Below are positions 1 through 64,000 of a DNA stretch of 64,000 nt, piece after piece (within the stretch, counting starts at the first letter, position 1; every line of letters starts with the position of its first letter). The DNA comes from Candidatus Parcubacteria bacterium. GTDB taxonomy: Bacteria; Patescibacteriota; Minisyncoccia; UBA6257; 2-01-FULL-56-20. The stretch covers positions 93,758 through 157,757 of the forward strand of contig DAIDJL010000002.1 in the NCBI GenBank assembly GCA_027450205.1, read 5' to 3'. Below the pieces are notes generated by a model. It worked only from the letters and a program-made list of their open reading frames with translations. It searched no databases and had not been told where the DNA came from. A program made the translations under genes and the position numbers.

Positions 1-296
1 TCAAAGCGAGGCCTTGTTCTTTTTCAATATGCTCAATAACCTCAAAACAGATAATTGCATCAAATGAATTATCAGAAAAGGCAAGCTCGGCAAAATCAGA
101 TAAAAGATATTCATCGTGAATGCCTTTTTGCCTGCTCTCCTCCAAATATGGCTCGCAAGCATCGACGCCAACGGAATATATTTTCCGTATTTTTGTCAAT
201 ACAGAAGACCGGCCACATCCAAGATCAAGAACTTTCTTACATCCGCAAAGTTGGCGTTCAATATAACGATAATATATTTTTTTAAAAAAAGTCATT
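1..296 (-). CDS. Class I SAM-dependent methyltransferase (motif I VLDLGCG). The 3' end runs off the window. An ATG overlaps the stop of the upstream epimerase (ATGA), but the methyltransferase frame is offset by one base after a T6A7 homopolymer, so the start is either frameshifted or an alternative TTG.
   Basis: Hand translation of the minus strand gives ...KKVLDLGCGRSSVLTKIRKIYSVGVDACEPYLEESRQKGIHDEYLLSDFAELAFSDNSFDAIICFEVIEHIEKEQGLAL. The ATG at 296-294 is in the -1 frame and hits a stop after 19 codons. Confidence 0.5.
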
Positions 297-1257
297 TTTC
301 TTTTTTGGTCAGAATAAGGCCCCAAGAGACAAGTGTTCTTCTAAGCCCTTCTTCAAAATCAATCTTCGGCTTCCAGCCAAGTTCTTTCTTTGCTTTCGCA
401 ACGTCAAGACAATATTTGTTTAGCTCTCCAGGGAGCTCGTGTCGCTGTACAATTCTTTTCTTCTTTCCTAGAAGCTTTGCGAGTGTCGCATAAAGATCAA
501 TAAGACCCTCCCTGCGGCCGGTTCCAACATTAAATATTGGATTTTTGTGCGATGCCGGAATTGTAATTGCACGCAAACTGATATCGACAACATCATCAAT
601 ATAGACGTAATCTCTCGTTTTTTTTCCATAAAATTCGGTCGGAGCTTCAGCATTTAAATCGCGGATATAAGCTGCCATTGCGCCCATAATTTGGCGGGGG
701 CCATAGACTGCAGCTGGACGCAAAATTACAAAGTCAATGCCGAAATTTCTTTTATAAAAATGAAGATATCCCTCAATGGTATATTTGGTTATCCCATAAG
801 GAGAACAAGGGTCATGGGACTCCGTTTCTTTTGTTGGAAAATGTACGGTATTGCCATAAATAAAACCTGAGGAAAAAAATATTATTTTTTTTATGCCATA
901 TTTCTTTGCTGCCTGGAGTATGTTAATCGAACCACGAAGATCGTCTATATTAATCAATGGATCCTTTACGGATCTTGGAACGCTTGAGTGATAGGCAAGG
1001 TGATAAATATAAGCGTCTTTATACCTCCGCATGAGTAGGTCGAGCTGCTTTCCATCCGCGATATTTATTTTATAAAAGCGCGCTTTTGGGTTTATATTTT
1101 CCTTACGACCCGTGGAAAGATCATCCACAATAATTACCTTCCCGCCCCTCGCAATAAGCGCATCCGCAATATGCGATCCAATGAAGCCGGCGCCGCCGGT
1201 TATAAGAAAAGTCTTTCCCCTGAGAGAGCGCGGTAATGTTATTCCAAATTTTAACAT
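292..1257 (-). CDS. NAD-dependent epimerase/dehydratase (extended SDR; UDP-sugar 4-epimerase-like)
   Basis: TGGAGFIGSH Rossmann motif, YGITK catalytic YxxxK, 321 aa. Confidence 0.85.
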   Translation of the reverse strand: MLKFGITLPRSLRGKTFLITGGAGFIGSHIADALIARGGKVIIVDDLSTGRKENINPKARFYKINIADGKQLDLLMRRYKDAYIYHLAYHSSVPRSVKDPLINIDDLRGSINILQAAKKYGIKKIIFFSSGFIYGNTVHFPTKETESHDPCSPYGITKYTIEGYLHFYKRNFGIDFVILRPAAVYGPRQIMGAMAAYIRDLNAEAPTEFYGKKTRDYVYIDDVVDISLRAITIPASHKNPIFNVGTGRREGLIDLYATLAKLLGKKKRIVQRHELPGELNKYCLDVAKAKKELGWKPKIDFEEGLRRTLVSWGLILTKKEK

Positions 1258-1367
1258 ATGGTAAATTGTACTTCTATTTAAAATATTTGAAAAGTAGTAT
1301 CAAAAGCTTAATAATATGCACCTTCCCAAATCACCACAAATCATCATTTTAGGATTATAATTGAACC

Positions 1368-2246
1368 ATGCCCAAGCCCGTTATCGCCGCTGTTATCGTT
1401 ACATGGAATCCCCTCCAATCGGATATCCTCGAATGTATAAAAAAACTCTTAAGCCAAGTCGATATTGTTATTTATAGCGACAATGGATCGAATACCGAAA
1501 CCAAAAAGCTCATCGTGGAGTTGGAAGCTGAACATAAAAAGATATCCTGCATCTGGAACGGCATTAATCTCGGGATTGCCACAGCACTTAACAATGGGGT
1601 TTCCTATGCAAAAAAAATGGGAGCAAATTGGATATTGACGCTCGACCACGATAGCGTGCCCGAAGATGGGATGATTTTCAAGATGCTTGACGCCTACGAG
1701 CGTCTTGGACAGGAAGAGAAAAATGCGACCGCAATCGTATGTCCCAATTTCATGCTTGCGAAAGGCATCGCGTACCCGGACTCCGCTCCCCGTCTTATCG
1801 AAACAAGTATCACTTCTGGCCAGTTGGTGAAAATGGATTTATTCGAAAAAATCGGCGGGTATGAAGATAAGCTCTTTATAGAATGCGTCGATCATGAATT
1901 TTGTTTCCATGCGCGCAAGGAAGGATATAAGATACTTCTCGTCCCGAACGCGATAATAAAACAAAGGATTGGAAATCCATCCGTAAAAAAAATATTCGGG
2001 AGGACGTTTACCGTCCCCCACTATAGCCCAGAGCGATATTATTATCAGCTTCGCAATACTATTTTCATTTATAAAAAATATCTCAAGACTGAATTGCCGT
2101 GGATCATAAAAAATATCCGCTCAACCATTTACTCATTAGGGAAGGTAGTATTTTATGAAAATGCCCCATTTAAAAAAATAAAATTTGCCGCATGGGGCAT
2201 TTTTGACGGGATGCGAGGAAAATTCGGGGAATTCAAAAATAGATAG
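1368..2246 (+). CDS. Family 2 glycosyltransferase (rhamnosyltransferase-like)
   Basis: VIVTWN N-terminus and DHD/DxD region typical of GT2; 292 aa. Confidence 0.8.
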   Translation: MPKPVIAAVIVTWNPLQSDILECIKKLLSQVDIVIYSDNGSNTETKKLIVELEAEHKKISCIWNGINLGIATALNNGVSYAKKMGANWILTLDHDSVPEDGMIFKMLDAYERLGQEEKNATAIVCPNFMLAKGIAYPDSAPRLIETSITSGQLVKMDLFEKIGGYEDKLFIECVDHEFCFHARKEGYKILLVPNAIIKQRIGNPSVKKIFGRTFTVPHYSPERYYYQLRNTIFIYKKYLKTELPWIIKNIRSTIYSLGKVVFYENAPFKKIKFAAWGIFDGMRGKFGEFKNR

Positions 2247-2345
2247 AAAAACATTATTGCCGCAAAAATTAATATTTGGTATGCTGAGCAATGTATTCAG
2301 TAATAAAATATCCATGAAAAAATCCTATTTAAGGAGGTCGCTGAC

Positions 2346-3081
2346 GATGATAAAAGAAAATGGATTGGTCGCGTTCCTAAAAAAAGCATGGAGGGCCTTA
2401 CTTTCGCGATATGACTCATTAGGCCTCATACTTTATCCCCTGGCATATTTTAAAATTCCAAAAGCTGCACAAAAGATCAGCACTGCAACTTCTGCGGTAA
2501 ATTTTTCTTTTGATAAAATAGGCGGTATTATAGAACCAACACAGATAAGATGGGAGCTATCCTCGCTCGCCCAGATCGTTGAATCACTTCATCCACGTAT
2601 AATATTGGAGGTTGGTACTGCAAGAGGGGGAACCCTCTTCACATTCTCACGCCTAGCGAAAGATGATGCAATAATTATCAGCATCGATCTTCCCGGCGGA
2701 AATTTTGGCGGGGGATATCCGCAATGGAAGGAATCTCTTTATAAAAAATTTGCGGCTGGTTCACAAAAAATCTTCCTTCTCCGAGCCGATTCTCATAGCG
2801 ATCAGACGGTTAAAAAAATACGGGACATCCTCAGCGGACGGAAAATTGATTTTCTATTTATCGACGGTGATCATACCTATGAAGGTGTAGCGAAAGACTT
2901 TACTAGTTATTCTTCGTTTGTACGAGAAGGAGGAATTATCGCATTTCATGATATCCGATCCCCCGAACCGACATATGGAGTGCCTCGTTTATGGAGCGAA
3001 CTAAAACAACGTCATAGCTACAAAGAGTTTTTGATACCCGGAGGCGTAAATATGGGTATAGGCGTTCTGTTTATGAAATAA
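2346..3081 (+). CDS. SAM-dependent sugar O-methyltransferase (CmcI / Methyltransf_24-like)
   Basis: LEVGTARGGT and FIDGDHTYEG motifs. AAGGAGG lies 8 nt upstream of the ATG at 2346. The ORF track extends it to 2185, overlapping the previous gene. Confidence 0.7.
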
Positions 3082-3106
3082 GTCGAAACGAAGCACCCCC
3101 CCGCTC

Positions 3107-3928
3107 TTATTTTTCTAATAGTTTTTCCGCCCAGCGTTTCTGCTCGATTAAGGACGCCGCTTCGGATCCTCCTCCAACGAAATGGGCGAATTTTCCGCAC
3201 ATATAAATTCCAACAAAAGGCGCGATTTCAAAAGTCGGGACGCGCGGATGTCCATATATTTCGGAGAATCGCAAAGCAAAATCTTGGGATCGATTGATCT
3301 TTATCCTCCCCCCGGTATCAAGCCCCCATGCTGGCAAAAAATTTGGTTTTCTTTTTTCGAGTGGCGCAAAATTGAAACATGCGAATCCCGCCCACCAGGC
3401 AAAATAGGGCTGCCAAAATCGATGAAAGGATCGATGGTATGATATGACGCCCCACGAATCGTAAAGGTTAAGATATGTGTTAATGGAGAGATCTTCGACC
3501 AACATTAAATCGGCATCCATGAATACAAATGCTCTTGGTTTGAATTTTTTAATAATATTCTCATAGATCCAGTTGAGTGCGAATCCATGTGATTGACTGC
3601 CATCCATGCCCGGATTCTTAGGGAGCCGCACATAGGATATCCCGTTCTCGATACAATACGTCATTATTTCTTTCGCCCGATCTTCCTTATTTGAATTATC
3701 GGCAACGAAATATTTATAAGTATCCCGCAAGTGCTTTCTAAGAAATCGATTCTGAAGATTGATAAGCTCGACGTCATTAAAAGCAATCACAAAAATAAAA
3801 AGTTGCGTGGTATCAGTAGGGGTAATGGATTCAAAAACGGCGGGTTGGTGTATATAACGCTTATTTGAAAAAGACGCTAAAAATAACTTAAAAAAAAATT
3901 TATAAAACTTTTTAAAAAAATCTTGCAT
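3107..3928 (-). CDS. Putative glycosyltransferase (nucleotide-diphospho-sugar transferase fold)
   Basis: 273 aa, FVADNSN and DAD acidic motifs, sits inside the glycan cluster. Confidence 0.55.
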   Translation of the reverse strand: MQDFFKKFYKFFFKLFLASFSNKRYIHQPAVFESITPTDTTQLFIFVIAFNDVELINLQNRFLRKHLRDTYKYFVADNSNKEDRAKEIMTYCIENGISYVRLPKNPGMDGSQSHGFALNWIYENIIKKFKPRAFVFMDADLMLVEDLSINTYLNLYDSWGVISYHRSFHRFWQPYFAWWAGFACFNFAPLEKRKPNFLPAWGLDTGGRIKINRSQDFALRFSEIYGHPRVPTFEIAPFVGIYMCGKFAHFVGGGSEAASLIEQKRWAEKLLEK

Positions 3929-3969
3929 GATTTTTACCGTCTTGTTTTATTGAATCTAAAATGGTTTAT

Positions 3970-4683
3970 CTATTTCGTCCGCCCCGAAGCCCATGTTGCA
4001 CTTTTATAAAGGGATTCAAACGTACCGGCGTCAGACCAAAAACCATTGAGAATGCCGTAATGAAGATTGCCCTCTTCTAGATAAAAATTTTGGACATCGG
4101 TTATCTCTAGCTCATTTCTCAATGAAGGCTTTAGTGTTTTTATTTTTGAAAATACGTCGGAATCGTAAAGATAAAAACCAACTATCGCCAGATCTGACTT
4201 TGGCTCTTTTGGTTTCTCGATGACGTTCATAATTTTCCCATTCTTTATTTCCGCAACCCCAAAGCGCTTAGGGTCAGCGACGCTTTTTAGAAAAACCATA
4301 GCACCATTAAGAGTTTCGAACTTTCTTATATCCTCCAAAAAATTGTTCTCAAAAATATTATCACCTAAGATCACCGCGACCTTCTCATTACCTATAAAAT
4401 CCTCCGCAAGGCCAAGCGCCGCCGCGATACCGCCGGAATCATTTTGTAAGGCATAAGATAACTTTACGCCGTACTCCCTCCCCGAACCAAGAAAATTCAT
4501 AAAGTGGCCGCCGTGCTCCTTTCCACAGACAACCATAATATCCGTAACTCCAGATCGCTCCAGAGTCTCGATTGGATACAAAATCATCGGTTTGTCATAA
4601 ACCGGCAAAAGATGCTTATTGGTGATGAGCGTGAGCGGTACCAAGCGCGTGCCCATTCCCCCAGCCAAAATTACACCTTTCAT
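3970..4683 (-). CDS. Sugar-1-phosphate nucleotidyltransferase (glucose-1-phosphate thymidylyl/cytidylyltransferase-like)
   Basis: N-terminal GGMGTRL signature, 237 aa. Confidence 0.8.
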   Translation of the reverse strand: MKGVILAGGMGTRLVPLTLITNKHLLPVYDKPMILYPIETLERSGVTDIMVVCGKEHGGHFMNFLGSGREYGVKLSYALQNDSGGIAAALGLAEDFIGNEKVAVILGDNIFENNFLEDIRKFETLNGAMVFLKSVADPKRFGVAEIKNGKIMNVIEKPKEPKSDLAIVGFYLYDSDVFSKIKTLKPSLRNELEITDVQNFYLEEGNLHYGILNGFWSDAGTFESLYKSATWASGRTK

Positions 4684-4817
4684 AATAATTATAACTATAT
4701 ATCATTTCCTGAAAAAAAACAGAAGACGTATTCGTCATACCATAGCCCATATTGCAGATAGATCCTATGCGCGCCGGCGGGCAGAATTGCAAGGGTAATT
4801 TGTTGAAAAGACCTCTC

Positions 4818-5567
4818 CTACAACCGCATTGCATTTACAATATGATTTTCAGTATCATACGACACGCAATATCCGTTCCTCGCAAGAAAATCCATAAAAT
4901 GCGTTAAACCGAACTTACTATATTTAGCATGCCATTCAATTGCCATCGCCTCGATTTTCCTTAAGATGCCGGGCGGGTAGTTCAAAAGAGTCGCCTCTTC
5001 AGATCCTTCGCAATCCATTTTTATAAAATCGCATCGTTGGATTTTTTCAAGTGCTTTACCGAGCGAAATCGAAGGGAAATCCATGACCTCGCTACCAGCT
5101 GATGCATGGATGCTTGCTTCCTTATTCGTAGGATATATATACATTTTTACCGCCCCATCTTGGGCTCCTACGGCAACCGGGAATACATCGATGTCGCAAA
5201 GATTCATTTCCGCATTTTTCTTTATCGCCTCAACGTTACTTAACACCGGCTCAAATGCCAATACGCGAACATTCTTTGCCGCCTTTGAAGCTTTAATAGA
5301 AAATATGCCAATATTTGCGCCAATATCAAGAACAATAAAATTATCTTTGATTGGAAAAGTATCATAAGGGGCATCCATCCATATCTCCCTAATCATAGCT
5401 GCATCGCCGACCGGCTTTGGGAGGAGATAGCATATTCCATTGCGCAGATGAATAAATACATCTTTTTGCCTGAATGGGTGGAGACGAGCCCATAAATAAG
5501 CAATCGGATTGGAAATTTCTGCAGCGACCCACCGTATTTCCGCCAGCCTTCTTTTTATTTTTTTCAT
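4818..5567 (-). CDS. FkbM family methyltransferase
   Basis: VLDIGANIG ... KMDCEGSE motifs. The start was chosen at MKKIKRR (ATG at 5567) because it avoids overlapping the upstream gene. Confidence 0.75.
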   Translation of the reverse strand: MKKIKRRLAEIRWVAAEISNPIAYLWARLHPFRQKDVFIHLRNGICYLLPKPVGDAAMIREIWMDAPYDTFPIKDNFIVLDIGANIGIFSIKASKAAKNVRVLAFEPVLSNVEAIKKNAEMNLCDIDVFPVAVGAQDGAVKMYIYPTNKEASIHASAGSEVMDFPSISLGKALEKIQRCDFIKMDCEGSEEATLLNYPPGILRKIEAMAIEWHAKYSKFGLTHFMDFLARNGYCVSYDTENHIVNAMRL

Positions 5568-5595
5568 ATTTATAAGATTATGATTTAAAAAAATA

Positions 5596-6486
5596 TCATA
5601 CCGTTTCCCATCCTCGCGTAAGAGCCATTCCTTGTGCCTGTCCCGCAAGCCACTCCTTCGGCGCGATTACGATCTTCTCCGGATTCCGGTTCAGCCATGC
5701 CCCCCACCAGGAAAATGTACTGTTCGCGATGATATTGTGCTTGCATAACGACATAAGCTGGAGATGGTGGCTTGCCTTGGGTCCCTGGGAATTACGTTCC
5801 ACATATTCCACGGGAAACGCAGGCTTGATATTTTCTTTGCACCATGCAATGTCATCTGAAAAGATATAAAATGTAGGATTGTCCACTGTTGCCGCAATAG
5901 TATCGATGGCCCGACGGTAATAGTCGAGATTCGTCTCCCCATACATCTTTTGATATTTTGGGGCGACATAATCCGTTCGACGCACATGGAGCGAAACCGA
6001 GTTTTTCCTCTTGATATCTTCCGCGATCTGCACGGCGGCGCCGTCAAGCGGGTGGACAAAACGGAACGCCTCGCGCAATTCATCCTCGATGCCATCGAAA
6101 TATTTGGGCGACTGCCAAAATCCCCAGAGAAAAATTTCCTTCTTGCCGCTCACCACTTCCGGATCAAATGTGAACCCTTTTTTTTCCTTAAAAAATTTTC
6201 GTATGCCAAAGCCGCTCTTTATCGCCGCCACGGCAAGATCGATGCCAAGCCATATCCCGGGGATTGGAAAAGACGCGGATAGTTTTGAGAGCGAGGTCAA
6301 CGGCGCCACCACGTTAAAAATATCGAGGTCATACGTCCTCGGACTGAATGCCGGACGCGGGAAACGATCGTTCAAATAGACCGTATCAAGGACGAGCGGT
6401 ACGCCCCCTGCGCGCGCGGCCGCACGTCCCGCCGCATACTGAAACATCTGGTTCCCCAATCCTCCCCGTAAGGCGGCAATTACCAT
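5596..6486 (-). CDS. Alpha-1,2-fucosyltransferase (GT11 family)
   Basis: N-terminal GGLGNQMFQYA hallmark, 296 aa. Confidence 0.8.
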   Translation of the reverse strand: MVIAALRGGLGNQMFQYAAGRAAARAGGVPLVLDTVYLNDRFPRPAFSPRTYDLDIFNVVAPLTSLSKLSASFPIPGIWLGIDLAVAAIKSGFGIRKFFKEKKGFTFDPEVVSGKKEIFLWGFWQSPKYFDGIEDELREAFRFVHPLDGAAVQIAEDIKRKNSVSLHVRRTDYVAPKYQKMYGETNLDYYRRAIDTIAATVDNPTFYIFSDDIAWCKENIKPAFPVEYVERNSQGPKASHHLQLMSLCKHNIIANSTFSWWGAWLNRNPEKIVIAPKEWLAGQAQGMALTRGWETV

Positions 6487-6492
6487 TATTTT

Positions 6493-8419
<1,927 letters not shown>

Positions 8420-8450
8420 CGGATGTATCCTTCTCCTTCCCGTAGGAGTC

Positions 8451-9113
8451 CTACTTCTTCGTCGACGAAGCCGCTGCCGGAGTACTGGATGCCATTACCT
8501 TAAAGAGCGCCATCGCCTGCGCGATGCGCGTGTCGGTAGGCCAATTCTTAAGAATGGTCGTCCCGACCTCGAGCGTGCCGCTCACGTTATTCTCGGCGCG
8601 GTAGACGTCAAAGAGGCCGTAGAGCGATTGCGGACGGTTAGGACCGAGCGCCACGCCTTCCTGGTACCATTTCTGCGCTGCAATGAGGTACGTCGGATCA
8701 CCGGTCGTGGCGAATGCGATCTCGTTGATGGCGCCCTCCAAATAGAGATCCTGGCCAAAGCTCATGCCCTTGCCGGCGTTCAGGATCGGATCGTAATAGC
8801 TGTTAAGGTAGCCGATGAGCGCCGCAGTGGAGCTGGCATTGCCGCCCTGCTGGACGAACGAGAGCACGCTGTTCGCCATATTGCGCACCAGCTCTTCCTG
8901 GCCGATGGGCGACGGGGCGTCAAGCGGCACCGAAAGCTTGTTCTCAAGGTCCTGCAGCGAAGTTGCCTGGCCGCCCGGCGTCTGGAGCCCCTGCAGGGTG
9001 GCGATGAACATCTGCGCTTTCCGCATCGGCAGATATGAGCCGTAATACGCGATGCCCAAAATTGCCGCTACGATGATGACTGCCGCTACTCTTTGGTATG
9101 TTCGGTCTTCCAT
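8451..9113 (-). CDS. Hypothetical membrane-anchored exported protein
   Basis: Start taken at [25 protein letters not shown] (single N-terminal TM helix). The ORF track start at 9236 would overlap the upstream gene. Confidence 0.45.
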
Positions 9114-9120
9114 GGATGTG

Positions 9121-10758
9121 TTATTGCGCGTGCGCTGATTTTTTATGGACCGAGAAATAGTACGCCGCAAATGCGAGGAACAGGAAGAGGACGATATACA
9201 TCGGGAAGACGTCAAAGATGGCGATCCCCTGCACAAGATACGCGATCGGCAGGGCCACGATCAACCCTTTCTTTAACTCGGACGTTTCGTGCTTATGCGC
9301 ACCCTTGAAGAACTCCCAATAGAACATAAAGAAGACGGCAAGGTAGGCAAGAAGCCCAAGGACGCCGGTCTCCGTCAGGTAGTCAAAGTACACGCTGTGC
9401 GCGCGATCGAACCACGTCTCCGCGTTCTGGCCCGGCACGTAGAAGTTCGGATTGAAGAACTTGTCAAAGACCGGCGTAAAATTCTCCGGACCCCAGCCGA
9501 GTATCGGCCGCTCCAGGAATCCCTGCCATGCCTCGCCCCACACCCAGAAACGGGTCTGAGCGGTTGAATCCGTAGCGCTGATCCGCAACAACCTGGATTC
9601 CGGAAGATTCTGGATGCTTGACGCATAGTGGAAGGAGATGATGCCAGCTCCCACCACAATAACCCCAACAACCCCCAATATGATCCTGAAAATTTTGCGT
9701 GCGAGGGCGTTCTTTGAGAATGCCAGGCAGATAAGGAATACAAGAATGCCAAGGTTCGTTCCGACGACGATCGCTGAAACAAGACTGCCCGCAGTGCTAT
9801 GTCCGAGCATGGCTTTCTCCACTATGAAAGTTATGGCGAGAATAGCAAGAAATATTGATGCGGAAACCTTGCGCATGCGCGCGCCTTCCTGAAAGACCAG
9901 ATAGCCAAGCAGGACGAACATTCCGCCATCCAGCCCCAAAAATGCGCCGCGCGTCTGGCCGAGAATAAAGAAAAAGAAGAGAATTGCGATAAGAACGCCG
10001 TAGCCCCACGACTTGAGCTTCGTGAGCGTTCCCGCAAGCTTGCTTGAAAGCCAGAGGTACGCCGCAAAGAACATGGAGAAGATAAGGTACGGATCAACGT
10101 ATGCCGGATTGCCGAGCGACCCTTCAAAGCGCCCGTCAACAAGCTGGTGCCACCATCCTGCCGGCGGGGTGCTTCCCGCATACGGGCCGATAAAGCCCGC
10201 GACGCCGAAGTTCCCAAAGAGGCCGTAGATGATCATGATCCCCGCTGAAACGAGCGAGAACCGGAAGATATTCTTCCAATCCTTTTCGTCAACGAAGATG
10301 AGCACAAGGAGCAGGAAGAACAGATAGTAATGCAGCATCTGGAAACCGCCTTCGCCACGCTCGAAGTTTGACCAGAACGCCGCCTGGAAATCGTAGGCGA
10401 AAACGCTCGCGAGCTCGAAGATGGCCACGAAAACGCTGACGGCGATGACAAGGGGCTTATGGAAAAGCGCGATGATGCGGGCCTTCGCCTGACCCTTCTT
10501 TGCCTCAAACGCCCACCAGAGCACCATGCACGCAAGCGCCAATTCTACGACGAACCTGAAGAAAAAATCCTTCCCGCCGATGAAGGGGAAGAATATGGAA
10601 TTCATCACGATGATCACCGAGAATACGGCAATATAGAGATACCATTTTGCGATGCGCTCAAACGAAAACTTCATCAGTTTGGCAACGATGCCAAGGAGCA
10701 GGAGTCCCGCGATGACGGAAGCGGTGACGGGGTGGCTGAAAATAGTGTCGTTTATCAT
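9121..10758 (-). CDS. O-antigen ligase / Wzy_C family polytopic membrane protein
   Basis: More than 10 predicted TM helices; LGQTRGAFLGL and H...DYL periplasmic-loop motifs. Confidence 0.7.
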   Translation of the reverse strand: MINDTIFSHPVTASVIAGLLLLGIVAKLMKFSFERIAKWYLYIAVFSVIIVMNSIFFPFIGGKDFFFRFVVELALACMVLWWAFEAKKGQAKARIIALFHKPLVIAVSVFVAIFELASVFAYDFQAAFWSNFERGEGGFQMLHYYLFFLLLVLIFVDEKDWKNIFRFSLVSAGIMIIYGLFGNFGVAGFIGPYAGSTPPAGWWHQLVDGRFEGSLGNPAYVDPYLIFSMFFAAYLWLSSKLAGTLTKLKSWGYGVLIAILFFFFILGQTRGAFLGLDGGMFVLLGYLVFQEGARMRKVSASIFLAILAITFIVEKAMLGHSTAGSLVSAIVVGTNLGILVFLICLAFSKNALARKIFRIILGVVGVIVVGAGIISFHYASSIQNLPESRLLRISATDSTAQTRFWVWGEAWQGFLERPILGWGPENFTPVFDKFFNPNFYVPGQNAETWFDRAHSVYFDYLTETGVLGLLAYLAVFFMFYWEFFKGAHKHETSELKKGLIVALPIAYLVQGIAIFDVFPMYIVLFLFLAFAAYYFSVHKKSAHAQ

Positions 10759-10820
10759 GTCAGATTATTGTAGCATACTCGTTCTTTTTTTGACCAGCAC
10801 CGCCGGACCGCCGGATCCCG

Positions 10821-12317
10821 CTAGCGCGCGTATTCCACGGCCCGCATCTCGCGGATCACATTTACCTTGATCTCGCCCGGATATTTGAGCTCCGTCTGTA
10901 TCTTGTTTGCGATCTCGCGCGCGAGCTCCAAAGCGCGGAAGTCGTCCACTTTTTCGGGGATCACGAAGACGCGCAATTCGCGGCCCGCGGCGATCGCGTA
11001 CGCGCTCTTTACGCCGGCGAAATCGCCCGCGATCTTCTCCAGGTCGGCAAGGCGCTTTACATAATTCTCCAGCGTACCGCGGCGGGCGCCGGGGCGCGCG
11101 GCCGACAGCACGTCTGCGGCGGTGACCACATACGCCTCGGGCCGCGCATACGGATAATCGTCGTGATGCGATTGCATCGCCTCCACGACGCGCTCGTCAA
11201 TGTTATATTTGCGCAGCAGCTTCATGCCGAGCTCCACGTGCGTGCCTTCCACTTCATGGTCGATCGCCTTGCCGATGTCGTGGAGCAGGGCTCCCTTCTT
11301 TGCCACTTCGGCGTTCAAGCCAAGCTCTCGCGCCATCATTTCGGCGATGTATGCCATTTCCGTCGAGTGGACGAGCACGTTCTGACCGTAGCTCGTGCGG
11401 AAGTGCAACCGCCCGATCATCTGTAAAAGCTCCTTCGGGAGGTCGAATATGCCGAGATCCTGCGCTGCGGCATCGCCGATCTCCTGCGTACGCTTGGCCA
11501 GGTCCGCTTTTGCCGTCTCCACGCTCTCCTCTATTTTTGCCGGCTGGATGCGGCCGTCCTTTACGAGCCGCTCCAGCGCAAGCCTTGCCACTTCGCGGCG
11601 GAACGGATCGAATGACGAAATGATGATCGCGTCCGGCGCCTCGTCTATGATGAATTCCACGCCGGTGGCGCGCTCAAGCGCGCGGATGTTGCGCCCCTCG
11701 CGGCCGATGATCTTCCCCTTCAGCTCTTCGTCGCCAAGCTGGAAAAGCGTCGTCGTCATCTCCGCCACGTGCGAGCGCGCGTAACGCTGGAGCGCTATCG
11801 TAATGATGTCATTGGCGCGCTTTTCCACCTCTTCGCGGTTTTCGCGGTCGATCTTTTGTATTGATTGCGCCAGGTCCTGCGAGCGGTCCTCTTTTGCGCG
11901 GCGCAAGATCTCTTCTTTCGCTTCCATCACAGAAAGTCCGCCGATCTTCTCCAGGCGCGACTCTATTTCTCCCTCTTTTTTGATGACCGCCTCTTCCTTT
12001 GCTCTCGCGCTTTCCTCTCTCGTGCGGAGCTTGCCCTCTTCCGCGGAAAGGTCCGCCAGCTTCTTATCCAGCGTCTCCTCGCGGTGCAAAACCCGCGCTT
12101 CAAGCGCATCGATCTCCTTGCGGCGGTCCTTTTCTTCGTTCTTTAGCTCCACCAAAAGCGAGGCAGCCTTCTCTTTTGCCTCTAAAACGATCTCTTTTGC
12201 TTTTGTCTCCGCCTCCGCAAGTTTATTTGCCCCCGAATATCTGCGCGCGAGATATCCCGCGACTCCTCCCACCGCCAAAAACACCACCGCGCTGAGCGCC
12301 ACGTATGTTATTTCCAT
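10821..12317 (-). CDS. rny: Ribonuclease Y
   Basis: N-terminal TM helix, coiled coil, KH domain (GREGRNIRALE) and HD domain (HSTEMAYIA...HDIGK). Confidence 0.9.
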   Translation of the reverse strand: MEITYVALSAVVFLAVGGVAGYLARRYSGANKLAEAETKAKEIVLEAKEKAASLLVELKNEEKDRRKEIDALEARVLHREETLDKKLADLSAEEGKLRTREESARAKEEAVIKKEGEIESRLEKIGGLSVMEAKEEILRRAKEDRSQDLAQSIQKIDRENREEVEKRANDIITIALQRYARSHVAEMTTTLFQLGDEELKGKIIGREGRNIRALERATGVEFIIDEAPDAIIISSFDPFRREVARLALERLVKDGRIQPAKIEESVETAKADLAKRTQEIGDAAAQDLGIFDLPKELLQMIGRLHFRTSYGQNVLVHSTEMAYIAEMMARELGLNAEVAKKGALLHDIGKAIDHEVEGTHVELGMKLLRKYNIDERVVEAMQSHHDDYPYARPEAYVVTAADVLSAARPGARRGTLENYVKRLADLEKIAGDFAGVKSAYAIAAGRELRVFVIPEKVDDFRALELAREIANKIQTELKYPGEIKVNVIREMRAVEYAR

Positions 12318-12408
12318 GATAATAATTGGTTCCCGAAAGTTTCATGATTTTAAGGACTTTTTGATTGCCTTTATGATAGCCCAAAATGAGGCCTGCGGTC
12401 AAGGAACT

Positions 12409-12436
12409 TTGACAGACCCTTTTGAATTGTTATTAT
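12409..12436 (+). promoter_or_regulatory. Sigma70-like promoter TTGACA-16-TATTAT driving a short transcript
   Basis: TTGACA at 12409-12414 and TATTAT at 12431-12436. Downstream are AAGGATG, a 10-codon ORF and a GNRA-looped hairpin plus T-run near 12489-12507. Confidence 0.35.
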
Positions 12437-12568
12437 AGTTAAGGATGTCAGTCCAGATCATTCAGCATTATGTTTGAATCTGCAAAGAGCCCGGCAACGG
12501 GTTTTTTGTTTTGTGGGAGAGATCCCACGCTGGGCGGACGATGTTCGAAGGATTTTTATGGCTTAATC

Positions 12569-12603
12569 AAAAAAACAAGAGCCCGCCAGGTTTCCCTGGC
12601 GGG
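12569..12603 (-). terminator. Rho-independent terminator for the 12624..12983 minus-strand ORF
   Basis: 9-bp stem cccgccagg/cctggcggg with loop tttc, followed on the minus strand by tcttgtttttt. Confidence 0.55.
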
Positions 12604-12623
12604 GTGAGGCAACCTTTTGAATA

Positions 12624-12983
12624 TTAATCATTCGCAGGCTGCGTGTTTAAGGGTTCGACCTCGCTTTTGGCCTTCTTGTTCTGTTTCCAAAAGAAACCTG
12701 GTCGTATCACTGAGAAACCATCTCTCAGCAATATTGCCCATATTGCGAAAAGAAACACTCCAACCGTTCTCACGGCGTCGTGAAATTCGGGTGTCCGAAT
12801 CGGATGCACCCAACTGAATTCCACAGCGCCATACCACAAGAGTGGCGTGAAAACGTTTAATGCTAAAGCGATGAAGAAAACCCAGACTCGGATTTTCTGT
12901 AGGCGTTGATGTTGTTCCGCCCGCAGCCTACTCCGCTCCAGGCGTTCTTGTTGTCGAGTCAAAGTACTGCCTCCTTTGCCCAT
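12624..12983 (-). CDS. Hypothetical small membrane protein
   Basis: 119-aa ORF with hydrophobic core and a dedicated terminator downstream; no recognisable family. Confidence 0.4.
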   Translation of the reverse strand: MGKGGSTLTRQQERLERSRLRAEQHQRLQKIRVWVFFIALALNVFTPLLWYGAVEFSWVHPIRTPEFHDAVRTVGVFLFAIWAILLRDGFSVIRPGFFWKQNKKAKSEVEPLNTQPAND

Positions 12984-13181
12984 TGCAGGCGCGAATCGCT
13001 TTTAACCTGAACAACAGGCGTATTGATTATACTTAATTTTTTAAAAAAATCAAAATAGTTCTGCGGGGTATCGGACCAAATTCGAACCTATTTTCGGCAG
13101 TTTTCTAATGATTTTGCTGTCTAATATGGAACATGCTATAACCTAGGTAGTAATTATCTCAGCGAAAAAGGAGGGCTACCA

Positions 13182-13748
13182 ATGCCCAGCTTGAAAGTTT
13201 GGAGACTGATCGGAAATGGATTCGTGGGAGTCCTGATCCTGGCGATAGGGAGCTTTGGGTTCTATGTGCTCCCCGCTTCGACAATGCATCACATCATGCC
13301 GTATGCAGGCAGCATGAAAGTCGCCATGAAGGCGCTGTTCTATGCCCCGATTTTCATCCCCACAATCGTCGTGCTCGGCACTCTGGGGTGTTACTATCGC
13401 TTTGAGCGAAGATTCCAAGACGTGTTTCTTTCACTCTTTTTCTTGATGTTCATCACTTCCTTTGTTGCGGTCTTTTTCTATGAAGGAGCGCAGCAGGATT
13501 TTTTGGACAATCATATCGTCTACCAAGGGAATTGCCGGTCGTTTGGCGTCGCAGTCCAAGTAAATGGCAACAGCAGGGATCTTTACGCCAACTTCGCCTG
13601 CGACAACAATCCGGGTTATGTTTTCAGGATATGGGATCCGGATGTCATCGCCTATGTAGCGAATCATCCAGGAGCTCAACCGCTCGCGTATCGACTTTCG
13701 GCGGGGTATACTCTTTCGCCGATTAACACAGTTGCTGAAGTAAAGTAG
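13182..13748 (+). CDS. Hypothetical membrane protein
   Basis: AAGGAGG SD 9 nt upstream, 3-4 predicted TM helices, terminator at 13774-13807. Confidence 0.5.
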   Translation: MPSLKVWRLIGNGFVGVLILAIGSFGFYVLPASTMHHIMPYAGSMKVAMKALFYAPIFIPTIVVLGTLGCYYRFERRFQDVFLSLFFLMFITSFVAVFFYEGAQQDFLDNHIVYQGNCRSFGVAVQVNGNSRDLYANFACDNNPGYVFRIWDPDVIAYVANHPGAQPLAYRLSAGYTLSPINTVAEVK

Positions 13749-13773
13749 TCAACAATCTGAAGAAGTCATTAGG

Positions 13774-13807
13774 GGCGATCCTCATTAAAGATGGATCGCC
13801 TTTTTCT
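13774..13807 (+). terminator. Rho-independent terminator
   Basis: Stem ggcgatcc/ggatcgcc followed by tttttct. Confidence 0.55.
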
Positions 13808-13920
13808 TTGTGTATTATTCAGCAAACGTGCTTAATCCGTTAAACGGATTTAGTGCTCCAGGCAGGACTCGAGCCCACAATCCAATTCTTTTCCGTTTGC
13901 TATTTTTGATACACATCGCG

Positions 13921-14054
13921 GGATTGGCACAGGCGCTGCCTTATGTGTTTTTGAGGGGCTTCGGAGCCGCCAAAGGGCGGCGAGACGGAGCGCGCGGCCA
14001 GCAGGCCGCGACGCGTACCCGAGAAAACGCATAAGGCAGCGCCTGTGCTAATCC
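13921..14054. repeat. 25-bp inverted repeat (one mismatch) flanking an 84-nt GC-rich spacer, 25 nt upstream of the gpmI start
   Basis: Left arm ggattggcacaggcgctgccttatg at 13921-13945; right arm cataaggcagcgcctgtgctaatcc at 14030-14054; the spacer holds further GC hairpins. Confidence 0.7.
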
Positions 14055-14078
14055 CCTCGTTTCATCTAAAATAGAGGA

Positions 14079-15614
14079 ATGGCAAAGAAAACCATGGTGC
14101 TCATCGTGCTCGATGGATGGGGTATTGGAAGGGACGACTTTACGAATCCGCTCTGGGTGGCAAAGCCTCCCACGTTCGAGTGGCTTGCGCAAAATTACCC
14201 CGTCACAAGCCTGCAGGCATCCGGCATCGCCGTCGGGCTTCCGTGGGGCGAGGTCGGCAACAGCGAAGTGGGACACCTTACGCTCGGCGCGGGGAAGGTC
14301 GTCTATCAGTATTACCCGAAGATCACGATGGCCATCCAGGACGGCAGCTTCTTTGAGAACGCGGTGCTCAAGGCCGCCTGCGCGCACGCGCGTGAGAACG
14401 GCGGCGCGATCAACTTTGCGGGACTGCTCACGAAGGCGAACGTGCACGCGTCGCTCGAGCACCTGCAGGCGCTCATCAAAATGGCGCAGCAGGAAGGCGT
14501 GACGAAGATAAACCTGCACCTCTTCGGCGATGGAGAGGACAGCCCGCCGCGGTCGATCGAAAAATTCCTCGGTGAACTGCCGGGGGAATATCTCGCGAGC
14601 CTCGTCGGCCGCTATTATGCGATGGACCGCAACCAGAACTGGCGGCTTACGCAGACCGCGTACGACGCGATGGTCGGCACCGCGGGCGCGGTCGTGGAAG
14701 ATCCCATGGCGGCGGTCGAAAAAATATTCACACAGGGCACCACCGAAGAATATCTTCCTGCGCTCCGATTTTCGGACGATAAAAAACTGCAGGACGGGGA
14801 CGCGCTCGTGTTCTTCAATTACCGCGAGGACAGCATCCGCCAGCTCGCATCCGCGTTCATCACGAAAGGATTCGATCATTTTCCGATCGTGCCGTTGCAC
14901 AACGTGTATATCGCGACGTTCACCCATTACGACGACGCGCTCGACGCGCCGGTCGCGTTCCCCGCAGATAATGTCACGGACCCGATCGGGAAGGTGCTAA
15001 GCGACGCCGGCGCGACCCAGCTGCGGCTTGCCGAAACGTACAAATACGCGCACGTCACCTATTTCTTCAACGGCCTCCGCGAACCGCCGTACAAAGGGGA
15101 GTACCGGACCCTCGTGCCGTCAAATACGAATCCCCATCCCGAAGAGCATCCCGAGATGATGGCGGCCGCGGTCACCGACCGCCTTATCGAATCCATCCAG
15201 AGCCGCGGATTTGATTTTATTCTCGTGAACTACGCGAACCCCGACACGATCGCGCATACCGCCAACTTCAACGCCGCGCTCGAGGCCATAAAAGTGATCG
15301 ATGCGCAGATCTCGCGCATCGTAAAGGCCGCTGACAACCCCGACACGCTCCTCTTCATCACCTCCGACCACGGGAACATAGAAGTGATGCTTGATAAGGT
15401 CACGGGCGAACCCGAAAGCTCGCACGATGCCAGCCCCGTGCCGTTCTATCTCGTCGGCCAGCAGTTCCGCGGACGCAAATTTGTGAACGGCGACCGGCTG
15501 GCGCTTGAGACGCTTGGCTCCCTCGCCGACGTTGCGCCGACGATCCTTGCCATAATGGGGATCCCCAAGCCGCCGGACATGAGCGGAAACAGCCTGTTGG
15601 ACGGGCTGATCTAA
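14079..15614 (+). CDS. gpmI: 2,3-bisphosphoglycerate-independent phosphoglycerate mutase
   Basis: 511 aa, VLIVLDGWG ... SDHGN metal-binding motifs. Confidence 0.9.
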   Translation: MAKKTMVLIVLDGWGIGRDDFTNPLWVAKPPTFEWLAQNYPVTSLQASGIAVGLPWGEVGNSEVGHLTLGAGKVVYQYYPKITMAIQDGSFFENAVLKAACAHARENGGAINFAGLLTKANVHASLEHLQALIKMAQQEGVTKINLHLFGDGEDSPPRSIEKFLGELPGEYLASLVGRYYAMDRNQNWRLTQTAYDAMVGTAGAVVEDPMAAVEKIFTQGTTEEYLPALRFSDDKKLQDGDALVFFNYREDSIRQLASAFITKGFDHFPIVPLHNVYIATFTHYDDALDAPVAFPADNVTDPIGKVLSDAGATQLRLAETYKYAHVTYFFNGLREPPYKGEYRTLVPSNTNPHPEEHPEMMAAAVTDRLIESIQSRGFDFILVNYANPDTIAHTANFNAALEAIKVIDAQISRIVKAADNPDTLLFITSDHGNIEVMLDKVTGEPESSHDASPVPFYLVGQQFRGRKFVNGDRLALETLGSLADVAPTILAIMGIPKPPDMSGNSLLDGLI

Positions 15615-15635
15615 AACGGATGCTATAATGGAACA

Positions 15636-16004
15636 ATGCACTGGCTCGCGCGTCTCGTAATAGTAGTGGGCGGCAACGCGATCGCGCTCTGGATCGCGAA
15701 TGCCTTCGTGCCGGGCTTCGTGCTCTCCGGCAACTGGCTCGTCATCATCCTCATCGCGCTCGTGTTCGCCCTGCTTAACTTCTTCCTGAAGCCCCTCCTT
15801 ACGCTCATTCTCGGCCCGGTCATCGTGCTGACCCTCGGGCTCGGCGTCCTTGTAGTGAACGCCATCATCCTCTACCTCCTCCCCGTCATCGCCGATCACA
15901 TTGACATCCTGCGTGGGAGTATTATGATACAGAACATTCCGGCGCTCATCTTCGCCACCCTTATCGTAAGCATCATCAACTTCATCATTCACGTCGCATT
16001 ATAA
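15636..16004 (+). CDS. Phage holin family 4 / DUF360-like small membrane protein
   Basis: 122 aa, 3-4 TM helices, LTLGLGVLVVNAI pattern. Confidence 0.6.
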   Translation: MHWLARLVIVVGGNAIALWIANAFVPGFVLSGNWLVIILIALVFALLNFFLKPLLTLILGPVIVLTLGLGVLVVNAIILYLLPVIADHIDILRGSIMIQNIPALIFATLIVSIINFIIHVAL

Positions 16005-16020
16005 TCTTTTCTCACCGCCC

Positions 16021-16242
16021 ATGACCCTCGCCATTATCCAGATCATCCTCTCCGTGCTCATCATCGCGCTCATCCTTTTGCAGGAACGGTCTTCCGGCAT
16101 GTCGGGGCTCATGGGCGGCAGCGGCGAGGGATATTACCAGGCGCGCCGCGGCATGGAGAAACTGGTCTTTTATTCAACGATCGTCCTATCGGTGGCGTTC
16201 GTCGCGCTCGCGATATACCAGCTTTTCATCCAGACGCATTAA
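16021..16242 (+). CDS. secG: Preprotein translocase subunit SecG
   Basis: 73 aa, two TM helices, LLQ...GMSGLMGGSGEG glycine-rich loop. Confidence 0.75.
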   Translation: MTLAIIQIILSVLIIALILLQERSSGMSGLMGGSGEGYYQARRGMEKLVFYSTIVLSVAFVALAIYQLFIQTH

Positions 16243-16251
16243 TTTTTAAAT

Positions 16252-17898
16252 ATGTGGCCCAAGAAGGTCTTTGCCGCGCTCACTAAAAAAGAACGCATTA
16301 CATTCGTTCTGGCCCTCGCCGGAGCGGTCGTCAGTTTTGCGGTCGTGATGGGATTTGTGATCGCCCAGACCACCAGGGCCGTGCCCACGGTCGGCGGCGA
16401 ATACACGGAAGGCATGCTCGGCCAGCCGGAATATATCAATCCGGTCATCGCCTCATCGCAGGCCGACCTTGACCTGGTAAAGATGGTCTATAGCAACCTG
16501 CAGGACCTTTCCGACAGCATTACGCCGAGCGCAGACCTTAAAACGTGGGATGTACGCCTTAAGCAGGGACTCACCTGGCAGGACGGGCAACAGCTTACGA
16601 GCGATGACGTGATCTTTACCGTACAATCCATCCAGAACCCCGATGCAAAATCCCCGCTGGCGGAAAGCTGGCAGGGCGTCACCGTCAACCGCGTAAGCGA
16701 GCTCGAGGTGCAATTCACGCTCACCAACCCCTACGCGTTCTTCGGCGACACGCTCGACAATCTTTATATCCTGCCGAAGCATCTTTTTGCGGACACGCCG
16801 CCGGGCAACTGGCATCTTTCCGACTACAACCTGAAGCCGGTCGGCAGCGGCCCGTATCAATTCGTTTCGTACGACAAAAACAGCGACGGGTTCATCTCTT
16901 CGTATCAGCTTGCTGCGTGGAACGGGACGGTTGAAGCGCACCCGCTCATTCAAAATTTCACCATTAATTTTTTCAATGACGAGAACACGCTCGTGCAGGC
17001 GTTCAATGACGGGATGATCGACGGGTTCGGCAATGCTTCGCCCGAGGACATCGCGGAGATAACGCGTCCGGACAACACCTTCGCATGGCCGACGTCGGCG
17101 TATTACGCGGTGTTCTTCAATCAAAGCGTCAACCTCGGCCTGCAGGACCCGGCGGTGCGCGAGGCGCTCTCGGTGGCGGTGGATCGCAACGCACTGATCA
17201 ACGCCGCGCTCGGCGGCAATGGCACGCCGGCGTACGGGCCGATCCCGCAGGGCGCGCAAAACTACAGCGCCGTCACTCCGGTCACATCTTCCGCAGCGTT
17301 CGCCGAGAGCCTGCTTGATAACGCCGGCTGGACCATGAGCAGTTCAAGCGTGTTCCGCTCAAAAACGATCAAGGGCGTCACCGTGCCGCTCGTCGTAAAC
17401 CTGACCGTGCCGCAGATCGATTTCCTTGCAAAGACCGCAAGCTATCTCCAGACCGCGTGGCAAGCCATCGGCGTACAGGTGAACGTGATCCCCGTCGCGT
17501 CGAACGACATCGTGAACAGCCTCATTCCCGCACGCAACTATGAATCGCTCCTCTTCGGCAACGTGCTCGGCCCGAGCTCGGACCTCTATTCATTCTGGGA
17601 TTCCTCGCAGGATTTCGCGCCGGGGCTCAATCTATCGCTTTATAACAATCCGACCGTGAATTCGCTCATCGAGCGGGCGCGGCAGAACACGTCAAGCACC
17701 GCGATCGCAAACGAGCTCGCCGCGGCGCAGGCGGACATCGTTGCCGACTATCCCGCCGTCTTCCTGTATTCCCCCGACTATGTGTATGTGTCCAACAAGA
17801 CCATACAGGGCATCTCTCCCGGCTTCCTTACCGACCCCTCGGACCGGTTTCGGGAAGTGGAGGGCTGGTATCTGAACACCGCGCGGGTGCTCAAATAA
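16252..17898 (+). CDS. Family 5 ABC-type substrate-binding protein (peptide/nickel-like), membrane-anchored; no adjacent permease or ATPase
   Basis: 548 aa, N-terminal TM helix, SBP_bac_5-like length and motifs. Confidence 0.7.
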   Translation: MWPKKVFAALTKKERITFVLALAGAVVSFAVVMGFVIAQTTRAVPTVGGEYTEGMLGQPEYINPVIASSQADLDLVKMVYSNLQDLSDSITPSADLKTWDVRLKQGLTWQDGQQLTSDDVIFTVQSIQNPDAKSPLAESWQGVTVNRVSELEVQFTLTNPYAFFGDTLDNLYILPKHLFADTPPGNWHLSDYNLKPVGSGPYQFVSYDKNSDGFISSYQLAAWNGTVEAHPLIQNFTINFFNDENTLVQAFNDGMIDGFGNASPEDIAEITRPDNTFAWPTSAYYAVFFNQSVNLGLQDPAVREALSVAVDRNALINAALGGNGTPAYGPIPQGAQNYSAVTPVTSSAAFAESLLDNAGWTMSSSSVFRSKTIKGVTVPLVVNLTVPQIDFLAKTASYLQTAWQAIGVQVNVIPVASNDIVNSLIPARNYESLLFGNVLGPSSDLYSFWDSSQDFAPGLNLSLYNNPTVNSLIERARQNTSSTAIANELAAAQADIVADYPAVFLYSPDYVYVSNKTIQGISPGFLTDPSDRFREVEGWYLNTARVLK

Positions 17899-17908
17899 AT
17901 TCAATATC

Positions 17909-18664
17909 ATGGAAAATTATTATTCTTCCGTCGCCCCGATCATCGAAGAGGCAGGCGTTGAACTAAGAAAAGGGTTTGGACAGGCCGATGCCGTAGCTTT
18001 CAAATCCACCCACCATGGTTCTGCGGTCACTGAATTCGATCGAAATATAGAACGGCTCATCGCTCAGCGGCTGGGCAAGATCTATCCCGATATAAGATTC
18101 TTCGGCGAAGAGTTCGGAGGAGATGATAAAGCGGAACGGTTTTGGCTTGTTGACCCCATCGACGGCACTTCGAATTTTATCCGAGGCCTTCCATTTTCAA
18201 CCACGATGATAGCTCTCATCCAGGAAGGATGTCCCGTCTTTTCAATCATTTACAATTTTATGACAAAAGAAATGTATTCTGCCGCGAAGGGAGCGGGGGC
18301 GACGTTGAATGGTAATGCTATCCATGTAAGCAATCGCCCGCTCGACCACTCTTACGTCTTTGTAGAAACCAATAAGCATAAAAAGGAGAATCTTGAAAAA
18401 TATCTCCACATTAATCAAAAATTCAGTATCTACGCCACCAAAAATAGCGGATTTGAATATTGCATGGTGGCAAGCGGAAAGATAGAAGGGCGTATAACGT
18501 TCGGCGATCCTCCCGGCAAGGATTGGGATTATGCTCCCGGCGCCCTGTTAGTCGCCGAAGCCGGCGGCATAGTTAAAAATCTCGGTAGCAATACATATGA
18601 TTATCGGAACCACGAGTTCATAGCGGCGAATGAGGAAGTCTATGGAGAATTGAGCAGTCTGTAA
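17909..18664 (+). CDS. Inositol monophosphatase family protein
   Basis: WLVDPIDGTSNF motif, 251 aa. Confidence 0.8.
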   Translation: MENYYSSVAPIIEEAGVELRKGFGQADAVAFKSTHHGSAVTEFDRNIERLIAQRLGKIYPDIRFFGEEFGGDDKAERFWLVDPIDGTSNFIRGLPFSTTMIALIQEGCPVFSIIYNFMTKEMYSAAKGAGATLNGNAIHVSNRPLDHSYVFVETNKHKKENLEKYLHINQKFSIYATKNSGFEYCMVASGKIEGRITFGDPPGKDWDYAPGALLVAEAGGIVKNLGSNTYDYRNHEFIAANEEVYGELSSL

Positions 18665-18686
18665 TAAAAATATTTAAAGATTTTAT

Positions 18687-18845
18687 CCCTCCCCCATGGC
18701 ACACTATTGAAAAGCAGTTCGCGGAGGCGATGCCGGCTTGGTCGTTCATTCTGATGAACGCAGCATCGCCGAGCGCACAGGCGGACGCGCGCCGCAGGAG
18801 CGCGCGGACCGCCGGTGCTTTTCAATAGTGTGCCATGGGGGAGGG
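18687..18845. repeat. Perfect 29-bp inverted repeat flanking a 101-nt GC-rich spacer, between the IMPase gene and tRNA-Leu
   Basis: ccctcccccatggcacactattgaaaagc at 18687-18715 and its exact reverse complement at 18817-18845. Confidence 0.8.
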
Positions 18846-18914
18846 AGAGGATTGACTTTTGCGATATTCCCATGATATGCTTTAATCACTAAGACCGATC
18901 CTCCTTTTGAAGGT

Positions 18915-19451
<537 letters not shown>

Positions 19452-19478
19452 ATAAATTAAACACGCAGCAACATAACT

Positions 19479-21488
19479 ATGATCAAAAAGAACGAAAATA
19501 CAAATCAGGCGCCCGCGCAGAAAGAGCGCCCCAGAATAAAACCGCCGGAGATCCGGCCGCGTGCACCGATGCCGATACCCGGTAAACCCGGGATGACACC
19601 GGCCAGGCCCGCAGGCCCGAACCCGGCATATCCGCCGTCACCGCGCCCGGAGCAATCGCCCGCGCGCCCGCAGCGCGGCGGAGGAGGAGGCTCGCGCAGA
19701 GAAAAAGACGCCCGGCGCGAATTCCGGCACGGCCCCGGCGCTCCGCGCGCCGCGGGAACGCATCCGCAGAACTCAAAGATGGGGCCGAAGCCGCAGGTCG
19801 CGCGCGACCCGAACGAAAAATCAAATCCCGACGCGGTGCGCCTGGTGCCGCTGGGCGGCCTTGAAGAGATCGGCCGCAACTGCTCGTTCCTGGAGTACAA
19901 GAACGAGATCGTGATCATCGACATGGGACTCCAGTTCCCGGAGGAAGAGACGCCGGGTATCGATTACATCATCCCGAACATCGAATATCTTGAAAAGAAA
20001 AAGCAGAACATCGCGGGCATCATTTTGACGCACGGCCACTACGACCACATCGGCGCCCTGCCGCACGTGCTCGCCCGCCTCGGCAATCCGCCGATCTACG
20101 CGACCTCCATCACGAAAGCGATCATCGAGAAACGCTCGGACGATTTTCCGAATGCGCCGAAGATGAACGTAAAGATCGTCAAGAACGGCGACGAAATAAA
20201 GCTGTCGAACAATATGACGGCGCTCTTTTTCGGCGTGCCACACACGATCCCGGAGACGACCGGCGTGATGATGAAGACCCCGATCGGCAATATCGTGCAC
20301 TTTGCGGACTTCCGCCTGGATTACGACGACGAAGGCAACCCGCACGGGCTCGAGGAATTCGAGAAGCTCGGCAAGATGGGCGTGCACACGTTCATGGTGG
20401 ACTCCACCGCAGCGGAGCGCCCGGGGCACTCGGTCTCGGAAAAGACCGTTGAGAAGAATCTGGAGGAGATATTCAAGAGATCGGAAGGGCGCATCATTGT
20501 CGCCACCTTCGCTTCGCTCATCACGCGCATCGCGGAGATCATCAAGATCGCCGAGAAGATCGGCCGCAAGGTCGCGCTGAACGGCTATTCCATGAAGACG
20601 AACATCCAGATCGCGCAGGGGCTCGGCTTCGTCAAAGCAAAAGAAGGCACGATCATTTCCGTAGAAGAGGTCAATAAATACAAAGATGATAAGGTGATGA
20701 TCCTTTCCACCGGCGCACAGGGCGAATCCAACGCCGGCCTCATGAAGATCATCAACGGCGAGCACCGGCACATCAAGATCAAGCCGGGCGACACGTTCGT
20801 GCTCTCGTCGTCCGTCATTCCGGGCAACGAGCGCAGCGTGCAGACGGTCAAGGATAACCTCGCCCGCCAGGGCGCGATCGTCTACCACTCCGCGCTCGTG
20901 GACATCCACTCCTCCGGCCATGCGCCGAAGGATGACATCGCGCTCGTCATCAAGCTCCTCAAGCCGAAATTCCTCATGCCGGTGCACGGCTACTACTTCA
21001 TGCGCGCCGCGAACGGCCAGACCGCGCGCGAATCGGGCGTGCAGAAAGACAACGTGCGCCTGATGGACAACGGCCAGGTGGCAGAACTCACCAAAGACGC
21101 GTTCAAAGTGACGAAAGAAGAGGTCCCCGCTTACTATGTGATGGTGGACGGCCTCGGCGTCGGCGACGTGGAAGAGGTCGTCTTGCGCGACCGCCGCGCC
21201 CTCGCCGCAGAAGGCATGCTCGTGATCATCCTCACGGTCGACCGCGACAAGGGCCGCCTGCTCAAGAATCCCGACATCATCTCGCGCGGCTTCATCTATC
21301 TTAAAGATAACCAGGAGATCCTGGACGAGATCCGCAAGCGCATCCGCGGCCTCATGACGCGCATCCCGAACTTCAAAGAAGTGGAGCCCGATTACATAAA
21401 GACGCTGTTGCGCGATCAGGTCGGCCAATATCTGTATACGAAGACCAAGCGCCGGCCGATGATTTTGCCGGTGGTGATAGAGATATAA
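19479..21488 (+). CDS. rnj: Ribonuclease J with a Pro/Gly/Arg-rich N-terminal extension of about 115 aa
   Basis: THGHYDH metallo-beta-lactamase motif, beta-CASP and RNase J C-terminal regions; N-terminus is low-complexity PxP-rich. Confidence 0.9.
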   Translation: MIKKNENTNQAPAQKERPRIKPPEIRPRAPMPIPGKPGMTPARPAGPNPAYPPSPRPEQSPARPQRGGGGGSRREKDARREFRHGPGAPRAAGTHPQNSKMGPKPQVARDPNEKSNPDAVRLVPLGGLEEIGRNCSFLEYKNEIVIIDMGLQFPEEETPGIDYIIPNIEYLEKKKQNIAGIILTHGHYDHIGALPHVLARLGNPPIYATSITKAIIEKRSDDFPNAPKMNVKIVKNGDEIKLSNNMTALFFGVPHTIPETTGVMMKTPIGNIVHFADFRLDYDDEGNPHGLEEFEKLGKMGVHTFMVDSTAAERPGHSVSEKTVEKNLEEIFKRSEGRIIVATFASLITRIAEIIKIAEKIGRKVALNGYSMKTNIQIAQGLGFVKAKEGTIISVEEVNKYKDDKVMILSTGAQGESNAGLMKIINGEHRHIKIKPGDTFVLSSSVIPGNERSVQTVKDNLARQGAIVYHSALVDIHSSGHAPKDDIALVIKLLKPKFLMPVHGYYFMRAANGQTARESGVQKDNVRLMDNGQVAELTKDAFKVTKEEVPAYYVMVDGLGVGDVEEVVLRDRRALAAEGMLVIILTVDRDKGRLLKNPDIISRGFIYLKDNQEILDEIRKRIRGLMTRIPNFKEVEPDYIKTLLRDQVGQYLYTKTKRRPMILPVVIEI

Positions 21489-21504
21489 GAACTGTCTGCC
21501 GTTC

Positions 21505-22245
21505 CTATTTCAAGAGCTCCAACAAATCATCTTTCCAGCCTTGATGGATCGCATCGGAAAGGAACCTATTCGATGGACACGTTGTCCTCGGGTTGATCTC
21601 GCGGTGACCGAAAATACGCTCGTGGGCGACCTGCGGATAACGTTCTTTGATGATGCCTGCTGCGGCAACGAGTTCTGTATCCGATGGTCGGGCGTTCTCA
21701 AGATCGCCGTCAAAACAGATTGCGATGCTTCGGCAGTTCATATCCCAGTCCCCGGCCTGCCAGCCAATTTCATCGTCGCTTAATAACCGCTCGACCACCC
21801 CATCGCTTCGCACAAACCAATGATACGGCCAGAACACTTGGCGACCATTACGAAAATGGCCCGAGTAAATTGGCCGTCCTTTTATTTTTTTATCAGCTTT
21901 ATATTTTGGCGCGGCGAATTCGGGAGCATAGAGGCGGATAAGTTCCATCCCGGAAAGCCTCTCCGTGGTCATACCGGGCGGATTGCTTGTGTGGTGGATG
22001 ATGACCGCATCGATCGGCTTGCGCTCGGCATCGGCATTCGGAGGATCGTTGTCGAGCGCAATATCACCAGCCGCAAGATGCTCGGCAAAAAAATCATAGA
22101 GTTCAATTTTAAGAAGTTCTTGCTCCGCATCGCTCTTCCCGCGCGATTGCCTGCGTAACTCTTCCAATTCCGGAAGGATCGCGATATACCAGTCGGAATT
22201 TTTTAAGAGCGGCGCCCAGCGTGATTTTATTTCGTCGATGACCAT
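21505..22245 (-). CDS. N-acetylmuramoyl-L-alanine amidase (Amidase_2 / PGRP-like)
   Basis: IIHHTS ... GHREI ... TCP zinc-ligand pattern, 246 aa. Confidence 0.75.
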   Translation of the reverse strand: MVIDEIKSRWAPLLKNSDWYIAILPELEELRRQSRGKSDAEQELLKIELYDFFAEHLAAGDIALDNDPPNADAERKPIDAVIIHHTSNPPGMTTERLSGMELIRLYAPEFAAPKYKADKKIKGRPIYSGHFRNGRQVFWPYHWFVRSDGVVERLLSDDEIGWQAGDWDMNCRSIAICFDGDLENARPSDTELVAAAGIIKERYPQVAHERIFGHREINPRTTCPSNRFLSDAIHQGWKDDLLELLK

Positions 22246-22286
22246 ATGGTTTATTATAACAACCGCGCACGTGATATAATCACTAT

Positions 22287-23267
<981 letters not shown>

Positions 23268-23308
23268 CGCATTCGTTTTCAAATTATTAAAATTTGGTTA
23301 AAAAGTTT

Positions 23309-23336
23309 TTGACATGCCTGTCGCCGTCGCTACAAT
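23309..23336 (+). promoter_or_regulatory. Near-consensus sigma70-type promoter TTGACA-16-TACAAT
   Basis: TTGACA at 23309-23314, TACAAT at 23331-23336, then GGGAGA and the ATG at 23344. Confidence 0.5.
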
Positions 23337-23343
23337 GGGGAGA

Positions 23344-23667
23344 ATGGCGGAGCGAATCACGCTTGAACAATTGGCGCAGGGCATCGGCGATCTTGGAACG
23401 ATCATCCATGCCGGTTTCGCGTACAACGAAACGAAGTTCGGGGATATAGAAACCCGCTTCACATCAATCGAAGAATATATGGCGAAAGAATTCGGATCCA
23501 TCAGAAATCGCCTCGACACCGTCGAATATGGGATCCGGCAGATGCAAAAGGATTTTGTCGCGTTGGACGAGGAAATCCGCGGCATCCACAAAGTCATCGA
23601 CAACCTGAACATCCGCGTCATGACGCTCGAACGGAATTTTGGCGCAGCGCCGCTCTTCCCGGCGTGA
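23344..23667 (+). CDS. Hypothetical coiled-coil protein
   Basis: 107 aa. The start was moved to the ATG after the promoter and SD; the ORF-track start at 23314 lies inside the -35/-10 region. Confidence 0.5.
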   Translation: MAERITLEQLAQGIGDLGTIIHAGFAYNETKFGDIETRFTSIEEYMAKEFGSIRNRLDTVEYGIRQMQKDFVALDEEIRGIHKVIDNLNIRVMTLERNFGAAPLFPA

Positions 23668-23673
23668 TAGGCG

Positions 23674-26600
23674 CTACACCTTTCGTATCGCCACCCACGC
23701 TTCCTCGCCATTGATCTTTGTCGCTTCCTCCGCGGTAAACTTATCGGAGCGGGCATAGAGCGTCTCGGTCGTACCGGTTGTCATTTTGAACGCTTCCTCA
23801 TTGGAAGCGATCGCATTTTTTACTTCCATCGGCAACTCCATCATCGCAATGATCTTATCCTTCGACTGAAGTCCGGCCTTCTGCCGCAACTCCTGGAACA
23901 TGCGCGCCACCTCGCGTACCAATCCTTCCTCGCGAAGCGCGGGCGTGATCTCGGTATCGAGCTCGACTTCGTTCGCCAGCTCCGGCACAAAAACGATCTC
24001 CTTCACATTGATCTCGCTCTTTAATATGTCGAGCAGGCCCGCGGCCCGCACCGTCGCTTCCGCGCCGCGCACGGAAAGCTTCGCGAGCGGCTGGCGCACT
24101 TTTATCTTCGCCGCCGCGCGAGCGGCGAGACCCAGGCTCGCGAGGCGCCGGATCTCCGCCATGCTCTCCAGCAATTCCTTGCGCTCTTTTTCGCCAAGCG
24201 AGAACTCAGCCTTCGGCCACGATTCCAGATGCACCGAACCGGCGCCATCCGCAGGCGCGAGCTCAAGATAGATCGCCTCGGCGAGAAATGGCATGAATGG
24301 TGCGATCGTTCTGCTTACCGCGAGCAGGGTCCCGCGCATCGTCTCGAAGAACGCGGCATCCTTGCGCTTGCGCGAGCGTCGCAGATACCACGTCGAAAGA
24401 TCGTCCACGTATTCCTGGATCGCGCGCGTGGCGCGAACCGTGTCGTATGCGTCGAGCGACACGGTCACCGTTTCCACGAGTTCGCCGGTGCGCGTGCGGA
24501 TCCAAAGATCGAGCAGGTTGCCTTCGGCGCCATCGCCGGCCTCCCCGGCGCCATTTGCCGCTCCGGCAAAATTTTCCACGATCTCATCGTTCCGATACGT
24601 CGCGTAATATTTATAGACGTTCAAAAGCAGCGAACCCACCTTCCGGTAGACGCCCTCGACGCCCTTCTCGGAAAAACTGAGATTATCCGCCTGCATCACG
24701 GTCGAATTCATCAAATAGAAACGCAGGGCGTCAGCGCCGAATTTATCGATGAGCAATTTTGGATCGGGGAAATTGTTCTTTGACTTGCTCATTTTAGAAC
24801 CATCCTCGGCGAGGATCGTTCCCGTCGTAACCACGTTCTCGAACGGCGCATGACCGAACAAAATGTACGACACGACATGCGAAAGATAGAACCACGCGCG
24901 CGTCTGTGCGATATACTCCGCCACGAATTGCGCGGGGAAATGGTGCTTGAACTCCTTCTCGTTTTCGAACGGATAATGGTATTCGGCGAACGGCATGGAG
25001 CCCGCCTCGATCCAGGAATCGAAGATCTCCGTCGTACGGCGCATGGCGCCGCCGCACTTCGTGCACGGGAACGTGACGTCATCGATGTACGGCCGGTGGA
25101 GATCCGCCTCGCCGCTGTCGTTGCGCGGCACTGCTTTGACATCCAGCTTGCGGATCTCGGCAAAACCGATGAAATCCGGACCGCGCTTTTCCTTTTCTTC
25201 CGTCGCACGCTTCTCGCTCCACGCCTCCGCGGAATGCGTCAGCATCCAGATCGGATATTCATGCGAAACAAGCAGGATATTTTTCCCTTCATATTTTTCC
25301 TCGCACTCCTTCAAAAATCCCCACATGCGCGCGCGGAGATCACGCAGGGACTCCCCGCCCTCCGGGGGATTCGAAAAACGTTCCGCGTACGTCGGGAATA
25401 ACTGCGCATACTTTTCATCTTGATAACCGGTGAGCGTCGGCCCGAGATGGATCTCCTCCAGGCGTGCATCAACCAACTCTTTCTCTCCGGTCAAGACCGT
25501 TGCGACGATATGCTCCGTGTCCTTCGTACGCGTGATATCCGAAGCGATGACGATATCGATCTTCTTGTGTTCTTTCGCCAGTTCCTTTTTGAACTTCTCC
25601 GCCGAAGCGAGCACCTGCTCCTTGCCGCGGGGGGTAAGATGCAGATATTTCCGCTGTCCGGAATCCATGATATCGAACATATTGCTCTCCGCTTCGCCGT
25701 GGCGCATCACCCAATAATTGTTACGCGAGCCACCCGCTTTTTCGGAAAGCTCTTCCATGCTCCCTACCACCTCCACGTGATCGCATCCTTCGCACTTCCA
25801 CACCGGCACCGGATTGCCCCAGTAGCGGTTGCGCGAGATGTTCCAGTCCGGTGCGGCCTCCACGCTCTTTTGATACCGGCCATTTTTGAGATGCTCCGGG
25901 AACCAGTTCATTTCTTTTTGGTTCGAATCAAGCAACCCTTGTTTTATCTTTTGAATGTTCACGAACCACGCCGGAATGGCATTGTAGAAAAGCGCGGTGC
26001 CGCACCGCCAGCAATGCGGATACGAGTGGGTATATTTTTCCTTTTTGAAAAGCAGCCCGCGCTTTTCCAGATCTTCCATCACCAGCTTGTCCGCCTTTTT
26101 AAAGTACTGCCCGCGCAAAAACTCCGGCGCCTTGTCGTTGAACAGGCCGCGGTCGTCGAGCATCGGCACCACCGGCAACCCCACCTTTACGCCCAGCGCA
26201 TAGTCATCCTCGCCGTACACGACGGCCGTATGTACGATACCCGTACCGTCCTCGGTCGTCACAAAATCTGCCGGATACACTTTGTACGATTTCTCCGACC
26301 GCATCGCGGACACCTCAAAGAGCGGCTCGTACTCAAGGCCGACGAGATTCGATCCTTTTATATCTTCGTGCACGATCTCGATCTCCTGATCGCCAAAAAC
26401 TTTTTTGACGAGATCACTTGCAACAATATAAAGCCCCTCGGCGTCTTTAAGCCGAAGTGCGGTATATGCCATTTTCTCCCCCACCGCCAATGCAACGTTT
26501 CCCGGCAGTGTCCACGGTGTCGTAGTCCAAGCGATCAGATATGCGGTGTCTTTTGTTGTATAGTCGCCAAATTTCTGGCCAGCTTTGAGATGAAACTTCA

Positions 26601-27252
26601 CATACACCGACTCCTCCGTCACGTCCTTATAGCTGTTGTCCATCGCCACCTCAAAATTGGAGAGCGGCGTTTCGCAGCGCGGGCAGTACAAAAGCACCTT
26701 GCGGCCCTCGTAGATCAGGTCCTTGTCGAACATCTGTTTAAATCCCCACCACACCGATTCCATGAAATCGGTGTCGAGCGTCTTATACGAGTTGTCGAAA
26801 TCAACCCAGCGCGCGATGCGGCGGACCATCTGTCGCCACTCGGAGACGTACATGAGCACCATGCTTCGGCATGTCTCATTGAACTTCTTGATGCCGATCT
26901 CTTCGATCTGTTTTTTGCCGGAGATGCCAAGCTTGCGCTCCACGACCTCCTCGATCGGCAACCCGTGACAGTCCCATCCCCACCGGCGGCGCACAAAGCG
27001 GCCGTTCATGGTCTGGTAACGCGGCACGACATCTTTTATGGTGGACGCCAAGAGGTGCCCGTAGTGCGGAAGTCCCGTGGCGAACGGCGGGCCGTCATAG
27101 AACGTGAACGGCTTTCCATCTGCCGTCTGCCCAAGGCTCTTTTCAAAAGTTTTATGCTCATCCCAAAACGCGAGCATTTTTTCTTCCATCTCTGGAAGCG
27201 TCACCTCGCCTTCGAGAAAATGCGGCATATGATGGGGTGTTTCCTTTGCCAT
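23674..27252 (-). CDS. ileS: Isoleucine--tRNA ligase (type 2) with an inserted histidine-phosphatase (PGM-like) domain
   Basis: FYDGPPFATGLPHYGH (HIGH region), WTTTPWTLP editing domain, GSKMSKSKNN (KMSKS). Residues about 507-716 contain RHGEAESN ... GGESLRDLRAR ... LLVSHEY. Confidence 0.9.
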   Translation of the reverse strand: MAKETPHHMPHFLEGEVTLPEMEEKMLAFWDEHKTFEKSLGQTADGKPFTFYDGPPFATGLPHYGHLLASTIKDVVPRYQTMNGRFVRRRWGWDCHGLPIEEVVERKLGISGKKQIEEIGIKKFNETCRSMVLMYVSEWRQMVRRIARWVDFDNSYKTLDTDFMESVWWGFKQMFDKDLIYEGRKVLLYCPRCETPLSNFEVAMDNSYKDVTEESVYVKFHLKAGQKFGDYTTKDTAYLIAWTTTPWTLPGNVALAVGEKMAYTALRLKDAEGLYIVASDLVKKVFGDQEIEIVHEDIKGSNLVGLEYEPLFEVSAMRSEKSYKVYPADFVTTEDGTGIVHTAVVYGEDDYALGVKVGLPVVPMLDDRGLFNDKAPEFLRGQYFKKADKLVMEDLEKRGLLFKKEKYTHSYPHCWRCGTALFYNAIPAWFVNIQKIKQGLLDSNQKEMNWFPEHLKNGRYQKSVEAAPDWNISRNRYWGNPVPVWKCEGCDHVEVVGSMEELSEKAGGSRNNYWVMRHGEAESNMFDIMDSGQRKYLHLTPRGKEQVLASAEKFKKELAKEHKKIDIVIASDITRTKDTEHIVATVLTGEKELVDARLEEIHLGPTLTGYQDEKYAQLFPTYAERFSNPPEGGESLRDLRARMWGFLKECEEKYEGKNILLVSHEYPIWMLTHSAEAWSEKRATEEKEKRGPDFIGFAEIRKLDVKAVPRNDSGEADLHRPYIDDVTFPCTKCGGAMRRTTEIFDSWIEAGSMPFAEYHYPFENEKEFKHHFPAQFVAEYIAQTRAWFYLSHVVSYILFGHAPFENVVTTGTILAEDGSKMSKSKNNFPDPKLLIDKFGADALRFYLMNSTVMQADNLSFSEKGVEGVYRKVGSLLLNVYKYYATYRNDEIVENFAGAANGAGEAGDGAEGNLLDLWIRTRTGELVETVTVSLDAYDTVRATRAIQEYVDDLSTWYLRRSRKRKDAAFFETMRGTLLAVSRTIAPFMPFLAEAIYLELAPADGAGSVHLESWPKAEFSLGEKERKELLESMAEIRRLASLGLAARAAAKIKVRQPLAKLSVRGAEATVRAAGLLDILKSEINVKEIVFVPELANEVELDTEITPALREEGLVREVARMFQELRQKAGLQSKDKIIAMMELPMEVKNAIASNEEAFKMTTGTTETLYARSDKFTAEEATKINGEEAWVAIRKV

Positions 27253-27352
27253 CCCTATAAAATAGCAGGTTTTTGATGATTTATAAAGAAAACGGGCTCC
27301 CTGTTTGGAACAGAGAGCCCTCGATCGTTCATCGATCTATCGGACGGAACAT

Positions 27353-27652
27353 CTATCTCTTTCTGCGTGCGGGAAGCAGAAGCAGCTCGGGAAGAAGGTA
27401 ATGCCGTCCGGGGTTATCGCTCGAGGCGATCGCAATGTGCAATCCGGGACGTTTCCTGCTGACCCTCAGCCCTGGCACGGTATGCCAGCGGGTGCTCAAC
27501 TCCAATACGGACGGTTCTTTCAGCGGAAGAACGAATGCCCCTTTGGGGAAAATATTTTTCCCCACCCGGACAAATTTCGTTCCCACGCTGATCTGCGCCT
27601 CCTGCCTGAGGACAAGCTTCGTCGGCGCCGTTGCTTCGGTTACTATGGCCAT
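27353..27652 (-). CDS. Hypothetical small protein
   Basis: 99 aa from MAIVTEATAPTK; GGAG SD 6 nt upstream; no family recognised. Confidence 0.4.
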   Translation of the reverse strand: MAIVTEATAPTKLVLRQEAQISVGTKFVRVGKNIFPKGAFVLPLKEPSVLELSTRWHTVPGLRVSRKRPGLHIAIASSDNPGRHYLLPELLLLPARRKR

Positions 27653-27707
27653 TTCTCGCTCCGCGGCGGGGAAAACCCACCGAACTGCGAAGAGCATACC
27701 TTAAATG

Positions 27708-29420
27708 CTAGATTTTTTCAAGCGTCTTTATACCAAGCAATCCAAGTCCTTTTTGCAAAACCCGCGCCGCAGTGGCAATGAGCAACAGCCGTGCGTCGCG
27801 GCGCGCGATATCTTCGTCCTTCAATATCGGCGTCGTCTCGTAAAATTTATTCGCAGCTACGGCAAGCTTGTAGAGATACACGGCAAGCGTACTCGTGGAA
27901 TACAGCTCGCCCGCGCGCTCCACGACGTCGGGGAACTCGAACAGTTTCCGCATCAGCGCAAGCTCGGCGGCCCGCTCGAGCAACGACGCGTTTATCGCGC
28001 CCGGACGAAGCCGCAGAGACGAGGCCTTTGACTTGCGCAAAATGCTTTTCAGCCGCGCATAGGTGTATTGCAAATATGGCCCGCTGTCGCCGGAAAAATC
28101 CAGCATCTTCTCCCAGTTGAAAACGATATCCGTGGTGCGATTCTCTTTAAGATCGTTATATTTGAGCGCACCCATCGCCACTACGAAGGCGATCTCACGT
28201 TTTTTGTCCGGCGGGAGATCCGGGTTTTTCGCCTCTATGACCTCGCGCGCCTTGACGACCGCATCATCAAGAAGGCCCTCGAGCATCTCCGCGGTCCCTT
28301 CGCGCGTAGAAAGCTTCTTCCCGCCTTCGCCGAGTACCAAGCCGTATTTTATGTGCTTCAGCTCAGCGACATCGCCCAGCCCGAGCTTTTTCGCCACCGC
28401 AAAAAGCTGTTCGAATGCAAGCGATTGCTCGTTGCCCACCACATATAATATCTTCGCCGGTCTATATTTTTTGAGACGGTAGCGGAGATTCGCGATATCG
28501 CGGGTAAGATACAGGCTCGCGCCGTCGGACTTTCGGATGAGCGCCGGCGGCAATCCGACGTCGTTAAGGTTCACCACGATGGCGCCCTCGCTCTGCTCGG
28601 CGATATTTCTGTCCGTAAGCTCCTTTACCGTAGCCTTCATCTCGCGCTCGAACGACGCCTCCCCCATCCATTCATCAAAATCCACATCGAGAATACGGTA
28701 TATCTTCATGAACTCCTTGAGAGATTCTTTCTTGAACCACTCCCATAATTTCCGGTTCTCACGATCGCCGTCCTCGAGTTTTTTAAACTCCTCCCGTCCG
28801 CGCTTTTCGAGCTCGGGATTCGTCTTCATCTCTGCGTGGAATCGTACATATAATTTTTGCAATTCCTCTATGGGATCCTTCTCCACCAGCTTTTTGTCGC
28901 CCCACATCTTGTATGCGGCGATGAGCTTGCCGAATTGCGTACCCCAGTCGCCGAGGTAGTTCCACCGCACCACGCGGTAGCCGGAAAGCTCGAGGATATT
29001 CGCAAGCGCGGCGCCGATGATCGTCGTGCGCATGTGTCCGACATGCATCTTTTTTGCGATGTTCGGCTGGGAATATTCCACGATCACCGTGCGCCCGCCA
29101 CCGACATTCCCCGCGCCATAGTTTTTATCCGCCGCGACGCGCTTGAACTCGTCCTGCGCCGCCGCATCGCTCACCCAAAAATTGACGAATCCGGGCGCCG
29201 CCGCCTCCACTTTTTGGAAAAACCCGGCGGGCGCTGCGGCGGCTATTTTTGCGGCATATTCCTTTGCAAGTTCGAGCGGCGGAACGCCCTTTATCTTCGC
29301 CTGGCGCAAAGCGATATTGGTCGAATAATGCCCAAAAAGCTCCTCGTCGGGAATGGAGATGTCCACCGGGGCATCGGCGTTCAGTATTTTCCTCACTATT
29401 TCTGAGATTTTTTTGGTCAT
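27708..29420 (-). CDS. argS: Arginine--tRNA ligase
   Basis: Start at MTKKISEIV; class I HVGH motif (AKKMHVGHMRT); 571 aa. The ORF-track upstream extension is low-complexity and runs into the intergenic region. Confidence 0.9.
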   Translation of the reverse strand: MTKKISEIVRKILNADAPVDISIPDEELFGHYSTNIALRQAKIKGVPPLELAKEYAAKIAAAAPAGFFQKVEAAAPGFVNFWVSDAAAQDEFKRVAADKNYGAGNVGGGRTVIVEYSQPNIAKKMHVGHMRTTIIGAALANILELSGYRVVRWNYLGDWGTQFGKLIAAYKMWGDKKLVEKDPIEELQKLYVRFHAEMKTNPELEKRGREEFKKLEDGDRENRKLWEWFKKESLKEFMKIYRILDVDFDEWMGEASFEREMKATVKELTDRNIAEQSEGAIVVNLNDVGLPPALIRKSDGASLYLTRDIANLRYRLKKYRPAKILYVVGNEQSLAFEQLFAVAKKLGLGDVAELKHIKYGLVLGEGGKKLSTREGTAEMLEGLLDDAVVKAREVIEAKNPDLPPDKKREIAFVVAMGALKYNDLKENRTTDIVFNWEKMLDFSGDSGPYLQYTYARLKSILRKSKASSLRLRPGAINASLLERAAELALMRKLFEFPDVVERAGELYSTSTLAVYLYKLAVAANKFYETTPILKDEDIARRDARLLLIATAARVLQKGLGLLGIKTLEKI

Positions 29421-29454
29421 TGACAAAATAAATATATGAATGCCATAATGCAGG

Positions 29455-29628
29455 CGCAGTGGGCTCCGACCGGAAGCGGCGCGGGTAGCCCCTGCAAAAG
29501 CCTCTGTTCTGAGGCATGTGAGGCGGCATACTCTTGATGCCCACCGGGTCGAGCGGACCTCCCGCAACGCAGCCATGCCAGTGGGGGCAGCGGCTGGCGA
29601 ACGGAGATCTTGCCTTGGGCCCACTGCG
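29455..29628 (+). ncRNA. Unassigned GC-rich structured element closed by a 10-bp helix; strand uncertain, with a T-run on the plus strand
   Basis: cgcagtgggc at 29455-29464 pairs gcccactgcg at 29619-29628; a second tier tccg/cgga lies inside; followed by gtttcctttcgc...ctgctttttt. The flanking intergenic DNA is AT-rich. Confidence 0.35.
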
Positions 29629-29775
29629 TTTCCTTTCGCTAATTCACTGCTTTTTTACAATTTCCATTGTAACACCTCACAACAGCCCCGCACCATACTT
29701 ATCTCTATATAAAAAATGGTGCGGGGCATTTATACATTTACGGGCAGGATCGGACAATTAAGGTAAAATGAATCC

Positions 29776-30225
29776 ATGGACACATCCACGAACACCATCG
29801 CGGAAAATCGCCGGGCGCGCTTTGACTACGACGTCTCGCAAAAGTACGAAGCAGGCATCGAGCTTAAGGGGTATGAAGTAAAAAGCGCGAAAGGCGGCCG
29901 GTTTCAGGTTGCCGGCGCGCACGTGCTCATCCGCGGCGGAGAGGCATGGCTCGTGAACTCGCACATCCCGCCGTACCAGGCGGGCAACACTCCGTCGGAC
30001 CACGAAGAGGACCGTGCGCGCCGGCTGTTATTGTCAAAGCTGGAAATCAAAGAGTTGCAGGGCGCGCTCGTTGATAAAGCGCAACACCTCATCCCGCTCC
30101 GCGCGTACTTAAAGCACGGCCTGATCAAGATCGAGCTCGGCCTCGGCCGGTCGCGCAAAAAATCGGACAAACGCGAAGCGATCAAAAAACGCGCGCACCA
30201 TCGCGAGATGCGGGGCGGAGAATAA
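29776..30225 (+). CDS. smpB: SsrA-binding protein
   Basis: 149 aa; RARFDY ... GIELKGYEVKS ... typical SmpB. Confidence 0.9.
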   Translation: MDTSTNTIAENRRARFDYDVSQKYEAGIELKGYEVKSAKGGRFQVAGAHVLIRGGEAWLVNSHIPPYQAGNTPSDHEEDRARRLLLSKLEIKELQGALVDKAQHLIPLRAYLKHGLIKIELGLGRSRKKSDKREAIKKRAHHREMRGGE

Positions 30226-30274
30226 GCAAATTGTCCCGCCGGACGGCCATCTGTCCGAAGATGGGGCGGTTCAC

Positions 30275-31009
30275 TTATTGTCCCGTCGAGGACGCGATCG
30301 CCGCATTCAGTGTTTTTTCGAAATCGCTGAGGCTCGTGGGGTTCGGGATCTGTTTGAGGTTTACGAAAAACGTCGGCGTATGATCGATGGATGCGGCATT
30401 GCCGCCAGCCACATCGGTTTGGATCTTATTCGCCACCGATGTCGCATTGATGTCATTATTGAACTGGCTCACGTTGAGCCCGATCGACTGCGCGTATCCG
30501 TCAAAATACTGGGATGCCACCTGCGCGGGAGTGAGGGCGGTGTTGGTTGACCATTCCGATTGCTTCGTATAAAGCAGATCATGCATCGCCCAATATTTTG
30601 CCGGGCCGCCTTCCAATCCCGCCGCCTCCGCCGCTTCCGCAGAAATGCCCGCGAACGGATGGATGGTATAGAGCGGGAAGTTTCGGAATACGAAAAGCAC
30701 CGTACTGCTGTAATTCTGCACGAGCTGCTTCACGACCGGATAATATTCGCCGCACGCCGGGCATTCAAAATCGCCGTATTCAATGAGCGAAACTTTTGCC
30801 TTTGGATTCCCCTCCGTCCAATCCGCCGGCGTGATGGCGGGCACCACCGTCGCGACGAACCCGTTCGGCGTGGCGCTGCTGCCCGATGATCCGCTGGAGT
30901 ATGCCCCCGCAATGATCACGCCCGCCGTTACCAGTACGATGAATCCCACAATGAACCAGATCGTTGCCTTATTCGCCTGCCCCCGGCGCGCCATAGTGAT
31001 ATTTTGCAT
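30275..31009 (-). CDS. DsbA-family thiol:disulfide oxidoreductase, membrane-anchored
   Basis: N-terminal TM helix, FECPACG CxxC motif, 244 aa. Confidence 0.75.
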   Translation of the reverse strand: MQNITMARRGQANKATIWFIVGFIVLVTAGVIIAGAYSSGSSGSSATPNGFVATVVPAITPADWTEGNPKAKVSLIEYGDFECPACGEYYPVVKQLVQNYSSTVLFVFRNFPLYTIHPFAGISAEAAEAAGLEGGPAKYWAMHDLLYTKQSEWSTNTALTPAQVASQYFDGYAQSIGLNVSQFNNDINATSVANKIQTDVAGGNAASIDHTPTFFVNLKQIPNPTSLSDFEKTLNAAIASSTGQ

Positions 31010-31067
31010 AGTCCATATATCTTACCAATTTTTAATAAAAAAGCTAACAAGCGGGCAGGGCGCGCAA

Positions 31068-31104
31068 TAAAAGAAAAACCGCTGCGCATGGTTGTGCGCA
31101 GCGG
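31068..31104 (-). terminator. Rho-independent terminator for the 33807->31110 operon
   Basis: 10-bp stem ccgctgcgca/tgcgcagcgg followed by a T-run on the minus strand. Confidence 0.55.
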
Positions 31105-31109
31105 CCGGA

Positions 31110-32192
31110 TCAGTTCTGAAAATACCTGCGATAGCCGTCATCGCCAAGATAGGGAAGGCGCTTGTCGACCCCATAGATGAAACCGAGAACGATGCCGGCG
31201 TCATTTTCGAGACCGTCAAAGCTTTCGTGGTGATCCATCCAGTACTCCCCAAGCCGGTGCCATACCCCGGCCACCAGGAGCGCTGCGGTCGGACCGACAT
31301 CCATGAAGTTCGGACTGACGATCTCGGCGTTTACCGAGTACGCTTCATCGAGCGTTACGCTCTGGATAAGCCCCCCATCGATGGCTTTCTCGTAGTTGAA
31401 ACCGCCGCCGATGCGCTTGAGCTCCTCGAGCTTTTCCCGAGAGCGGCTTCCGGGAACCTTTTCTTTCCCGGGCATTGACGCGACGCCCCATACTTTCATG
31501 CCGGGGAATGCCGGCCGGAGGAATTCATCCTCTGCCGCGACCGTGGAGCATGTTCCGGTCACTGCCGCCGCGAACGAAAGGTTGCTTCCGATCCAGGTAT
31601 GGTTACGTACATATTCGTACCGCGCCAACCGCGGAAGATCGCGGATGACGTGATCCATCGTCCACTTGTGGCCGAGAACGCTCCCTCTGTGGGTGTATTG
31701 GTCTATCAAGTGAAAGTTCGGTGTACCCACCAGTTCGTATGCGTAATCGGTGCCGGTGGATCCTTCCGGAACCCACAGGATATTCTCCGGGTTCACGCCG
31801 TTCGCCTCGAGCTGATCGATCTTTCCCTTGGGGACAGACCGTTCAATGATCGGACGGAATTCCTTATAGGAGAACATCGGCGCGATCGCCGCCATCATCG
31901 CGGCCCAATTTGCCGATGAAGCTCCGCCAACGATCGTTTCCGGCGTAAACTTCCCCTCCGCTTCGTCCATCAAAGATGCCCTGAGCGCCGGCTGGAGTTT
32001 TCCGTTGAAAACCTCCAGGTCACCGCCGGAAAGGATGCAAATCCTGACCTTTTTTGCAGCCTTCCGCCATGGTTGGGATTTCACAAAAGACGGGGTCGGC
32101 ATCCATTTGAGCGGCGGTAAGCCGTTTTCCACGATGCCAAGCACGTGCTTCCGCATTGCCTTCCTGTCTGCCTCATCCAGTGTTTTTTTCAT
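31110..32192 (-). CDS. Hypothetical protein (360 aa), last gene of a three-gene operon
   Basis: No confident family; ICILSGGD near the N-terminus; co-oriented and tightly spaced with the TylF-like and CofE-like genes. Confidence 0.5.
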   Translation of the reverse strand: MKKTLDEADRKAMRKHVLGIVENGLPPLKWMPTPSFVKSQPWRKAAKKVRICILSGGDLEVFNGKLQPALRASLMDEAEGKFTPETIVGGASSANWAAMMAAIAPMFSYKEFRPIIERSVPKGKIDQLEANGVNPENILWVPEGSTGTDYAYELVGTPNFHLIDQYTHRGSVLGHKWTMDHVIRDLPRLARYEYVRNHTWIGSNLSFAAAVTGTCSTVAAEDEFLRPAFPGMKVWGVASMPGKEKVPGSRSREKLEELKRIGGGFNYEKAIDGGLIQSVTLDEAYSVNAEIVSPNFMDVGPTAALLVAGVWHRLGEYWMDHHESFDGLENDAGIVLGFIYGVDKRLPYLGDDGYRRYFQN

Positions 32193-32268
32193 GATCCCTT
32201 CCTAAAATTTGGAATAGTGCTCCCCATACTATTTACCCAAGGGGTATCGTATGTCAAGAAAAACCCGG

Positions 32269-33069
32269 TCATAGCGATGGATCGTTCTGCTTCCGCACCG
32301 TCACGAACTTCAGCGTGCCCAGCCCCGGCATCGGCGGTTTTTTTATACCGATCTCTTTCTCCCAAAATATGCTGTCATTGAACAGCTCGATGATCCATGG
32401 AAAGTGCGCATCCTGCGAGATGATGATGCCGCCCGGCGGGAGCAACGGATAGAGATAATGGAAGCAGTCGCGCGTGGATTGCACGAGATCGACGTTCACG
32501 CACGCAGCGGCGACCGCCTCACGGAAGCCCGGCATCGTGTCGCTGAAAAATCCTTTGTGGAAATGCGCGCGTGAGGCGTCGCCGTAACGCGCGACGTTGT
32601 TCTTTACCTCTTCGAACGAGACCGCGTGGCTGCCCTTCGGAAAGTGGTGCTCGCGGCCGTAGATGCTTTTGCCGTGCGCCTCGGTATTTTCCGGCATGCC
32701 GGCGAACGAATCGAACACCTCCAGCGGGCGGCCGCATAGCTTCGCCACCAGGCTCAGCTTTGTCGTGCTGCCGCCATGGAACGAACCTGCTTCCACGATC
32801 GCCCCCGGTACTGCGCCGTCCGCTGCGCCGAGATCCAAGATCTGCCGCGAGATCGCGATCATCTCATGCTCGGTGTGCGGGCAATCCACGCAATAGGAAA
32901 TTTTATAAAAGTTCAACACCAGCGCGAGTCGCGCGCCGAACGTTGTCGGCGATTTCGTCCCGCAAAAAATAAATCCAAGCGCCGCAGGAATGTCCTTGGG
33001 TGCGTAATAGATCTTCCTATATATATAGAGGAGCGGCCACTGCTCCTTGAGATATTCACGCAGACTCAT
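32269..33069 (-). CDS. Macrocin-O-methyltransferase (TylF)-like SAM-dependent O-methyltransferase
   Basis: EAGSFHGGST and FDSFAG motifs, 266 aa. Confidence 0.65.
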   Translation of the reverse strand: MSLREYLKEQWPLLYIYRKIYYAPKDIPAALGFIFCGTKSPTTFGARLALVLNFYKISYCVDCPHTEHEMIAISRQILDLGAADGAVPGAIVEAGSFHGGSTTKLSLVAKLCGRPLEVFDSFAGMPENTEAHGKSIYGREHHFPKGSHAVSFEEVKNNVARYGDASRAHFHKGFFSDTMPGFREAVAAACVNVDLVQSTRDCFHYLYPLLPPGGIIISQDAHFPWIIELFNDSIFWEKEIGIKKPPMPGLGTLKFVTVRKQNDPSL

Positions 33070-33081
33070 TGTTTTATTGCT

Positions 33082-33807
33082 TTATTCTTTTATTTTCCGC
33101 ACGATCACGAATGGCGTCATTTTGTTCCCCTGCCCCAATGGGTTGTCGAGCAGGATCTCACGCACTGTCTTCTTGTCCAACCCGACACCCCTGCTCACGC
33201 CCAAGACCTGCACGTCAATGTAATTCGCGTCCGCGGTCACGATCGGGATGCCCGTCTCGCGTTCCACGCGCTCGCAATCGCCCTGCGGATCCGGCGGCGG
33301 CAGGACGCCCCACTCGGTGTACGGATACATGTCCTCCGGAATAAATCCGTCGATCTCCGATACGCGATGCCCGGCGACGACCCAGAACCAGCCGCGCTTG
33401 CCGACCAGCTTCCCGACCGCGCCGACCCCGGCGGCAAGGATCATTCGCGGCGCGCCGACGATCTCGATCGCCACCTGCATCTTTTCCGGACGCGACCATG
33501 CGGTCATATTCTTATGCTTCTTAACGCCAAGCGTGATGAACCGCGCAAGCCATCCCACCTTGACGGTTGAGATATGGCGAACCAGATTTTGGGAGATGGA
33601 AACGATCTTTTCCGATACCGCCACCCAATCACCTTCACGATAATGGGGTTTGACGAACTCGTTGACGACATCCGGAAGCCCTTCGCCGAACGCGATCAGG
33701 CGCGGCACTTTGATGGGAAACCGCTCATACGTTACGCCACCCACCGTGATCGTTTCGCCGGGCTGAATGCCCGCCGGACTGTCCGCCGTGTTCTTGAATT
33801 TTGCCAT
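33082..33807 (-). CDS. F420-0:gamma-glutamyl ligase (CofE)-family protein of unknown role
   Basis: 241 aa; the C-terminal LLDNPLGQG resembles the CofE/F420_ligase fold. Confidence 0.5.
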   Translation of the reverse strand: MAKFKNTADSPAGIQPGETITVGGVTYERFPIKVPRLIAFGEGLPDVVNEFVKPHYREGDWVAVSEKIVSISQNLVRHISTVKVGWLARFITLGVKKHKNMTAWSRPEKMQVAIEIVGAPRMILAAGVGAVGKLVGKRGWFWVVAGHRVSEIDGFIPEDMYPYTEWGVLPPPDPQGDCERVERETGIPIVTADANYIDVQVLGVSRGVGLDKKTVREILLDNPLGQGNKMTPFVIVRKIKE

Positions 33808-33865
33808 AGGCCTCCATTATATCAACCGCCCCCCGCCAACGCAAAAATATTGCTACAATGATGGC

Positions 33866-34402
33866 ATGCCACTGTGGATACTCGTCTCGGCCGTACTCAT
33901 CCCCCAGGAATTCGCATCCAGCGCGATCGTGTTCATTATCGCGCTCCAGAACAATTTCCCGATCTGGGCGATCAATCTTATCTGGGTATGCACAACATCG
34001 CTTGACATGTACGTGGGCTACATGCTGGGAAAATTTACCGAAGAAAAACTGAAAGGGACGCGCTTTTTCAACTGGGTGGGACGATGGGTGGGAAAAGGCC
34101 GCGCCGAACTCGGCACGCGGGGAGAAAAATTATCACTTGCACTGCTGGGAATAATCGATTTCCCCTATGTCAACACATTCATCGGCGCATGGATCGGATT
34201 GCCGTTCAACATGTCGTTCTTCCTTACGCTCGCCGGCAATTTCGTATGGTACCTCTTCCTGTGGGGTACGGTGCTCGGCCTGAAGTCGTTCATTTCCAAC
34301 CCAAACATCATCATGCTCATCCTGATCGTCGGCGCGATCCTCTCACACTTTTTATTCAGGCTCTCCAGGTCAAAAAGGGATAGCTCTCAAGAAGGGTTAT
34401 AA
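33866..34402 (+). CDS. Hypothetical small integral membrane protein
   Basis: Start at MPLWIL preceded by TACAAT; 4-5 TM helices; 178 aa. Confidence 0.45.
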   Translation: MPLWILVSAVLIPQEFASSAIVFIIALQNNFPIWAINLIWVCTTSLDMYVGYMLGKFTEEKLKGTRFFNWVGRWVGKGRAELGTRGEKLSLALLGIIDFPYVNTFIGAWIGLPFNMSFFLTLAGNFVWYLFLWGTVLGLKSFISNPNIIMLILIVGAILSHFLFRLSRSKRDSSQEGL

Positions 34403-35366
34403 AAAGCGCGAGCGCGAGCGGGCCAAGCAGCAGCCCGATCGGGCCGAAGAACGATAATCCGCCAAGCACGGCGAAAAGCATGAGCATCGGATGGATCCTT
34501 TCCCTGCCACCCAAAAGCCGCGGACGAAGATATGCCTCGATACTGACCGACATCACGAACGTCCATGCGGTAAGCCCGACCGCTCCGGCGAGATTCCCCC
34601 CGAAATAAAGCACAAGTATCCCCGGCACGACGATGAGCAGGACGCCGATCCCCGGGATGAACGAGGCGACCGCGGTGACCACGCCCCACAGGATCGCGCT
34701 CCGCAGCCCAAAGATGAAAAATCCGACCCCGGTAAGAACGCCGTAAAGGAGCGCGACCACGATCGATCCGCGGATGACGGACGCCGCCATGCCATGCAGT
34801 CGCGTAAGGATCTCTTCCGCGTGCGCCGCGGGCAGCGGCCCGCGCTCGACGATCGCCGCGCGCAGGCGCGCACCGTCCTTCAAAAAATAATAGAGTGCGA
34901 AAAACGAGAGAAGGAGCGTTACCGCGCCGGCCAGCACCCCGGAAAATATCGGGCCGATGTCCGCGATCAAAAAGCCGAGCACCTGCTGGATATACGGCGC
35001 GAGGTCAATATTGAGCGACGGCAGAAAACTGCCGAACGCCGCGCGCGTCCGCGCGATCGCCGGCATGCCGCCACCGGACGAAAGCTGGAGATACAATCCC
35101 TGCGCTTCCGCGAACATCTGCAGCCCGAAGAACACGAGCGGTACGAGAATGATGGCGACGGCGAGGATGACGATGACCGCCGCAGCCACGCCGCTTCGGT
35201 CGCGCAGCGCCTTTTTGATCCGGACATATAACGGCTGGAACAGCACCGCCACGCTCACGCCAAGCACGATTGCATTCAGCTCCGGAAGAAAAATGAGCGC
35301 CACGAGCACCGCCGCCAAAAGAAGGATGCCGATGGAAAAATACGATTCCGAACGATCGGTTGCCAT
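34356..35366 (-). CDS. AI-2E family transporter (PerM/UPF0118)
   Basis: 336 aa with 7-8 TM helices in the typical AI-2E arrangement. Confidence 0.75.
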   Translation of the reverse strand: MATDRSESYFSIGILLLAAVLVALIFLPELNAIVLGVSVAVLFQPLYVRIKKALRDRSGVAAAVIVILAVAIILVPLVFFGLQMFAEAQGLYLQLSSGGGMPAIARTRAAFGSFLPSLNIDLAPYIQQVLGFLIADIGPIFSGVLAGAVTLLLSFFALYYFLKDGARLRAAIVERGPLPAAHAEEILTRLHGMAASVIRGSIVVALLYGVLTGVGFFIFGLRSAILWGVVTAVASFIPGIGVLLIVVPGILVLYFGGNLAGAVGLTAWTFVMSVSIEAYLRPRLLGGRERIHPMLMLFAVLGGLSFFGPIGLLLGPLALALFITLLESYPFLTWRA

Positions 35367-35455
35367 GGTTATATTCTATCATGCCGGTTGCGTTTTTGAT
35401 GACGGGGCATTATGGTGAAGGCAGCAGGGCAATCCCCTCGCGAAAGGAGCTGCGG

Positions 35456-35806
35456 ATGAGATTTATTCCAGGGAAAAGGTATCTCAAAATCCTCCTTTGG
35501 CGGGGGAGACGGGAATACAGCCTGTTTTTTTGGCTCAACGGAGGCGAAAGCAAGCCACACGACCACGACGTCAACGAGCGGACCTGGGTCCTCTGGGCCC
35601 GGGAGATCGGCATCTCCGAACAGCGCCAAGAGGGGAAGGATACGTATATCACAACCCTCTATCCGCGATGGACATCGTTCGCGGTCCCGGCGGGAACACG
35701 GCACGTCGTCAGGGCGCGACACTTCGCGATCACATTTAACGCATGTTCCGGCCCGCTCACCATGAGGATCCTGGACGACTTCAACCCTCCCATCCCGCCC
35801 GATTAA
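35456..35806 (+). CDS. Cupin domain protein
   Basis: GGESKPHDHDVNERTWVL fits cupin motif 1, with a second HxxxxR motif; AAAGGAG SD before the ATG at 35456. Confidence 0.55.
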   Translation: MRFIPGKRYLKILLWRGRREYSLFFWLNGGESKPHDHDVNERTWVLWAREIGISEQRQEGKDTYITTLYPRWTSFAVPAGTRHVVRARHFAITFNACSGPLTMRILDDFNPPIPPD

Positions 35807-35865
35807 ACGATCTGTCATTTATCGCTCCCGTCCGCCTTCCGCGGGCAGGAGCGATTTTTTTCCAT

Positions 35866-35908
35866 CCTTTAGTGAAAATAAAAAACCGCCCCGCCCCTTA
35901 AGGGCGCG
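35866..35908. terminator. Bidirectional Rho-independent terminator shared by the cupin gene (+) and csp (-)
   Basis: About 11-bp GC stem accgccccgccc/gggcgcggcggt with one mismatch, flanked by an A-run and a T-run. Confidence 0.6.
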
Positions 35909-35927
35909 GCGGTTTTTTCCGGTGATA

Positions 35928-36125
35928 CTATGCGCGGCTGACGTTCGTCGCGGCCGGGCCTTTCTCGCCTTCGGTAACCTCGAAAGTGACGACATCGCCA
36001 ACCTTAAGATCATCAAATGCGACACCATTCAACTCCTTGGAGTGGAAGAAGAGGTCCTTCGCTTCGCCATCGCGAGCGATGAAACCGAATCCACGGTCCG
36101 TAAGGGTCTTGATAGTTCCTTGCAT
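35928..36125 (-). CDS. cspA: Cold-shock protein (CspA family)
   Basis: MQGTIKTLTDRGFGFI ... RNP1/RNP2 motifs, 66 aa. Confidence 0.9.
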   Translation of the reverse strand: MQGTIKTLTDRGFGFIARDGEAKDLFFHSKELNGVAFDDLKVGDVVTFEVTEGEKGPAATNVSRA

Positions 36126-36185
36126 GATTGTAATTTGTATTGTTGCTTTTCTAGAAGTTCGACGACGTTTCTTTATTGCCTGATA

Positions 36186-36214
36186 ATAGTACTCCACTTC
36201 GCAAAATTTGTCAA
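36186..36214 (-). promoter_or_regulatory. Sigma70-like promoter TTGACA-17-TACTAT for csp, with an ~85-nt 5' UTR
   Basis: Minus-strand TTGACA (rc at 36209-36214) and TACTAT (rc at 36186-36191); a long leader is typical of csp genes. Confidence 0.5.
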
Positions 36215-36274
36215 GTAGGCGAAATAATAGCGGCCCTCCCACCGGGAAAGGCCGCCATTGCCGAAAATTCAGCC

Positions 36275-36583
36275 TCACACTTCCAACCTCCACGTCACAC
36301 GGAGTGCTCTTAAAACACTCAACGCCCTTCGCGCGATCGCGGAATTTTCCTCGTGGCGAAGGTGGCAACGGACAATAAATCTCCCAGGCGTTCCCATGTG
36401 ATACTCCACCTCGTCGATAACCGCTTCAACTCTGCACCTCTCTTCCCTGGAATCAAAGACCAGGACTAGCCCAACATAGGGAGCAAATGGGAGGTTAAAC
36501 TCCCGATCCCAAGTCATGGTTCCCTGAATTTCTCCAGGGAGTACGGCATTCTTTAATGAAAGAACGACCCTCGCTAAAAACAT
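36275..36583 (-). CDS. Hypothetical protein (102 aa)
   Basis: ORF with protein-like composition; no family recognised. Confidence 0.35.
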   Translation of the reverse strand: MFLARVVLSLKNAVLPGEIQGTMTWDREFNLPFAPYVGLVLVFDSREERCRVEAVIDEVEYHMGTPGRFIVRCHLRHEENSAIARRALSVLRALRVTWRLEV

Positions 36584-36687
36584 ATTTCACTCCTTTCACG
36601 CAAAACATATCATAGAAATAGTCGTTGAGTCAAAATTTGCGACGGGGCCGTGAAGACAAAGAGGATCGAATCATTTACTATAATCCT

Positions 36688-37965
36688 ATGGCCAAATTCG
36701 GCAGGAAGACAAAAAAGTTGCTCAAGCTCATGGGGCCCGGCCTCATCACGGGCGCGGCGGACGACGATCCGTCCGGCATCGCCACCTATACCCAGACCGG
36801 CGCTCAATTCGGTTATGGCCAATTATGGACCGCGTTCTACCTGCTCCCCTTCATGGTGGCGATCCAGGAAGCATGCGCCCGCATCGGCGCAGTGACCGGC
36901 AAAGGCATCGCGGCGGTCGTCAAGGAAAATTACAACAAGAAAATATTGTACGGCCTCCTCGGGCTCATCCTCGTCGCGAACACGATCAATATCGGTGCGG
37001 ACCTTGGCGCGATGGGCGCGGCGGCGCACCTGATCATCCCGGTCAACTTTACGCTCCTCACGCTTTTCTTCACCGCACTCATTCTCGTGCTCGAAATATT
37101 CGTATCATACAGGACATACGCAAGGATCCTGAAGTGGCTGGCGCTCGTATTGCTTTCATATCCGATCACCGTGTTCCTGGTCCACGAGCCCTGGGGAACG
37201 ATCCTCCGCGCGACATTCTTGCCGCATATCGAATTCACGTTCGCATTCCTGTTCATCATCACCGGCGTTCTTGGAACCACCATCTCGCCATATATGTTCT
37301 TCTGGGAAGCATCGGAGGAGGTGGAAGAGGAAAGGGAAAAACATTTAATAAAAGACGGCGCGGCAAAACCGACGCGCGCGTTCATGCGCCGCCTGCGCTG
37401 GGATAACTTTCTCGGTATGCTCTCGTCCGAAGTGGCGACGTGGTGCATCATCATCGTGGCGGCCACGGTGCTCAATGCGAACGGTGTGACGAACATCGGC
37501 ACCGCCGCGGACGCGGCGCGGGCGCTCGAGCCGCTCGTCCGAAGTTTCCCGGATGCGGGCCTCATTGCAAAATGGCTCTTTGCAATAGGCGTGATCGGGC
37601 TCGGACTTCTCGCCGTGCCGGTGCTTTCCGCGTCCGCATCATATGCGCTCTCCGAAACGCTGAACTGGAAGGAGGGGCTTAATATAAAGCTAAAGCACGC
37701 GCATGGCTTTTACGGCGTGATCACGATCGCCACGATCGTCGGGCTTATGATCAACTTCATCGGGATCAATCCCATCAAAGCGCTCGTCTTCACCGCGGTG
37801 TTCAACGGCGTCGCGGCAGTACCGCTCATCTTCATCATCGCGCGCATGGCGGCCGACAAAAAGATCATGGGCGAACACAGGAGCGGCTGGCTTTCGAACA
37901 TTTTCGTCTGGGCGACATTCGTACTGATGGGCGCGGCGGCGGTCGCGATGTTCGCGACGCTGTAG
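36688..37965 (+). CDS. mntH: NRAMP-family divalent metal (Mn2+/Fe2+) transporter
   Basis: GPGLITGAADDDPSGIATY hallmark. The ATG at 36688 directly follows TATAAT and may be leaderless; an alternative TTG start at 36625 exists. Confidence 0.85.
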   Translation: MAKFGRKTKKLLKLMGPGLITGAADDDPSGIATYTQTGAQFGYGQLWTAFYLLPFMVAIQEACARIGAVTGKGIAAVVKENYNKKILYGLLGLILVANTINIGADLGAMGAAAHLIIPVNFTLLTLFFTALILVLEIFVSYRTYARILKWLALVLLSYPITVFLVHEPWGTILRATFLPHIEFTFAFLFIITGVLGTTISPYMFFWEASEEVEEEREKHLIKDGAAKPTRAFMRRLRWDNFLGMLSSEVATWCIIIVAATVLNANGVTNIGTAADAARALEPLVRSFPDAGLIAKWLFAIGVIGLGLLAVPVLSASASYALSETLNWKEGLNIKLKHAHGFYGVITIATIVGLMINFIGINPIKALVFTAVFNGVAAVPLIFIIARMAADKKIMGEHRSGWLSNIFVWATFVLMGAAAVAMFATL

Positions 37966-38009
37966 GCAGCAACCACAGAAGGGCGCAGCACCGCTCTTTG
38001 GTCCATTTT

Positions 38010-39593
38010 TTATTTTCCGTAGACGGAATGAACTTCGATCGGCAGGTCGGTGAACCGCGCCACCATCACCGGGATCTCCGGCGCGACAATTCCCCATCGC
38101 TTCACGAACGCAGAAGCTTTTTCATAATCGCCCTCAAGCTGGATCTTCAAAAACTCTTCGCTCAACCCCATCATCGCCGCAAGGGTCTTTTGGGGGTCGA
38201 TATCGAACATCCCCTTGGCTTCGTCGTAATTCACCGCGCCGTGATGCTTCATCCAATTATATTCAATGAGCGATCCTTTGGCGTGCGCCTCGGCGTAATT
38301 GACACGCCATCCCGGCAAAAAAGCGGCGACCTCGTAAACGGCGCAACCTAAAAGCTCCTCTCGCGTCAGAAGCCCCTTCTTTTGAAAATGATCAAGCAGC
38401 GCAACCCCGAGCATATCCGCCTTTGCTTCTTCAAGCGCAGAATGCAGATCTTTCAGCAGTACCTCAAAGCCGACCTCTCTTCCATTCACCTCCCGCGTTC
38501 CGGGACCGATGCCGTGCGCGAGTTCGTGGCCAAGCACAAAGAGTAAACGATGGCGGGACTGCATTCCTTTGAATGCATCGGCGCGCAAAACCCGTTCTGC
38601 GATAGGGCGCGTTAGAGCGTTGAATTTTGCGTCCATCATTGTTTTGGAAAAGACCTTCTTTGACCCTTTTGCTTCATGGATCTTCCGATTGTTCGGTAAA
38701 TTGTATGCAACAAACTGCCTGCCAAACGCCGCTTCGCCACCGCGATACACGTCATGAACGATTTCCATCGGCGACGCGGCGCCTTTTGCCTTGTATCCAA
38801 AACGCTTTGCGAGCAGAGCGTCGAATTCCGGCAGCGCGGCGGCGAATTTTTGCAGCTCCGCACCGGCCACACGATCCGGCATGGCGATGAACGCCTCAAA
38901 TGTCGCCTTGATGCCGAATAATCCGTCGGCATAGACCTCATATGGCCCGATCGTCACTTCGAAAGGGCTGCCATCCGTATCGATCCACGCAATATCGCTT
39001 TCCCAATAATCATTGGAAAGGAACGCGTCCGCGCGAAGCAAGAGGAATTTTTTAAGGGTGCCTTCGGGCAGCAACGCCGCGGCCGCGCGGAGCTCCGCCG
39101 CCGCCGGTTCGAGAAATTCTTTATACGCCTCGCTGTACGGAACGGCGATGAGCGCGCCTTCCCTTCGCCGTATAACGGTATAGTTGCTCTCAAAGCTTTC
39201 CCGGTCTTCCGGATGCGCCGCAAGCCAGTCGTTCCATTCCGCTTCCGTAAGGTCGGCAGGATAGAATGCGCCCGCCTTCGGCTTTGCGCCGATACCCGGC
39301 ACGAACGGCCTATCCTCGTTGAAACCGTCCCACGGCCCGCCGTTCAGGTCGAAATATTTCGCGAGGACGATACCTTCTTCGTCCGCGCGTGCGGCAAGCG
39401 CCGCGCGGAGTTCCAGATTTTTCGGGTCCATCTGCGCCAGGTAAAGATCGGTCAATATCTTTGCCGCCGCGACGCAGTGATCCAATGCCGCACGCTCGCT
39501 CTCCGTAAGCGCTGAAAGGTCCGGCGCAACATCAACGAACGCGATCCTGCCAAGTGATTCTTTTAATTCCGCTTCCCAATCCCTTGAAGACAT
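38010..39593 (-). CDS. M49 (dipeptidyl-peptidase III)-like zinc metallopeptidase
   Basis: HELAHGIG and EEAKAD zinc-binding motifs, 527 aa. Confidence 0.6.
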   Translation of the reverse strand: MSSRDWEAELKESLGRIAFVDVAPDLSALTESERAALDHCVAAAKILTDLYLAQMDPKNLELRAALAARADEEGIVLAKYFDLNGGPWDGFNEDRPFVPGIGAKPKAGAFYPADLTEAEWNDWLAAHPEDRESFESNYTVIRRREGALIAVPYSEAYKEFLEPAAAELRAAAALLPEGTLKKFLLLRADAFLSNDYWESDIAWIDTDGSPFEVTIGPYEVYADGLFGIKATFEAFIAMPDRVAGAELQKFAAALPEFDALLAKRFGYKAKGAASPMEIVHDVYRGGEAAFGRQFVAYNLPNNRKIHEAKGSKKVFSKTMMDAKFNALTRPIAERVLRADAFKGMQSRHRLLFVLGHELAHGIGPGTREVNGREVGFEVLLKDLHSALEEAKADMLGVALLDHFQKKGLLTREELLGCAVYEVAAFLPGWRVNYAEAHAKGSLIEYNWMKHHGAVNYDEAKGMFDIDPQKTLAAMMGLSEEFLKIQLEGDYEKASAFVKRWGIVAPEIPVMVARFTDLPIEVHSVYGK

Positions 39594-39614
39594 ATTATTA
39601 ATATCCTATAGAAG

Positions 39615-39635
39615 AGTTTTCCATTAAGCTCAACC
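39615..39635. repeat. Copy 1 (partial) of the AGTTTTCCATTCCGCTCAAC intergenic repeat family
   Basis: agttttccattaagctcaacc; on the minus strand it lies about 40 nt upstream of the M49 peptidase start. Confidence 0.5.
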
Positions 39636-40696
39636 TAAGGGAATAGTCCCTGCTGTGCCTTCAATCCTTCTTTCAAGGCTCGATTGATCATAAAATCAAT
39701 ATTCTCATTGGTATTGATCGCTTCAATTTTCGTATCCGGATTATGAATCCGCCAGACTCTGAAGATCTCATCTCCAAACCCTTGCCCGATTGATTTGATA
39801 TGGGCAAAATCAAGAACCACTTTTTTAAATCGCTCAAGGCCGGTCATAATACGCCGCGCCTGTGAACGAGAAATATAAAGTGTCCCCATTTTATAAAGCT
39901 TGACTGCAACCTTGGTTTTATCGAATTCATATGAGCTCGTGCTGTATTCCCCGAAAACCTTTTCAAGATCTCTATCGGAGTCCAAAGAGATGTTGAAGAT
40001 AACCTTCGTGCCCCGCCGATTTTTAATATCACGCACAAAAACATCATCGACAATATTGTTGAACGTCAATTCTTTATTCGAACTTTTAATAGTGAACGCA
40101 TCAGCAACTTTTGAAGTAAAAAATATTCCTTCTCCGGTATGATGTTCTGGATCAGTGGTTTCTTTTCCCTTTAGAAGATCCTGTATGGCCTCAAGTTCAT
40201 TCCTCAATCCACGTTTCGTCATGATGTGATGGAAAATACCGACACCAAGATCATTTATTTCGAAACGAAATTGCCCTTTATCACGGCGGACCAATAATTC
40301 GATGTCTTTTGATTGGGAGTGCTCTATCGCATTATTGAGCATTTCAGTAAAAGCGTATGCGGTAATTCTAAGGATATTGTCCGGAAGATCGATAAAAATC
40401 CCCGTGTCTCTTTTGAGAGCATCAAGTACCACATCCTCCGAGAGGCCTTCATTGTGCAAAAATCGATGGAACTGCTTTACTTTCTTTCTTGCTTTAAGAA
40501 GCGCCCCCTTTTCGGCAATAACATAGACTGCCTGATTGGCCCTCCCTAAAAGAGCGATCCTTCCCTCTTCCCTGAGCTCTTTTAGGAAGCGATGGAGATA
40601 CTGCTTGCTTATATTCAAACGCCCTTCGAGGCGTTTAGCCCGTATCTCTTTCTCGGTCTTTATAATATCCAGTATTTTCTGCTTAAGCGGGGTCAT
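39635..40696 (-). CDS. wHTH - HATPase_c-like - STAS-like (DUF4325) three-domain protein
   Basis: N-terminal LNISKQYLHRFLKELREEGRI (wHTH); central NNAIEHS ... DLGVGI (GHKL ATPase N- and G-boxes); C-terminal DUF4325-like region; 353 aa. Confidence 0.55.
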   Translation of the reverse strand: MTPLKQKILDIIKTEKEIRAKRLEGRLNISKQYLHRFLKELREEGRIALLGRANQAVYVIAEKGALLKARKKVKQFHRFLHNEGLSEDVVLDALKRDTGIFIDLPDNILRITAYAFTEMLNNAIEHSQSKDIELLVRRDKGQFRFEINDLGVGIFHHIMTKRGLRNELEAIQDLLKGKETTDPEHHTGEGIFFTSKVADAFTIKSSNKELTFNNIVDDVFVRDIKNRRGTKVIFNISLDSDRDLEKVFGEYSTSSYEFDKTKVAVKLYKMGTLYISRSQARRIMTGLERFKKVVLDFAHIKSIGQGFGDEIFRVWRIHNPDTKIEAINTNENIDFMINRALKEGLKAQQGLFP

Positions 40697-40769
40697 ATTG
40701 TTTACAACTTTATCCTATATCTAAAAACAAAAGTTGTAAACTAGTTGTATACAAGGGCAATAGATGGGG

Positions 40770-40793
40770 AGTTTTCCATTCCGCCCAACTCCC
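40770..40793. repeat. Copy 2 of the intergenic repeat family
   Basis: agttttccattccgcccaactccc. Confidence 0.55.
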
Positions 40794-40911
40794 AGATACC
40801 ACGGAATGACGCTGGAAGATTTATTAAGGGATTATATAAACTTTGCTATATTTAAAAACTATGTTATAATTGCCTCGTTCTCAACCGATCTTTGTAATGA
40901 GAGGAGTCAAG

Positions 40912-41433
40912 ATGCTGAAGTCAAAAGTTGGGATAGTCTTTGAGGAAAAACAGATTCTTACCCCAAGCAACATCGCAGCCTCAAAAAAACGTGCGGCAAC
41001 CAATAAGAGGGTGCGGGTCGAGCCGAAATCCGACATGGAGCTTCTGACGGATTTCTTTGTTCAGGGATCGTACCATTACGAGATCATTCCGGACATCTCC
41101 GAGGGCCATCTCACATTCGCGGCAGACATGATCGTGCTTCCACATCGCACAAAAATAATACCTTCCGGTATCAACCCTGGCGAACGAGCGCATATGATGA
41201 ATGATGAAGATTATGTCGTTCGTCTGGTTCCAATATCCGGACGGGTAAAACAAGTTAAGGTCAATGGCTCTGGAACGGTAACAAAATCCTTTTGCCGAGT
41301 ATGGGAGATATCCTCTGCCAAGGCGTGGTATCTGTACATATTTTTCGAGGTTCCGCCAAATCCCCTTGGCCCAATTGAAATCCCGGAGGATTTCAGAAAA
41401 TACCGGGAGTTAAAACTGCCCAGGGGAAGCTAG
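40912..41433 (+). CDS. Hypothetical protein (173 aa)
   Basis: GAGAGGAG SD then the ATG at 40912 (MLKSKVGIV...); no family recognised. Confidence 0.4.
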   Translation: MLKSKVGIVFEEKQILTPSNIAASKKRAATNKRVRVEPKSDMELLTDFFVQGSYHYEIIPDISEGHLTFAADMIVLPHRTKIIPSGINPGERAHMMNDEDYVVRLVPISGRVKQVKVNGSGTVTKSFCRVWEISSAKAWYLYIFFEVPPNPLGPIEIPEDFRKYRELKLPRGS

Positions 41434-41513
41434 GTGCTGCAGGGATTCGGACTCTCCGCCAAGTAGCGAAATGCGAACGGCGGTTTTTTTATTTTGCGGC
41501 GGACGAACAAATA

Positions 41514-41569
41514 AGTTTTCCATTCCACTCAACTCCCCCTCCTTTGGCCAAATTCAGCAAACTCAAATA
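41514..41569. repeat. Copy 3 of the intergenic repeat family (long form)
   Basis: agttttccattccactcaactccccctcctttggccaaattcagcaaactcaaata. Confidence 0.6.
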
Positions 41570-41760
41570 GCCCAATATTCATAAGGAAATCGGGCTCTTT
41601 TGATCCGGCTCTTCCGGTCAAGTGGAAGCGGGCGGAAGCTCACGCGCTCACTGCGTTCGCTTTTGAGAACCCGCGGTTCTCAATACTCTCCTACACGGGA
41701 GGGGCAGCCTGCCCCTCCCGACCCCACCCCTCGTTCGATTCCGTCTACATCGAGCGATAG

Positions 41761-41825
41761 AAAATAAAACAGGCATGTTCGCCGAACGGTCCATCTTGGG
41801 GAGGCGAACATGCCTGTTTTATTTT
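41761..41825. terminator. Long perfect inverted repeat acting as a bidirectional terminator-like hairpin
   Basis: 16-bp arms aacaggcatgttcgcc / ggcgaacatgcctgtt with a 19-nt loop, flanked by an A-run and a T-run. Confidence 0.5.
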
Positions 41826-41937
41826 CTATGGTGGAGCTGACCGGACTGACTGGCAAACTCTAGTAAACGAATTATATATTCAAGTGAAACTAATGGCGGT
41901 AATGTCCTAATGGCGGATGCTCCGAGATCCAAAATAG

Positions 41938-42465
41938 CTAGCCCTGAAAACCAGCTAACATATAAACAAGGAGCATTGCGGCGAAATATAACACTGAAAG
42001 AATGATAAAAATGATACCTGCGGTTTTAGCCACCACAGATTGGCGGCGGATCATTATGATCGATAGCAATAGGACAAGCGCGTTTATCCAAAATCCCATG
42101 GTGGCAATATATAACGGGATGGAGAATCCTGGATGAGCGGCTTTATATGTCCCATTGAGAATCGGCGGCAAGATAACCCCGGCTAAAAATACGAGCGCTG
42201 TGACAATTATTTCTCTGACGCTTGATGAAACGATTTGTGACGGCTGGGATTGTATGATTGTTTCTTTTTTCGCCGGAATAAATGCCATTACCGAACCCAC
42301 TATCATAAGGATCGGTATCCCAACATAGGAAAAGAATATGAGCATCACTCCGATCTTCTGCAAAAAAACAATCCCTGACGCGCCGCCAATCATTGCACAT
42401 ACGTCAAGAGCAAACCATAGGAAGGCAAGGCCCAACAGTCTTTTCCCAATCCTCTCCTGACTCAT
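41938..42465 (-). CDS. Hypothetical polytopic membrane protein (175 aa)
   Basis: 5-6 TM helices; upstream TTGGAT-16-TAGAAT promoter-like sequence embedded in repeat copy 4. Confidence 0.45.
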   Translation of the reverse strand: MSQERIGKRLLGLAFLWFALDVCAMIGGASGIVFLQKIGVMLIFFSYVGIPILMIVGSVMAFIPAKKETIIQSQPSQIVSSSVREIIVTALVFLAGVILPPILNGTYKAAHPGFSIPLYIATMGFWINALVLLLSIIMIRRQSVVAKTAGIIFIILSVLYFAAMLLVYMLAGFQG

Positions 42466-42501
42466 AGATAAATTCTAGCAAATTAAGGCGGAAATCCAAA
42501 A

Positions 42502-42557
42502 AGTTTTCCATTCCGCTCAACTCCCCTTCTTTTACGAAATTCGGCAAACTCAAAATA
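42502..42557. repeat. Copy 4 of the intergenic repeat family (long form)
   Basis: agttttccattccgctcaactccccttcttttacgaaattcggcaaactcaaaata; about 85% identical to copy 3. Confidence 0.6.
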
Positions 42558-42604
42558 ATGCAGATATATAAAGAAAATCGACCTCTTTCGGAGATCGATT
42601 TTCA

Positions 42605-42750
42605 TTCAAGTGGACATGGTTGAAAAAAGTTGGAACCGGGTGGAAAGTTGGATTTTGGAGTGGGGCGAGGCGATACAGGAAAGAAAAATGGCGAGGAATT
42701 ACTAGAGGTTCCTCGCCCCTTGGTACACATGATGGAGATTGAACCCTGTC
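42605..42750. repeat. Direct repeat D1 (about 140 nt)
   Basis: gtggacatggttgaaaaaagttggaaccgggtggaaagttggattttggagtggggcgagg...ggtacacatgatggagattgaac; paired with D2. Confidence 0.65.
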
Positions 42751-43458
42751 TTATTGTAATTGGGCGAGCGCTTCATTAATCCCCTTGAGCATTTCCTCGT
42801 AGAGCTCCTTAAGATTTACGCTATCTTCCGGCCTATGTTTTGCTTCGGCCAAAAATTGCGAAACAGGAATTTGCATGTCTCGAATAATTTCCTGGCTATG
42901 CTCCTGAATGTAACGGCTTCGCCCCTTCCATTCACCAGATGCTATTTTCTTTTTTACCTCACCCCAAAGGTCTCTCATCATGGCAGCACCGCTATTATCG
43001 CCCAAATCCTCATAAAGACCTTCCGCCCATCCATAGTCCTGCGTTAATAGAGCATAATCCAAACAAATTTGAAGAGCTGGACGATAAGATTTCTCCATTG
43101 GAAATTGATCTCTGAGCGTGTTAGAACCTTTTCGAACCTGATGTCCTAAAATGCCCCCAACCTCATACAAGTCTCCCCTGCTCAGAGCGGATGATACATT
43201 TTGCATTTCAAACATAACTCCCTTGGGAAGGATTTCTTCCCCTATCCTTTGCGCTAAATTTTCTGCGCCGAGTTCTCTATAGTCCTCAATAAGCTCGGCG
43301 GCAATAGTCATCTCAAAAGCATGGCTTTCTGACGCATGTTCCACCGCTGCTTCTATTCGCTCCTTGCAATGCTTTAAACTTTCAATCAAATCATGCCTTT
43401 CGACCTCAGATAATTGCCTATCCTTGCTAGAAGATTGTTCAAAATCATTTTGGCTCAT
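42751..43458 (-). CDS. Hypothetical acidic protein (235 aa) flanked by direct repeats D1 and D2
   Basis: ORF with protein-like composition; no family recognised. Confidence 0.45.
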   Translation of the reverse strand: MSQNDFEQSSSKDRQLSEVERHDLIESLKHCKERIEAAVEHASESHAFEMTIAAELIEDYRELGAENLAQRIGEEILPKGVMFEMQNVSSALSRGDLYEVGGILGHQVRKGSNTLRDQFPMEKSYRPALQICLDYALLTQDYGWAEGLYEDLGDNSGAAMMRDLWGEVKKKIASGEWKGRSRYIQEHSQEIIRDMQIPVSQFLAEAKHRPEDSVNLKELYEEMLKGINEALAQLQ

Positions 43459-43577
43459 ACTCCTATTGTGCCCCGCTTAAAACAAAAAGTATAGACGCAA
43501 TCGAAGGTTTTCTTTCTTAAAGGTTCTAAACTACAAACATCTGCATTCCAGCAAGATAGGTTTTATCTATCTTAAAA

Positions 43578-43720
43578 TCGCCGTGGACATGGTCGAAAAA
43601 AGTTGGAACCGGCTGGAAACATGGATTTTGGAGTGGGGTGAGGTGATACAAGATAGAAGAATGGCGAGGAATCATTAAAATTTCTTGCTGTTCGGTACAC
43701 ATGATGAAGATGGAACTTTC
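43578..43720. repeat. Direct repeat D2 (about 140 nt, roughly 85% identical to D1)
   Basis: gtggacatggtcgaaaaaagttggaaccggctggaaacatggattttggagtggggtgagg...ggtacacatgatgaagatggaac. Confidence 0.65.
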
Positions 43721-43838
43721 TTAAAGATTGAGATTTATCGAGACCCCTGCTGGGAGGGCGAATGAAACAAAACGGCTTATTGACTCGTATACCCAATAGG
43801 GTATAATGGTTGATAGGTCGATAAAACAATGATAAAGC

Positions 43839-44279
43839 ATGGAAATAATCTATTATCGGAGCGGGTCTGGCTCCTGCCCAGCCAGAGATTATATGGGCTT
43901 GCGCTATGGAATCAGGAGTGGCGACAAGCAACGGGTACGGGACAGCAAAGCAAAGCAACTTGCAAAAATACGGGCAGTGATTCAGATGGCGGCAGACAAA
44001 AATGGAAGGCCAGGTGGGATTTTTTCTTCCTCGCTCGATGGATATAATTTCCACGAATTAAAAAGCAGTGAAGGTAATAAAAATGAAAAACTGAGAGTCC
44101 TATACTTTAGCTATCATGGATCGCAGCTTGTTCTCTTGAACGCCTTCGATAAGCCAGACTTATACGAGAAAGGAAAGAAGAAAAAAATTGATAAGAAAAT
44201 TGAGTTGATTCTAAAGCTGACCAAAACGTATTACGATGATTTTTTAAAGAATCCAGACCATCACGAAAAATATGAATAA
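43839..44279 (+). CDS. Type II toxin, RelE/ParE superfamily (HigB / Gp49-like)
   Basis: KLRVLYFSYHGSQLVLLNAFDK motif; 8-nt overlap with the downstream HTH gene. Confidence 0.65.
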   Translation: MEIIYYRSGSGSCPARDYMGLRYGIRSGDKQRVRDSKAKQLAKIRAVIQMAADKNGRPGGIFSSSLDGYNFHELKSSEGNKNEKLRVLYFSYHGSQLVLLNAFDKPDLYEKGKKKKIDKKIELILKLTKTYYDDFLKNPDHHEKYE

Positions 44280-44775
44280 GAAAATTAACAAGAAAAAACA
44301 AGGGTTGGATTTAACCTTAAATCACCCCGCTTATAAGAAGTACTATGGCATGATGGATGCCCGGGTGAAACTTGCCGTTGAAATAAACGAAGCGAGAGTT
44401 GCAAAGGGTTGGTCTCAGCAGGAACTAGCGAGTGAGGCTGAAACCACACAAAAGGTAATCTCAAAAATTGAGAGTGGAGATACCAATCTTGGCTTCGATT
44501 TGCTGAATAAGCTTGCAAAGCCTCTCAATCTTAGGCTTCAAATCGGCACGACGGTTTTTGTAGCTGGTCTTGAACCCACCGTGGTTAATACAAATTATTG
44601 TGCCCCCGAATCAATTCCCGCGGGTATTTATCCCCGTGTATCAAGTGACATGAAATGGGAGTCATATATCCCGACAGGTATCCGCTTCATTGAGTCCCCC
44701 GCTTTGCTACAGATAACCTCTACCGAAGAAAAAACGGATACAAAAATTGAAATTAATGAAAAAGCCTATGCCTAA
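44272..44775 (+). CDS. XRE-family HTH antitoxin (HigA-like) with an extra C-terminal extension of about 90 aa
   Basis: GWSQQELASEAETTQKVISKIESG helix-turn-helix. Confidence 0.65.
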   Translation: MNKKINKKKQGLDLTLNHPAYKKYYGMMDARVKLAVEINEARVAKGWSQQELASEAETTQKVISKIESGDTNLGFDLLNKLAKPLNLRLQIGTTVFVAGLEPTVVNTNYCAPESIPAGIYPRVSSDMKWESYIPTGIRFIESPALLQITSTEEKTDTKIEINEKAYA

Positions 44776-45286
44776 ATCCCAGATAAGAAAAATTCAACAT
44801 GTATGGTCTATATTGGCCAGTGGCGTGAGCGTTGATCAGGAAAGCAATAATCTTAGCCTGTTTAATGTCATCGACCAAATTGTAATCCCCAAAAATCAAC
44901 TGGTGGAAATGCCTATTGTAACTGGAGAAAAGAAACCAGCCATTCCGATAGGTTTTGTTGTTGTATCTCAGTGGAGAAAGCTCCAAGAAAATATTGATGT
45001 AAAGGGGGACGCTAGGATAGAGTTGCTTGATCCGAGTGGTACCATGCGACAAAAAGCAGAGTTTACCATAAATCTTCCTGGTAAAATTGAACGATTTAGA
45101 TCGAGGGTGCAGTGGGGTGGAATTAGAGTAACTACCTCCGGAACTTACATCTTCAAAATTTCCCTCAAAGAGGAAGGGCAGGACGAATTCGTCCCCGTTG
45201 GAGAAGCTTATTTGAAAATTCAGATAATCGAGAATGCTTCAAAGGGCAGAAAAATAAACGTTAAGGTGCGCAAAAGGACTAAATAG
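44756..45286 (+). CDS. Hypothetical protein
   Basis: 176-aa ORF; start ambiguous (MKKPMPKSQ). Confidence 0.35.
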   Translation: MKKPMPKSQIRKIQHVWSILASGVSVDQESNNLSLFNVIDQIVIPKNQLVEMPIVTGEKKPAIPIGFVVVSQWRKLQENIDVKGDARIELLDPSGTMRQKAEFTINLPGKIERFRSRVQWGGIRVTTSGTYIFKISLKEEGQDEFVPVGEAYLKIQIIENASKGRKINVKVRKRTK

Positions 45287-45325
45287 CCGAGCGCTAGAAA
45301 TCTTCTAGCGATTCTGTGCGTTGAA

Positions 45326-45811
45326 ATGAACGAGGCGATACGTCAAAGCACATACGAACGGCGCAAGGCGGCAATTCTCGCTCGCATCCACATTAGCGAC
45401 TATATACGCCGTTACGCATGGGAAGTATTCGGAAACCAACGGAAGCCTGTTATGAGAACTCGCGCCGACGCCGATTATTATAAAAAAATGTTTAGCAATC
45501 CCATAGGCTCGCCTATACGCTCCCTCCTCCATATTTCTTCCGGTAATCTTTACAAATATAGCCAAGATGTAGATTATATCTGTTCAAATCTGGGCAGCGG
45601 TTTCGTATTTTATTTTTTATGCGTTTGGTGCGGCCGGAGGACAAAGTATCTTTATGTCGATCAAAGCCTTGAAGCATTACTCTGCCGGAAATGCATAAAG
45701 TTTCCATATCCACAACCCACACGACCCGAACGAAAGGCCTCCAGATATTTACGAAGGCATCCTGAGGTAATTCAACAACTCATCAATTCAGGCAAAATTC
45801 CCGCGTACTAA
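45326..45811 (+). CDS. Hypothetical Cys-cluster (zinc-ribbon-like) protein
   Basis: CVWCGRR ... CRKC; 161 aa. Confidence 0.35.
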   Translation: MNEAIRQSTYERRKAAILARIHISDYIRRYAWEVFGNQRKPVMRTRADADYYKKMFSNPIGSPIRSLLHISSGNLYKYSQDVDYICSNLGSGFVFYFLCVWCGRRTKYLYVDQSLEALLCRKCIKFPYPQPTRPERKASRYLRRHPEVIQQLINSGKIPAY

Positions 45812-45814
45812 GTC

Positions 45815-46372
45815 CTATTGAGACGGTACGCCAGTATACTGATCTCCAAAATCATCTACACAGGTAACTTTAAAATCATCAACGGTCGAAAAACTGTAAG
45901 AGCCTGGTATCGTTATTGTTTGTTGTTCTCCTGCGGGGGCAAAGGTGGTTTGTGAATATGGGATTGCTGCGCTACCTGCCGCCCACGTCCACGTGCAGGT
46001 CGATCGATTTCCGCGAGGTACAGTTAGGTAGAATGTGTCCCCGACACCCGAATAAACTGGCATTGTGTTGCCATTTGTGCTTGCGGTAGGTGTAGGAGAA
46101 ATCGGTGATGGGACGGACGGTTGGGTAGATGTATTGCTTGTAGGATATGCACTCACTACCCAAATAACGAGGCCGATGAACGCGATGAGCGCTATGAGAA
46201 GGGTTGTGAGAATGGTTTTGCCCGCCGCCTTCCTTCCAAACGCGAGCCATACACCTACTACGACCAACAGAAAGATAATAAATACCGTCATGGCGTTTGT
46301 TTTTAAATGATCTAATATCCTATCGCTTCTGCTTGTATATCCTCGCCTTCTTTCTGCGCCGACGCATAACAA
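45815..46372 (-). CDS. Hypothetical membrane-anchored secreted protein
   Basis: N-terminal TM helix (MTVFIIFLLVVVGVWLAF), Ser/Thr/Pro-rich linker, C-terminal Cys-containing domain. Confidence 0.4.
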   Translation of the reverse strand: MLCVGAERRRGYTSRSDRILDHLKTNAMTVFIIFLLVVVGVWLAFGRKAAGKTILTTLLIALIAFIGLVIWVVSAYPTSNTSTQPSVPSPISPTPTASTNGNTMPVYSGVGDTFYLTVPRGNRSTCTWTWAAGSAAIPYSQTTFAPAGEQQTITIPGSYSFSTVDDFKVTCVDDFGDQYTGVPSQ

Positions 46373-47454
46373 TCAAGTGAGTTCTGCTCTGCCTCAATTC
46401 CCCCCTCGCCTTCGCCTCGTGAGAGTGTCACTGAAGAGCATTGTTCATTTTGTGTTTGTTCGGATTCAATTTGAGATTCGGTACTGGGAGCTACCTGAAT
46501 AGCGTCATCAATTTTCTCCTGGTTCTGAGCGTCCTGTAAGGTGAGTTGGGCGGCACTCAATTGCGAGCTATACGCTTGATTAAGGTTATTTTGTTCGCCT
46601 TCTTCTTCCTGAAGAGGTATACCTCCTCCGCCTTCAATATCAGCTAAATCTTGCGCATACTGCTTTTCCAGATTTTCAAGATTCTGTGCCGAAGTATTAA
46701 CTGCGGCGGTGTCGAAATTTAGATAGGTTGCGTTTAGTTGGGGTACTGTTGGTTGCGCATAGGTTGGCTGAGGCGCAGGAGTATTGTAGGTTTCGGTTGG
46801 TTGCGAATAAGCTTCTGGTGCAGAGATGGTCAAAGCATTCCTCACTGTGAACGACCCGCCATCGGGATTGGTGACAGTGACACCGTATGTCCCCGCCGGA
46901 AGCGATCCTGGGTAACTTACCGACATTGAATTTGGCGAGGTGCTGTTAGTATTTAATTTCGCAAGACCTCCGATCATTAAAGTCGCGCCGTTTTGAAAGC
47001 CACTACCGACAATTGTAAGTGTATTAGAATTTCCCTGAACAATAATGCTTGGATTAATATAGCTGATGGAGGGCGATGAAACGGTTGGGCTGGTGGTTAC
47101 AACAGGCGCCTGTGAAGTGTCATTACACGAAGTCCCACTACACCCATTAGACGGATGAGGTGGAAGCGGACTAACGACTATTTGCTGGTGTGGGGTTGTT
47201 ATCGGTTCGGACGGGCCTGTTGGAGTAGTCGCTGATCCAGCGGTGAGCGCGGTGGATGTTTTTTGTGTGGACGGCGAGGTAGTTGCTTCTGGTGATGATG
47301 TTGAGTTCGCCTGTTGAACAGCGATTTGAGAAGTTTGACTAATTGGGGTCGTTGTAACGTTTTGAGGTGCCGCAGAAATAAACCCAATCAAAGAGACTAG
47401 GCCAACAAACGAGATGATTGCTTTATGGAATAACGAGCCAAAGAAATTGACCAT
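46312..47454 (-). CDS. Secreted Ser/Thr/Pro-rich surface protein with an IPT/TIG-like domain
   Basis: Signal/TM N-terminus; NPSIIVQGNSNTLTIVGSGFQNGATLMIGG ... GVTVTNPDGGSF; acidic Q/E-rich C-terminus. Confidence 0.55.
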   Translation of the reverse strand: MVNFFGSLFHKAIISFVGLVSLIGFISAAPQNVTTTPISQTSQIAVQQANSTSSPEATTSPSTQKTSTALTAGSATTPTGPSEPITTPHQQIVVSPLPPHPSNGCSGTSCNDTSQAPVVTTSPTVSSPSISYINPSIIVQGNSNTLTIVGSGFQNGATLMIGGLAKLNTNSTSPNSMSVSYPGSLPAGTYGVTVTNPDGGSFTVRNALTISAPEAYSQPTETYNTPAPQPTYAQPTVPQLNATYLNFDTAAVNTSAQNLENLEKQYAQDLADIEGGGGIPLQEEEGEQNNLNQAYSSQLSAAQLTLQDAQNQEKIDDAIQVAPSTESQIESEQTQNEQCSSVTLSRGEGEGGIEAEQNSLDCYASAQKEGEDIQAEAIGY

Positions 47455-47716
47455 GTTGATTCGTTAAGTTCTCGACTGGCGAACAAAAAGCTCCCAGCCA
47501 GCGATGCCTTTCGACACCCATATCCCTTTCGAGATATGACCGTTCATGGCGCTCTGACTAGGAGCTTTTTACCATGAACGGTATTTTGCGCCATGCACCA
47601 TCTTTGGCTGATAAACAGCTAGATAACAGTGTTTAGGCGACTGTATTAAATTGTTCCTTCAATATAGCACCAACTGAGCCTCTTGGTAAATGCGCACGAT
47701 TGTTTATAATATAGCC

Positions 47717-47989
47717 ATGCATTTCCCCGATCGTGCTGTACATTGTCCCGGATGCGGTAAGGTTATGGGGCGTTATAACCCCGAGAAGCCTTCGCCTTTG
47801 AAGTGTAGAAATCCTCGCTGTAAAGCTGAATTAGAGGTAACGATTATCAAAATGACCAAAGATGGGTCAGGAGCGGAATACATGAATTTTACGACCAGGG
47901 GAACGACAGCGAACTTAGTAACAACAAACCCCTCAGTTGACAATCCTTCAAATGGGTATATTATTACCAGCGAGGGGTTAGATAAATAA
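47717..47989 (+). CDS. Zinc-ribbon small protein
   Basis: CPGCGKVMG ... CRNPRCKAE; TATAAT immediately upstream; terminator at 48053-48107. Confidence 0.4.
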   Translation: MHFPDRAVHCPGCGKVMGRYNPEKPSPLKCRNPRCKAELEVTIIKMTKDGSGAEYMNFTTRGTTANLVTTNPSVDNPSNGYIITSEGLDK

Positions 47990-48309
47990 GTTTGAAAATT
48001 AGCTCGGTTTAAGAGGCGCTCAACCGGATACGATTGCCTGAGCGCGATAAAAAGACCTTTGGTAAGAGCATGTAGATTACATGCCCCCTGCCGGAGGTCT
48101 TTTTTTGTTTCTCCACGCCGAGCCATGCACGATGCTATCACTGGAAAAATTAAAGGAATTAGATACAGAAAATGACCTCTCGGACGAGGAACTTCTTGAG
48201 GTGCGCGCTGCTCTTGATCCCATTCTCGAAAAAATCCTAAATCATTATTTTGATAGCCTTTCAGAATAAACATCTTGCTATATTACAACTAAGCGGTTAG
48301 AATAAGAAT

Positions 48310-48462
48310 ATGGATAAAAAGACGATCAGTAAGGTTATGCGGGAAATGGGACGCCGCGGAGGGCTTGCATCCGTAAATGCCCGTAAGAAAAGCGGGAAAA
48401 TGAAGGAGTGGTCTCAAAATGCTATTAAGGCCCGACGCCGGAAGAAGAATAAAAAAACATGA
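48310..48462 (+). CDS. Small basic protein (50 aa) translationally coupled (ATGA) to the serine recombinase; possible recombination directionality / DNA-binding factor
   Basis: MDKKTISKVMREMGRRGGLASVNARKKSGKMKEWSQNAIKARRRKKNKKT; TTGCTA-17-TAGAAT promoter at 48277-48305; absent from the ORF track because it is under 60 aa. Confidence 0.4.
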   Translation: MDKKTISKVMREMGRRGGLASVNARKKSGKMKEWSQNAIKARRRKKNKKT

Positions 48463-50042
48463 GCGAACTTCACGCCTTAATTTACTGCCGCGTCTCATCT
48501 GAGCGACAAAAGAACGAGGGCCACGGCCTCGACAGCCAAGAGCAACGTTGCCGTCTTTATTGCGGCCAAAAGCAATACAAGGTTGAGCGTGTCTTTAGGG
48601 ATAGCTTTACGGGGGCCGGAGATTTTATGGAACGCCCAGCGATGGGAGAATTGCTCGCCTACCTCGACAAGCATCCGCACAGGGATGATTACGTTGTCGT
48701 TTTCGATGACCTCAAGCGATTTGCCCGCGACACCGTTTTTCATTTAAAGCTCCGGCGTGAATTTAAGGCACGGGGCGTTAAAGTGGAGTGCCTCAATTAT
48801 AAATTCGACGAATCCGAAGAGGGTGAATTTATCGAAACCGTTTTAGCCGCACAGGGCGAGCTTGAACGGAAACAGAATCGCCGCCAAGTTATCCAGAAGC
48901 AAAAGGCGCGCCTTGAAGCTGGCTATTGGCCTTTCTGTCCGCCGCCTGGCTATCGTCAGCCCAAGACGGTGGCTCATGGAAAACTTCTTACGCCATACGA
49001 GCCGGAAGCCACGATCGTGAGAACAGCCCTTGAGGGATTTGCGACAGATCGGTTTGAGACGCAAGCGGACATGGCCCGCTACTTGGGAGAACAAAACTTC
49101 ATCGGCAAAAGCAGGGTTCCCTTCCAGCTAGCAAATCGTCTCTTGGCCCGCGTATGGATATATGCCGGATTTATCCAATATGAGCCGTGGGAGGTAGTAC
49201 GACGGCAGGGCCACCATGAGCCAATCATCGACCTAGCGGCTTATCATAAGATTTTACGAAAGCTCGAAGGTCGCAGTCCGGTAAGGACGAGGGTAGATAT
49301 GCGCGAGGACTTTCCTTTACGCCACACACAGATCGCATGTGGCAATTGTGGTCGGCCCTTTACTGCTTCATATACGACCAAGAAAAAGGGCTATAGGCGG
49401 CCTTATTATCGTTGCGCCAATACTGCATGCCCTGAACACACAAAGAGCATCCCTGTCGAGCTTATAGAAACACAATTTAAAACCATGTTGCAGGAGATCC
49501 GCCCGAAGCCCCTCATCCTCAAAATCAGCGAAGCGATGCTCTACGAGAAATGGGAGCGGCGTGTGTCCGAGCGGGCTAATGCCGAAAAGAAAGAGGTTGG
49601 CGAAATTGCAGGGATTCAGGCAGAAATACACGACCTCTCAAAGCTTGCACGGAAAGCGACCAGTGAACGCGTCCGGCGGGAGTATGAGAAGCAGATCGAG
49701 GAACTAGCGGCGAAGGAGGAAAAATTGGCGGAGAAAAATGATCCTACAAAGAAGCCAAAAATTGAGTTTAGAACCGCTCTACAAATGGTATTCGATTACC
49801 TAAAAGACCCATATTCTAAATGGGTTGAGGGCGATTTGAGTGAGAAAAATCTGGTGCTGAACCTCGTTTTTGAGGGTCTCGTTTTCTATGACCGAGGATT
49901 TGGATTTAGAACCGCTCTTTTGTGCCTTCCTTTAAGGGTTTTTGAGCATTTTACTACCTCTAAATCACAGGGTGTGGAAGCGGGCGGAATCGAACCGCCG
50001 TGTAAAGATAATGCCGATGGGCCGTCTACGAGCGTAGTTTAG
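48459..50042 (+). CDS. Large serine recombinase (resolvase/invertase N-terminal domain + recombinase domain + zinc ribbon)
   Basis: YCRVSSERQ catalytic serine motif, CGNCG ... C ... C zinc ribbon, coiled coil; 527 aa. Confidence 0.85.
   Translation: MSELHALIYCRVSSERQKNEGHGLDSQEQRCRLYCGQKQYKVERVFRDSFTGAGDFMERPAMGELLAYLDKHPHRDDYVVVFDDLKRFARDTVFHLKLRREFKARGVKVECLNYKFDESEEGEFIETVLAAQGELERKQNRRQVIQKQKARLEAGYWPFCPPPGYRQPKTVAHGKLLTPYEPEATIVRTALEGFATDRFETQADMARYLGEQNFIGKSRVPFQLANRLLARVWIYAGFIQYEPWEVVRRQGHHEPIIDLAAYHKILRKLEGRSPVRTRVDMREDFPLRHTQIACGNCGRPFTASYTTKKKGYRRPYYRCANTACPEHTKSIPVELIETQFKTMLQEIRPKPLILKISEAMLYEKWERRVSERANAEKKEVGEIAGIQAEIHDLSKLARKATSERVRREYEKQIEELAAKEEKLAEKNDPTKKPKIEFRTALQMVFDYLKDPYSKWVEGDLSEKNLVLNLVFEGLVFYDRGFGFRTALLCLPLRVFEHFTTSKSQGVEAGGIEPPCKDNADGPSTSVV
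49976..50003 (-). other. tRNA 3'-end-like fragment (T arm plus acceptor strand) embedded in the recombinase 3' end
   Basis: Minus strand reads ggcgg-ttcgatt-ccgcc-cgcttcc-a; no matching 5' half was found. Confidence 0.4.
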
Positions 50043-50406
50043 CGATGCTAAGCGAAGTGATCATATTTTCACGCCAAGCGTATGATCGTCAACCTGACGC
50101 TAGTCCCCTTATATAAGACCGGTATCGATCCAAGGAACCCGGATCGGCCGATCCCTCCGGTTATGCGTTAAGCAAAAGCGAAGGCTGGAACTCGATTAGA
50201 GTTGGCAGTGTAGATTGTGCAGCGATGACGACGCTGCCAACGGCTCGCAAACCCATGGATTATCTTTATCGAAGCCAATGCGCTCCCGAATATCGTGCCT
50301 TCGATAAGGCTGCCGCTATTATACCACGAATAATGCTAGAATAAAAGTATGCAAATATGCTGCACCAAAGGTCGAAGAGTTTAAAGCTAATGATTTTTTA
50401 ATCTTT

Positions 50407-50616
50407 ATGGAAGAAGAGAAAATGGCAGGAAAGGGCATGGTCTGCAAGTGCCCGCACCACAGAACGATACCCTGGCTCATCATCCTCATCGGCGTTGATT
50501 TCCTTCTGGGGGCGATGAACGTTCTCACCTGGAGCTTCGTGGACATCACGTGGCCGATCCTCGTGATCATCGTCGGGATCATAAAACTGATGCGTTGCAA
50601 TTGCTGCAGCAAATAA
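50407..50616 (+). CDS. Small Cys-rich membrane protein
   Basis: CKCPHH ... CNCCSK, two TM helices, bidirectional terminator downstream. Confidence 0.4.
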   Translation: MEEEKMAGKGMVCKCPHHRTIPWLIILIGVDFLLGAMNVLTWSFVDITWPILVIIVGIIKLMRCNCCSK

Positions 50617-50670
50617 AAAAATCCCCTTCGCTGGACAGTCCACGTTGGAAGCGAAGGGGGTTTTTTATTT
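50611..50670. terminator. Bidirectional Rho-independent terminator
   Basis: ccccttcgct ... agcgaagggg stem flanked by an A-run and a T-run. Confidence 0.55.
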
Positions 50671-50676
50671 CTTCCG

Positions 50677-51267
50677 TTATTGCTGAACGGCCGGAGCCTC
50701 TTCCGTCACTTTTTGCACATTCGCCCGTTTCAATAATTCCGCCTGCATCCATTCCGCCAGATCCTTATCGAGCGCAGGAAGAATTCCCTCCGATTCATCG
50801 TCCCCCGGCTTTTCGTCCTCGTGGCCGGCGGTCAGGATGACGATGCGGCTGAGGCCGAGCATCTGGAACGAAATATCGCGCCGGATGTCCACATCCTGGA
50901 TCTGCCGGTACGGTATTGCCACCTCCTCTTTGTTCAAAATGCCGCGTTTTATTTTTAACGAATCGCCGCCAAGACAATACTTGTAGTTCTTATAAATAAG
51001 CCACGTGATGAGCCATGTGAATATGAGCGCTATAACAAACAATGCGAAACTGATCACCGTCGCAAGCGCCGCATAGTGCGCGAGGTCGCCGACCGGCGTC
51101 GCGGCAAGGAATGGCTGCTGCTCCAGCACAAAAAGCGCGATCGTAAGCAGGAGCAAAATGAATGCCGCATGCACACGCTCAAGAAAGAATATCCAGAACG
51201 TCTTCTTCCCCATGGTGTGGTATACCTCTTCAGGAATACCGGGGTGGGTTATCGGGGTCTCATCCAT
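50677..51267 (-). CDS. Bacterial PH domain (bPH_2/YdbS-like) membrane protein
   Basis: Two TM helices then YRQIQDVDIRRDISFQMLGLSRIVILTAG. Confidence 0.6.
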   Translation of the reverse strand: MDETPITHPGIPEEVYHTMGKKTFWIFFLERVHAAFILLLLTIALFVLEQQPFLAATPVGDLAHYAALATVISFALFVIALIFTWLITWLIYKNYKYCLGGDSLKIKRGILNKEEVAIPYRQIQDVDIRRDISFQMLGLSRIVILTAGHEDEKPGDDESEGILPALDKDLAEWMQAELLKRANVQKVTEEAPAVQQ

Positions 51268-51319
51268 CGCTGTAGGGCTGTTTTGATTATTCTACCACAG
51301 CTGATATAATGGAGGCATA

Positions 51320-51823
51320 ATCAAGCCCCGTATCAACAATCAAATAACCGCACCCGAGCTCCGCGTCATCGGCGAAGAAGGAGAAAATCTTGGCGTCATG
51401 ACGCGTGCCGACGCGCTCGCGCTCGCCCGCCCGGACGACGGCATTGACCTCATAGAGATCTCGGCGGCCGCAAAACCCCCCGTCGTACGCCTTATGAGCT
51501 ATGACAAGTTCCGTTACGAAGAAGAGAAGCGGGTAAAAAAGGAGCGTGCCGCACAAAAGACTGCGGCGATGAAGGCGGTCCAGATCACGGCCAAGGCTGC
51601 ACACAACGATCTTATGGTAAAGGTAAAGCAGGTGGAAAAATTCTTTGCCCAGGGCCATCCCGTGGAGATCGTCATGCGCCTGCGCGGCCGCGAAAAACGC
51701 AACAAGGACTGGGCAATGGAAAAGCTTAAAGAATTTTTAACCCTGATCCCGGTGGAATACAAGAAGCTCAACGAGCCGAAGTTTTTGGGTAACGGCCCGG
51801 CAGTGCAGATCGCAAAGAAATAA
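51320..51823 (+). CDS. infC: Translation initiation factor IF-3, non-AUG start (ATC at 51320 or ATA at 51317)
   Basis: The in-frame TGA at 51302 leaves no ATG/GTG/TTG upstream of the conserved N-terminus. GGAGG lies at 51311-51315. Translation IKPRINNQITAPELRVIGEEGENLGVM... aligns with the IF3 N domain. Confidence 0.8.
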   Translation: MKPRINNQITAPELRVIGEEGENLGVMTRADALALARPDDGIDLIEISAAAKPPVVRLMSYDKFRYEEEKRVKKERAAQKTAAMKAVQITAKAAHNDLMVKVKQVEKFFAQGHPVEIVMRLRGREKRNKDWAMEKLKEFLTLIPVEYKKLNEPKFLGNGPAVQIAKK

Positions 51824-51826
51824 AAA

Positions 51827-52234
51827 ATGAACGAAAATCCTGAAAAGCGCGAGGAACAATTCAGCCAGGAGCAGCAGGAGGTGATCGACGAGTGGATGGG
51901 TAAATATGCCACGGAAGAAATCCCGCCCGAAAAACGCAGGGAGTGCGGTCCCGAAATAGAGGAGCTCGAAGGCATGTTTGAAAACTTTGAGCAGGCCCAT
52001 GATCTCGCGGCGTTGCATGCCATTACCAACCTTACGCCCGAAGAAGCGCCTCATCATCCGGTGCGAGAACCCGCCAAGCAAGCGCTGAATCCGATCTATA
52101 AGAAATTATGCGTTATCAAAGATGAAACGAATATCTCTGGTGAAAAATATACAGAGCTAAAAGCAAAGTGGAAGCGCCTATCGCAGGCCGTAGGAATGAT
52201 AAACAATAGTATTGTTGACCACTCGGAAAGATAA
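51827..52234 (+). CDS. Hypothetical acidic protein inserted between infC and rpmI
   Basis: 135 aa, Glu-rich; no family recognised. Confidence 0.4.
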   Translation: MNENPEKREEQFSQEQQEVIDEWMGKYATEEIPPEKRRECGPEIEELEGMFENFEQAHDLAALHAITNLTPEEAPHHPVREPAKQALNPIYKKLCVIKDETNISGEKYTELKAKWKRLSQAVGMINNSIVDHSER

Positions 52235-52348
52235 AAACTTTTTGTATTAGTAACTCCCATTGGCACGGGTTCCGGGCCAACTCTTGCCATATATAAAAAG
52301 ATATAGTAAGCTTACTGTCATTGAGCCGAGGGGGCTCACATCTATATT

Positions 52349-52528
52349 ATGCCTTCCAAGAGCTTCTCAAAGAGAATAAAGATCACAAAAAACGGAAAGA
52401 TCGTCCGCCGAAGGATGGGGGTTGGCCATTTCCGCACCCGGAAAAACAAGAAGATGAACCGGGACGCCGGCAAGAGCCGCGGCCTCGATATGTCACTGAA
52501 GACATTAAAGGAGTATTAAAAAGTAATA
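52349..52528 (+). CDS. rpmI: 50S ribosomal protein L35
   Basis: MPSKSFSKRIKITKNGKIVRRRMGVGHFRTRKNKKM ...; 59 aa; missed by the ORF track (under 60 aa). Confidence 0.85.
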
Positions 52529-52546
52529 TCGTAACTCACCAAAGCC

Positions 52547-52897
52547 ATGCCACGCGTAAAAAGAGGGACCATTGCCAATAAGCGCCGCCGCAACGTCCTT
52601 AAGCACGCCAAAGGGTTCAAATGGGGACGCAAGTCAAAGGAGCGCGCCGCCAAAGAGGCGCTGCTTCACGCCTGGTCGCACGCCTTCCGCGGGCGCAAGG
52701 AAAAGAAGCGGACCTTCCGCCAGCTTTGGACCGTCAAGATCAATGCCGCTATCCGCCCCGAAGGGATGAACTACAGCACATTCATCGCGGCCCTCAAGAA
52801 AGCAGGGATTGCGATCGACCGCAAGATCCTCGCAGATCTCGCCGAACACGAACCGGAAGCGTTCAAGAAGGTGGTGGCCGCAGCGAAAACGAAATAG
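52547..52897 (+). CDS. rplT: 50S ribosomal protein L20
   Basis: [24 protein letters not shown] ... 116 aa. Confidence 0.9.
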
Positions 52898-52907
52898 AAT
52901 AAATAAA

Positions 52908-52932
52908 AACCTCCGATATCGGAGGTTTTTAT
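52908..52932 (+). terminator. Rho-independent terminator after rplT
   Basis: Palindrome acctccgat/atcggaggt followed by ttttt. Confidence 0.6.
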
Positions 52933-52973
52933 TTATATACCCGCGGATTCGGCGATGCCCGAACGCGCAAAGC

Positions 52974-53534
52974 CTATTGATGATTTTTCACTTCTTTTAC
53001 GGAAGAACCCTGAGGTGCGTGCGGCGCCGGAGCCGGGGCGCCCGCCTTTGGCGCCGCCCGTTTGTGCGGCTTCAGATAGTCGCTCGCCTGCTTTAACACC
53101 TTGCGCGTGTCACCGTATTTCTTTCCGATCACATTCAACGCATCATGATAGAGGAACCATCCATACCCGCTATGTTCGCGCGGAATGATCTGAATCTCCG
53201 CCTTATGCGTCTCCGCAAGAAAAAGAATGACCGTGTCGTAGATGCCCTGGTTGCCGATCTTGAAATAGAAACGTTCATACGCGCGGAAATTCGGCAACAT
53301 GCGCAGCTCCGTCTTTTTTATTCCTGTCTCTTCCTCCAGTTCTCGCAGTGCGGTATCGATGCTCCGTTCTCCCGGCTTAAAGTGGCCTTTTGGAAAATTC
53401 CAATAGTTTCCGCGGCGATAGAGCAGTAAAAACTTTATTCCGTCGGACGTTTTCCGGTATACCACGAAGCCCGCCACGACCTGTTTTTTTGTGGGGATAC
53501 GCTTTGATTCGTCGATTTCGCGCGGTGATGGCAT
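52974..53534 (-). CDS. NUDIX hydrolase
   Basis: Nudix box GHFKPGERSIDTALRELEEETGI. Confidence 0.8.
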   Translation of the reverse strand: MPSPREIDESKRIPTKKQVVAGFVVYRKTSDGIKFLLLYRRGNYWNFPKGHFKPGERSIDTALRELEEETGIKKTELRMLPNFRAYERFYFKIGNQGIYDTVILFLAETHKAEIQIIPREHSGYGWFLYHDALNVIGKKYGDTRKVLKQASDYLKPHKRAAPKAGAPAPAPHAPQGSSVKEVKNHQ

Positions 53535-53591
53535 GGGGATAGTTTAGCATAATTATTAAAAATATGTTATAATGTCCGCAGGAGGTGGAGT

Positions 53592-54014
53592 GTGGATTTC
53601 GGATATATCCTCTTATTGTCCTTTGGCCTATTCGGCCTCGTTGCATTGATCCGCAAACACAAGCTTATTACCATTGATGTGGTAAGTTCCCTCGTGGCCC
53701 GGGCCGATTTTAAGGCAAAAGGCGCGGGCGATTCCTACGTTGTCTACAATTCCGATCTCGGTTGTGACTATATCCGCCGCCAGGATGGGAAACAAACCCT
53801 TATGTTCAAAGCGGCGTTCTATCGCGGAAAACTGGAGGCGGAGTTCGATAGCGACGGGAAGCTTATCTTGTGGAAAGACAAAAAGGGGCCCAAAAAACGA
53901 ACCATCCCCATTCGGGACTGCTACCACCATGAAGTGTGGCTTCTGGAAAATGTTCTGGGAACGATCCAAAACAGGATCCTTTTAATGGAAGATCGGGGCG
54001 CTCGCACGGCATGA
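53592..54014 (+). CDS. Hypothetical membrane-anchored protein (GTG start)
   Basis: AGGAGGTGG SD; N-terminal TM helix; 140 aa. Confidence 0.4.
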   Translation: MDFGYILLLSFGLFGLVALIRKHKLITIDVVSSLVARADFKAKGAGDSYVVYNSDLGCDYIRRQDGKQTLMFKAAFYRGKLEAEFDSDGKLILWKDKKGPKKRTIPIRDCYHHEVWLLENVLGTIQNRILLMEDRGARTA

Positions 54015-54025
54015 GCGCCCTATTT

Positions 54026-55810
54026 TTATTTATTTTTAAGAAAGCCCAGCATCTTCGCAAGGGGCCAGGCGTTGATAATATCTTTACGCTCAGCCCAGCC
54101 GCGGCGAGCCTGGGCAATGCCGCACTCAAGGAAGGCAAAGTGCGCCGCGGCGTGCGCGTCGGAATCAATGGACATTTTGACCCCGGCCTCCACGCACTTG
54201 CGGATATATTCATCTTTGAGATCGCTGCGCTCGGGAAGCGCATCGATCTCCAAAATGGTCCCCGTCATTTTCGCGGCCGCGATGATCTCATCTATATCTA
54301 TATCGTATGGCGCGCGCTTATTGATGAGCCGCCCCGTCGGATGAAAGAAAATATCCACGTTCGGATTTGATATGGCGCGCTTCACGCGACTGGTCTGTTC
54401 CGCGCGCGGAAGGTTGAAGAACGAATGCACCGATACGCCGACGACGTCGAGCTTTGAAAGCGTCTCATTGTCGAGGTCAAGCGTGCCATCCCTTAAAATA
54501 TCGCACTCGGTGCCTTTCAGTATTTTTATTTTTCCGGCCAGCTTTTTATTCACCGCGTCGATCTCCTTCCATTGCTCGCGGATGCGCTTCTCGTCCAGGC
54601 CATGCGTCATTGCAAGACGCTTGGTATGATCGGTAATGACGATATATTCCAGTCCGCGCTTCATTGCGGCACGCGCCATCACCGCTATGGAATCGGCGCC
54701 GTCGGTCCAGTCGGTCTGCACCTGAAGATCGCCGTGCAGATCATCATAGCCGATCAATTTCGGTAAACCGCGCGCACCGCCTGATATTTTCTTCTCAAAT
54801 TCCCGCGCCGCCGCCTCCACCTCGCCCGTGTTCTCGCGAAGCTCCGGCTCGGGATACGCCATGCGAAGCACTTTATATACCTCCTCTTCCGTCCTGCCCG
54901 CCACGCGCACGCCGGTCTTCTCGCCCTTTTTGTTCACCTTAAAAAGGCCATATTCATTGAGCGTCAACCCCAGTTTGTTGGCGCGCGCACGGATGACGAC
55001 GTTGTGCTCTTTCGATCCGGTGAAATAATTGAGTGCCGCGCCGTACGATTCCTTTGGCACCACGCGCAGGTCAATATTCAATCCGGGCTTGACCTTTATG
55101 GACGACTTTGTGGCGCCATGCGCGATGACCGTCATGATGCCGGGTGTTTTGGAAACAAATTCATCCATGACGACCTTCGGTCTGGACGAGACCGCAAGAA
55201 TATCCAGGTCCCCCATCGTATCCTTGCGGCGACGCGCCGATCCTGCAATGGTCACGCGCTCCACGCCGGCAACAGCCGCAAGCCGGGCTTCGATCTCGCG
55301 GATCTGCGGCAGCATGAGGCCGGTGATGAACCGCGATCCCGAGCCGCGTGCGAACTCGATGCCTTTCAGGATCTTCTCCTCGCTCTTTTTGCCAAAACCC
55401 TCCAGCGCGCCGATCTTCCCCTGCCTTGCCGCCGCTTCAAGCTCTTTTAAGTTGCGCACGCCGAGCTCTTTATATAATTTCTGGATAGATTTGGGACCGA
55501 GTCCCTCCACGCGCGCGAGTTCATCCAGGCGCACGGGCGTCGCCTTCTTCAGTTTTTCGTATTCCGTGCTGCGCCCCTTCGTTACGAGCTCCTCTATGAT
55601 TTCCGCGATGGACCGGCCCACGGCGGGGATCTCCCTGAGCGCCTTCACGCCGCCCCTGGCATATATTGCCGACGCCTCCTCCTCGAGTGCGCCCACCGTC
55701 TCTGCCGCCTTCTCGAACGCGCGCGGCTTGAACTGCACATGCTGCATCGCCAAATATTCGCCGATCTGGCGCAAGATCTCGGCGATAGACTGGTTGTTCA
55801 TGTCTGCCAT
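54026..55810 (-). CDS. polX: DNA polymerase X family protein with C-terminal PHP domain
   Basis: HhH and pol-beta nucleotidyltransferase (GSARRRKDTMGDLDIL) followed by PHP (HTKRLAMTHG ... HPTG ... DSDAH); start at MADMNNQ. Confidence 0.8.
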   Translation of the reverse strand: MADMNNQSIAEILRQIGEYLAMQHVQFKPRAFEKAAETVGALEEEASAIYARGGVKALREIPAVGRSIAEIIEELVTKGRSTEYEKLKKATPVRLDELARVEGLGPKSIQKLYKELGVRNLKELEAAARQGKIGALEGFGKKSEEKILKGIEFARGSGSRFITGLMLPQIREIEARLAAVAGVERVTIAGSARRRKDTMGDLDILAVSSRPKVVMDEFVSKTPGIMTVIAHGATKSSIKVKPGLNIDLRVVPKESYGAALNYFTGSKEHNVVIRARANKLGLTLNEYGLFKVNKKGEKTGVRVAGRTEEEVYKVLRMAYPEPELRENTGEVEAAAREFEKKISGGARGLPKLIGYDDLHGDLQVQTDWTDGADSIAVMARAAMKRGLEYIVITDHTKRLAMTHGLDEKRIREQWKEIDAVNKKLAGKIKILKGTECDILRDGTLDLDNETLSKLDVVGVSVHSFFNLPRAEQTSRVKRAISNPNVDIFFHPTGRLINKRAPYDIDIDEIIAAAKMTGTILEIDALPERSDLKDEYIRKCVEAGVKMSIDSDAHAAAHFAFLECGIAQARRGWAERKDIINAWPLAKMLGFLKNK

Positions 55811-55856
55811 ACATAAATAGTACCACTCGGCGGACGGATGCGGATGTTTTTGCCAT

Positions 55857-56534
55857 TCACGCCACCGTATCTCCCGGCTTCCGCTCGACCGCCGTCTCGG
55901 CGGCATTCACCGCCGCGCGCGTGGACGTGGTCGGCTTCGGCAGGATCAGGTCCGGCACCGCAAGCAGCACGAACGCAGCGATGAACGCCATGATGCCGGC
56001 GCCCACGAAGACCACGCTGTAGCCGAGCGTGTCGGCGATGACGCCGCCGAGGAATCCCGTGACGCCCGCGCCGATCCCGCTCACCGACGAATCGAGCGAC
56101 CAGTCGAGGGAGATGGCGTCCTTGTCCAGGTGCCGCGAATAGATCGTCGGCCACGATGCGTAGTAGAACGCGAAAGCGATCGCCTGGATGGCATGGATCG
56201 CATAGAGTTCCCACACCTGCCTGACCCAGACCATTGCGATCGCCGAGATGCCCACAAGCAGGAGCCCGCCGACGAGCGCCATGAAATCGTCGTGTTCGCC
56301 GGGAATGCGGTCGAGCATGCTCGCGATCGGGATCTGCGCGACCGAACGGATGATCCAATAGATCGCCGCCGCGATGCCGACGACCGTCAGCGTCCCCCCG
56401 ACGACGCGCTGGATGATGAACACCGAGAACACCGGATCGATGAGCCCCCATCCGGCGAGCAAAAAGAAATCCGAGATGACAAAATATTTCACCACCCGCC
56501 CGACTTTTACATTGATGTTTACCTTGATACGCAT
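55857..56534 (-). CDS. MFS-like half-size transporter (6 TM) or truncated MFS gene
   Basis: PIASMLDRIPG MFS motif A-like sequence; about 6 TM helices only; 225 aa. Confidence 0.45.
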   Translation of the reverse strand: MRIKVNINVKVGRVVKYFVISDFFLLAGWGLIDPVFSVFIIQRVVGGTLTVVGIAAAIYWIIRSVAQIPIASMLDRIPGEHDDFMALVGGLLLVGISAIAMVWVRQVWELYAIHAIQAIAFAFYYASWPTIYSRHLDKDAISLDWSLDSSVSGIGAGVTGFLGGVIADTLGYSVVFVGAGIMAFIAAFVLLAVPDLILPKPTTSTRAAVNAAETAVERKPGDTVA

Positions 56535-56548
56535 GTCTGTCCTATATA

Positions 56549-59056
56549 TTATTGGCTTACAAAATCGAACGCCCCATCTTTGACCACGCACTGGATCTTC
56601 GACCCCTTCACGATCTTTTTCGCAAGTAGCGCCTCGGAGAGCGGCGCGCGGATGTATTCGTCGATCGCGCGCCGGAGCGGCCGCGCGCCGTACTGCGGGT
56701 CGTAGCCAAGCTTGGCGATGCGCGTGATCGCCTCGGTGCTGAATGAAAGCACGACGCCCTGCGCCCTCAGCGCAGTAACAAGCTCATTCACGTTGATCTG
56801 CGCGATCTGCGGAAGCTCGCTCATTTCCAGATTCTTGAACACGATTATCTTGGAAAATCGGTTAAGCAGTTCCGGCTTGAGCACGTCCACCAGCCGCGCC
56901 TTCAGATATTCGGCCACATCAGCCATTTTTTCACCTTTCACAAGGGCCTCGTTGATGATGTCCGAATGCGCGTTGGATGTGGCAATGATGATCGTGTTCG
57001 TAAAATCCACGACATGCCCCACGTTGTCGGTAAGCCGCCCGTCGTCGAGCACCTGCAGGAAGAGGTTCAAAATATCCGGGAATGCTTTTTCAAACTCATC
57101 AAGGAGCACCAGGCTGTACGGCTTCTCGCGGATCGCATCGGTGAGCGCGCCACGCACCGTGCCGTCCGGCGACCCGATAAAGCGGTAGAAGCTCGTCTTG
57201 TCCTGGTATTCCGTCATATCGAAACGCACCATCATTTTTTCCGAGCCGAACTGGATCGCCGCAAGCTGTTTTGCAAGCTCCGTCTTCCCCACGCCGGTCG
57301 GCCCCACAAACAAAAAGCTTGCGATCGGACCGCCTCTCCGCGTCAGTCCACTGCGATATTCGCGCAACGCCTGCGCCACCGCCTTGACCGCCTCATCCTG
57401 CCCAATGATGTGATCGTGTATCAGCTCTTCCATGTGCAGCAACTTCTCCGCTTCGTCGCCTTCCGCCTCATGCATCGGGATGTTCACTTTTTCTTCGGCG
57501 ACAGCCGTCACGCGGTCGGGAGTGACCGCCTTCTCGCCCCGACGCTCTGCGTCCACGATCGCGCTTTTCAACAATTCTTCGGCGCTTGAGGGAAGGAATT
57601 TGCCATGGAGGTACTTCTTGGCAAGCAGCACCGCGCGCTTGATCGCGCCAAAGCTCACTGCGATCCGGGACTGCCGTTCAAGCAAAAAACTTTCGTACGT
57701 CAACACTTTTTCCGCATCCGCTTCCGAGATCTCATTCACCATGATGGGTTCGAACATGCCGGCGAAATCACTGCGCGGTTCGATGAATTCCTTGAACTCC
57801 TTCGGGTACGAACTGCCGATGACCGGAAATTGGTTGGAAGTGATGACGGGCATCAGCGCGTCGGCGGCCGAAAGGTATGCGGCTCCGGAGGTGCGTACCA
57901 GGTTGTGGATGTCGGGGATGTAAAGAATGATGTTCCCCGCCGTGACGATCTCGTCCACGACCGCCTTGATGCGCGCGTTCAATTCTTCCGGCGGCGCGCC
58001 GGCGATCAGGCTCTGCAGTTGAAGCCCCACGAGCCGCCGGTCAAAGAGCCCCTGCGGCACGTCGTCCTTTACCAACCGGAATGCCAGATGGCGGACGATG
58101 GACTCCTTGCCGATCCCCGCCTCTCCTATGAGCAGCGCATTCGGTTCCACCGGCCGCGCGAGCGTCTCCACCAGCCGCTCATATTCCGCCTCGTGGCCGA
58201 TGAGGAATCCCGACTCGCGATCGCGCGCCATATCGGTGAAATCCATGCCGTAGTTATCGAGTGTCGGCGTCGGCCGCGACGTCCACGCGCGGTTCATGAT
58301 GCGATGCTGAACGACATGATGCGTTTCCGGCGCAAAACCCCCAAGCACGGACGGCAGGCGCCCGAACAGTCCGTCCCGCCCGGCGAGCGCGCTGAAAATA
58401 AGCGCGCGCTCAAGATCGCCTTCCTCTATATTGAACAGCGAGAACAACCGGTCGAGCGATTCGTTTCCCATGCCCGGGAGCGCCGAGAAAAGGTCGGCGG
58501 GCTTGATGAAATCATGGCCGGCGCTCGTCGCCGAAGCGAACGCCCGCACCGAAAGCGGCTCCACGAGCGATGCATAATTTTCCGGCGGGCCGGCCTCTTC
58601 CATCAACGCCTCCAGTTTTGCCTTGAACTCCTCTGGCTTCACATCCAGACGCCGGAGACCGTCCACGACCTGCGGCAGCTCGAAAAGTCGGCTCGTAAGT
58701 TCCAAAAGAAAGCTTTTCCCCATGATGACGCTGCGATCCACCGCACGCTCGATCACGGCAAAGGATGCCCGGTCCATTACCGTCGCAAGGTTCACTCGCC
58801 CCGCCGCAGGCAGCTCGGAGATCGGCGTGTCACCTTCACCGCGATGGATCAAAAGATCGATTACTATAAGCGATAGAAAAAGCCCGATATAAAAAAGCGT
58901 CCGGATGTCATACGAAAGCAAGAACATGAACATCGCCACGACAAGCACCAGAGAAAAAATATAACTCACCACGCGGACGAGCGAACGTCCTGCGATCGTC
59001 ATGCGCAGACGCGGGTCATCGAAATAAAATTCGCGCTTAGAAATATTTTGCGGCAT
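56549..59056 (-). CDS. Clp/Hsp100-family AAA+ ATPase (ClpC/ClpB-like) with two N-terminal TM helices and a degenerate first nucleotide-binding domain
   Basis: Clp_N-like repeats; NBD1 Walker A reads GEAGIGKES and Walker B reads IPDIHN (both non-canonical). NBD2 is canonical: GPTGVGKTE and LLDEFEKA, with sensor and arginine motifs. Start at MPQNISK. Confidence 0.8.
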   Translation of the reverse strand: MPQNISKREFYFDDPRLRMTIAGRSLVRVVSYIFSLVLVVAMFMFLLSYDIRTLFYIGLFLSLIVIDLLIHRGEGDTPISELPAAGRVNLATVMDRASFAVIERAVDRSVIMGKSFLLELTSRLFELPQVVDGLRRLDVKPEEFKAKLEALMEEAGPPENYASLVEPLSVRAFASATSAGHDFIKPADLFSALPGMGNESLDRLFSLFNIEEGDLERALIFSALAGRDGLFGRLPSVLGGFAPETHHVVQHRIMNRAWTSRPTPTLDNYGMDFTDMARDRESGFLIGHEAEYERLVETLARPVEPNALLIGEAGIGKESIVRHLAFRLVKDDVPQGLFDRRLVGLQLQSLIAGAPPEELNARIKAVVDEIVTAGNIILYIPDIHNLVRTSGAAYLSAADALMPVITSNQFPVIGSSYPKEFKEFIEPRSDFAGMFEPIMVNEISEADAEKVLTYESFLLERQSRIAVSFGAIKRAVLLAKKYLHGKFLPSSAEELLKSAIVDAERRGEKAVTPDRVTAVAEEKVNIPMHEAEGDEAEKLLHMEELIHDHIIGQDEAVKAVAQALREYRSGLTRRGGPIASFLFVGPTGVGKTELAKQLAAIQFGSEKMMVRFDMTEYQDKTSFYRFIGSPDGTVRGALTDAIREKPYSLVLLDEFEKAFPDILNLFLQVLDDGRLTDNVGHVVDFTNTIIIATSNAHSDIINEALVKGEKMADVAEYLKARLVDVLKPELLNRFSKIIVFKNLEMSELPQIAQINVNELVTALRAQGVVLSFSTEAITRIAKLGYDPQYGARPLRRAIDEYIRAPLSEALLAKKIVKGSKIQCVVKDGAFDFVSQ

Positions 59057-59384
59057 AGATAAGGATGACCGCCGGAATGGCAAGCCAGATAAGGTAAACG
59101 ATCGCGAACACGAACGCAAGGACAAGATAGAACACGCCGCCGATGACGATCCGCGCCGACCGGAACACAATTCCCAAAATCCTCCCGATGATGCTGTAAT
59201 CCTTATAGAGCGGCTCGAAAAAATGTCGCAGCGTGATAGCGAGCGCGAACGACCGGTCTGCTGCCGTCATGGTGGCCATAAAACGCCGCCCGATATCGCG
59301 CGAACCATCCACATACCAATGATGAAAAAAATCTAAGAACCGGTAAAGCAAACGGCGCGTAAGGTATACCACGGAAAAATCCAT
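59037..59384 (-). CDS. Hypothetical small membrane protein, overlapping the start of the Clp ATPase gene (probable operon partner)
   Basis: 115 aa with two C-terminal TM helices; 20-nt overlap with the downstream Clp ATPase gene. Confidence 0.4.
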   Translation of the reverse strand: MDFSVVYLTRRLLYRFLDFFHHWYVDGSRDIGRRFMATMTAADRSFALAITLRHFFEPLYKDYSIIGRILGIVFRSARIVIGGVFYLVLAFVFAIVYLIWLAIPAVILIYAAKYF

Positions 59385-59429
59385 ATCATAATGATACCAT
59401 CCGAGCGCCGCCCGGCGCCAAGCATAAGG

Positions 59430-60092
59430 CTAAAAGAGGCCCGCTTGTTCCGTCTTTTCCGGATCGGTTTTTTTGGATTCGCGGGCTGCCGGAAGCCCGG
59501 AGGCGAACGCGGGCGGCATCTCTATTTTGAATTCGCCCGCTAGCACGCTCGGGATCTTTTTAAAATCGCCGCGGAGCGTCTCCATCATTTGAGTGGAACG
59601 GAGCGCCGCGGCGGGGTGATATACCGGGAAGATAATACGGCCGTCAATACTGAGCGGCCGGCCGTGGTCGCGGGTGATCTTTGCCTCCGGCAAAAAATAG
59701 TTCATTGAAAACCGCCCGAGCGTCACAATGAGATCCGGATCGATCACTTCGATCTGGCGCGTGAGGTACGGCTTATATGCTTCAATCTCCGCGGGCAGCG
59801 GATCGCGATTCTCGGGCGGGCGGCGCTTGACGATGTTCGTAATATACGTTTCTTCGCGCTTCCAACCAAGATCGCGGATCATATTGTCCAAAAGCTGTCC
59901 GCCGCGCCCAACGAACGGCCGGCGCAGGCGGTCTTCGTTCACGCCCGGCGCCTCGCCGATGAACATCACCCTACAATCCACGTCCCCTTCGCCAAACACA
60001 AGATTCGCCTCGGCGCGCAACGGCAGCTTCACATTGGCCGCCATCTCCGCCTCGATCTTTTTTAGCTCCGCGATCTTGTCCGCTTTATCCAT
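59430..60092 (-). CDS. Uracil-DNA glycosylase, family 4
   Basis: GEAPG ... FPVYHPAA motifs; 220 aa. Confidence 0.85.
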   Translation of the reverse strand: MDKADKIAELKKIEAEMAANVKLPLRAEANLVFGEGDVDCRVMFIGEAPGVNEDRLRRPFVGRGGQLLDNMIRDLGWKREETYITNIVKRRPPENRDPLPAEIEAYKPYLTRQIEVIDPDLIVTLGRFSMNYFLPEAKITRDHGRPLSIDGRIIFPVYHPAAALRSTQMMETLRGDFKKIPSVLAGEFKIEMPPAFASGLPAARESKKTDPEKTEQAGLF

Positions 60093-60156
60093 ATGAACAG
60101 ATTATAGCGCAATAAAAAACGGGCGTCGGAACGCCCGTCTTTAATCCGCCCCCCCC

Positions 60157-61077
60157 TTAATTATCACCCATATGTTCATCCGACCTTCCGGCCTGCGGAA
60201 CAACGACAAACGGAGTGGTTGTCGTTGCACTGATGGAGGCGCCCAAAACAGCGCCATCGGCGGAGCTGGGTCCGTCGGAGCCCGTCCCGTCCCGGGTCGA
60301 TGTCGTTCCGCCCCCGCCATCGCCACGACTCCCGCTCCCGCACTGGAGATTGAATTGCCTCAGGGCATCCGGATGCGCAACAAGCTCCCCGTCAAGATGA
60401 CCGAAGAGGACGCTGGATGTACTGCTGTCAAAAGCGGCGCAGTACACATTCAGGGGGTTGGATCCCCGTTCCGCGGGCGGCGGGGTCGTTACCGATAGCG
60501 ACGGCGATCCCTGGCCGTGGCCCCGGTTACCGTGGCTGAAAACACCGGCGGAGCCATGAGTGGTAATTCCGACAGCGGTCGAAGTGTCGGCGGGATTGCC
60601 GGCCGAAGCGCCGGTGATCGCGGCGAGAGAGCTGCTGATCTCGCTGTCCAGGTCATCCGTTAGTGCGGGGATGAGCGTGCTCGTCGGATGCGACGCCCGC
60701 AAAGCATCGATCTCCTTTACGCGCCGCACGGCGAACGTCGCTTCAAGCCGCGGTTTCTGCGATGCAGGCGTGAACGTAAGCTGGATATTCTCGCTGAGGC
60801 GCTTCAGTGGATAGAGCGGATTCGTCGCGGAGACGTTCGCGGTGTCGGCATATACGGACATACCGGCAGCCACGCACACTACCGCCATCGCAACGACGCC
60901 AATCTTAAAGAACATCGCCATGCCTGCCGTGCGCTCCATGCGCTCGGTCGCAAGCGCGGACGCGTCAAAAGCGGCCAGAAACTGTTCCCTGCCTTTCTCT
61001 ATAAATTCCTTGCGCGGCGCGAGGCTCTTTTGCGCCGCACGTGGAAGCCCTTCGGTTTTGCGGATAAAAAATTTCAT
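60157..61077 (-). CDS. Putative anti-sigma factor / membrane protein cotranscribed with the ECF sigma factor
   Basis: ATGA overlap with the sigma gene stop; single TM helix; Ser/Thr/Gly-rich extracytoplasmic tail. Confidence 0.45.
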   Translation of the reverse strand: MKFFIRKTEGLPRAAQKSLAPRKEFIEKGREQFLAAFDASALATERMERTAGMAMFFKIGVVAMAVVCVAAGMSVYADTANVSATNPLYPLKRLSENIQLTFTPASQKPRLEATFAVRRVKEIDALRASHPTSTLIPALTDDLDSEISSSLAAITGASAGNPADTSTAVGITTHGSAGVFSHGNRGHGQGSPSLSVTTPPPAERGSNPLNVYCAAFDSSTSSVLFGHLDGELVAHPDALRQFNLQCGSGSRGDGGGGTTSTRDGTGSDGPSSADGAVLGASISATTTTPFVVVPQAGRSDEHMGDN

Positions 61078-61625
61078 TTGAATTCCTTTTGTATCTTCTC
61101 TTTAAGGCGAAGCGCTGCCACGCGCAACGTCCCTTCGGGTTTTTCCAGAATATTCGCAATATCTTTATACGACATCTCCGCGGCGAACCGCAGTTCAAAG
61201 AGTTCCTGCTCTTCGCGCGAGAACGTGCTCACCACCATCTTTAGTCGGCGATATTCCAGCACGTTGTCCGTGTCCGGGATCTCCCCCACTGACATCGCGG
61301 CAACTTCGTCGTCCTCGAACTGTGAGAACGGGGCCGCTTTTTTTTGGCGGTAATGATCAATGAGCGTGTTGCGCGCCATCCTCCAGAACCATACCGTGAA
61401 CCTTCCCTTTTTTTCGTCGAAACTCCCGATATGCTCGATCAATTTTATAAAAATCTCCTGGGAAAGATCTTCTGCAGCCTCGCGCGAGCCGGTTCGGGAA
61501 AGTACGAACCCGTAAAGCTTTGGCGCAAGCTCGTCATATAGCGCTCCCCCCGCCGCACGGCTGCCCTTCTTCATGCGGGCCACCAGGCGGTCCAAGCGGT
61601 CGCGTTGTAAATCCTTAAATTCCAT
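61074..61625 (-). CDS. ECF-type RNA polymerase sigma-70 family factor
   Basis: Region 2 (LSQEIFIKLIEHIGSFD) and region 4 (MSYKDIANILEKPEGTLRVAALRLKEK); 183 aa. Confidence 0.8.
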   Translation of the reverse strand: MEFKDLQRDRLDRLVARMKKGSRAAGGALYDELAPKLYGFVLSRTGSREAAEDLSQEIFIKLIEHIGSFDEKKGRFTVWFWRMARNTLIDHYRQKKAAPFSQFEDDEVAAMSVGEIPDTDNVLEYRRLKMVVSTFSREEQELFELRFAAEMSYKDIANILEKPEGTLRVAALRLKEKIQKEFK

Positions 61626-61700
61626 AGCTATATACGAATGGTATTATAAAACGTTACCAGAAGTTTAACACGACCATCGGTCAAGGGTCTCACTGCATTG

Positions 61701-61772
61701 TGCTCTCGACAGGAATCGAACCTGTACCACCTCCTTCGGAGGGAGATATTCTATCCATTAAACTACGAGAGC
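61701..61772 (-). tRNA. tRNA-Arg (anticodon CCG)
   Basis: Minus strand: acceptor gctctcg/cgagagc; anticodon stem tctcc/ggagg with loop ctCCGaa; T arm acagg-ttcgatt-cctgt. Confidence 0.75.
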
Positions 61773-61823
61773 GTATAGCGGCGCGGCGCGAACGCTATCC
61801 GGACGCGACAACCGAGCACAGGC

Positions 61824-62945
61824 CTATCTTACTATAAATGCATAGAGGGAGTAAATCGCAGCGCAAACAAAGATGAGAGAGAGGGCATCGAGCAGGATTT
61901 TCTCCCGCGTGGCGAGCGTGAGCGTGCGACGCCCGACGGAGATGATAAGAAGATATTGCGTGCTGATGAACACGCCGCCGGCGACACTCACGATCGTTAA
62001 AAGATCATTAAGCCCTGACAGAGCGGCGGCGCACGGGATAAGGATGATCGCGGCGCGCGAGGCGATGGAATTCCACGCGAGATCTTTCTCGAGCGCGCCA
62101 CGGATCTCCCGCGCGAGCGGCAATGAGACTACGGCGATCGATGCAAGACCTATGCCCGCGAGCACATCCCTGCGCCATATCGGCCAGCCGAACGTCCCCG
62201 AGATCGTGTCCGTCGCAACGTGCGCCGTTGTACCGATCACGCCGAGCGCAAAAAGCCAATAGAGCAACCCGGTAAATGCAGTGCCGGCAATAAAAATAAT
62301 AAGCATGCCCGCGCCGAGACCATCGCCATTCTTTACTTTCGGGCGGACAAGCTCATACACCTGTTCCACGCTCGTCCACCCGGCGAGTGAAAAGAGTACG
62401 GCGCCGAACGGAAGGAAGAAATTCTGCGGGGCCGCGAGCGGCATGTTCGCGAACGCGGCGCCCGCATGGCCGGAAAAATATATGAAGAGTATCGCAAAAG
62501 AGACGAGCGCAACGCCGGTTGCCTCAAGCCCGGCGATCCTCCCTTCGCTCCCCCAGATGAGGCCCGCAAGCAGAAGCCAGCACAGCATAAGCGCGGCAGA
62601 GGCGGGAATTCCCGGGAGTAATATTCTTATAAATTGCGCCCCAAGCACGAGATAAGCAACAAATCCAAGCAACAGGCCGATCACAATCGCGAAAAATCCG
62701 ATCCAAAATCCGGTGGCGCCAAAATAGTTCCGCGCAAGACCGAGCAGGCGCTCTTCCTCGTGCACCGCACCAAGTGTACGCAAATAGATGACATGCGCCA
62801 GAGAAACGACCGCTATAAGCGCAACAAAATATCCCAGTGCGACCACCCACCCCGACGCCTGAATGACGTACGGCAATGCGAAAACACCCATTCCGATCGT
62901 CGCCGCGGCAACGATCGCCGCAATGATGAGAGGATTTTTGACCAT
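61824..62945 (-). CDS. Amino acid transporter-like polytopic membrane protein (APC/HAAAP-like)
   Basis: 373 aa, about 11 TM helices. Confidence 0.55.
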   Translation of the reverse strand: MVKNPLIIAAIVAAATIGMGVFALPYVIQASGWVVALGYFVALIAVVSLAHVIYLRTLGAVHEEERLLGLARNYFGATGFWIGFFAIVIGLLLGFVAYLVLGAQFIRILLPGIPASAALMLCWLLLAGLIWGSEGRIAGLEATGVALVSFAILFIYFSGHAGAAFANMPLAAPQNFFLPFGAVLFSLAGWTSVEQVYELVRPKVKNGDGLGAGMLIIFIAGTAFTGLLYWLFALGVIGTTAHVATDTISGTFGWPIWRRDVLAGIGLASIAVVSLPLAREIRGALEKDLAWNSIASRAAIILIPCAAALSGLNDLLTIVSVAGGVFISTQYLLIISVGRRTLTLATREKILLDALSLIFVCAAIYSLYAFIVR

Positions 62946-62951
62946 GCGCCC

Positions 62952-63353
62952 CTATCTCTTATACACCAGATCCCCCTCCCGAACGCGCTTCTTCAGCTTG
63001 ATGCCGATCTGCTTCCCCTTCTTTGCCACCGCCACCGGCTTGTGGTCAAACTGCATGGATTTTGCTTTCTCGGTAAAATCGGTTGTCGCGCCTTTGAAAT
63101 ATAATTCCGAACCTGTTTTTACGTTCGTATTGAATTTAACGATCGCAACCTTGATATGCGTATAATAGTGCGTCACCCTGCCGACGGGTTTCACCTTTTT
63201 CCCGCCGGGCGGTCTTTTTACACCAGCCTTCTTTGCCGATCTTTTAACGACCCTCTTTGGCGCTTTCTTTTTCGGCGCCGCTTTTGCTTTCCTTTTCTTC
63301 ACGCTTTTCCTCTTCATAATATTATTCGATCTCCCTTTTTTCTTCCTCGGCAT
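62952..63353 (-). CDS. Lys-rich basic protein with a C-terminal beta-rich domain
   Basis: N-terminal KKRKAKAAPKKKAPKR low-complexity region; alternative start at MKRKSV (63317) would remove the overlap with the LOG-family gene. Confidence 0.4.
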   Translation of the reverse strand: MPRKKKGRSNNIMKRKSVKKRKAKAAPKKKAPKRVVKRSAKKAGVKRPPGGKKVKPVGRVTHYYTHIKVAIVKFNTNVKTGSELYFKGATTDFTEKAKSMQFDHKPVAVAKKGKQIGIKLKKRVREGDLVYKR

Positions 63354-63906
63354 AAATCAATGCGACCACTTTTTCAACCAGCGACCTTGGGTCGGAGTCG
63401 AACACCGCCTTTCCATTGCCGCGATGCGCGATCTTAAGAATGTGCTCAAGCTCGTCGCTTGTGCCGCCGGTGCCGGTCAGCACGCCCTGCGGCTTCTTGT
63501 CCTCAAACGCGATCGTAAACTCGTTCAGTGTTCCGATGCGGCCATAGATCGTAATGACCGCGTCAGCCGAACGGGTAAGCAATAAGTTGCGGCCTGAATA
63601 ACCAAAGCCGGTATATATAATGAGGTCGTGATAGTCGAGCGGCAAGCGATAGGTTCTCACATGCGCCGCCTTGGACTCGGCGGGCGAAAGCCCGATGACG
63701 ATGCCGCCCGCTTCCTTTGCCCCTTTTGCCGCGTACCACGGGATGCCGGTGGTCGCTCCATCCACGAGCACGATGCCCGCTTCGGCGATAAGCTTGCCGA
63801 TCAGCTCCGCCTTCTCTATGGTGCCCGGCGGGCAATGCTCGATTTCCGCCGCGCCGGAAATGCAGATCTTATATTTAAGATGATATGCTGTATCGATTTT
63901 TTTCAT
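63322..63906 (-). CDS. LOG / TIGR00725 family Rossmann-fold protein
   Basis: ICISGAA ... ITIYGRIGTLNEF (GGxGTxxE-like); 194 aa. Confidence 0.65.
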   Translation of the reverse strand: MKKIDTAYHLKYKICISGAAEIEHCPPGTIEKAELIGKLIAEAGIVLVDGATTGIPWYAAKGAKEAGGIVIGLSPAESKAAHVRTYRLPLDYHDLIIYTGFGYSGRNLLLTRSADAVITIYGRIGTLNEFTIAFEDKKPQGVLTGTGGTSDELEHILKIAHRGNGKAVFDSDPRSLVEKVVALIYAEEEKREIE

Positions 63907-64000
63907 GATATTTTAATAGTATTCTATCACAAGCCGGCGCATTTCGGCGCATTACAAAACAACGCTCTCGTTCGCATGCGGCACTTCGGCGACGACGCCA

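Follow-up and report, generated by a model that had tools for sequence, protein, structure and literature searches.

The first 10,758 nucleotides of the DNA analysed here probably represent what is visible of a flexible surface-glycan island of the replacement type, the distal part of which was imported from a lower-GC relative by recombination. The window, by which the whole analysed stretch of 64,000 nucleotides is meant, stems from the genome of a Paceibacteria-type Patescibacterium. Common to the clade is an anchor of rny, a Wzy_C gene and a TPR-like gene, with exchangeable glycan-synthesis genes downstream of it. The sequence-only reading had described a composite locus for a methylated deoxyhexose glycan, with an AT-rich half acquired horizontally and grafted onto a resident fucose module. 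This interpretation is partly supported.

Gene content of the locus

The gene calls of the sequence-only reading were all retained after Pfam and NCBIfam searches; a conserved gene at 8451–9113 has to be added. The features are as follows.

2–289, minus strand: 5' part of a class-I SAM methyltransferase (Pfam Methyltransf_11/25), continuing beyond the window start
292–1257, minus strand: SDR-family nucleotide-sugar epimerase/reductase (Pfam Epimerase, 3.4e-51; GC3 0.36)
1368–2246, plus strand: GT2 glycosyltransferase (Pfam PF00535; GC3 0.47)
2185–3081, plus strand: CmcI/rhamnosyl-O-methyltransferase-family methyltransferase (Pfam PF13578, Methyltransf_24, and PF04989; GC3 0.36)
3106–3086: terminator-like hairpin 3' of the GT-A gene
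3107–3928, minus strand: predicted divergent GT-A fold glycosyltransferase of a rare family (motifs and predicted fold)
3970–4683, minus strand: short RmlA-like sugar-1-phosphate nucleotidylyltransferase, 237 aa (Pfam NTP_transferase, 5e-56; GC3 0.45)
4818–5567, minus strand: FkbM-family methyltransferase, 249 aa, ATG at 5567 (TIGR01444, 88.8 bits, cut-off 37.7; GC3 0.41)
5568–5595, no strand: compositional seam, a 28-nt AT-rich spacer from the GT11 stop (5596) to the FkbM start (5567)
5596–6486, minus strand: GT11-family (alpha-1,2-fucosyltransferase family) glycosyltransferase (Pfam PF01531, 120.6 bits, cut-off 23.9; GC3 0.58)
6493–7437, minus strand: GDP-L-fucose synthase-like protein, fcl (best full-length match NF047922, 292 bits, below the equivalog cut-off of 500; GC3 0.65)
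7421–8419, minus strand: GDP-mannose 4,6-dehydratase, gmd (TIGR01472, 533 bits, cut-off 415; GC3 0.65)
8451–9113, minus strand: conserved small membrane-anchored TPR-like protein, 220 aa, final gene of the fixed anchor (GC3 0.73)
9121–10758, minus strand: Wzy_C-domain polytopic membrane protein (Pfam PF04932, 59.6 bits, cut-off 31.7; GC3 0.71)
10821–12317, minus strand: RNase Y, rny (Pfam RNase_Y_N, KH, HD; GC3 0.74)

RNase Y is the housekeeping flank and was used as synteny anchor; it lies outside the glycan pathway and is 91–95% identical in the closest relatives. The Wzy_C gene stands beside rny in nearly all relatives, and its product is 66–88% identical irrespective of the cassette that follows. 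The domain score places this protein in the Wzy_C superfamily (O-antigen ligase, polymerase or O-oligosaccharyltransferase); searches for a PglL-specific Pfam domain and for a PDB sequence match gave none. The TPR-like protein has 589 homologues and is 82–98% identical in close relatives. A PDB profile search with it returned TPR proteins exclusively (best E = 2e-8), 9 of 23 family members match Pfam TPR models, and the predicted structure is a helical repeat of low confidence. In nearly all of about 100 related loci, compared on one flank, rny-Wzy_C-TPR precedes the variable genes.

Within the fucose module, gmd is 89% identical to its counterpart in the relative L004, and fcl, whose place beside gmd is conserved among relatives, is 86% identical to those of L004 and L005. 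The GT11 protein is 70% identical to that of L004 and 50–58% to those of other relatives. It belongs to the GT11 family and carries the conserved C-terminal motif NSTFSWWGAWL; its donor and linkage specificity are putative.

Among the genes of the AT-rich distal block, the truncated methyltransferase shares 58–63% identity with the methyltransferases that L081, L091 and L092 carry at this locus. The SDR protein (67% identical in L007, 46% in L081) falls under every NCBIfam equivalog cut-off. Its assignment as a 4,6-dehydratase was rejected, as the SSG...YxxxK motif is present and the TDE motif is absent. The GT2 protein, 67% identical to that of L081, resembles the rhamnosyltransferase-like subfamily (TIGR01556, 147 bits, under the cut-off of 200). 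For the CmcI-family gene, a start at the ATG at 2281 or 2314 is likely; its homologues have 250–258 aa and are without exception paired with a GT-A gene. In the window the two genes are convergent.

The product of 3107–3928, previously noted only as another glycosyltransferase, has no Pfam match. Its DNS and DxD motifs are invariant, the best non-self homologue is 59% identical, and nearly all of the top 50 PDB matches of its AlphaFold model (pLDDT 77.6) in Foldseek are GT-A glycosyltransferases, so that motifs and model together indicate a divergent GT-A fold enzyme. The RmlA-like protein reaches 238 bits with TIGR01207 (cut-off 360) and is 79% identical in L081 and 68–74% in L004, L002 and L010. 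The FkbM gene adjoins the seam, and its 249-aa product is on record in a protein collection; the one close homologue found, on a contig of 927 nt, is 77% identical, and the second best 39%. The distal-block genes are intact, and a dN/dS of about 0.05 for the RmlA-like and FkbM genes shows purifying selection.

The compositional seam

The change from AT-rich to GC-rich DNA at about 5600, formerly judged by eye, is borne out by calculation. The GC content is 40.5% for 1–5600, 54.1% for 5601–10758 and 53.3% for 10759–64000, and a two-segment likelihood scan of 1–12000 places the maximum-likelihood change point at base 5600 (2*dLL = 258). Codon usage differs in the same way: GC3 is 0.36–0.47 in six AT-rich genes compared to a backbone mean of 0.69 +/- 0.07 (33 genes; Mann-Whitney p = 6e-7), and GC1 and GC2 are likewise reduced. 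The GC-normalised tetranucleotide signature of 1–5595 correlates with backbone segments at r = 0.32, that of 5596–10820 at r = 0.58, and backbone segments among themselves at 0.55–0.62. The locus is thus composite, as had been proposed, with an AT-rich block beside a gmd-fcl-GT11 module of near-backbone composition. The step falls sharply between two genes, yet GC3 already declines gradually over gmd, fcl and GT11. Since the block continues past the window start, one of its edges is visible.

Variation among relatives

Variability was assessed with eight informative relatives, defined by an RNase Y identity of at least 91% or a nucleotide identity of 89%. All eight bear different cassettes downstream of the anchor: RmlBACD (L002), GT4/GT2 (L003), PseB-like plus DegT (L023), gmd-fcl-DUF268 (L005), gmd-fcl-GT11-RmlB-RmlA (L004), SDR-GT11-SDR (L007), SDR-GT11-gmd-C-methyltransferase (L082) and a ManC-GT2 fusion (L103). 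Past the anchor or fucose module, rhamnose, amino-sugar or fucose/methyl sets occur depending on the relative, usually at lower GC. The drop is largest in the present window, with 15 points. A Wzx-type flippase is found at the distal end of the L102 island, and none within the present window. The priming transferase and the second boundary of the island likewise fall beyond the window, which counts against the island reading. The L102 island also contains an IS200-type transposase.

The description of the fucose module as resident holds in part. Its composition is close to that of the backbone, and gmd-fcl, with or without GT11, follows the rny-Wzy_C-TPR anchor in many relatives, including some with an RNase Y identity of only about 65%. 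Not all relatives share it: at this locus gmd-fcl is absent from the close relatives L002, L003, L023 and L103, and the last, the nearest relative (89% nucleotide identity), diverges immediately after the TPR gene. The exchangeable unit accordingly begins near 8450, with 5600 as an internal seam, and the module is only semi-resident. DNA homology to L004 spans 12406 to 5659 and ends there. Towards the seam, dN relative to L004 climbs from 0.047 (rny) over 0.082 (gmd) and 0.106 (fcl) to 0.201 (GT11), figures to be read with saturated dS and constraint that differs between genes.

The AT-rich genes are missing or only remotely matched in the closest relatives. Their nearest homologues (RmlA-like 79%, GT2 67%, CmcI 62%, GT-A 59%) occupy the corresponding locus of other Paceibacteria and Liptonbacteria, where GT-A/CmcI pairs, SDR-methyltransferase pairs and GT11-FkbM-GT-A recur as sub-blocks in Paceibacteria. 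No homologue above 79% identity, no near-identical block and no close donor were found in any searched collection, and every glycan protein of this locus is a singleton 90% cluster. The RmlA-like gene is nearer to that of the distant L081 than to those of close relatives, an incongruence that is modest because all pairwise identities fall between 68 and 79%.

Origin of the distal block

The visible part shows the marks of a replacement island: a shared position, differing gene sets of equivalent function, lower GC at 40.5% against 54–55%, and no integrase, tRNA or att repeats. Exchange between lineages would most likely proceed by homologous recombination in the conserved genes rather than through a mobile element. 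The proximal gmd-fcl-GT11 genes are an old, widespread module of near-native composition, predicted to make and transfer GDP-L-fucose. The distal part, from FkbM to the class-I methyltransferase, is lineage-specific and was most likely imported, retaining the composition of a lower-GC relative. Horizontal acquisition of the AT-rich half is upheld as a proposal by its absence from or distance to the closest relatives and by the end of L004 homology at 5659; an exotic donor is not, as the matches point to Paceibacteria at the same locus. Also in favour of import, a true integrated element elsewhere in the window, with a serine recombinase at the tmRNA gene, covers a GC3 range like that of the AT-rich genes (p = 0.46). 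As no donor was found in the searched collections, with best identities of 59–79% and singleton clusters, direction and mechanism of the transfer are deduced and not traced. On the scale of the sampled diversity the transfer would not be recent.

Composition alone is no proof of recent transfer because lower island GC is systematic: in 31 of 40 relatives the island has less GC than the backbone, and in none does it exceed the backbone by more than 2 points. Such a systematic offset could reflect a locus-specific bias instead of donor composition. The distal genes would then be vertical or have evolved in place, their AT-richness arising from relaxed codon selection on variable, weakly expressed glycan genes or from AT-biased mutation. 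The gradual GC3 fall ahead of the step fits such a bias, as does the same long-standing and unexplained trend in O-antigen clusters (PMC3715488). Against a locus bias speak the abruptness of the step and its position between two genes, the reduced GC1 and GC2, and the distinct GC-normalised tetranucleotide signature. Every close relative lacks the block, and homologous modules occur at or near backbone GC in L097, L102 and L091; those of L097 and L102 indicate that low GC is not intrinsically needed by these genes. We therefore regard an origin of the AT-richness in the locus itself as unlikely.

The source is a metagenome-assembled, 314-kb contig with a single visible junction, and two Paceibacteria populations might have been joined at about 5600 via the conserved 3' end of GT11. 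About 100 nt at 5659–5760, encoding the conserved GT11 motif, share 76–81% identity among several relatives and might lead an assembler astray. At about 80% identity between species, however, they are too dissimilar for an assembler to collapse them. Furthermore, GT11, the 28-nt spacer and FkbM are all intact and tightly packed, the adjacencies GT11-FkbM-GT-A (L097, L098) and GT11-RmlB-RmlA (L004, L081) recur in independent assemblies, and the GC drop is found at the same place in many independent MAGs and complete chromosomes. A chimera of assembly or binning is hence very improbable.

Equally improbable is the integrase-mediated insertion of a mobile island with glycan-modification genes, for which a true serine-recombinase element at the tmRNA gene of the same window (39.6–50 kb), similar in GC, and the transposase of L102 could be cited, since neither the seam (no integrase, tRNA or flanking repeat) nor 1–13000 as a whole (no recombinase, transposase, tRNA, direct or inverted repeats) shows its traces, the block is tightly packed and co-oriented with the resident operon, related cassettes are confined to one locus, and the tetranucleotide signatures of element and block do not match (r = 0.28–0.31).

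Predicted glycan and role of the Wzy_C protein

Import by recombination, our preferred reading, leaves the product of the locus to be predicted from its gene families. A methylated, fucose-containing glycan is a reasonable prediction, with Gmd above and Fcl below the respective equivalog threshold. The rhamnose-type glycan suggested earlier finds no support: RmlB, RmlC and RmlD homologues, which with RmlA would make up the dTDP-L-rhamnose set, are absent from the 64 kb, and the SDR protein lacks the dehydratase motif; upstream genes are possible. Cytoplasmic glycosyltransferases and methyltransferases would build a lipid-linked, fucose-containing, O-methylated oligosaccharide, which a Wzx-type flippase would export. 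The Wzy_C protein and its TPR partner may then transfer the glycan to a conserved acceptor, possibly an S-layer or pilus protein as for WsaB/WsaA in Geobacillus. The Wzy_C protein could also be a polymerase.

Comparison with known systems

The phenomenon in general is not new; a familiar kind of island is found in an unusual lineage. In enterobacterial O-antigen (rfb) clusters, for instance the galactose-initiated set of Salmonella, mosaic segments have differing GC contents below that of the genome (PMC3715488). Similar to the present locus, nucleotide-sugar genes close to the conserved flank follow the species and are near-native in GC, and GC is lowest in the serotype-specific glycosyltransferase and modification genes deeper in the cluster; the gradient of GC and divergence over gmd-fcl-GT11 matches that of the rml genes there (PMC3715488). 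Exchange through recombination in the flanks is described for rfb (PMC3715488) and would apply here by analogy. The GC contrast of 15 points is similar as well, with sister lineages of the same class as the apparent donor pool in our case. In contrast to rfb, the host is a monoderm-type Patescibacterium of about 0.9 Mb without LPS, the flank is rny-Wzy_C-TPR instead of galF/gnd, and the Wzy_C-family gene is conserved and no part of the variable region, unlike wzy, which ranks with the most variable genes of rfb clusters.

Replacement or 'glycotype' islands known from Pelagibacter, Alteromonas, Vibrio and other aquatic bacteria (PMC4033161; PMC11898729) resemble the present one in a chromosomal position common to all relatives, in gene sets that differ between lineages but are functionally equivalent, in the absence of integrase and tRNA, and in a streamlined small-genome host. 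Raised divergence of bordering genes is described there, and here dN rises towards the seam, with saturated dS and unequal constraint. Those islands are defined within species (>95% ANI), whereas ours are compared across species, the closest relatives being about 80–89% identical in nucleotide sequence. No two genomes were found with identical cassettes, so recombination is deduced rather than observed directly.

In the slg clusters of Geobacillus stearothermophilus and Paenibacillus alvei (PMC2943079), the Wzy_C putative O-oligosaccharyltransferase WsaB adjoins the small TPR protein WsaA, as in the present arrangement, the likeness being one of description. Glycosyltransferases with an O-methyltransferase, which caps the glycan there, and a monoderm envelope are further common traits. 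A further likeness is the presence of rml genes, represented in our window only by the RmlA-like gene. Differences are the sugar (rhamnose there, predicted fucose here) and the export by a Wzm/Wzt ABC transporter, compared to the Wzx-type flippase of L102; no acceptor protein and, in the window, no S-layer gene was identified.

Conclusions

Patescibacteria have not been cultured, possess tiny genomes and presumably live in attachment to other cells, which makes surface chemistry, about which almost nothing is known, a key part of their biology. They keep a sizeable, fast-turnover glycan island that follows the evolutionary logic of O-antigen, capsule and S-layer glycan clusters, in a layout of a fixed, putative transfer/assembly enzyme pair with exchangeable sugar-synthesis cassettes. 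The rny-Wzy_C-TPR arrangement offers a defined genomic marker for cataloguing Patescibacteria 'glycotypes', and Wzy_C/TPR a concrete candidate enzyme pair. Tentatively, in these ultra-small and probably host-attached bacteria, this pair might be a glycan-promiscuous O-oligosaccharyltransferase that decorates an S-layer or pilus protein with the glycan of the adjacent cassette. If so, the island would be the main determinant of surface identity, for host recognition or phage evasion, in a genome of about 0.9 Mb, and its cassettes would circulate among Paceibacteria species that differ widely in GC.

Results and Discussion

The first 5600 bases of the window, which run off its start, have a GC content of 40.5%, compared with 54.1% for 5601-10758 and 53.3% for the remainder; the sliding profile was obtained as well. 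A two-segment likelihood scan of positions 1-12000 placed the change point at base 5600 (2*dLL = 258), within the AT-rich 28-nt spacer that separates the GT11 stop codon (5596) from the FkbM start ATG (5567). The contrast of an AT-rich and a GC-rich half with a seam near 5600, noted in the sequence-only reading, is thus confirmed. GC3 amounts to 0.36-0.47 for the six genes lying complete in the AT-rich block, where GC1 and GC2 are also reduced; it is 0.58 for GT11, 0.65 for both fcl and gmd and 0.71-0.74 for the three genes that follow, with a backbone mean of 0.69 +/- 0.07 (n = 33 genes; Mann-Whitney p = 6e-7). Tetranucleotide signatures normalised for GC give a correlation of only r = 0.32 between 1-5595 and backbone segments, compared to 0.58 for 5596-10820 and 0.55-0.62 for backbone segments among themselves. 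Composition declines mildly over gmd, fcl and GT11 and ends in a sharp step at 5600.

All gene families named from the sequence alone were recovered with Pfam and NCBIfam, and one further real gene, for a TPR-like protein, was added. The 10 products tested are all on record in the protein collection, including the 249-aa FkbM protein starting at 5567, and all derive from a single NCBI contig of 314,167 nt.

Genes of the glycan locus in the window
Window start, AT-rich block: partial class I methyltransferase
292-1257, AT-rich block: SDR epimerase; SSG...YxxxK present, TDE motif of 4,6-dehydratases absent
AT-rich block: GT2; CmcI/Methyltransf_24 methyltransferase; short RmlA-like nucleotidylyltransferase
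3107-3928, AT-rich block: GT-A protein
Start 5567, AT-rich block: FkbM methyltransferase, 249 aa
GC-rich side of the seam: GT11, fcl, gmd, Wzy_C protein
8451-9113, between gmd and Wzy_C: TPR-like protein

The GT-A protein, listed earlier as another glycosyltransferase, has no match by sequence in Pfam or PDB. The DNS and DxD motifs are invariant in its small family, and its predicted structure (pLDDT 77.6) matches almost exclusively GT-A glycosyltransferases.

For comparison, about 100 related loci were collected. Proteins from MAGs with a Paceibacterota or Minisyncoccia label share 91-95% identity with the RNase Y encoded by rny, and those of Liptonbacteria and other Parcubacteria 59-82%; the complete genomes among the relatives measure 0.83-0.90 Mb. 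The RNase Y 90% cluster has 22 members, none of them above 94.6% identity, and the closest DNA found, locus L103, shows 89% nucleotide identity over a length of only 3.5 kb. In nearly all loci rny, the Wzy_C gene and the TPR gene are contiguous. The gmd-fcl-fucosyltransferase half is shared by part of the relatives: gmd-fcl follows this anchor in many loci, including some with RNase Y identities as low as about 65%, GT11 comes after it mostly in closer relatives, and L002, L003, L023 and L103 lack gmd-fcl. Past gmd-fcl(-GT11), gene content differs in every relative.

Cassettes at homologous loci of related genomes
L002: RmlB-A-C-D; no gmd or fcl
L003: GT4 and GT2 genes
L004: gmd-fcl-GT11-RmlB-RmlA and a CmcI-like gene
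L005: gmd-fcl, then a DUF268 protein
L007: SDR-GT11-SDR
L023: PseB-like dehydratase and DegT aminotransferase
L082: SDR-GT11-gmd and a C-methyltransferase
L103, 2028-3482: ManC-like nucleotidyltransferase/GT2 fusion straight after the stop of the TPR gene, at the place of gmd in the window

Since L103 diverges at the stop of the TPR gene and the cassettes differ, the replaceable unit starts at about 8450 and encloses the 5600 seam. In the close relative L002, positions 13742-14564 hold only a truncated GT11 (178 aa) and a 94-nt remnant of the 3' end of this gene, a visible relic of cassette replacement. The homologous island of L102 spans about 20 kb, with Wzy_C at one end and a Wzx-type flippase at the other, and an IS200-type (Y1_Tnp) transposase (1175-1822) adjoins this flippase within the island. 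Neither a flippase nor a priming transferase was found elsewhere in the window, the remainder of which is housekeeping; half of the island is probably all that the window shows.

Another small variable spot lies on the opposite side of rny. The interval from rny to iPGM (12318-14078) is low in GC and carries two ORFs without a family match; in L082-L090 an FkbM methyltransferase is found there, and in other relatives different small low-GC ORFs.

The locus is best interpreted as a replacement-type flexible glycan island. Recombination would have brought in its distal, lineage-specific part from a donor of lower GC within the same bacterial class and attached it to a fucose module of greater age. 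The proposal that an AT-rich half was acquired horizontally and grafted at about 5600 onto a resident fucose module is thus partly supported: the imported distal block is retained, and the fucose module is not strictly resident. The same pattern is described for Salmonella O-antigen clusters, where GC likewise grades from the flank towards the interior (PMC3715488), and for replacement flexible genomic islands of aquatic bacteria (PMC4033161).

No close homologue of the AT-rich genes was found, and their nearest relatives occupy this locus in other Paceibacteria or Liptonbacteria genomes. Best identities are 79% for RmlA-like, 77% for FkbM (on a 927-nt contig without any other gene), 67% for GT2 and SDR, 62% for CmcI and 59% for GT-A, for which no closer homologue was found among 5.8 billion proteins. 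A profile scan of metagenome contigs returned only eight loci, all at no more than 49% identity, and exact 30-mers from the window had no match in the contigs scanned. Sub-blocks recur, namely a convergent GT-A/CmcI pair, an SDR-methyltransferase pair and GT11-FkbM-GT-A. Most of the AT-rich genes occur in L081, a Liptonbacteria genome with a uniform GC content of 45.6%. The RmlA-like gene is 79% identical to that of L081 compared to 68-74% for close relatives, and the backbone genes show the opposite order, an incongruence that is modest. The AT-rich genes are intact, and a dN/dS of about 0.05 indicates purifying selection.

DNA homology to L004 is unbroken between 12406 and 5659 and ends there; beyond this point only the RmlA-like gene still matches (71% nucleotide identity). 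That recombination broke within the GT11 3' end was considered and rejected: all GT11 homologues vary in their last ~20 residues, and the loss of homology at 5659 is therefore not diagnostic. Values of dN against L004 rise towards the seam, from 0.047 for rny to 0.082 for gmd, 0.106 for fcl and 0.201 for GT11, with dS saturated and the genes differing in constraint.

An AT bias intrinsic to the locus is less likely than import and is the strongest of three alternatives, given that relatives show the bias systematically: island GC lies below the backbone in 31 of 40 and is never more than 2 points above it. The drop of 15 points in the window is the largest in this comparison, and homologous modules occur at backbone GC in L097 and L102, showing that low GC is not inherent to the genes themselves. 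A chimeric assembly is also less likely, as the same adjacencies recur in independent assemblies. Insertion by an integrase, likewise less probable, finds no supporting feature in the visible sequence: no tRNA, recombinase or repeats were found at the seam, and repeat, tRNA, promoter and terminator scans gave no seam-specific feature.

Integration is suggested for another low-GC region of the window.

Features of the second low-GC island
39635-50287: whole island, GC 42-49%, GC3 0.37-0.52
47503-47639: LOOT RNA (RF03000, 85 bits)
48459-50042: large serine recombinase
49972-50287, minus strand: tmRNA gene (Rfam, 97.8 bits)

It also contains HTH regulators, an ATPase/STAS-like gene and a TIG-domain protein. 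The 3' end of the recombinase overlaps the tmRNA gene, and the region resembles an element that has inserted itself at ssrA. It shares the GC3 range of the AT-rich glycan block and differs from it in tetranucleotide signature. For the tmRNA, ARAGORN predicts an implausible-looking tag peptide of 29 aa, GGIGRSGFLGSIPVLYKGTSVRLTIIRLA; assignment of the tag or the resume codon may be wrong, or integration next door may have altered the gene. At 17909-18998, adjoining tRNA-Leu(cag), a low-GC inositol-monophosphatase-family gene (GC 0.46, GC3 0.49) is missing from this place in almost all relatives and thus represents a small lineage-specific insertion. The isoleucyl-tRNA synthetase (23674-27252, minus strand, 1192 aa) carries a His_Phos_1 (histidine-phosphatase) domain between its catalytic halves, an architecture shared by the enzyme of L082.

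Within the glycan locus, GDP-L-fucose would be made by gmd and fcl and transferred by GT11. Two further glycosyltransferases, the RmlA-like enzyme and the epimerase would add hexose-derived units, and the product would be O-methylated by three methyltransferase families (FkbM, CmcI and class I); family annotations describe methylation of sugars by relatives of FkbM and CmcI in other systems. Rhamnose, predicted earlier for this glycan, is unsupported by the visible DNA because the SDR lacks the TDE motif and no RmlB, RmlC or RmlD homologue was found within 64 kb. At 32269-33807 (minus strand), a TylF-type O-methyltransferase of native composition, followed by an unannotated 241-aa ORF, may provide a further sugar-modifying function outside the island.

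Wzy_C is 66-88% identical across lineages with cassettes for unrelated sugars. A glycan-tolerant ligase or O-oligosaccharyltransferase presumably fits this conservation better than a cassette-specific wzy. A sequence search of PDB with Wzy_C gave no match, and the PglL-specific domain was not detected. In O-antigen clusters, by contrast, wzy is cassette-specific (PMC3715488). The TPR-like protein (220 aa, N-terminal membrane helix) has 589 homologues and is 82-98% identical in close relatives. Its family profile matches only TPR proteins in PDB (best E = 2e-8), and Pfam TPR models are matched by 9 of 23 family members. The structure model, a helical repeat, is of low confidence (pLDDT 58) and its Foldseek matches, mostly TPR, are weak (E >= 0.03), so the assignment rests mainly on the profile searches. 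In the S-layer glycosylation cluster of Geobacillus, WsaB and WsaA form a pair comparable to Wzy_C and its constant small TPR partner; in WsfB and PglL the TPR motif belongs to the same chain (PMC2943079). By this analogy the pair is a candidate O-oligosaccharyltransferase system, a lead and not a demonstration.

Conclusion

A literature search, incomplete in coverage, returned no directly relevant glycan island from Patescibacteria, which is not proof of novelty. The low-GC mosaic surface-glycan island is of an ordinary kind, in an unusual and poorly known lineage, and its conserved anchor could be exploited for surveys.

What the first reader, a model, noticed from the sequence alone, without database searches (positions are those of the whole stretch)
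25105..25734. Isoleucyl-tRNA synthetase carrying an inserted full histidine-phosphatase (PGM/RHG) domain
The 1192-aa IleRS has all expected IleRS motifs: HIGH-region PHYGH, WTTTPWTLP editing signature, CEGC zinc knuckle, KMSKS. Between the end of the CP1 editing domain (...VWKCEGCDHVEVVGSMEELSEKA) and the resumption of the catalytic core (ADLHRPYIDDVTFPCTKCGG) there are about 210 extra residues (~aa 507-716). That segment reads as a complete branch-1 histidine phosphatase: RHGEAESN (catalytic RHG motif), GGESLRDLRARMWGFL (the GES/R region) and LLVSHEYPIWML (second catalytic His). I know of no described aaRS with an embedded phosphatase. It could hydrolyse a phosphorylated nucleotide such as an Ap4A/ppGpp-type alarmone, or remodel mis-charged substrates, or it may be a selfish domain insertion.
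Basis: partly seen in the sequence, partly recalled or inferred. Interest (0 to 1): 0.8.

Follow-up and report, generated by a model that had tools for sequence, protein, structure and literature searches.

The report
Phosphatase nested inside isoleucyl-tRNA synthetase
The isoleucyl-tRNA synthetase of this candidate-phyla-radiation (Patescibacteria) bacterium really does carry a complete, apparently active histidine phosphatase inside its catalytic body; at least 142 related species share the design, related lineages encode the same phosphatase as a small separate gene between the arginyl- and isoleucyl-tRNA synthetase genes, no paper I could search describes it, and its substrate is unknown.

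Summary
ORF 23674-27252 (-) is a 1192-aa type-2 IleRS. Residues 507-716 (window 25105-25734) are a full branch-1 histidine phosphatase: Pfam His_Phos_1 87.8 bits against a 21.7 cutoff, AF2 pLDDT 91.6, and Foldseek TM 0.75 to GpgP/PspA/PhoE. The segment replaces about 8 residues of T. thermophilus IleRS. It lies in the CP3 subdomain, between the two CxxC halves of the zinc knuckle, not at the end of CP1. R517, H518, R575, E634 and H664 are invariant in 116/116 homologs. The architecture occurs in at least 142 species-representative genomes, and every named one is Patescibacteria.

New here: related lineages encode the same phosphatase subfamily as a ~190-aa gene between argS and an insert-less ileS (6/6 contexts). 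Insert-bearing genomes have argS directly next to ileS (47/63). Rare variants fuse it to ArgRS or TsaC, or put other His_Phos domains at other IleRS sites.

It is therefore a nested fusion of an operon partner, not a selfish element or an artefact. The substrate is unknown. It reaches no curated NCBIfam cutoff for dPGM, CobC, PspA or SixA. No description was found in the literature. I rate it a new variant of a known kind, of considerable interest.

The parts
23674..27252 (-). ileS: 1192-aa type-2 (eukaryote/archaea-like) isoleucyl-tRNA synthetase with a nested phosphatase
   Evidence: ORF. TIGR00392 ileS scores 817.7 bits against a 621.4 cutoff. Best PDB sequence matches are yeast, T. thermophilus and P. 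megaterium IleRS2 at about 700 bits, against about 300 bits for type-1 S. aureus IleRS. The full-length AF2 model best matches 8c8v IleRS2, TMt 0.70.
25735..27252 (-). IleRS N-terminal part, aa 1-506: Rossmann N-half (HIGH = PHYGH, window 27055-27069), CP core, CP1 editing domain (WTTTPWTLP, window 26503-26529), CP2 and the first half of CP3
   Evidence: Pfam tRNA-synt_1 covers aa 25-510. Motif positions. Domain names by alignment to C. albicans and T. thermophilus IleRS.
25783..25794 (-). First CxxC (C487-E-G-C490) of the CP3 zinc knuckle, just upstream of the insert
   Evidence: C487 is in 116/116 and C490 in 110/116 homologs. T. thermophilus IleRS CP3 has a zinc motif (PMC7191050).
25105..25734 (-). 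Nested branch-1 histidine phosphatase domain, aa 507-716 (Pfam envelope aa 514-681 = window 25210-25713)
   Evidence: PF00300 at 87.8/92.3 bits. AF2 pLDDT 91.6. Foldseek to GpgP 6s2q/4qih, PspA 4ij6, PhoE 1h2e and CobC 6e4b. It corresponds to a gap of 199-208 aa in insert-less relatives.
25681..25704 (-). RHGEAESN motif: R517, H518 (predicted phospho-accepting nucleophile, codon 25699-25701), G519 and N524
   Evidence: R517 and H518 are in 116/116 and G519 in 112/116. Both are also invariant in the standalone relatives.
25528..25530 (-). R575, second phosphate-binding arginine (S571-x3-R575-x3-T579 motif)
   Evidence: 116/116. Invariant in A1 and A2.
25351..25353 (-). E634 (GGES motif), predicted general acid/base
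   Evidence: 116/116. Invariant in A1 and A2.
25261..25263 (-). H664 (VSH motif), second catalytic histidine
   Evidence: 116/116. It is conserved in 34 of the 35 sequences of A2 (33/34 standalone proteins plus this window's insert).
25054..25065 (-). Second CxxC (C730-T-K-C733) of the CP3 zinc knuckle, just downstream of the insert
   Evidence: C730 and C733 are in 116/116. Position.
23674..25104 (-). IleRS C-terminal part, aa 717-1192, with stop codon: second half of CP3 and of the Rossmann fold, KMSKS (window 24781-24795), anticodon-binding domain and C-terminal DUF5915 domain
   Evidence: Pfam tRNA-synt_1g, Anticodon_1 and DUF5915. The alignment to 1ILE resumes at query residue 717.
27253..27707 (.). 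argS-ileS spacer, the position where related lineages carry the standalone phosphatase gene; it is empty here
   Evidence: No His_Phos remnant in a six-frame HMM search and no Rfam hit. The standalone gene occupies this position in L001-L006.
27708..29420 (-). argS (arginyl-tRNA synthetase), immediately upstream of ileS on the same strand
   Evidence: Pfam Arg_tRNA_synt_N, tRNA-synt_1d and DALR_1. The HMM hit covers 27711-29420. The same adjacency is seen in 47/63 related loci.
22287..23267 (+). trpS (tRNA-synt_1b), convergent with ileS; part of the conserved smpB-argS-ileS-trpS block
   Evidence: Synteny.
29788..30219 (+). smpB, divergent from argS; part of the same conserved block
   Evidence: HMM hit.

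Best explanation
Residues 507-716 are a genuine, complete and very probably catalytically competent branch-1 histidine phosphatase. The domain is nested in the CP3 subdomain of the IleRS that occupies the conserved smpB-argS-ileS-trpS position in a Patescibacteria (CPR) bacterium, so this is presumably the housekeeping enzyme. The two CxxC halves of the CP3 zinc knuckle flank the insert on either side, consistent with a self-contained domain carried on a loop (geometry inferred, not measured). It is the fused form of a ~190-aa phosphatase that related lineages encode as a separate, tightly packed gene between argS and an insert-less ileS (argS-hpp-ileS). In the insert-bearing lineages that gene is absent from the argS-ileS spacer and the domain sits inside IleRS. 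Chemistry, inferred from the family: H518 attacks a phosphoryl group and forms a phospho-histidine; R517, R575 and H664 hold the phosphate; E634 protonates the leaving group; water then releases phosphate. The substrate is not shown. My committed reading is that the phosphatase is functionally coupled to the ATP-consuming, tRNA-directed enzymes it travels with, and acts on a small phosphorylated nucleotide-type product, by-product or contaminant of adenylate chemistry. I do not think it acts on Ap4A or ppGpp. Confidence by step: real nested His_Phos domain, about 0.98; catalytically active, about 0.8; fused form of the argS-ileS operon phosphatase, about 0.85; functional coupling to aminoacylation, about 0.55; small-molecule (nucleotide-type) substrate, about 0.35. 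The overall figure of 0.5 is for the statement up to and including functional coupling.
For: Domain identity: Pfam 87.8 bits, AF2 pLDDT 91.6, Foldseek E=2e-13 and TM 0.75 to GpgP/PspA/PhoE/CobC.
Insertion point.
Activity: R517, H518, R575, E634 and H664 are invariant in 116/116 homologs of 53-84% identity and in the standalone relatives. The insert is conserved like a peripheral functional domain: 56% mean identity, against 61% for the anticodon-binding domain and 47% for the C-terminal domain.
Spread: all 120 best homologs carry PF00300. 142 GTDB species representatives matched two narrow peptide patterns, and all 80 loci returned are Patescibacteria MAGs. 77/79 copies are embedded between the two IleRS halves.
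Origin: the closest non-embedded relatives (175-243 bits to subfamily profiles, against 159 bits or less for generic His_Phos) are ~190-aa proteins. In 6/6 contexts examined they lie between argS and an insert-less ileS of 943-966 aa, with 0-5 nt between argS and the phosphatase gene in the four loci where both gene ends are resolved (L001, L003, L004, L005). In insert-bearing genomes argS is directly adjacent to ileS in 47/63 loci, and none has a standalone copy between them; the same holds for this window.
Coupling: the same subfamily is fused to the C-terminus of ArgRS in P0235, in the same smpB-argS-recO block, and to TsaC/Sua5 in P0197. Two IleRSs carry additional His_Phos domains of other lineages at three other sites (P0174, P0233). 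IleRS, ArgRS and TsaC all convert ATP to an adenylate plus PPi (established biochemistry).
Small-molecule bias: the nearest structures are small-molecule phosphatases, and the domain is mildly acidic, with median pI 6.3 and net charge -2.8.
Against: Nothing here identifies a substrate. No NCBIfam equivalog cutoff is reached. The tools return no coordinates, so I could not measure whether the phosphatase pocket faces the synthetic site, the editing site or the tRNA. pTM of the full-length model is only 0.67. The ArgRS, TsaC and multi-insert proteins are single-cluster metagenomic observations. The ArgRS fusion could result from a one-base error, because the two genes abut. A metagenome scan found no second example of the P0233 site-C insertion. 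Conserved gene order in tiny, streamlined genomes can persist by descent without functional linkage. NJ trees of the domain and of the IleRS core are star-like and do not show how many insertion events occurred. To my knowledge, branch-1 histidine phosphatases have not been shown to hydrolyse PPi.
Confidence: 0.5

Rival explanations
1. Proximity fusion without functional coupling. The phosphatase is an ordinary housekeeping metabolite phosphatase that happened to lie in the argS-ileS gene cluster. In a streamlined genome it became fixed inside a tolerant surface loop of IleRS simply because that guarantees co-expression and does no harm.
For: The nearest folds are generic small-molecule phosphatases. 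No subfamily assignment is possible. The smpB-argS-ileS-trpS/recO block is a conserved housekeeping cluster. CP3 is structurally variable among IleRSs (PMC7191050). The standalone form shows that tethering is not required.
Against: A nested insertion cannot arise by simple read-through of neighbouring genes. His_Phos domains of other lineages were independently inserted at three other IleRS sites, and the subfamily is also fused to ArgRS and TsaC. That is hard to explain without selection for the pairing. The architecture is kept with invariant catalytic residues in at least 142 species.
Confidence: 0.3
2. tRNA end-healing. The phosphatase removes a 3'-terminal (2'/3') phosphate, or the remnant of a cyclic phosphate or pyrophosphate, from damaged or toxin-modified tRNA, so that the class I synthetase can charge it.
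For: All three fusion partners belong to tRNA charging or tRNA modification pathways. From background knowledge, toxSAS enzymes pyrophosphorylate the tRNA CCA end and tRNase toxins leave phosphorylated ends, so such substrates exist in nature.
Against: The domain is mildly acidic, with net charge -2.8. No branch-1 histidine phosphatase is known to me to act on RNA ends. In the yeast IleRS-tRNA complex the acceptor stem makes only a few contacts, all with the catalytic domain, and CP3 is not reported as a tRNA contact (PMC11685878). TsaC does not act on the tRNA 3' end. PADLOC gives no defence-system hit.
Confidence: 0.12
3. Protein phosphatase. The domain acts like SixA, PGAM5 or Sts, removing inhibitory phosphorylation from the synthetase itself or from a partner, for example phosphorylation by HipA-type kinases.
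For: Branch 1 includes protein phosphatases. The N-terminal RHGEA region has weak similarity to SixA, 22.8-26.2 bits. From background knowledge, HipA-family toxins phosphorylate aaRSs.
Against: The SixA cutoff of 74.5 bits is not reached. The fold and the GGES acid motif resemble the PhoE/CobC/GpgP small-molecule enzymes. No kinase lies in the conserved neighbourhood.
Confidence: 0.05
4. Catalytically dead structural module. The fold is kept only as a scaffold, for example for tRNA or partner binding.
For: Some nested domains in aaRSs are non-catalytic (background knowledge).
Against: All five catalytic residues are invariant in 116/116 sequences, while the rest of the domain drifts to as little as 30% identity.
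Confidence: 0.04
5. Selfish or mobile insertion (intein-like or transposon-borne), or an assembly or frameshift artefact.
For: The segment is a discrete 630-bp in-frame insertion relative to other IleRSs.
Against: There are no intein, HNH or transposase domains, no flanking direct repeats and no compositional break. The same in-frame architecture occurs in at least 142 species from many independent assemblies at 40-82% identity. Only one copy exists in the 64-kb window.
Confidence: 0.02

Closest known systems
Type-2 (eukaryote/archaea-like) IleRS, e.g. T. thermophilus IleRS (1ILE), P. megaterium IleRS2 (8C8U/8C8V), yeast and C. albicans IleRS (8WND, 6LDK)
   Same: Same enzyme family and domain order: HIGH (HYGH), CP core, CP1 editing domain, CP2, CP3, KMSKS, anticodon-binding domain and DUF5915-type C-terminus. 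About 700-bit sequence matches and TMt 0.70. As in T. thermophilus, CP3 carries a four-cysteine zinc motif.
   Different: None of the solved enzymes has anything but a short loop (5-8 residues) where this protein has a 210-residue phosphatase.
Small branch-1 histidine phosphatases: GpgP Rv2419c (4PZ9/4QIH/6S2Q), PspA (4IJ5/6), PhoE/YhfR (1H2E/1EBB), CobC (6E4B/6NRU)
   Same: Same fold and size (TM about 0.75, E about 1e-12) and the same R-H-R-E-H catalytic constellation.
   Different: Only 17-24% identity. No NCBIfam equivalog cutoff is reached. Those enzymes are free-standing, whereas this one is nested in an aaRS or encoded between argS and ileS.
NCBIfam NF040702 'ileS_w_GNAT' (IleRS containing an N-acetyltransferase domain)
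   Same: It is a precedent, at the level of database curation, for an IleRS that carries an extra enzymatic domain.
   Different: The extra domain there is a GNAT, not a phosphatase. This protein scores 293.7 bits against a cutoff of 1999, so it is not a member. I know that family only from its model name and did not examine its insertion site.
Rv2228c-type bifunctional RNase H / CobC-like acid phosphatase (NCBIfam NF005567)
   Same: It is the best NCBIfam hit for the insert, at 63.5 bits. It is also a branch-1 histidine phosphatase covalently joined to a nucleic-acid enzyme, and as far as I know the reason for that pairing is still unclear.
   Different: That is an end-to-end fusion, not a nested one, and the partner is RNase H. 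The cutoff of 326 bits is not reached.
CP1 editing domain of class Ia synthetases, and the histidine-phosphatase domain of yeast TFIIIC subunit tau55 (the latter from memory)
   Same: CP1 shows that class Ia catalytic cores tolerate a nested second hydrolytic domain with its own active site. The tau55 domain is another His_Phos domain attached to tRNA-related machinery, and its substrate is still uncertain.
   Different: CP1 is universal, hydrolyses aminoacyl esters and is unrelated in fold. The tau55 domain is eukaryotic and is not part of an aaRS.

Membership tests
Histidine phosphatase superfamily, branch 1 (Pfam PF00300) | Profile match above the curated gathering score | tested here: met
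   87.8 bits in the whole protein and 92.3 bits for the excised segment, against a 21.7 cutoff.
Histidine phosphatase superfamily, branch 1 (Pfam PF00300) | N-terminal RHG motif with the nucleophilic histidine, plus a second Arg, a second His and an acidic proton donor | tested here: met
   R517-H518-G519, R575, H664 and E634 are all present; R517, H518, R575, E634 and H664 are invariant in 116/116 homologs and G519 is in 112/116.
Histidine phosphatase superfamily, branch 1 (Pfam PF00300) | Alpha/beta phosphoglycerate-mutase-like fold | tested here: met
   AF2 pLDDT 91.6 and pTM 0.90. Foldseek E=2e-13, TMt 0.75 to 6s2q/4qih, with 305 PDB chains at E<=1e-3 and all 50 listed best matches being histidine-phosphatase/PGM-fold proteins.
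Histidine phosphatase superfamily, branch 1 (Pfam PF00300) | Phosphatase or mutase activity through a phospho-histidine intermediate | not testable with these tools
   This requires enzymology.
Cofactor-dependent phosphoglycerate mutase (dPGM; NCBIfam NF038349, NF002901, NF002339) | Equivalog profile score above the curated cutoff | tested here: not met
   57.7-60.6 bits against 225; 38.5-43.9 against 261; 24.6-29.6 against 316. E634 is followed by S-L rather than the R-x-Y that I recall from dPGMs.
Alpha-ribazole phosphatase CobC / phosphoserine phosphatase PspA / phosphohistidine phosphatase SixA | Equivalog profile score above the curated cutoff | tested here: not met
   CobC TIGR03162 41.3-46.1 bits against 162.9; PspA 36.2-40.8 against 350; SixA 22.8-26.2 against 74.5.
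Isoleucyl-tRNA synthetase (TIGR00392 ileS) | Equivalog profile above the cutoff, with the class I HIGH and KMSKS motifs and the CP1 editing signature | tested here: met
   817.7 bits against 621.4. PHYGH, KMSKS and WTTTPWTLP are present.
Isoleucyl-tRNA synthetase (TIGR00392 ileS) | It is the sole, housekeeping IleRS of the genome | not tested
   It is the only IleRS in the 64-kb window and it occupies the conserved smpB-argS-ileS-trpS position. Whole genomes could not be read.
Type-2 IleRS (eukaryote-like, MupA/MupB-related) | Closer to eukaryotic, T. thermophilus and IleRS2 sequences than to type-1 bacterial IleRS; no bacterial C-terminal zinc-binding domain | tested here: met
   About 700 bits to 8wnd/1ile/8c8u against about 303 bits to 1ffy/8c9e. 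The C-terminus is DUF5915. MupA and MupB models score 695-709 bits, below their 'exception' cutoff of 1900, so it is not a mupirocin-resistance allele.
NCBIfam NF040702 ileS_w_GNAT | Profile score above the curated cutoff | tested here: not met
   293.7 bits against 1999.
Intein or mobile-element insertion | Splicing or homing-endonuclease domains, terminal repeats, a compositional break, multiple copies | tested here: not met
   No such Pfam domains, no flanking repeats, GC content like the flanks, and a single copy in the window.
Known anti-phage defence proteins (PADLOC) | Match to any PADLOC model | tested here: not met
   No hits for the insert or for the standalone P0127.

The most novel reading that the evidence does not exclude
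Aminoacylation in a large part of the Patescibacteria needs, or benefits from, an extra dephosphorylation step that is not part of textbook translation. A dedicated phosphatase is built into IleRS, or co-translated with ArgRS and IleRS. It would either clear a phosphorylated by-product or inhibitor of adenylate chemistry at the enzyme, or restore a phosphorylated tRNA 3' end before charging. In other words, it would be a third catalytic site on an aaRS, besides synthesis and editing.
Probability: 0.3. Interest if true: 0.85.

Novelty: new variant of a known kind. Interest (0 to 1): 0.66.

Why it matters
Aminoacyl-tRNA synthetases are among the best-studied enzymes. Their known nested catalytic modules are editing domains. 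A conserved, apparently active phosphatase inside the catalytic body of the IleRS of a major uncultured bacterial radiation is unexpected. So is the parallel existence of the same phosphatase as an argS-hpp-ileS operon gene and as rare ArgRS and TsaC fusions. Together these form a classic 'Rosetta stone' pointer to an unrecognised activity linked to tRNA charging.

The question is directly testable, because the protein can be expressed and screened against phosphorylated nucleotides, PPi, phospho-tRNA ends and phosphoproteins. Even if the coupling proves to be only co-expression, three useful results remain: CP3 is shown to be a natural permissive site for nesting a whole enzyme in a class Ia synthetase; the insert is a clade marker for Patescibacteria lineages; and the current database names ('class I tRNA ligase family protein') hide a second enzymatic function.

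Tried and rejected
(1) A word-indexed search with the insert alone returned only 10 short hits. The exhaustive representative search was needed to see the family.
I therefore used a tight insert alignment for genome contigs and exact look-ups for the standalone contexts.
(3) A metagenome scan with the P0233 site-C junction found only ordinary IleRS without that insertion, so the multi-insert variants remain singletons.
(4) NJ trees of the phosphatase domains and of the IleRS core were too star-like to count insertion events. I make no claim about single versus multiple origin at site A.
(5) The afdb50 fold library was unavailable.
(6) No coordinates are returned for the models, so the geometry of the phosphatase pocket relative to the synthetic site, editing site and tRNA could not be measured. 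The full-length model gave only pLDDT 80 and pTM 0.67.
(7) I looked for a decayed standalone copy in the argS-ileS spacer and for a second copy anywhere in the window, and found none.
(8) I looked for flanking repeats, compositional anomalies and RNA elements, and found none relevant.
(9) PADLOC gave no hits.
(10) Literature searches on the idea that a missing pyrophosphatase might explain a PPi-clearing role gave nothing usable.
(11) I rejected dPGM, CobC, PspA and SixA assignments because all curated cutoffs were missed.
(12) I rejected the Ap4A/ppGpp idea for lack of any evidence; those are not typical branch-1 substrates.


Full report

The minus-strand ORF 23674-27252 encodes 1192 aa. Pfam finds tRNA-synt_1 split into two parts. 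Between them lies His_Phos_1 (PF00300) at residues 514-681, with E=1e-24 and 87.8 bits against a gathering score of 21.7. The excised 210 residues alone score 92.3 bits.

NCBIfam places the whole protein in TIGR00392 ileS (817.7 bits against a 621.4 cutoff). The best solved relatives are the type-2 or eukaryote-like enzymes: yeast 8wnd, T. thermophilus 1ile and P. megaterium IleRS2 8c8u, all near 700 bits. Type-1 S. aureus IleRS scores about 300 bits.

GC content across the insert equals that of the flanks. No direct repeats flank the segment, and there are no intein or mobile-element domains.

2. WHERE THE INSERT SITS.

HMMER alignments to solved IleRSs stop at query residue 506/507 and resume at 716/717. 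They skip only about 8 residues of T. thermophilus IleRS (480->489) and about 5 of yeast IleRS (493->498).

By the domain boundaries of C. albicans IleRS (CP3 = residues 473-534), this point lies in the CP3 subdomain of the connective peptide. In T. thermophilus IleRS, CP3 carries a zinc-binding motif (PMC7191050). In this protein the insert lies between CEGC (487-490) and CTKC (730-733). C487, C730 and C733 are invariant and C490 is present in 110/116 homologs.

The phosphatase is carried on a loop of the CP3 zinc knuckle. From the short conserved linkers I infer that its two ends lie close together, but I could not measure this.

3. IT IS A REAL, FOLDED, PROBABLY ACTIVE PHOSPHATASE.

An AF2 model of residues 485-726 has pLDDT 91.6 and pTM 0.90. 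Foldseek matches it to compact branch-1 histidine phosphatases at E of about 1e-12 to 1e-13 and TM of about 0.75. These include glucosyl-3-phosphoglycerate phosphatase Rv2419c, PspA, PhoE/YhfR, CobC and TIGAR. In the full-length model (pLDDT 80.0, pTM 0.67), the insert is among the most confidently predicted regions, with 10-residue blocks at 83-95. The body superposes best on type-2 IleRS (8c8v, TMt 0.70).

The complete catalytic set is invariant across 116 full-length homologs of 53-84% identity: R517, H518, R575, E634 and H664, together with S571 and R642. Meanwhile the domain as a whole diverges to a mean of 56% identity (minimum 30%). That is similar to the anticodon-binding domain (61%) and better conserved than the C-terminal domain (47%). 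This is the signature of purifying selection on catalysis.

No curated subfamily cutoff is reached: dPGM 58-61 bits against 225, CobC 41-46 against 163, PspA 36-41 against 350, SixA 23-26 against 74.5. The substrate class therefore cannot be read from sequence.

4. THE ARCHITECTURE IS WIDESPREAD IN PATESCIBACTERIA.

All 120 best homologs in a 5.8-billion-protein collection carry PF00300. Their source names are Minisyncoccia, Paceibacterota, and Liptonbacteria, Jorgensenbacteria, Doudnabacteria and Saccharibacteria.

An exhaustive phmmer search of 1.84 billion cluster representatives with the insert gave 282 representatives at E<=1e-10. Many are 1100-1270-aa IleRSs with the domain at about residues 480-700.

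A scan of one genome per GTDB species with two narrow peptide patterns confirmed 142 genomes. The 80 loci returned are all Patescibacteria MAGs, including Yanofskybacteria, Magasanikbacteria, Liptonbacteria and Jorgensenbacteria. A more distant example is from Kerfeldbacteria. In 77 of 79 loci the domain is embedded between the two IleRS halves.

5. WHERE THE DOMAIN COMES FROM.

The same searches recovered proteins of about 190 aa that match the insert profile end to end, with scores as high as embedded copies (175-195 bits). A profile built from these proteins separates a tight subfamily (176-243 bits) from generic small histidine phosphatases (159 bits or less). One member is named Candidatus Staskawiczbacteria.

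I examined six genomic contexts. In all six the standalone gene lies between argS and an ileS that lacks the insert (943-966 aa). In the four loci where both gene ends are resolved (L001, L003, L004, L005), 0-5 nt separate argS from the phosphatase gene. Alignment shows a clean 199-208-residue gap in those IleRSs exactly at the insert.

The reverse pattern holds in insert-bearing genomes. Their gene order is smpB(-) argS(+) ileS[N-insert-C](+) trpS(-). argS is directly adjacent to ileS in 47 of 63 loci with enough upstream sequence (median gap 179 nt), and none has a standalone subfamily gene between the two.

The window has the same order: trpS 22287-23267, ileS, argS 27708-29420, smpB about 29788-30219. 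Its 455-nt argS-ileS spacer holds no phosphatase remnant, and there is no second copy in the 64 kb.

The simplest reading is that a phosphatase encoded in an argS-hpp-ileS operon became nested in IleRS in some lineages. This is an inference. NJ trees of the domain and of the IleRS core are star-like and interleave the two states, so I cannot say how often this happened.

6. OTHER FUSIONS OF THE SAME THEME (rarer and weaker evidence).

- P0235 is an ArgRS with the standalone-type phosphatase at its C-terminus. It lies in the same smpB-argS-recO block, and ileS is absent from that locus.
- P0197 is a TsaC/Sua5-phosphatase fusion.
- P0233 (1419 aa) has the CP3 copy plus a second His_Phos domain between the stem-contact region and the anticodon-binding domain.
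- P0174 has copies after the second CxxC, inside the second Rossmann half, and at the same site as the second copy in P0233.
- In a crude tree, the extra copies in P0233 and P0174 fall among generic His_Phos proteins, which suggests independent acquisitions.

All of these are single-cluster metagenomic observations. The ArgRS fusion could be a one-base error, because the two genes abut. A metagenome scan found no second site-C example, and the third copy in P0174 runs out of frame.

7. HOW IT MOST LIKELY WORKS.

Shown: a complete histidine-phosphatase active site, tethered to CP3 of IleRS or co-encoded with ArgRS and IleRS.

Inferred from the family mechanism: phosphoryl transfer to H518, with R517, R575 and H664 binding the phosphate and E634 acting as general acid/base, followed by hydrolysis.

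Not shown: the substrate. The enzymes it associates with (IleRS, ArgRS, TsaC) all use ATP to make an adenylate plus PPi in the service of tRNA. The nearest folds are small-molecule phosphatases, and the domain is mildly acidic. In the yeast IleRS-tRNA complex the acceptor stem makes only a few contacts, all with the catalytic domain, and CP3 is not reported as a tRNA contact (PMC11685878).

I therefore favour a small, nucleotide-type phosphorylated compound linked to adenylate chemistry (about 0.35) over a phosphorylated tRNA 3' end (about 0.12) or a phosphoprotein (about 0.05). A substantial rival (about 0.3) is that there is no functional coupling at all, only co-expression of a housekeeping phosphatase. 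Dead-module, selfish-element and artefact readings are each very unlikely.

8. COMPARISON WITH WHAT IS KNOWN.

The protein is a member of IleRS (type 2) and of histidine phosphatase branch 1. It is not a member of dPGM, CobC, PspA, SixA or the MupA/MupB resistance alleles, nor of the NCBIfam 'ileS_w_GNAT' family. That last family is nevertheless a database-level precedent for an IleRS that carries an extra enzymatic domain. The Rv2228c RNase H/acid phosphatase is a conceptual parallel.

Seven full-text searches combining IleRS or aaRS terms with histidine phosphatase, PGM, His_Phos_1, CPR, Patescibacteria or CP3 found no description of this architecture. The sequences are public but are named only 'isoleucyl-tRNA synthetase' or 'class I tRNA ligase family protein'. 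The library does not cover most subscription journals, so absence of a description is not proven.

9. VERDICT.

Two corrections apply: the site is CP3, and the source is an operon-partner gene rather than a selfish insertion.

I rate this a new variant of a known kind, namely a class Ia synthetase with a nested second enzyme. It appears undescribed, it is conserved across a large uncultured radiation, and it is directly testable. Interest 0.66.

Noticed in passing
L001-L006 (e.g. L003:3410-8553, L005:3374-8411): In lineages whose IleRS lacks the insert, a ~190-aa histidine phosphatase of the same subfamily is encoded between argS and ileS. In the loci where both gene ends are resolved, 0-5 nt separate argS from the phosphatase gene, so the three genes look like an argS-hpp-ileS operon (6/6 contexts).
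   Followed up: yes
L007:5001-7070 (P0235): ArgRS with the standalone-type phosphatase fused to its C-terminus, in the same smpB-argS-recO block, with ileS absent from the locus. It is a single cluster and could be a one-base frameshift artefact.
   Followed up: partly
L009:977-2140 (P0197): TsaC/Sua5 (threonylcarbamoyl-AMP synthase) fused to a phosphatase of the same subfamily. The neighbours are a HAD hydrolase and a PD-(D/E)XK nuclease-like protein. It is a single 3.7-kb contig.
   Followed up: partly
L008:1932-6191 (P0233) and L010:1711-4974 (P0174): IleRSs carrying two and three His_Phos domains at different sites: in CP3, after the second CxxC, inside the second Rossmann half, and before the anticodon-binding domain. 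The extra copies group with generic His_Phos proteins. The third copy in P0174 continues out of frame after the stop codon. No further site-C examples were found in JGI metagenomes.
   Followed up: partly
window 47503-47639 (-): LOOT RNA motif (Rfam RF03000), 85.1 bits against a gathering score of 46.4.
   Followed up: no
window 49972-50287 (-) and 29788-30219 (+): A tmRNA gene (97.8 bits) and an smpB gene lie about 20 kb apart. The ARAGORN tag peptide (GGIGRSGFLGSIPVLYKGTSVRLTIIRLA) is unusually long and may be mis-called.
   Followed up: no
window 27253-27707: The argS-ileS spacer is 455 nt, against a median of 179 nt in 47 related loci. It contains no His_Phos remnant and no Rfam family, and its content is unexplained.
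   Followed up: partly
window 27708-29624 (-): The mechanical argS ORF starts at a GTG at 29624, but ArgRS homology begins at the ATG at 29420 (MTKKISEIV...). The first 68 codons are probably not translated.
   Followed up: partly
(NCBIfam NF040702): NCBI curates a family 'isoleucine--tRNA ligase, N-acetyltransferase domain-containing', so IleRS has acquired other enzymatic domains elsewhere. I did not examine where that domain is inserted.
   Followed up: no
L013:10453-11028: One insert-bearing genome also has an unrelated, generic histidine phosphatase ORF just after trpS (64 bits to the subfamily HMM, against 180-300 bits for members).
   Followed up: partly
L020, L023, L024, L026: argS is inverted relative to ileS but still adjacent in these four loci, so the gene pair stays together through a rearrangement.
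   Followed up: no
window 19479-21488 (+), 21505-22245 (-): An RNase J gene and an Amidase_2 (N-acetylmuramoyl-L-alanine amidase) gene flank the aaRS cluster.
   Followed up: no

Follow-up and report, generated by a model that had tools for sequence, protein, structure and literature searches.

We have found that the spacer between argS and smpB in this Parcubacteria genome contains what, judging by its signals, is probably a genuine RNA gene on the plus strand. The best explanation overall, which we hold tentatively, is a lineage-specific small RNA read from this strand that would act mainly in cis on argS; the mechanism of cis-control, taken on its own, is a possibility that we put forward with reserve. 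Comparison with related genomes shows expression signals that are conserved, a closing helix that covaries, a position between an argS promoter and the argS ATG and an interior that evolves fast. From these features we infer transcription of both strands and an effect on argS. All positions refer to the window, that is, the whole stretch of 64,000 nucleotides that was analyzed.

The spacer (29421-29775, 355 nt) separates argS, on the minus strand (27708-29420; Pfam tRNA-synt_1d, DALR_1 and Arg_tRNA_synt_N), from smpB, on the plus strand (29776-30225; Pfam SmpB). A preliminary description of this DNA had pointed out a GC-rich block inside it, and the composition bears this out, with 66-68% GC at positions 29450-29599 and 38-48% GC in the flanks. 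The perfect 10-bp closing helix that it had reported was recovered by the repeat search with arms that are 100% complementary, CGCAGTGGGC at 29455-29464 and GCCCACTGCG at 29619-29628, with 154 nt between them, and the two T-rich strings noticed downstream, gtttcctttcgc and ctgctttttt, are both there. The "second tier" of pairing between tccg and cgga did not hold, since it is unused in the minimum free energy (MFE) and centroid folds and relatives place the cgga (29602-29605) in the 3' strand of another helix, P4. The same description did not include the plus-strand promoter at the argS start codon, the minus-strand argS promoter, the second terminator or the turnover of the interior.

The predicted RNA unit begins over the argS start codon. 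Its putative promoter, P(+), occupies 29420-29449 of the plus strand and consists of a TTGACA -35 hexamer (29420-29425), the first T of which also serves as the final base of the argS start codon in plus-strand reading, an 18-nt spacer and the extended -10 TGcCATAAT, with the TG-extended hexamer CATAAT at 29444-29449. The promoter scan gave it 11/12 consensus matches with the TG upstream. The element has in this way a predicted promoter of its own opposite argS (TTGACA-18-TGcCATAAT), kept in relatives, which is what is looked for in a cis-antisense RNA. The structured core, delimited by folds and composition, follows on the same strand from 29453 to 29630 (178 nt, 67% GC) and starts with a G 4 nt past the -10 hexamer. 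It is closed by the helix P1, whose 5' arm GGCGCAGUGGGCUC (29453-29466) and 3' arm GGGCCCACUGCGUU (29617-29630) contain the perfect 10-nt arms and pair over 14 bp once G.U pairs are counted. Inside the core the centroid folds predict a plus-strand hairpin P3 (GCCUC-UGUUCU-GAGGC, 29500-29515), which falls in the MAFFT columns of the GCCUCC...GAGGC of relatives and is common to the window and to L081, L005, L084, L181, L089 and L092. P4 is a long hairpin on the same strand (29553-29614), with GCGGACCUCCC as 5' strand, GGAGAUCUUGCC as 3' strand and an inner hairpin enclosed, placed by the centroid fold and the MAFFT columns; its counterpart in relatives is GGCGAAnUCCC...GGGAnnUUGCC, and we infer its pairing in the window by homology.

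Directly 3' of P1 the plus strand has a U-rich tract, UUUCCUUUC ... CUGCUUUUUU (29629-29656), which together with P1 makes a terminator-like sequence (T1); a U-run directly after P1 is also found in more distant relatives. Read on the minus strand, the bases of the tract form the A-rich beginning of the presumed argS leader. Further on, the minus strand carries P(-), an extended -10 (TGtTACAAT, 29667-29675) that points to the element and to argS and is kept in close relatives. The plus strand continues with the predicted terminator hairpin T2, with a 12-bp perfect stem (29685-29696 / 29716-29727) and then AUUUAUACAUUU, the whole at 29685-29739 and before the smpB promoter. The latter appears to be leaderless (29764-29778, plus strand), with a -10 TAAAAT, 6 nt and the ATG, and is kept as TARAAT-GAAnnC-ATG. 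Most genes in the window look leaderless by their upstream sequences: in 28 of the 64 ORFs a TAnnnT hexamer ends about 4-9 nt before the ATG, and a Shine-Dalgarno-like motif is found in 13 of the 64.

By its SmpB homologues the window belongs to the Paceibacterota / Minisyncoccia (CPR). The divergent arrangement of argS and smpB is widespread in this group, and about 30 non-identical metagenome-assembled genomes (MAGs) from it carry orthologous plus-strand elements of 66-186 nt. Several of the relatives were sampled from SPRUCE / Marcell peat, among them JBEKBG010000001.1 (L001), Ga0181520_10001195 and Ga0187851_10000116. An exact 24-mer of the window element is absent from 185,579 genomes, and the element had no blastn or nhmmer match among 80 related loci. 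The parts are nevertheless found in a common order, read on the plus strand: the -35 TTGACA over the argS start codon (CAT|TGACA), a spacer of 16-18 nt and a TGn-extended -10; 5-9 nt past it, a G-started closing helix of 7-21 bp; a GC-rich interior, the 3' arm and then the block yTGCTCTTTTACATATAGTACCACAGC; and finally a hairpin and T-run terminator ahead of the smpB start in its TARAAT-GAAnnC-ATG form. In the window the spacer position, the plus promoter, the G-started helix, the U-tract, the P(-) block and T2 are all present and aligned with the relatives. The TTGACA, or a one-mismatch form of it, and the TGn-extended -10 are kept in close relatives (10/12 matches in L081 and 11/12 in L001), and the scan fails in L004, where the -10 is CATCCT. 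The plus promoter is kept also where the unit is not beside the argS start (L019, the second unit of L002, L102 and L029).

Other parts of the unit are shared more unevenly. The 5' arm of P1 has a family consensus of about GRGCRGUGG, which recurs out to Liptonbacteria, and a hairpin and T-run homologous to T2 is present in relatives. Extra helices recur in one subclade (L081, L089, L005, L084, L181, L092 and L090); as read from the spacers and the alignment these are UUGGUA/UACCGG with tandem U.G pairs, GCCUC/GAGGC (P3) and P4. In L102 and L103 the unit is present with argS upstream and co-directional. Tandem units also occur, with a second one in L002 and three to four in L029, a member of the Liptonbacteria with an SmpB 58% identical. 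The unit is dispensable, as it is missing from L184 and from many relatives whose spacers are short.

The closing helix by itself is not beyond chance and its significance comes from comparison. For the 231-nt fold z was -1.1 (plus strand) and -1.5 (minus strand), and about 12 perfect inverted repeats with arms of 10 bp or more and a spacing of 55-220 nt occur in the 64-kb window. The full predicted transcript (29453-29745) had z = -3.5, with none of 200 shuffles as stable. A search for the best helix with its start 30-52 nt past the argS start gave a mean of 11.5 bp in 17 close relatives, versus 7.9 bp in shuffled sequences. Closure by at least 7 contiguous pairs was found in 29 of the 30 non-identical elements, with 23 different 5' arm sequences. 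Own arms of P1 pair at 100% of the positions, and this fell to 54% when the 3' arms were dealt to other sequences (maximum 68.5% in 2000 trials). Compensatory changes are in this way found in P1 in the spacer of relatives, and the arm sequences indicate that this helix is kept by covariation. The idea of a structured non-coding RNA at this place, a mere candidate in the preliminary description, is backed by the comparison with relatives.

Stability beyond the closing helix was seen as well. Elements trimmed to the helix ends had mean z values of -3.6 (plus strand) and -2.9 (minus strand), and in 6 of 8 pairs the pairwise consensus folds were below those of column-shuffled alignments (z = -2.5 to -7.7). 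MAFFT and RNAalifold on 5-8 members misaligned the helix registers and gave a poor consensus (-11 kcal/mol). A covariance model built from L084 and L181 alone matched L081, L001, L005 and L089 weakly (E = 0.03-0.2), and this narrow model did not recover the window copy (best score 4.9 bits, partial). A loose regular expression for the P1 consensus, run over the window and the loci, was too unspecific.

Several lines in the sequences favour the plus strand as the one coding for the RNA. The start of the closing helix coincides with the place where transcription from the plus promoter is expected to begin, the U-runs of more distant relatives come directly after this helix, and both predicted terminators are found on this strand only. 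The pairwise consensus energy was lower on the plus strand in 6 of 8 pairs. There is a modest excess of G.U pairs toward the same strand in the closing helices (22 on the plus strand versus 13 on the minus strand, in a symmetric count). Single-sequence MFE did not separate the strands, with the plus strand the more stable one in 13 of 24 elements (p = 0.53).

The Rfam covariance search of the spacer assigned no known family. With the whole window as query there was no match at the element at the gathering score, and positions 29380-29800, searched on both strands at E <= 10, gave only chance-level matches; the loci of 20 relatives had no family at the gathering score, and the spacer of L029 none at E <= 5. 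Elsewhere in the window the matches were tmRNA, LOOT and two tRNAs. The preliminary description had seen by eye no mark of tmRNA, SRP RNA, RNase P RNA or a T-box, and the models agree. The tmRNA model (RF00023) has no match in the spacer at E <= 10 and finds the true tmRNA at 49972-50287 on the minus strand (97.8 bits). Bacterial SRP RNA (RF00169 / RF01854), RNase P RNA and the T-box leader (RF00230) likewise had no match in the spacer at E <= 10 and none in relatives. Besides, the domain IV/GNRA motif of SRP RNA was not seen on reading the sequences, the element is too short for an RNase P RNA (about 300-400 nt), and the T-box search, negative on either strand, goes together with the lack of a minus-strand terminator-like site between the element and argS. 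A 6S-like RNA, which had been left as a candidate, is disfavoured as well, with no match to RF00013 at E <= 10 in the spacer, none in relatives, predicted folds that are multi-branched and lengths of 66-186 nt in the relatives.

The relation of the element to argS is clearest in L184, whose SmpB is 86% identical to that of the window. In this genome the whole unit is absent and the block that otherwise lies behind it abuts argS as TGGTACTAT-ATGTAA-ATG, which is the standard leaderless layout of the window genome; by this layout P(-) is the leaderless argS promoter in L184, a natural deletion variant that shows the locus without the unit. T2 has decayed there. In close relatives that have the unit, TGnTAnnnT is kept at the P(-) site inside the block TTGCTCTTTTACATATAGTACCACAGC, in forms such as TGGTACTAT, TGGTATTAT and TGCTAAACT, and it is kept also in L029, where a TACTAT-CAAAGAGC block stands behind the argS-adjacent unit. 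Since P(-) sits at the argS ATG in L184, the element is placed between the promoter of argS and its start codon, and the plus-strand RNA would thus be antisense to an argS leader made from P(-). Reading of the spacers shows that a weak -10-like hexamer, TATTYT, is conserved as well, 4 nt ahead of the argS ATG, so argS may not depend on the distal P(-). The overlap of sense and antisense at argS holds only if argS is transcribed from 29667-29675, with this weak proximal -10 as another candidate start.

The mechanism that we propose for cis-control runs as follows. RNA polymerase would recognize the near-consensus sigma-70 promoter P(+) over the argS start codon and start the RNA at about 29453-29455. 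The 5' end of the RNA would pair with a segment about 165-175 nt downstream to form P1, which would enclose the GC-rich P3 and P4. The RNA would end at the U-rich tract or at 29685-29739, giving a length of about 180-290 nt. As P(-) lies beyond the element, the 5' leader of argS transcripts made from P(-) would be exactly complementary to the small RNA. The two units, convergent and overlapping, would hold each other back, and the small RNA would lower the output of ArgRS in cis. This would happen by three routes: collision of the RNA polymerases coming from the convergent promoters; occlusion, with binding at P(+) covering the argS start and plus-strand transcription across P(-) covering the distal promoter; and pairing of the small RNA with the argS leader. 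A "novel riboregulator of argS" was among the suggestions of the preliminary description, and it is the reading that the evidence favours.

The evolution of the interior fits this picture. At four-fold degenerate sites of smpB and argS, identity per genome pair is 0.39-0.77 and mostly 0.55-0.73; in most of the same pairs the interior of the element is 0.47-0.57 identical, close to the 0.43-0.48 obtained with a shuffled partner. It was clearly above the shuffled level in L084-L181 (0.66) and L081-L089 (0.57) only. The interior appears on this comparison to change faster than silent codon positions, and the length of the element varies threefold among relatives. Among contigs with one SmpB sequence the element is invariant: P0003 has one sequence, and P0039 has two variable sites, both outside the structured core. 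Fast turnover of this kind fits a cis-antisense pair, where sense and antisense share the same DNA and for this reason the ends, the stability and the promoters alone need conservation. It argues against a ligand- or protein-binding core, a riboswitch or a ribozyme. For a riboswitch in particular, interior identity is at the shuffled level in most pairs and there is no Rfam match.

The most serious rival, although rather unlikely in our judgement, is a structured small RNA acting in trans, as a protein scaffold or decoy or as a sibling family, for which the argS-smpB site would be inherited gene order and no control of argS would be exerted. Its promoter and terminators are autonomous, and the GRGCRGUGG arm consensus that recurs out to Liptonbacteria and the P3 and P4 common within the subclade also count in its favour. 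Units that lie away from the argS leader (L102/L103, L002 and L029) point to a role beyond argS, and because units persist where they are not antisense to this leader, and in tandem arrays of 2 to 4, a trans role has to be taken seriously. However, the arm consensus of P1 and the P3 and P4 of the subclade apart, no conserved nucleotides were seen in loops or junctions, identity in the interior is at the random level between genomes in which silent sites are still 55-73% identical, and the length varies threefold. P(-) is moreover kept directly behind the copy next to argS, also in distant lineages.

Less probable again is that the functional RNA is the minus strand, as a structured 5' leader of argS, serving as a stabiliser or as an operator for ArgRS or tRNA-Arg, and that the plus promoter is secondary. 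The element does lie between the conserved P(-) and the argS ATG, and the mean z of the minus strand nearly equals that of the plus strand. Synthetase genes are often controlled by their leaders, as by T-box leaders, the thrS operator and pheST attenuation. The minus strand, though, has no T-box at E <= 10, neither a terminator nor a Shine-Dalgarno to sequester, and no conserved anticodon-like or specifier-like loop was seen on it. G.U counts and consensus energies lean to the plus strand, units occur away from any argS leader, and it is the plus-strand T2 that decays upon loss of the unit in L184.

That the element has no function at the RNA level is very unlikely. It would then be a hairpin-prone GC-rich insert, the leftover of a mobile or palindromic sequence or an insulator, with arms kept by template-switch (quasi-palindrome) mutation, and such hairpin template switching could indeed help to keep the arms complementary without selection. 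An interior faster than silent sites and the dispensability of the unit agree with this, and the window has two more GC-rich intergenic blocks with long inverted repeats (13927-14048 and 18686-18846). Yet the element is single-copy in the window and has no similarity to these blocks, inspection by eye of the boundaries taken from the L184 and L004 spacers showed neither terminal inverted repeats nor a target-site duplication, and an orthologous position, a strong promoter and two terminators are kept over deep divergence (SmpB at 58% identity). The mobile hairpin element considered in the preliminary description loses ground by the same facts, and its similarity among relatives follows phylogeny. 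We also considered specifically a MITE- or REP-like sequence and rejected it. A search with the 25 nt of the 5' end, at a tolerance of 3 mismatches, found one copy in the 64-kb window, and the arms differ across species and covary. In some genomes the sequence after P(-) resembles the argS start, as a target-site duplication would; both are purine-rich, and the resemblance is inconsistent.

A riboswitch-like 5' leader or attenuator of smpB, made from the plus promoter with the terminators as expression platform, is extremely improbable: the unit is always upstream of smpB in the same orientation, and in L102 the closing helix and U6 end about 25 nt before the smpB ATG, but smpB has its own conserved leaderless -10, 6 nt before its ATG, two terminators lie between, and there is no conserved aptamer core and no Rfam match.

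Among known systems, the element as predicted works most like the classical cis-antisense RNAs. Cis-encoded antisense RNAs with convergent, overlapping promoters include RNA-OUT of IS10, CopA of plasmid R1, Sok of hok/sok and GadY. The points in common are an own strong promoter and terminator, a structured, stem-closed RNA and a position opposite the 5' leader of the neighbour, where automatic complementarity frees the sequence to drift. In contrast, the small RNA would be directed at a housekeeping synthetase gene on the chromosome, in a genome that is leaderless for the most part. The overlap ends some 30 nt short of the start codon, the extra copies are antisense to nothing obvious, and the transcript of the present element is a predicted one. 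The resemblance to 6S RNA (RF00013) is one of general features, as the window copy has about 180 nt, paired 5' and 3' ends, a strong promoter and poor sequence conservation, whereas its fold is branched instead of a rod with a central bubble, its relatives go down to 66-74 nt and Rfam gives no match. LOOT (RF03000), itself present in the window at 47503-47639 (85 bits), is likewise a lineage-restricted, stand-alone structured RNA of the orphan type from uncultured bacteria. LOOT has conserved sequence blocks, while the argS-smpB element has an almost unconserved interior and no model recognizes it.

Intergenic palindromic or MITE-like elements such as Correia, ERIC, REP/BIME and RPE share with the element a size of about 100-200 bp, an intergenic location, closure by inverted repeats, possible promoter signals and the ability to fold if transcribed. 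They differ from it in that the argS-smpB element is single-copy, at an orthologous position and with arms that are species-specific yet complementary. With the T-box (RF00230), the thrS operator and the pheST attenuator, too, the stretch from the promoter of a synthetase gene to its start codon is long and structured, but the present element lacks a T-box signature, has no minus-strand terminator and sequesters no Shine-Dalgarno, and neither a leader peptide nor a tRNA-like loop was found conserved in it.

A search of the open-access literature on 6S RNA, non-coding RNA and leaderless mRNAs in Patescibacteria returned no description of RNAs of this kind. We regard the argS-smpB spacer RNA of Paceibacterota as a family not described before, though of a familiar type. 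It is unusual for the very fast turnover of its interior and for its seat in the junction between the promoter and the ATG of a synthetase gene whose genome is leaderless. Regulation and non-coding RNA are very little known in CPR/Patescibacteria, and this locus is a compact unit in which two convergent promoters, a covarying helix and two terminators precede an essential synthetase gene. It is also a clear case where the primary sequence of a predicted transcribed element outpaces silent sites while its ends and signals are fixed. A wider interpretation, speculative and unlikely as it stands, is that this is a deeply conserved small RNA of Paceibacteria, reaching to Liptonbacteria and sometimes in tandem, in which only paired ends, stability and expression signals are kept and the interior outruns silent codon positions. 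It would be either a diversifying RNA, engaged for example with a host, a phage or a fast-evolving partner, or a new type of convergent-promoter switch that ties its own synthesis to the expression of arginyl-tRNA synthetase in leaderless minimal genomes.

Gene callers can extend argS into the element. In the window a 638-aa ORF in frame with argS opens at a GTG at 29624, and the argS call of L185 is 623 aa. An N-terminal extension of ArgS, or a leader peptide, was considered and rejected, since the frame through the element is open in the window and closed in L004. In most gene calls ArgS has a length of 569-576 aa.

We have found tandem copies of the unit formed by a plus-strand promoter, a helix-closed core and one or more terminators in the argS-smpB spacers of two relatives. 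In the Candidatus Liptonbacteria locus L029 (JACPLI010000009.1) this spacer extends over 780 nt (L029 2190-3000) and contains 3-4 units in tandem, all on the plus strand and each with a predicted TTGAC-type promoter, helix-closed core and terminator; the arm GGCGGCAGUG is common to two of them. The second relative, L002 (OY970354.1), has two tandem units. A natural variant in which the putative small-RNA unit is absent altogether was found at a third locus, L184 (JGI Ga0395724_000750, 900-1003). Here the putative promoter TGGTACTAT, counterpart of the minus-strand extended -10 that reads toward argS in the window (29667-29675), is followed 6 nt later by the ATG of argS, and the terminator hairpin downstream is degraded.

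The argS frame (27708-29624, minus strand) remains open across the entire element as far as the GTG at position 29624. A start there would give an ArgS of 638 aa, whereas the ATG at 29420 gives 570 aa; the N-terminal extension was not conserved in the relatives. It is because the frame stays open through the element that over-long ArgS gene calls appear, e.g., 623 aa at the related locus L185.

Judging from their start regions, the majority of the genes in the window appear to be leaderless. A TAnnnT hexamer, frequently TATAAT, TAGAAT or TACAAT, ends about 4-9 nt before the ATG in 28 of the 64 ORFs, and a Shine-Dalgarno-like motif was detected in only 13 of the 64. One leaderless-looking gene (TAAAAT-AGAGGA-ATG at 14079) is located immediately downstream of a 19-bp perfect inverted repeat, GCACAGGCGCTGCCTTATG and its complement, that encloses a GC-rich interior of 84 nt (13927-14048).

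At 18686-18846, in the spacer that separates an ORF ending at 18664 from the tRNA at 18915-18997, a 31-bp perfect inverted repeat, TCCCTCCCCCATGGCACACTATTGAAAAGCA and its complement, encloses a GC-rich interior of 99 nt. This is a further GC-rich intergenic block closed by a helix, and its sequence is not related to that of the argS-smpB element. In addition, a 504-nt intergenic region contains a hairpin (41757-41829) whose perfect 27-bp stem is capped by a 19-nt loop, together with a GC-rich stretch (41634-41733).

Two stretches of intergenic sequence, of ~60 and ~100 nt, each occur twice in neighbouring spacers, at about 41514-41570 and 42500-42560, and at about 42608-42715 and 43581-43690 (example sequence, GTGGACATGGTyGAAAAAAGTTGGAACCGG.TGGAAA..TGGATTTTGGAGTGGGG).

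A full-length LOOT RNA (RF03000; 85.1 bits, E = 1e-16) is found at 47503-47639 on the minus strand, and a Paceibacterota genome thus carries this orphan motif. The tmRNA gene, of the standard one-piece type (49972-50287, minus strand; 97.8 bits, full model), lies about 2.3 kb away from the LOOT RNA and ~20 kb from smpB, and therefore smpB and ssrA are not adjacent here.

Finally, a class I aminoacyl-tRNA synthetase of 1192 aa (23674-27252, minus strand) is IleRS-like, by its matches to tRNA-synt_1, Anticodon_1 and DUF5915, and its catalytic region is interrupted midway by an inserted histidine-phosphatase domain (His_Phos_1, residues 514-681, E = 1e-24).
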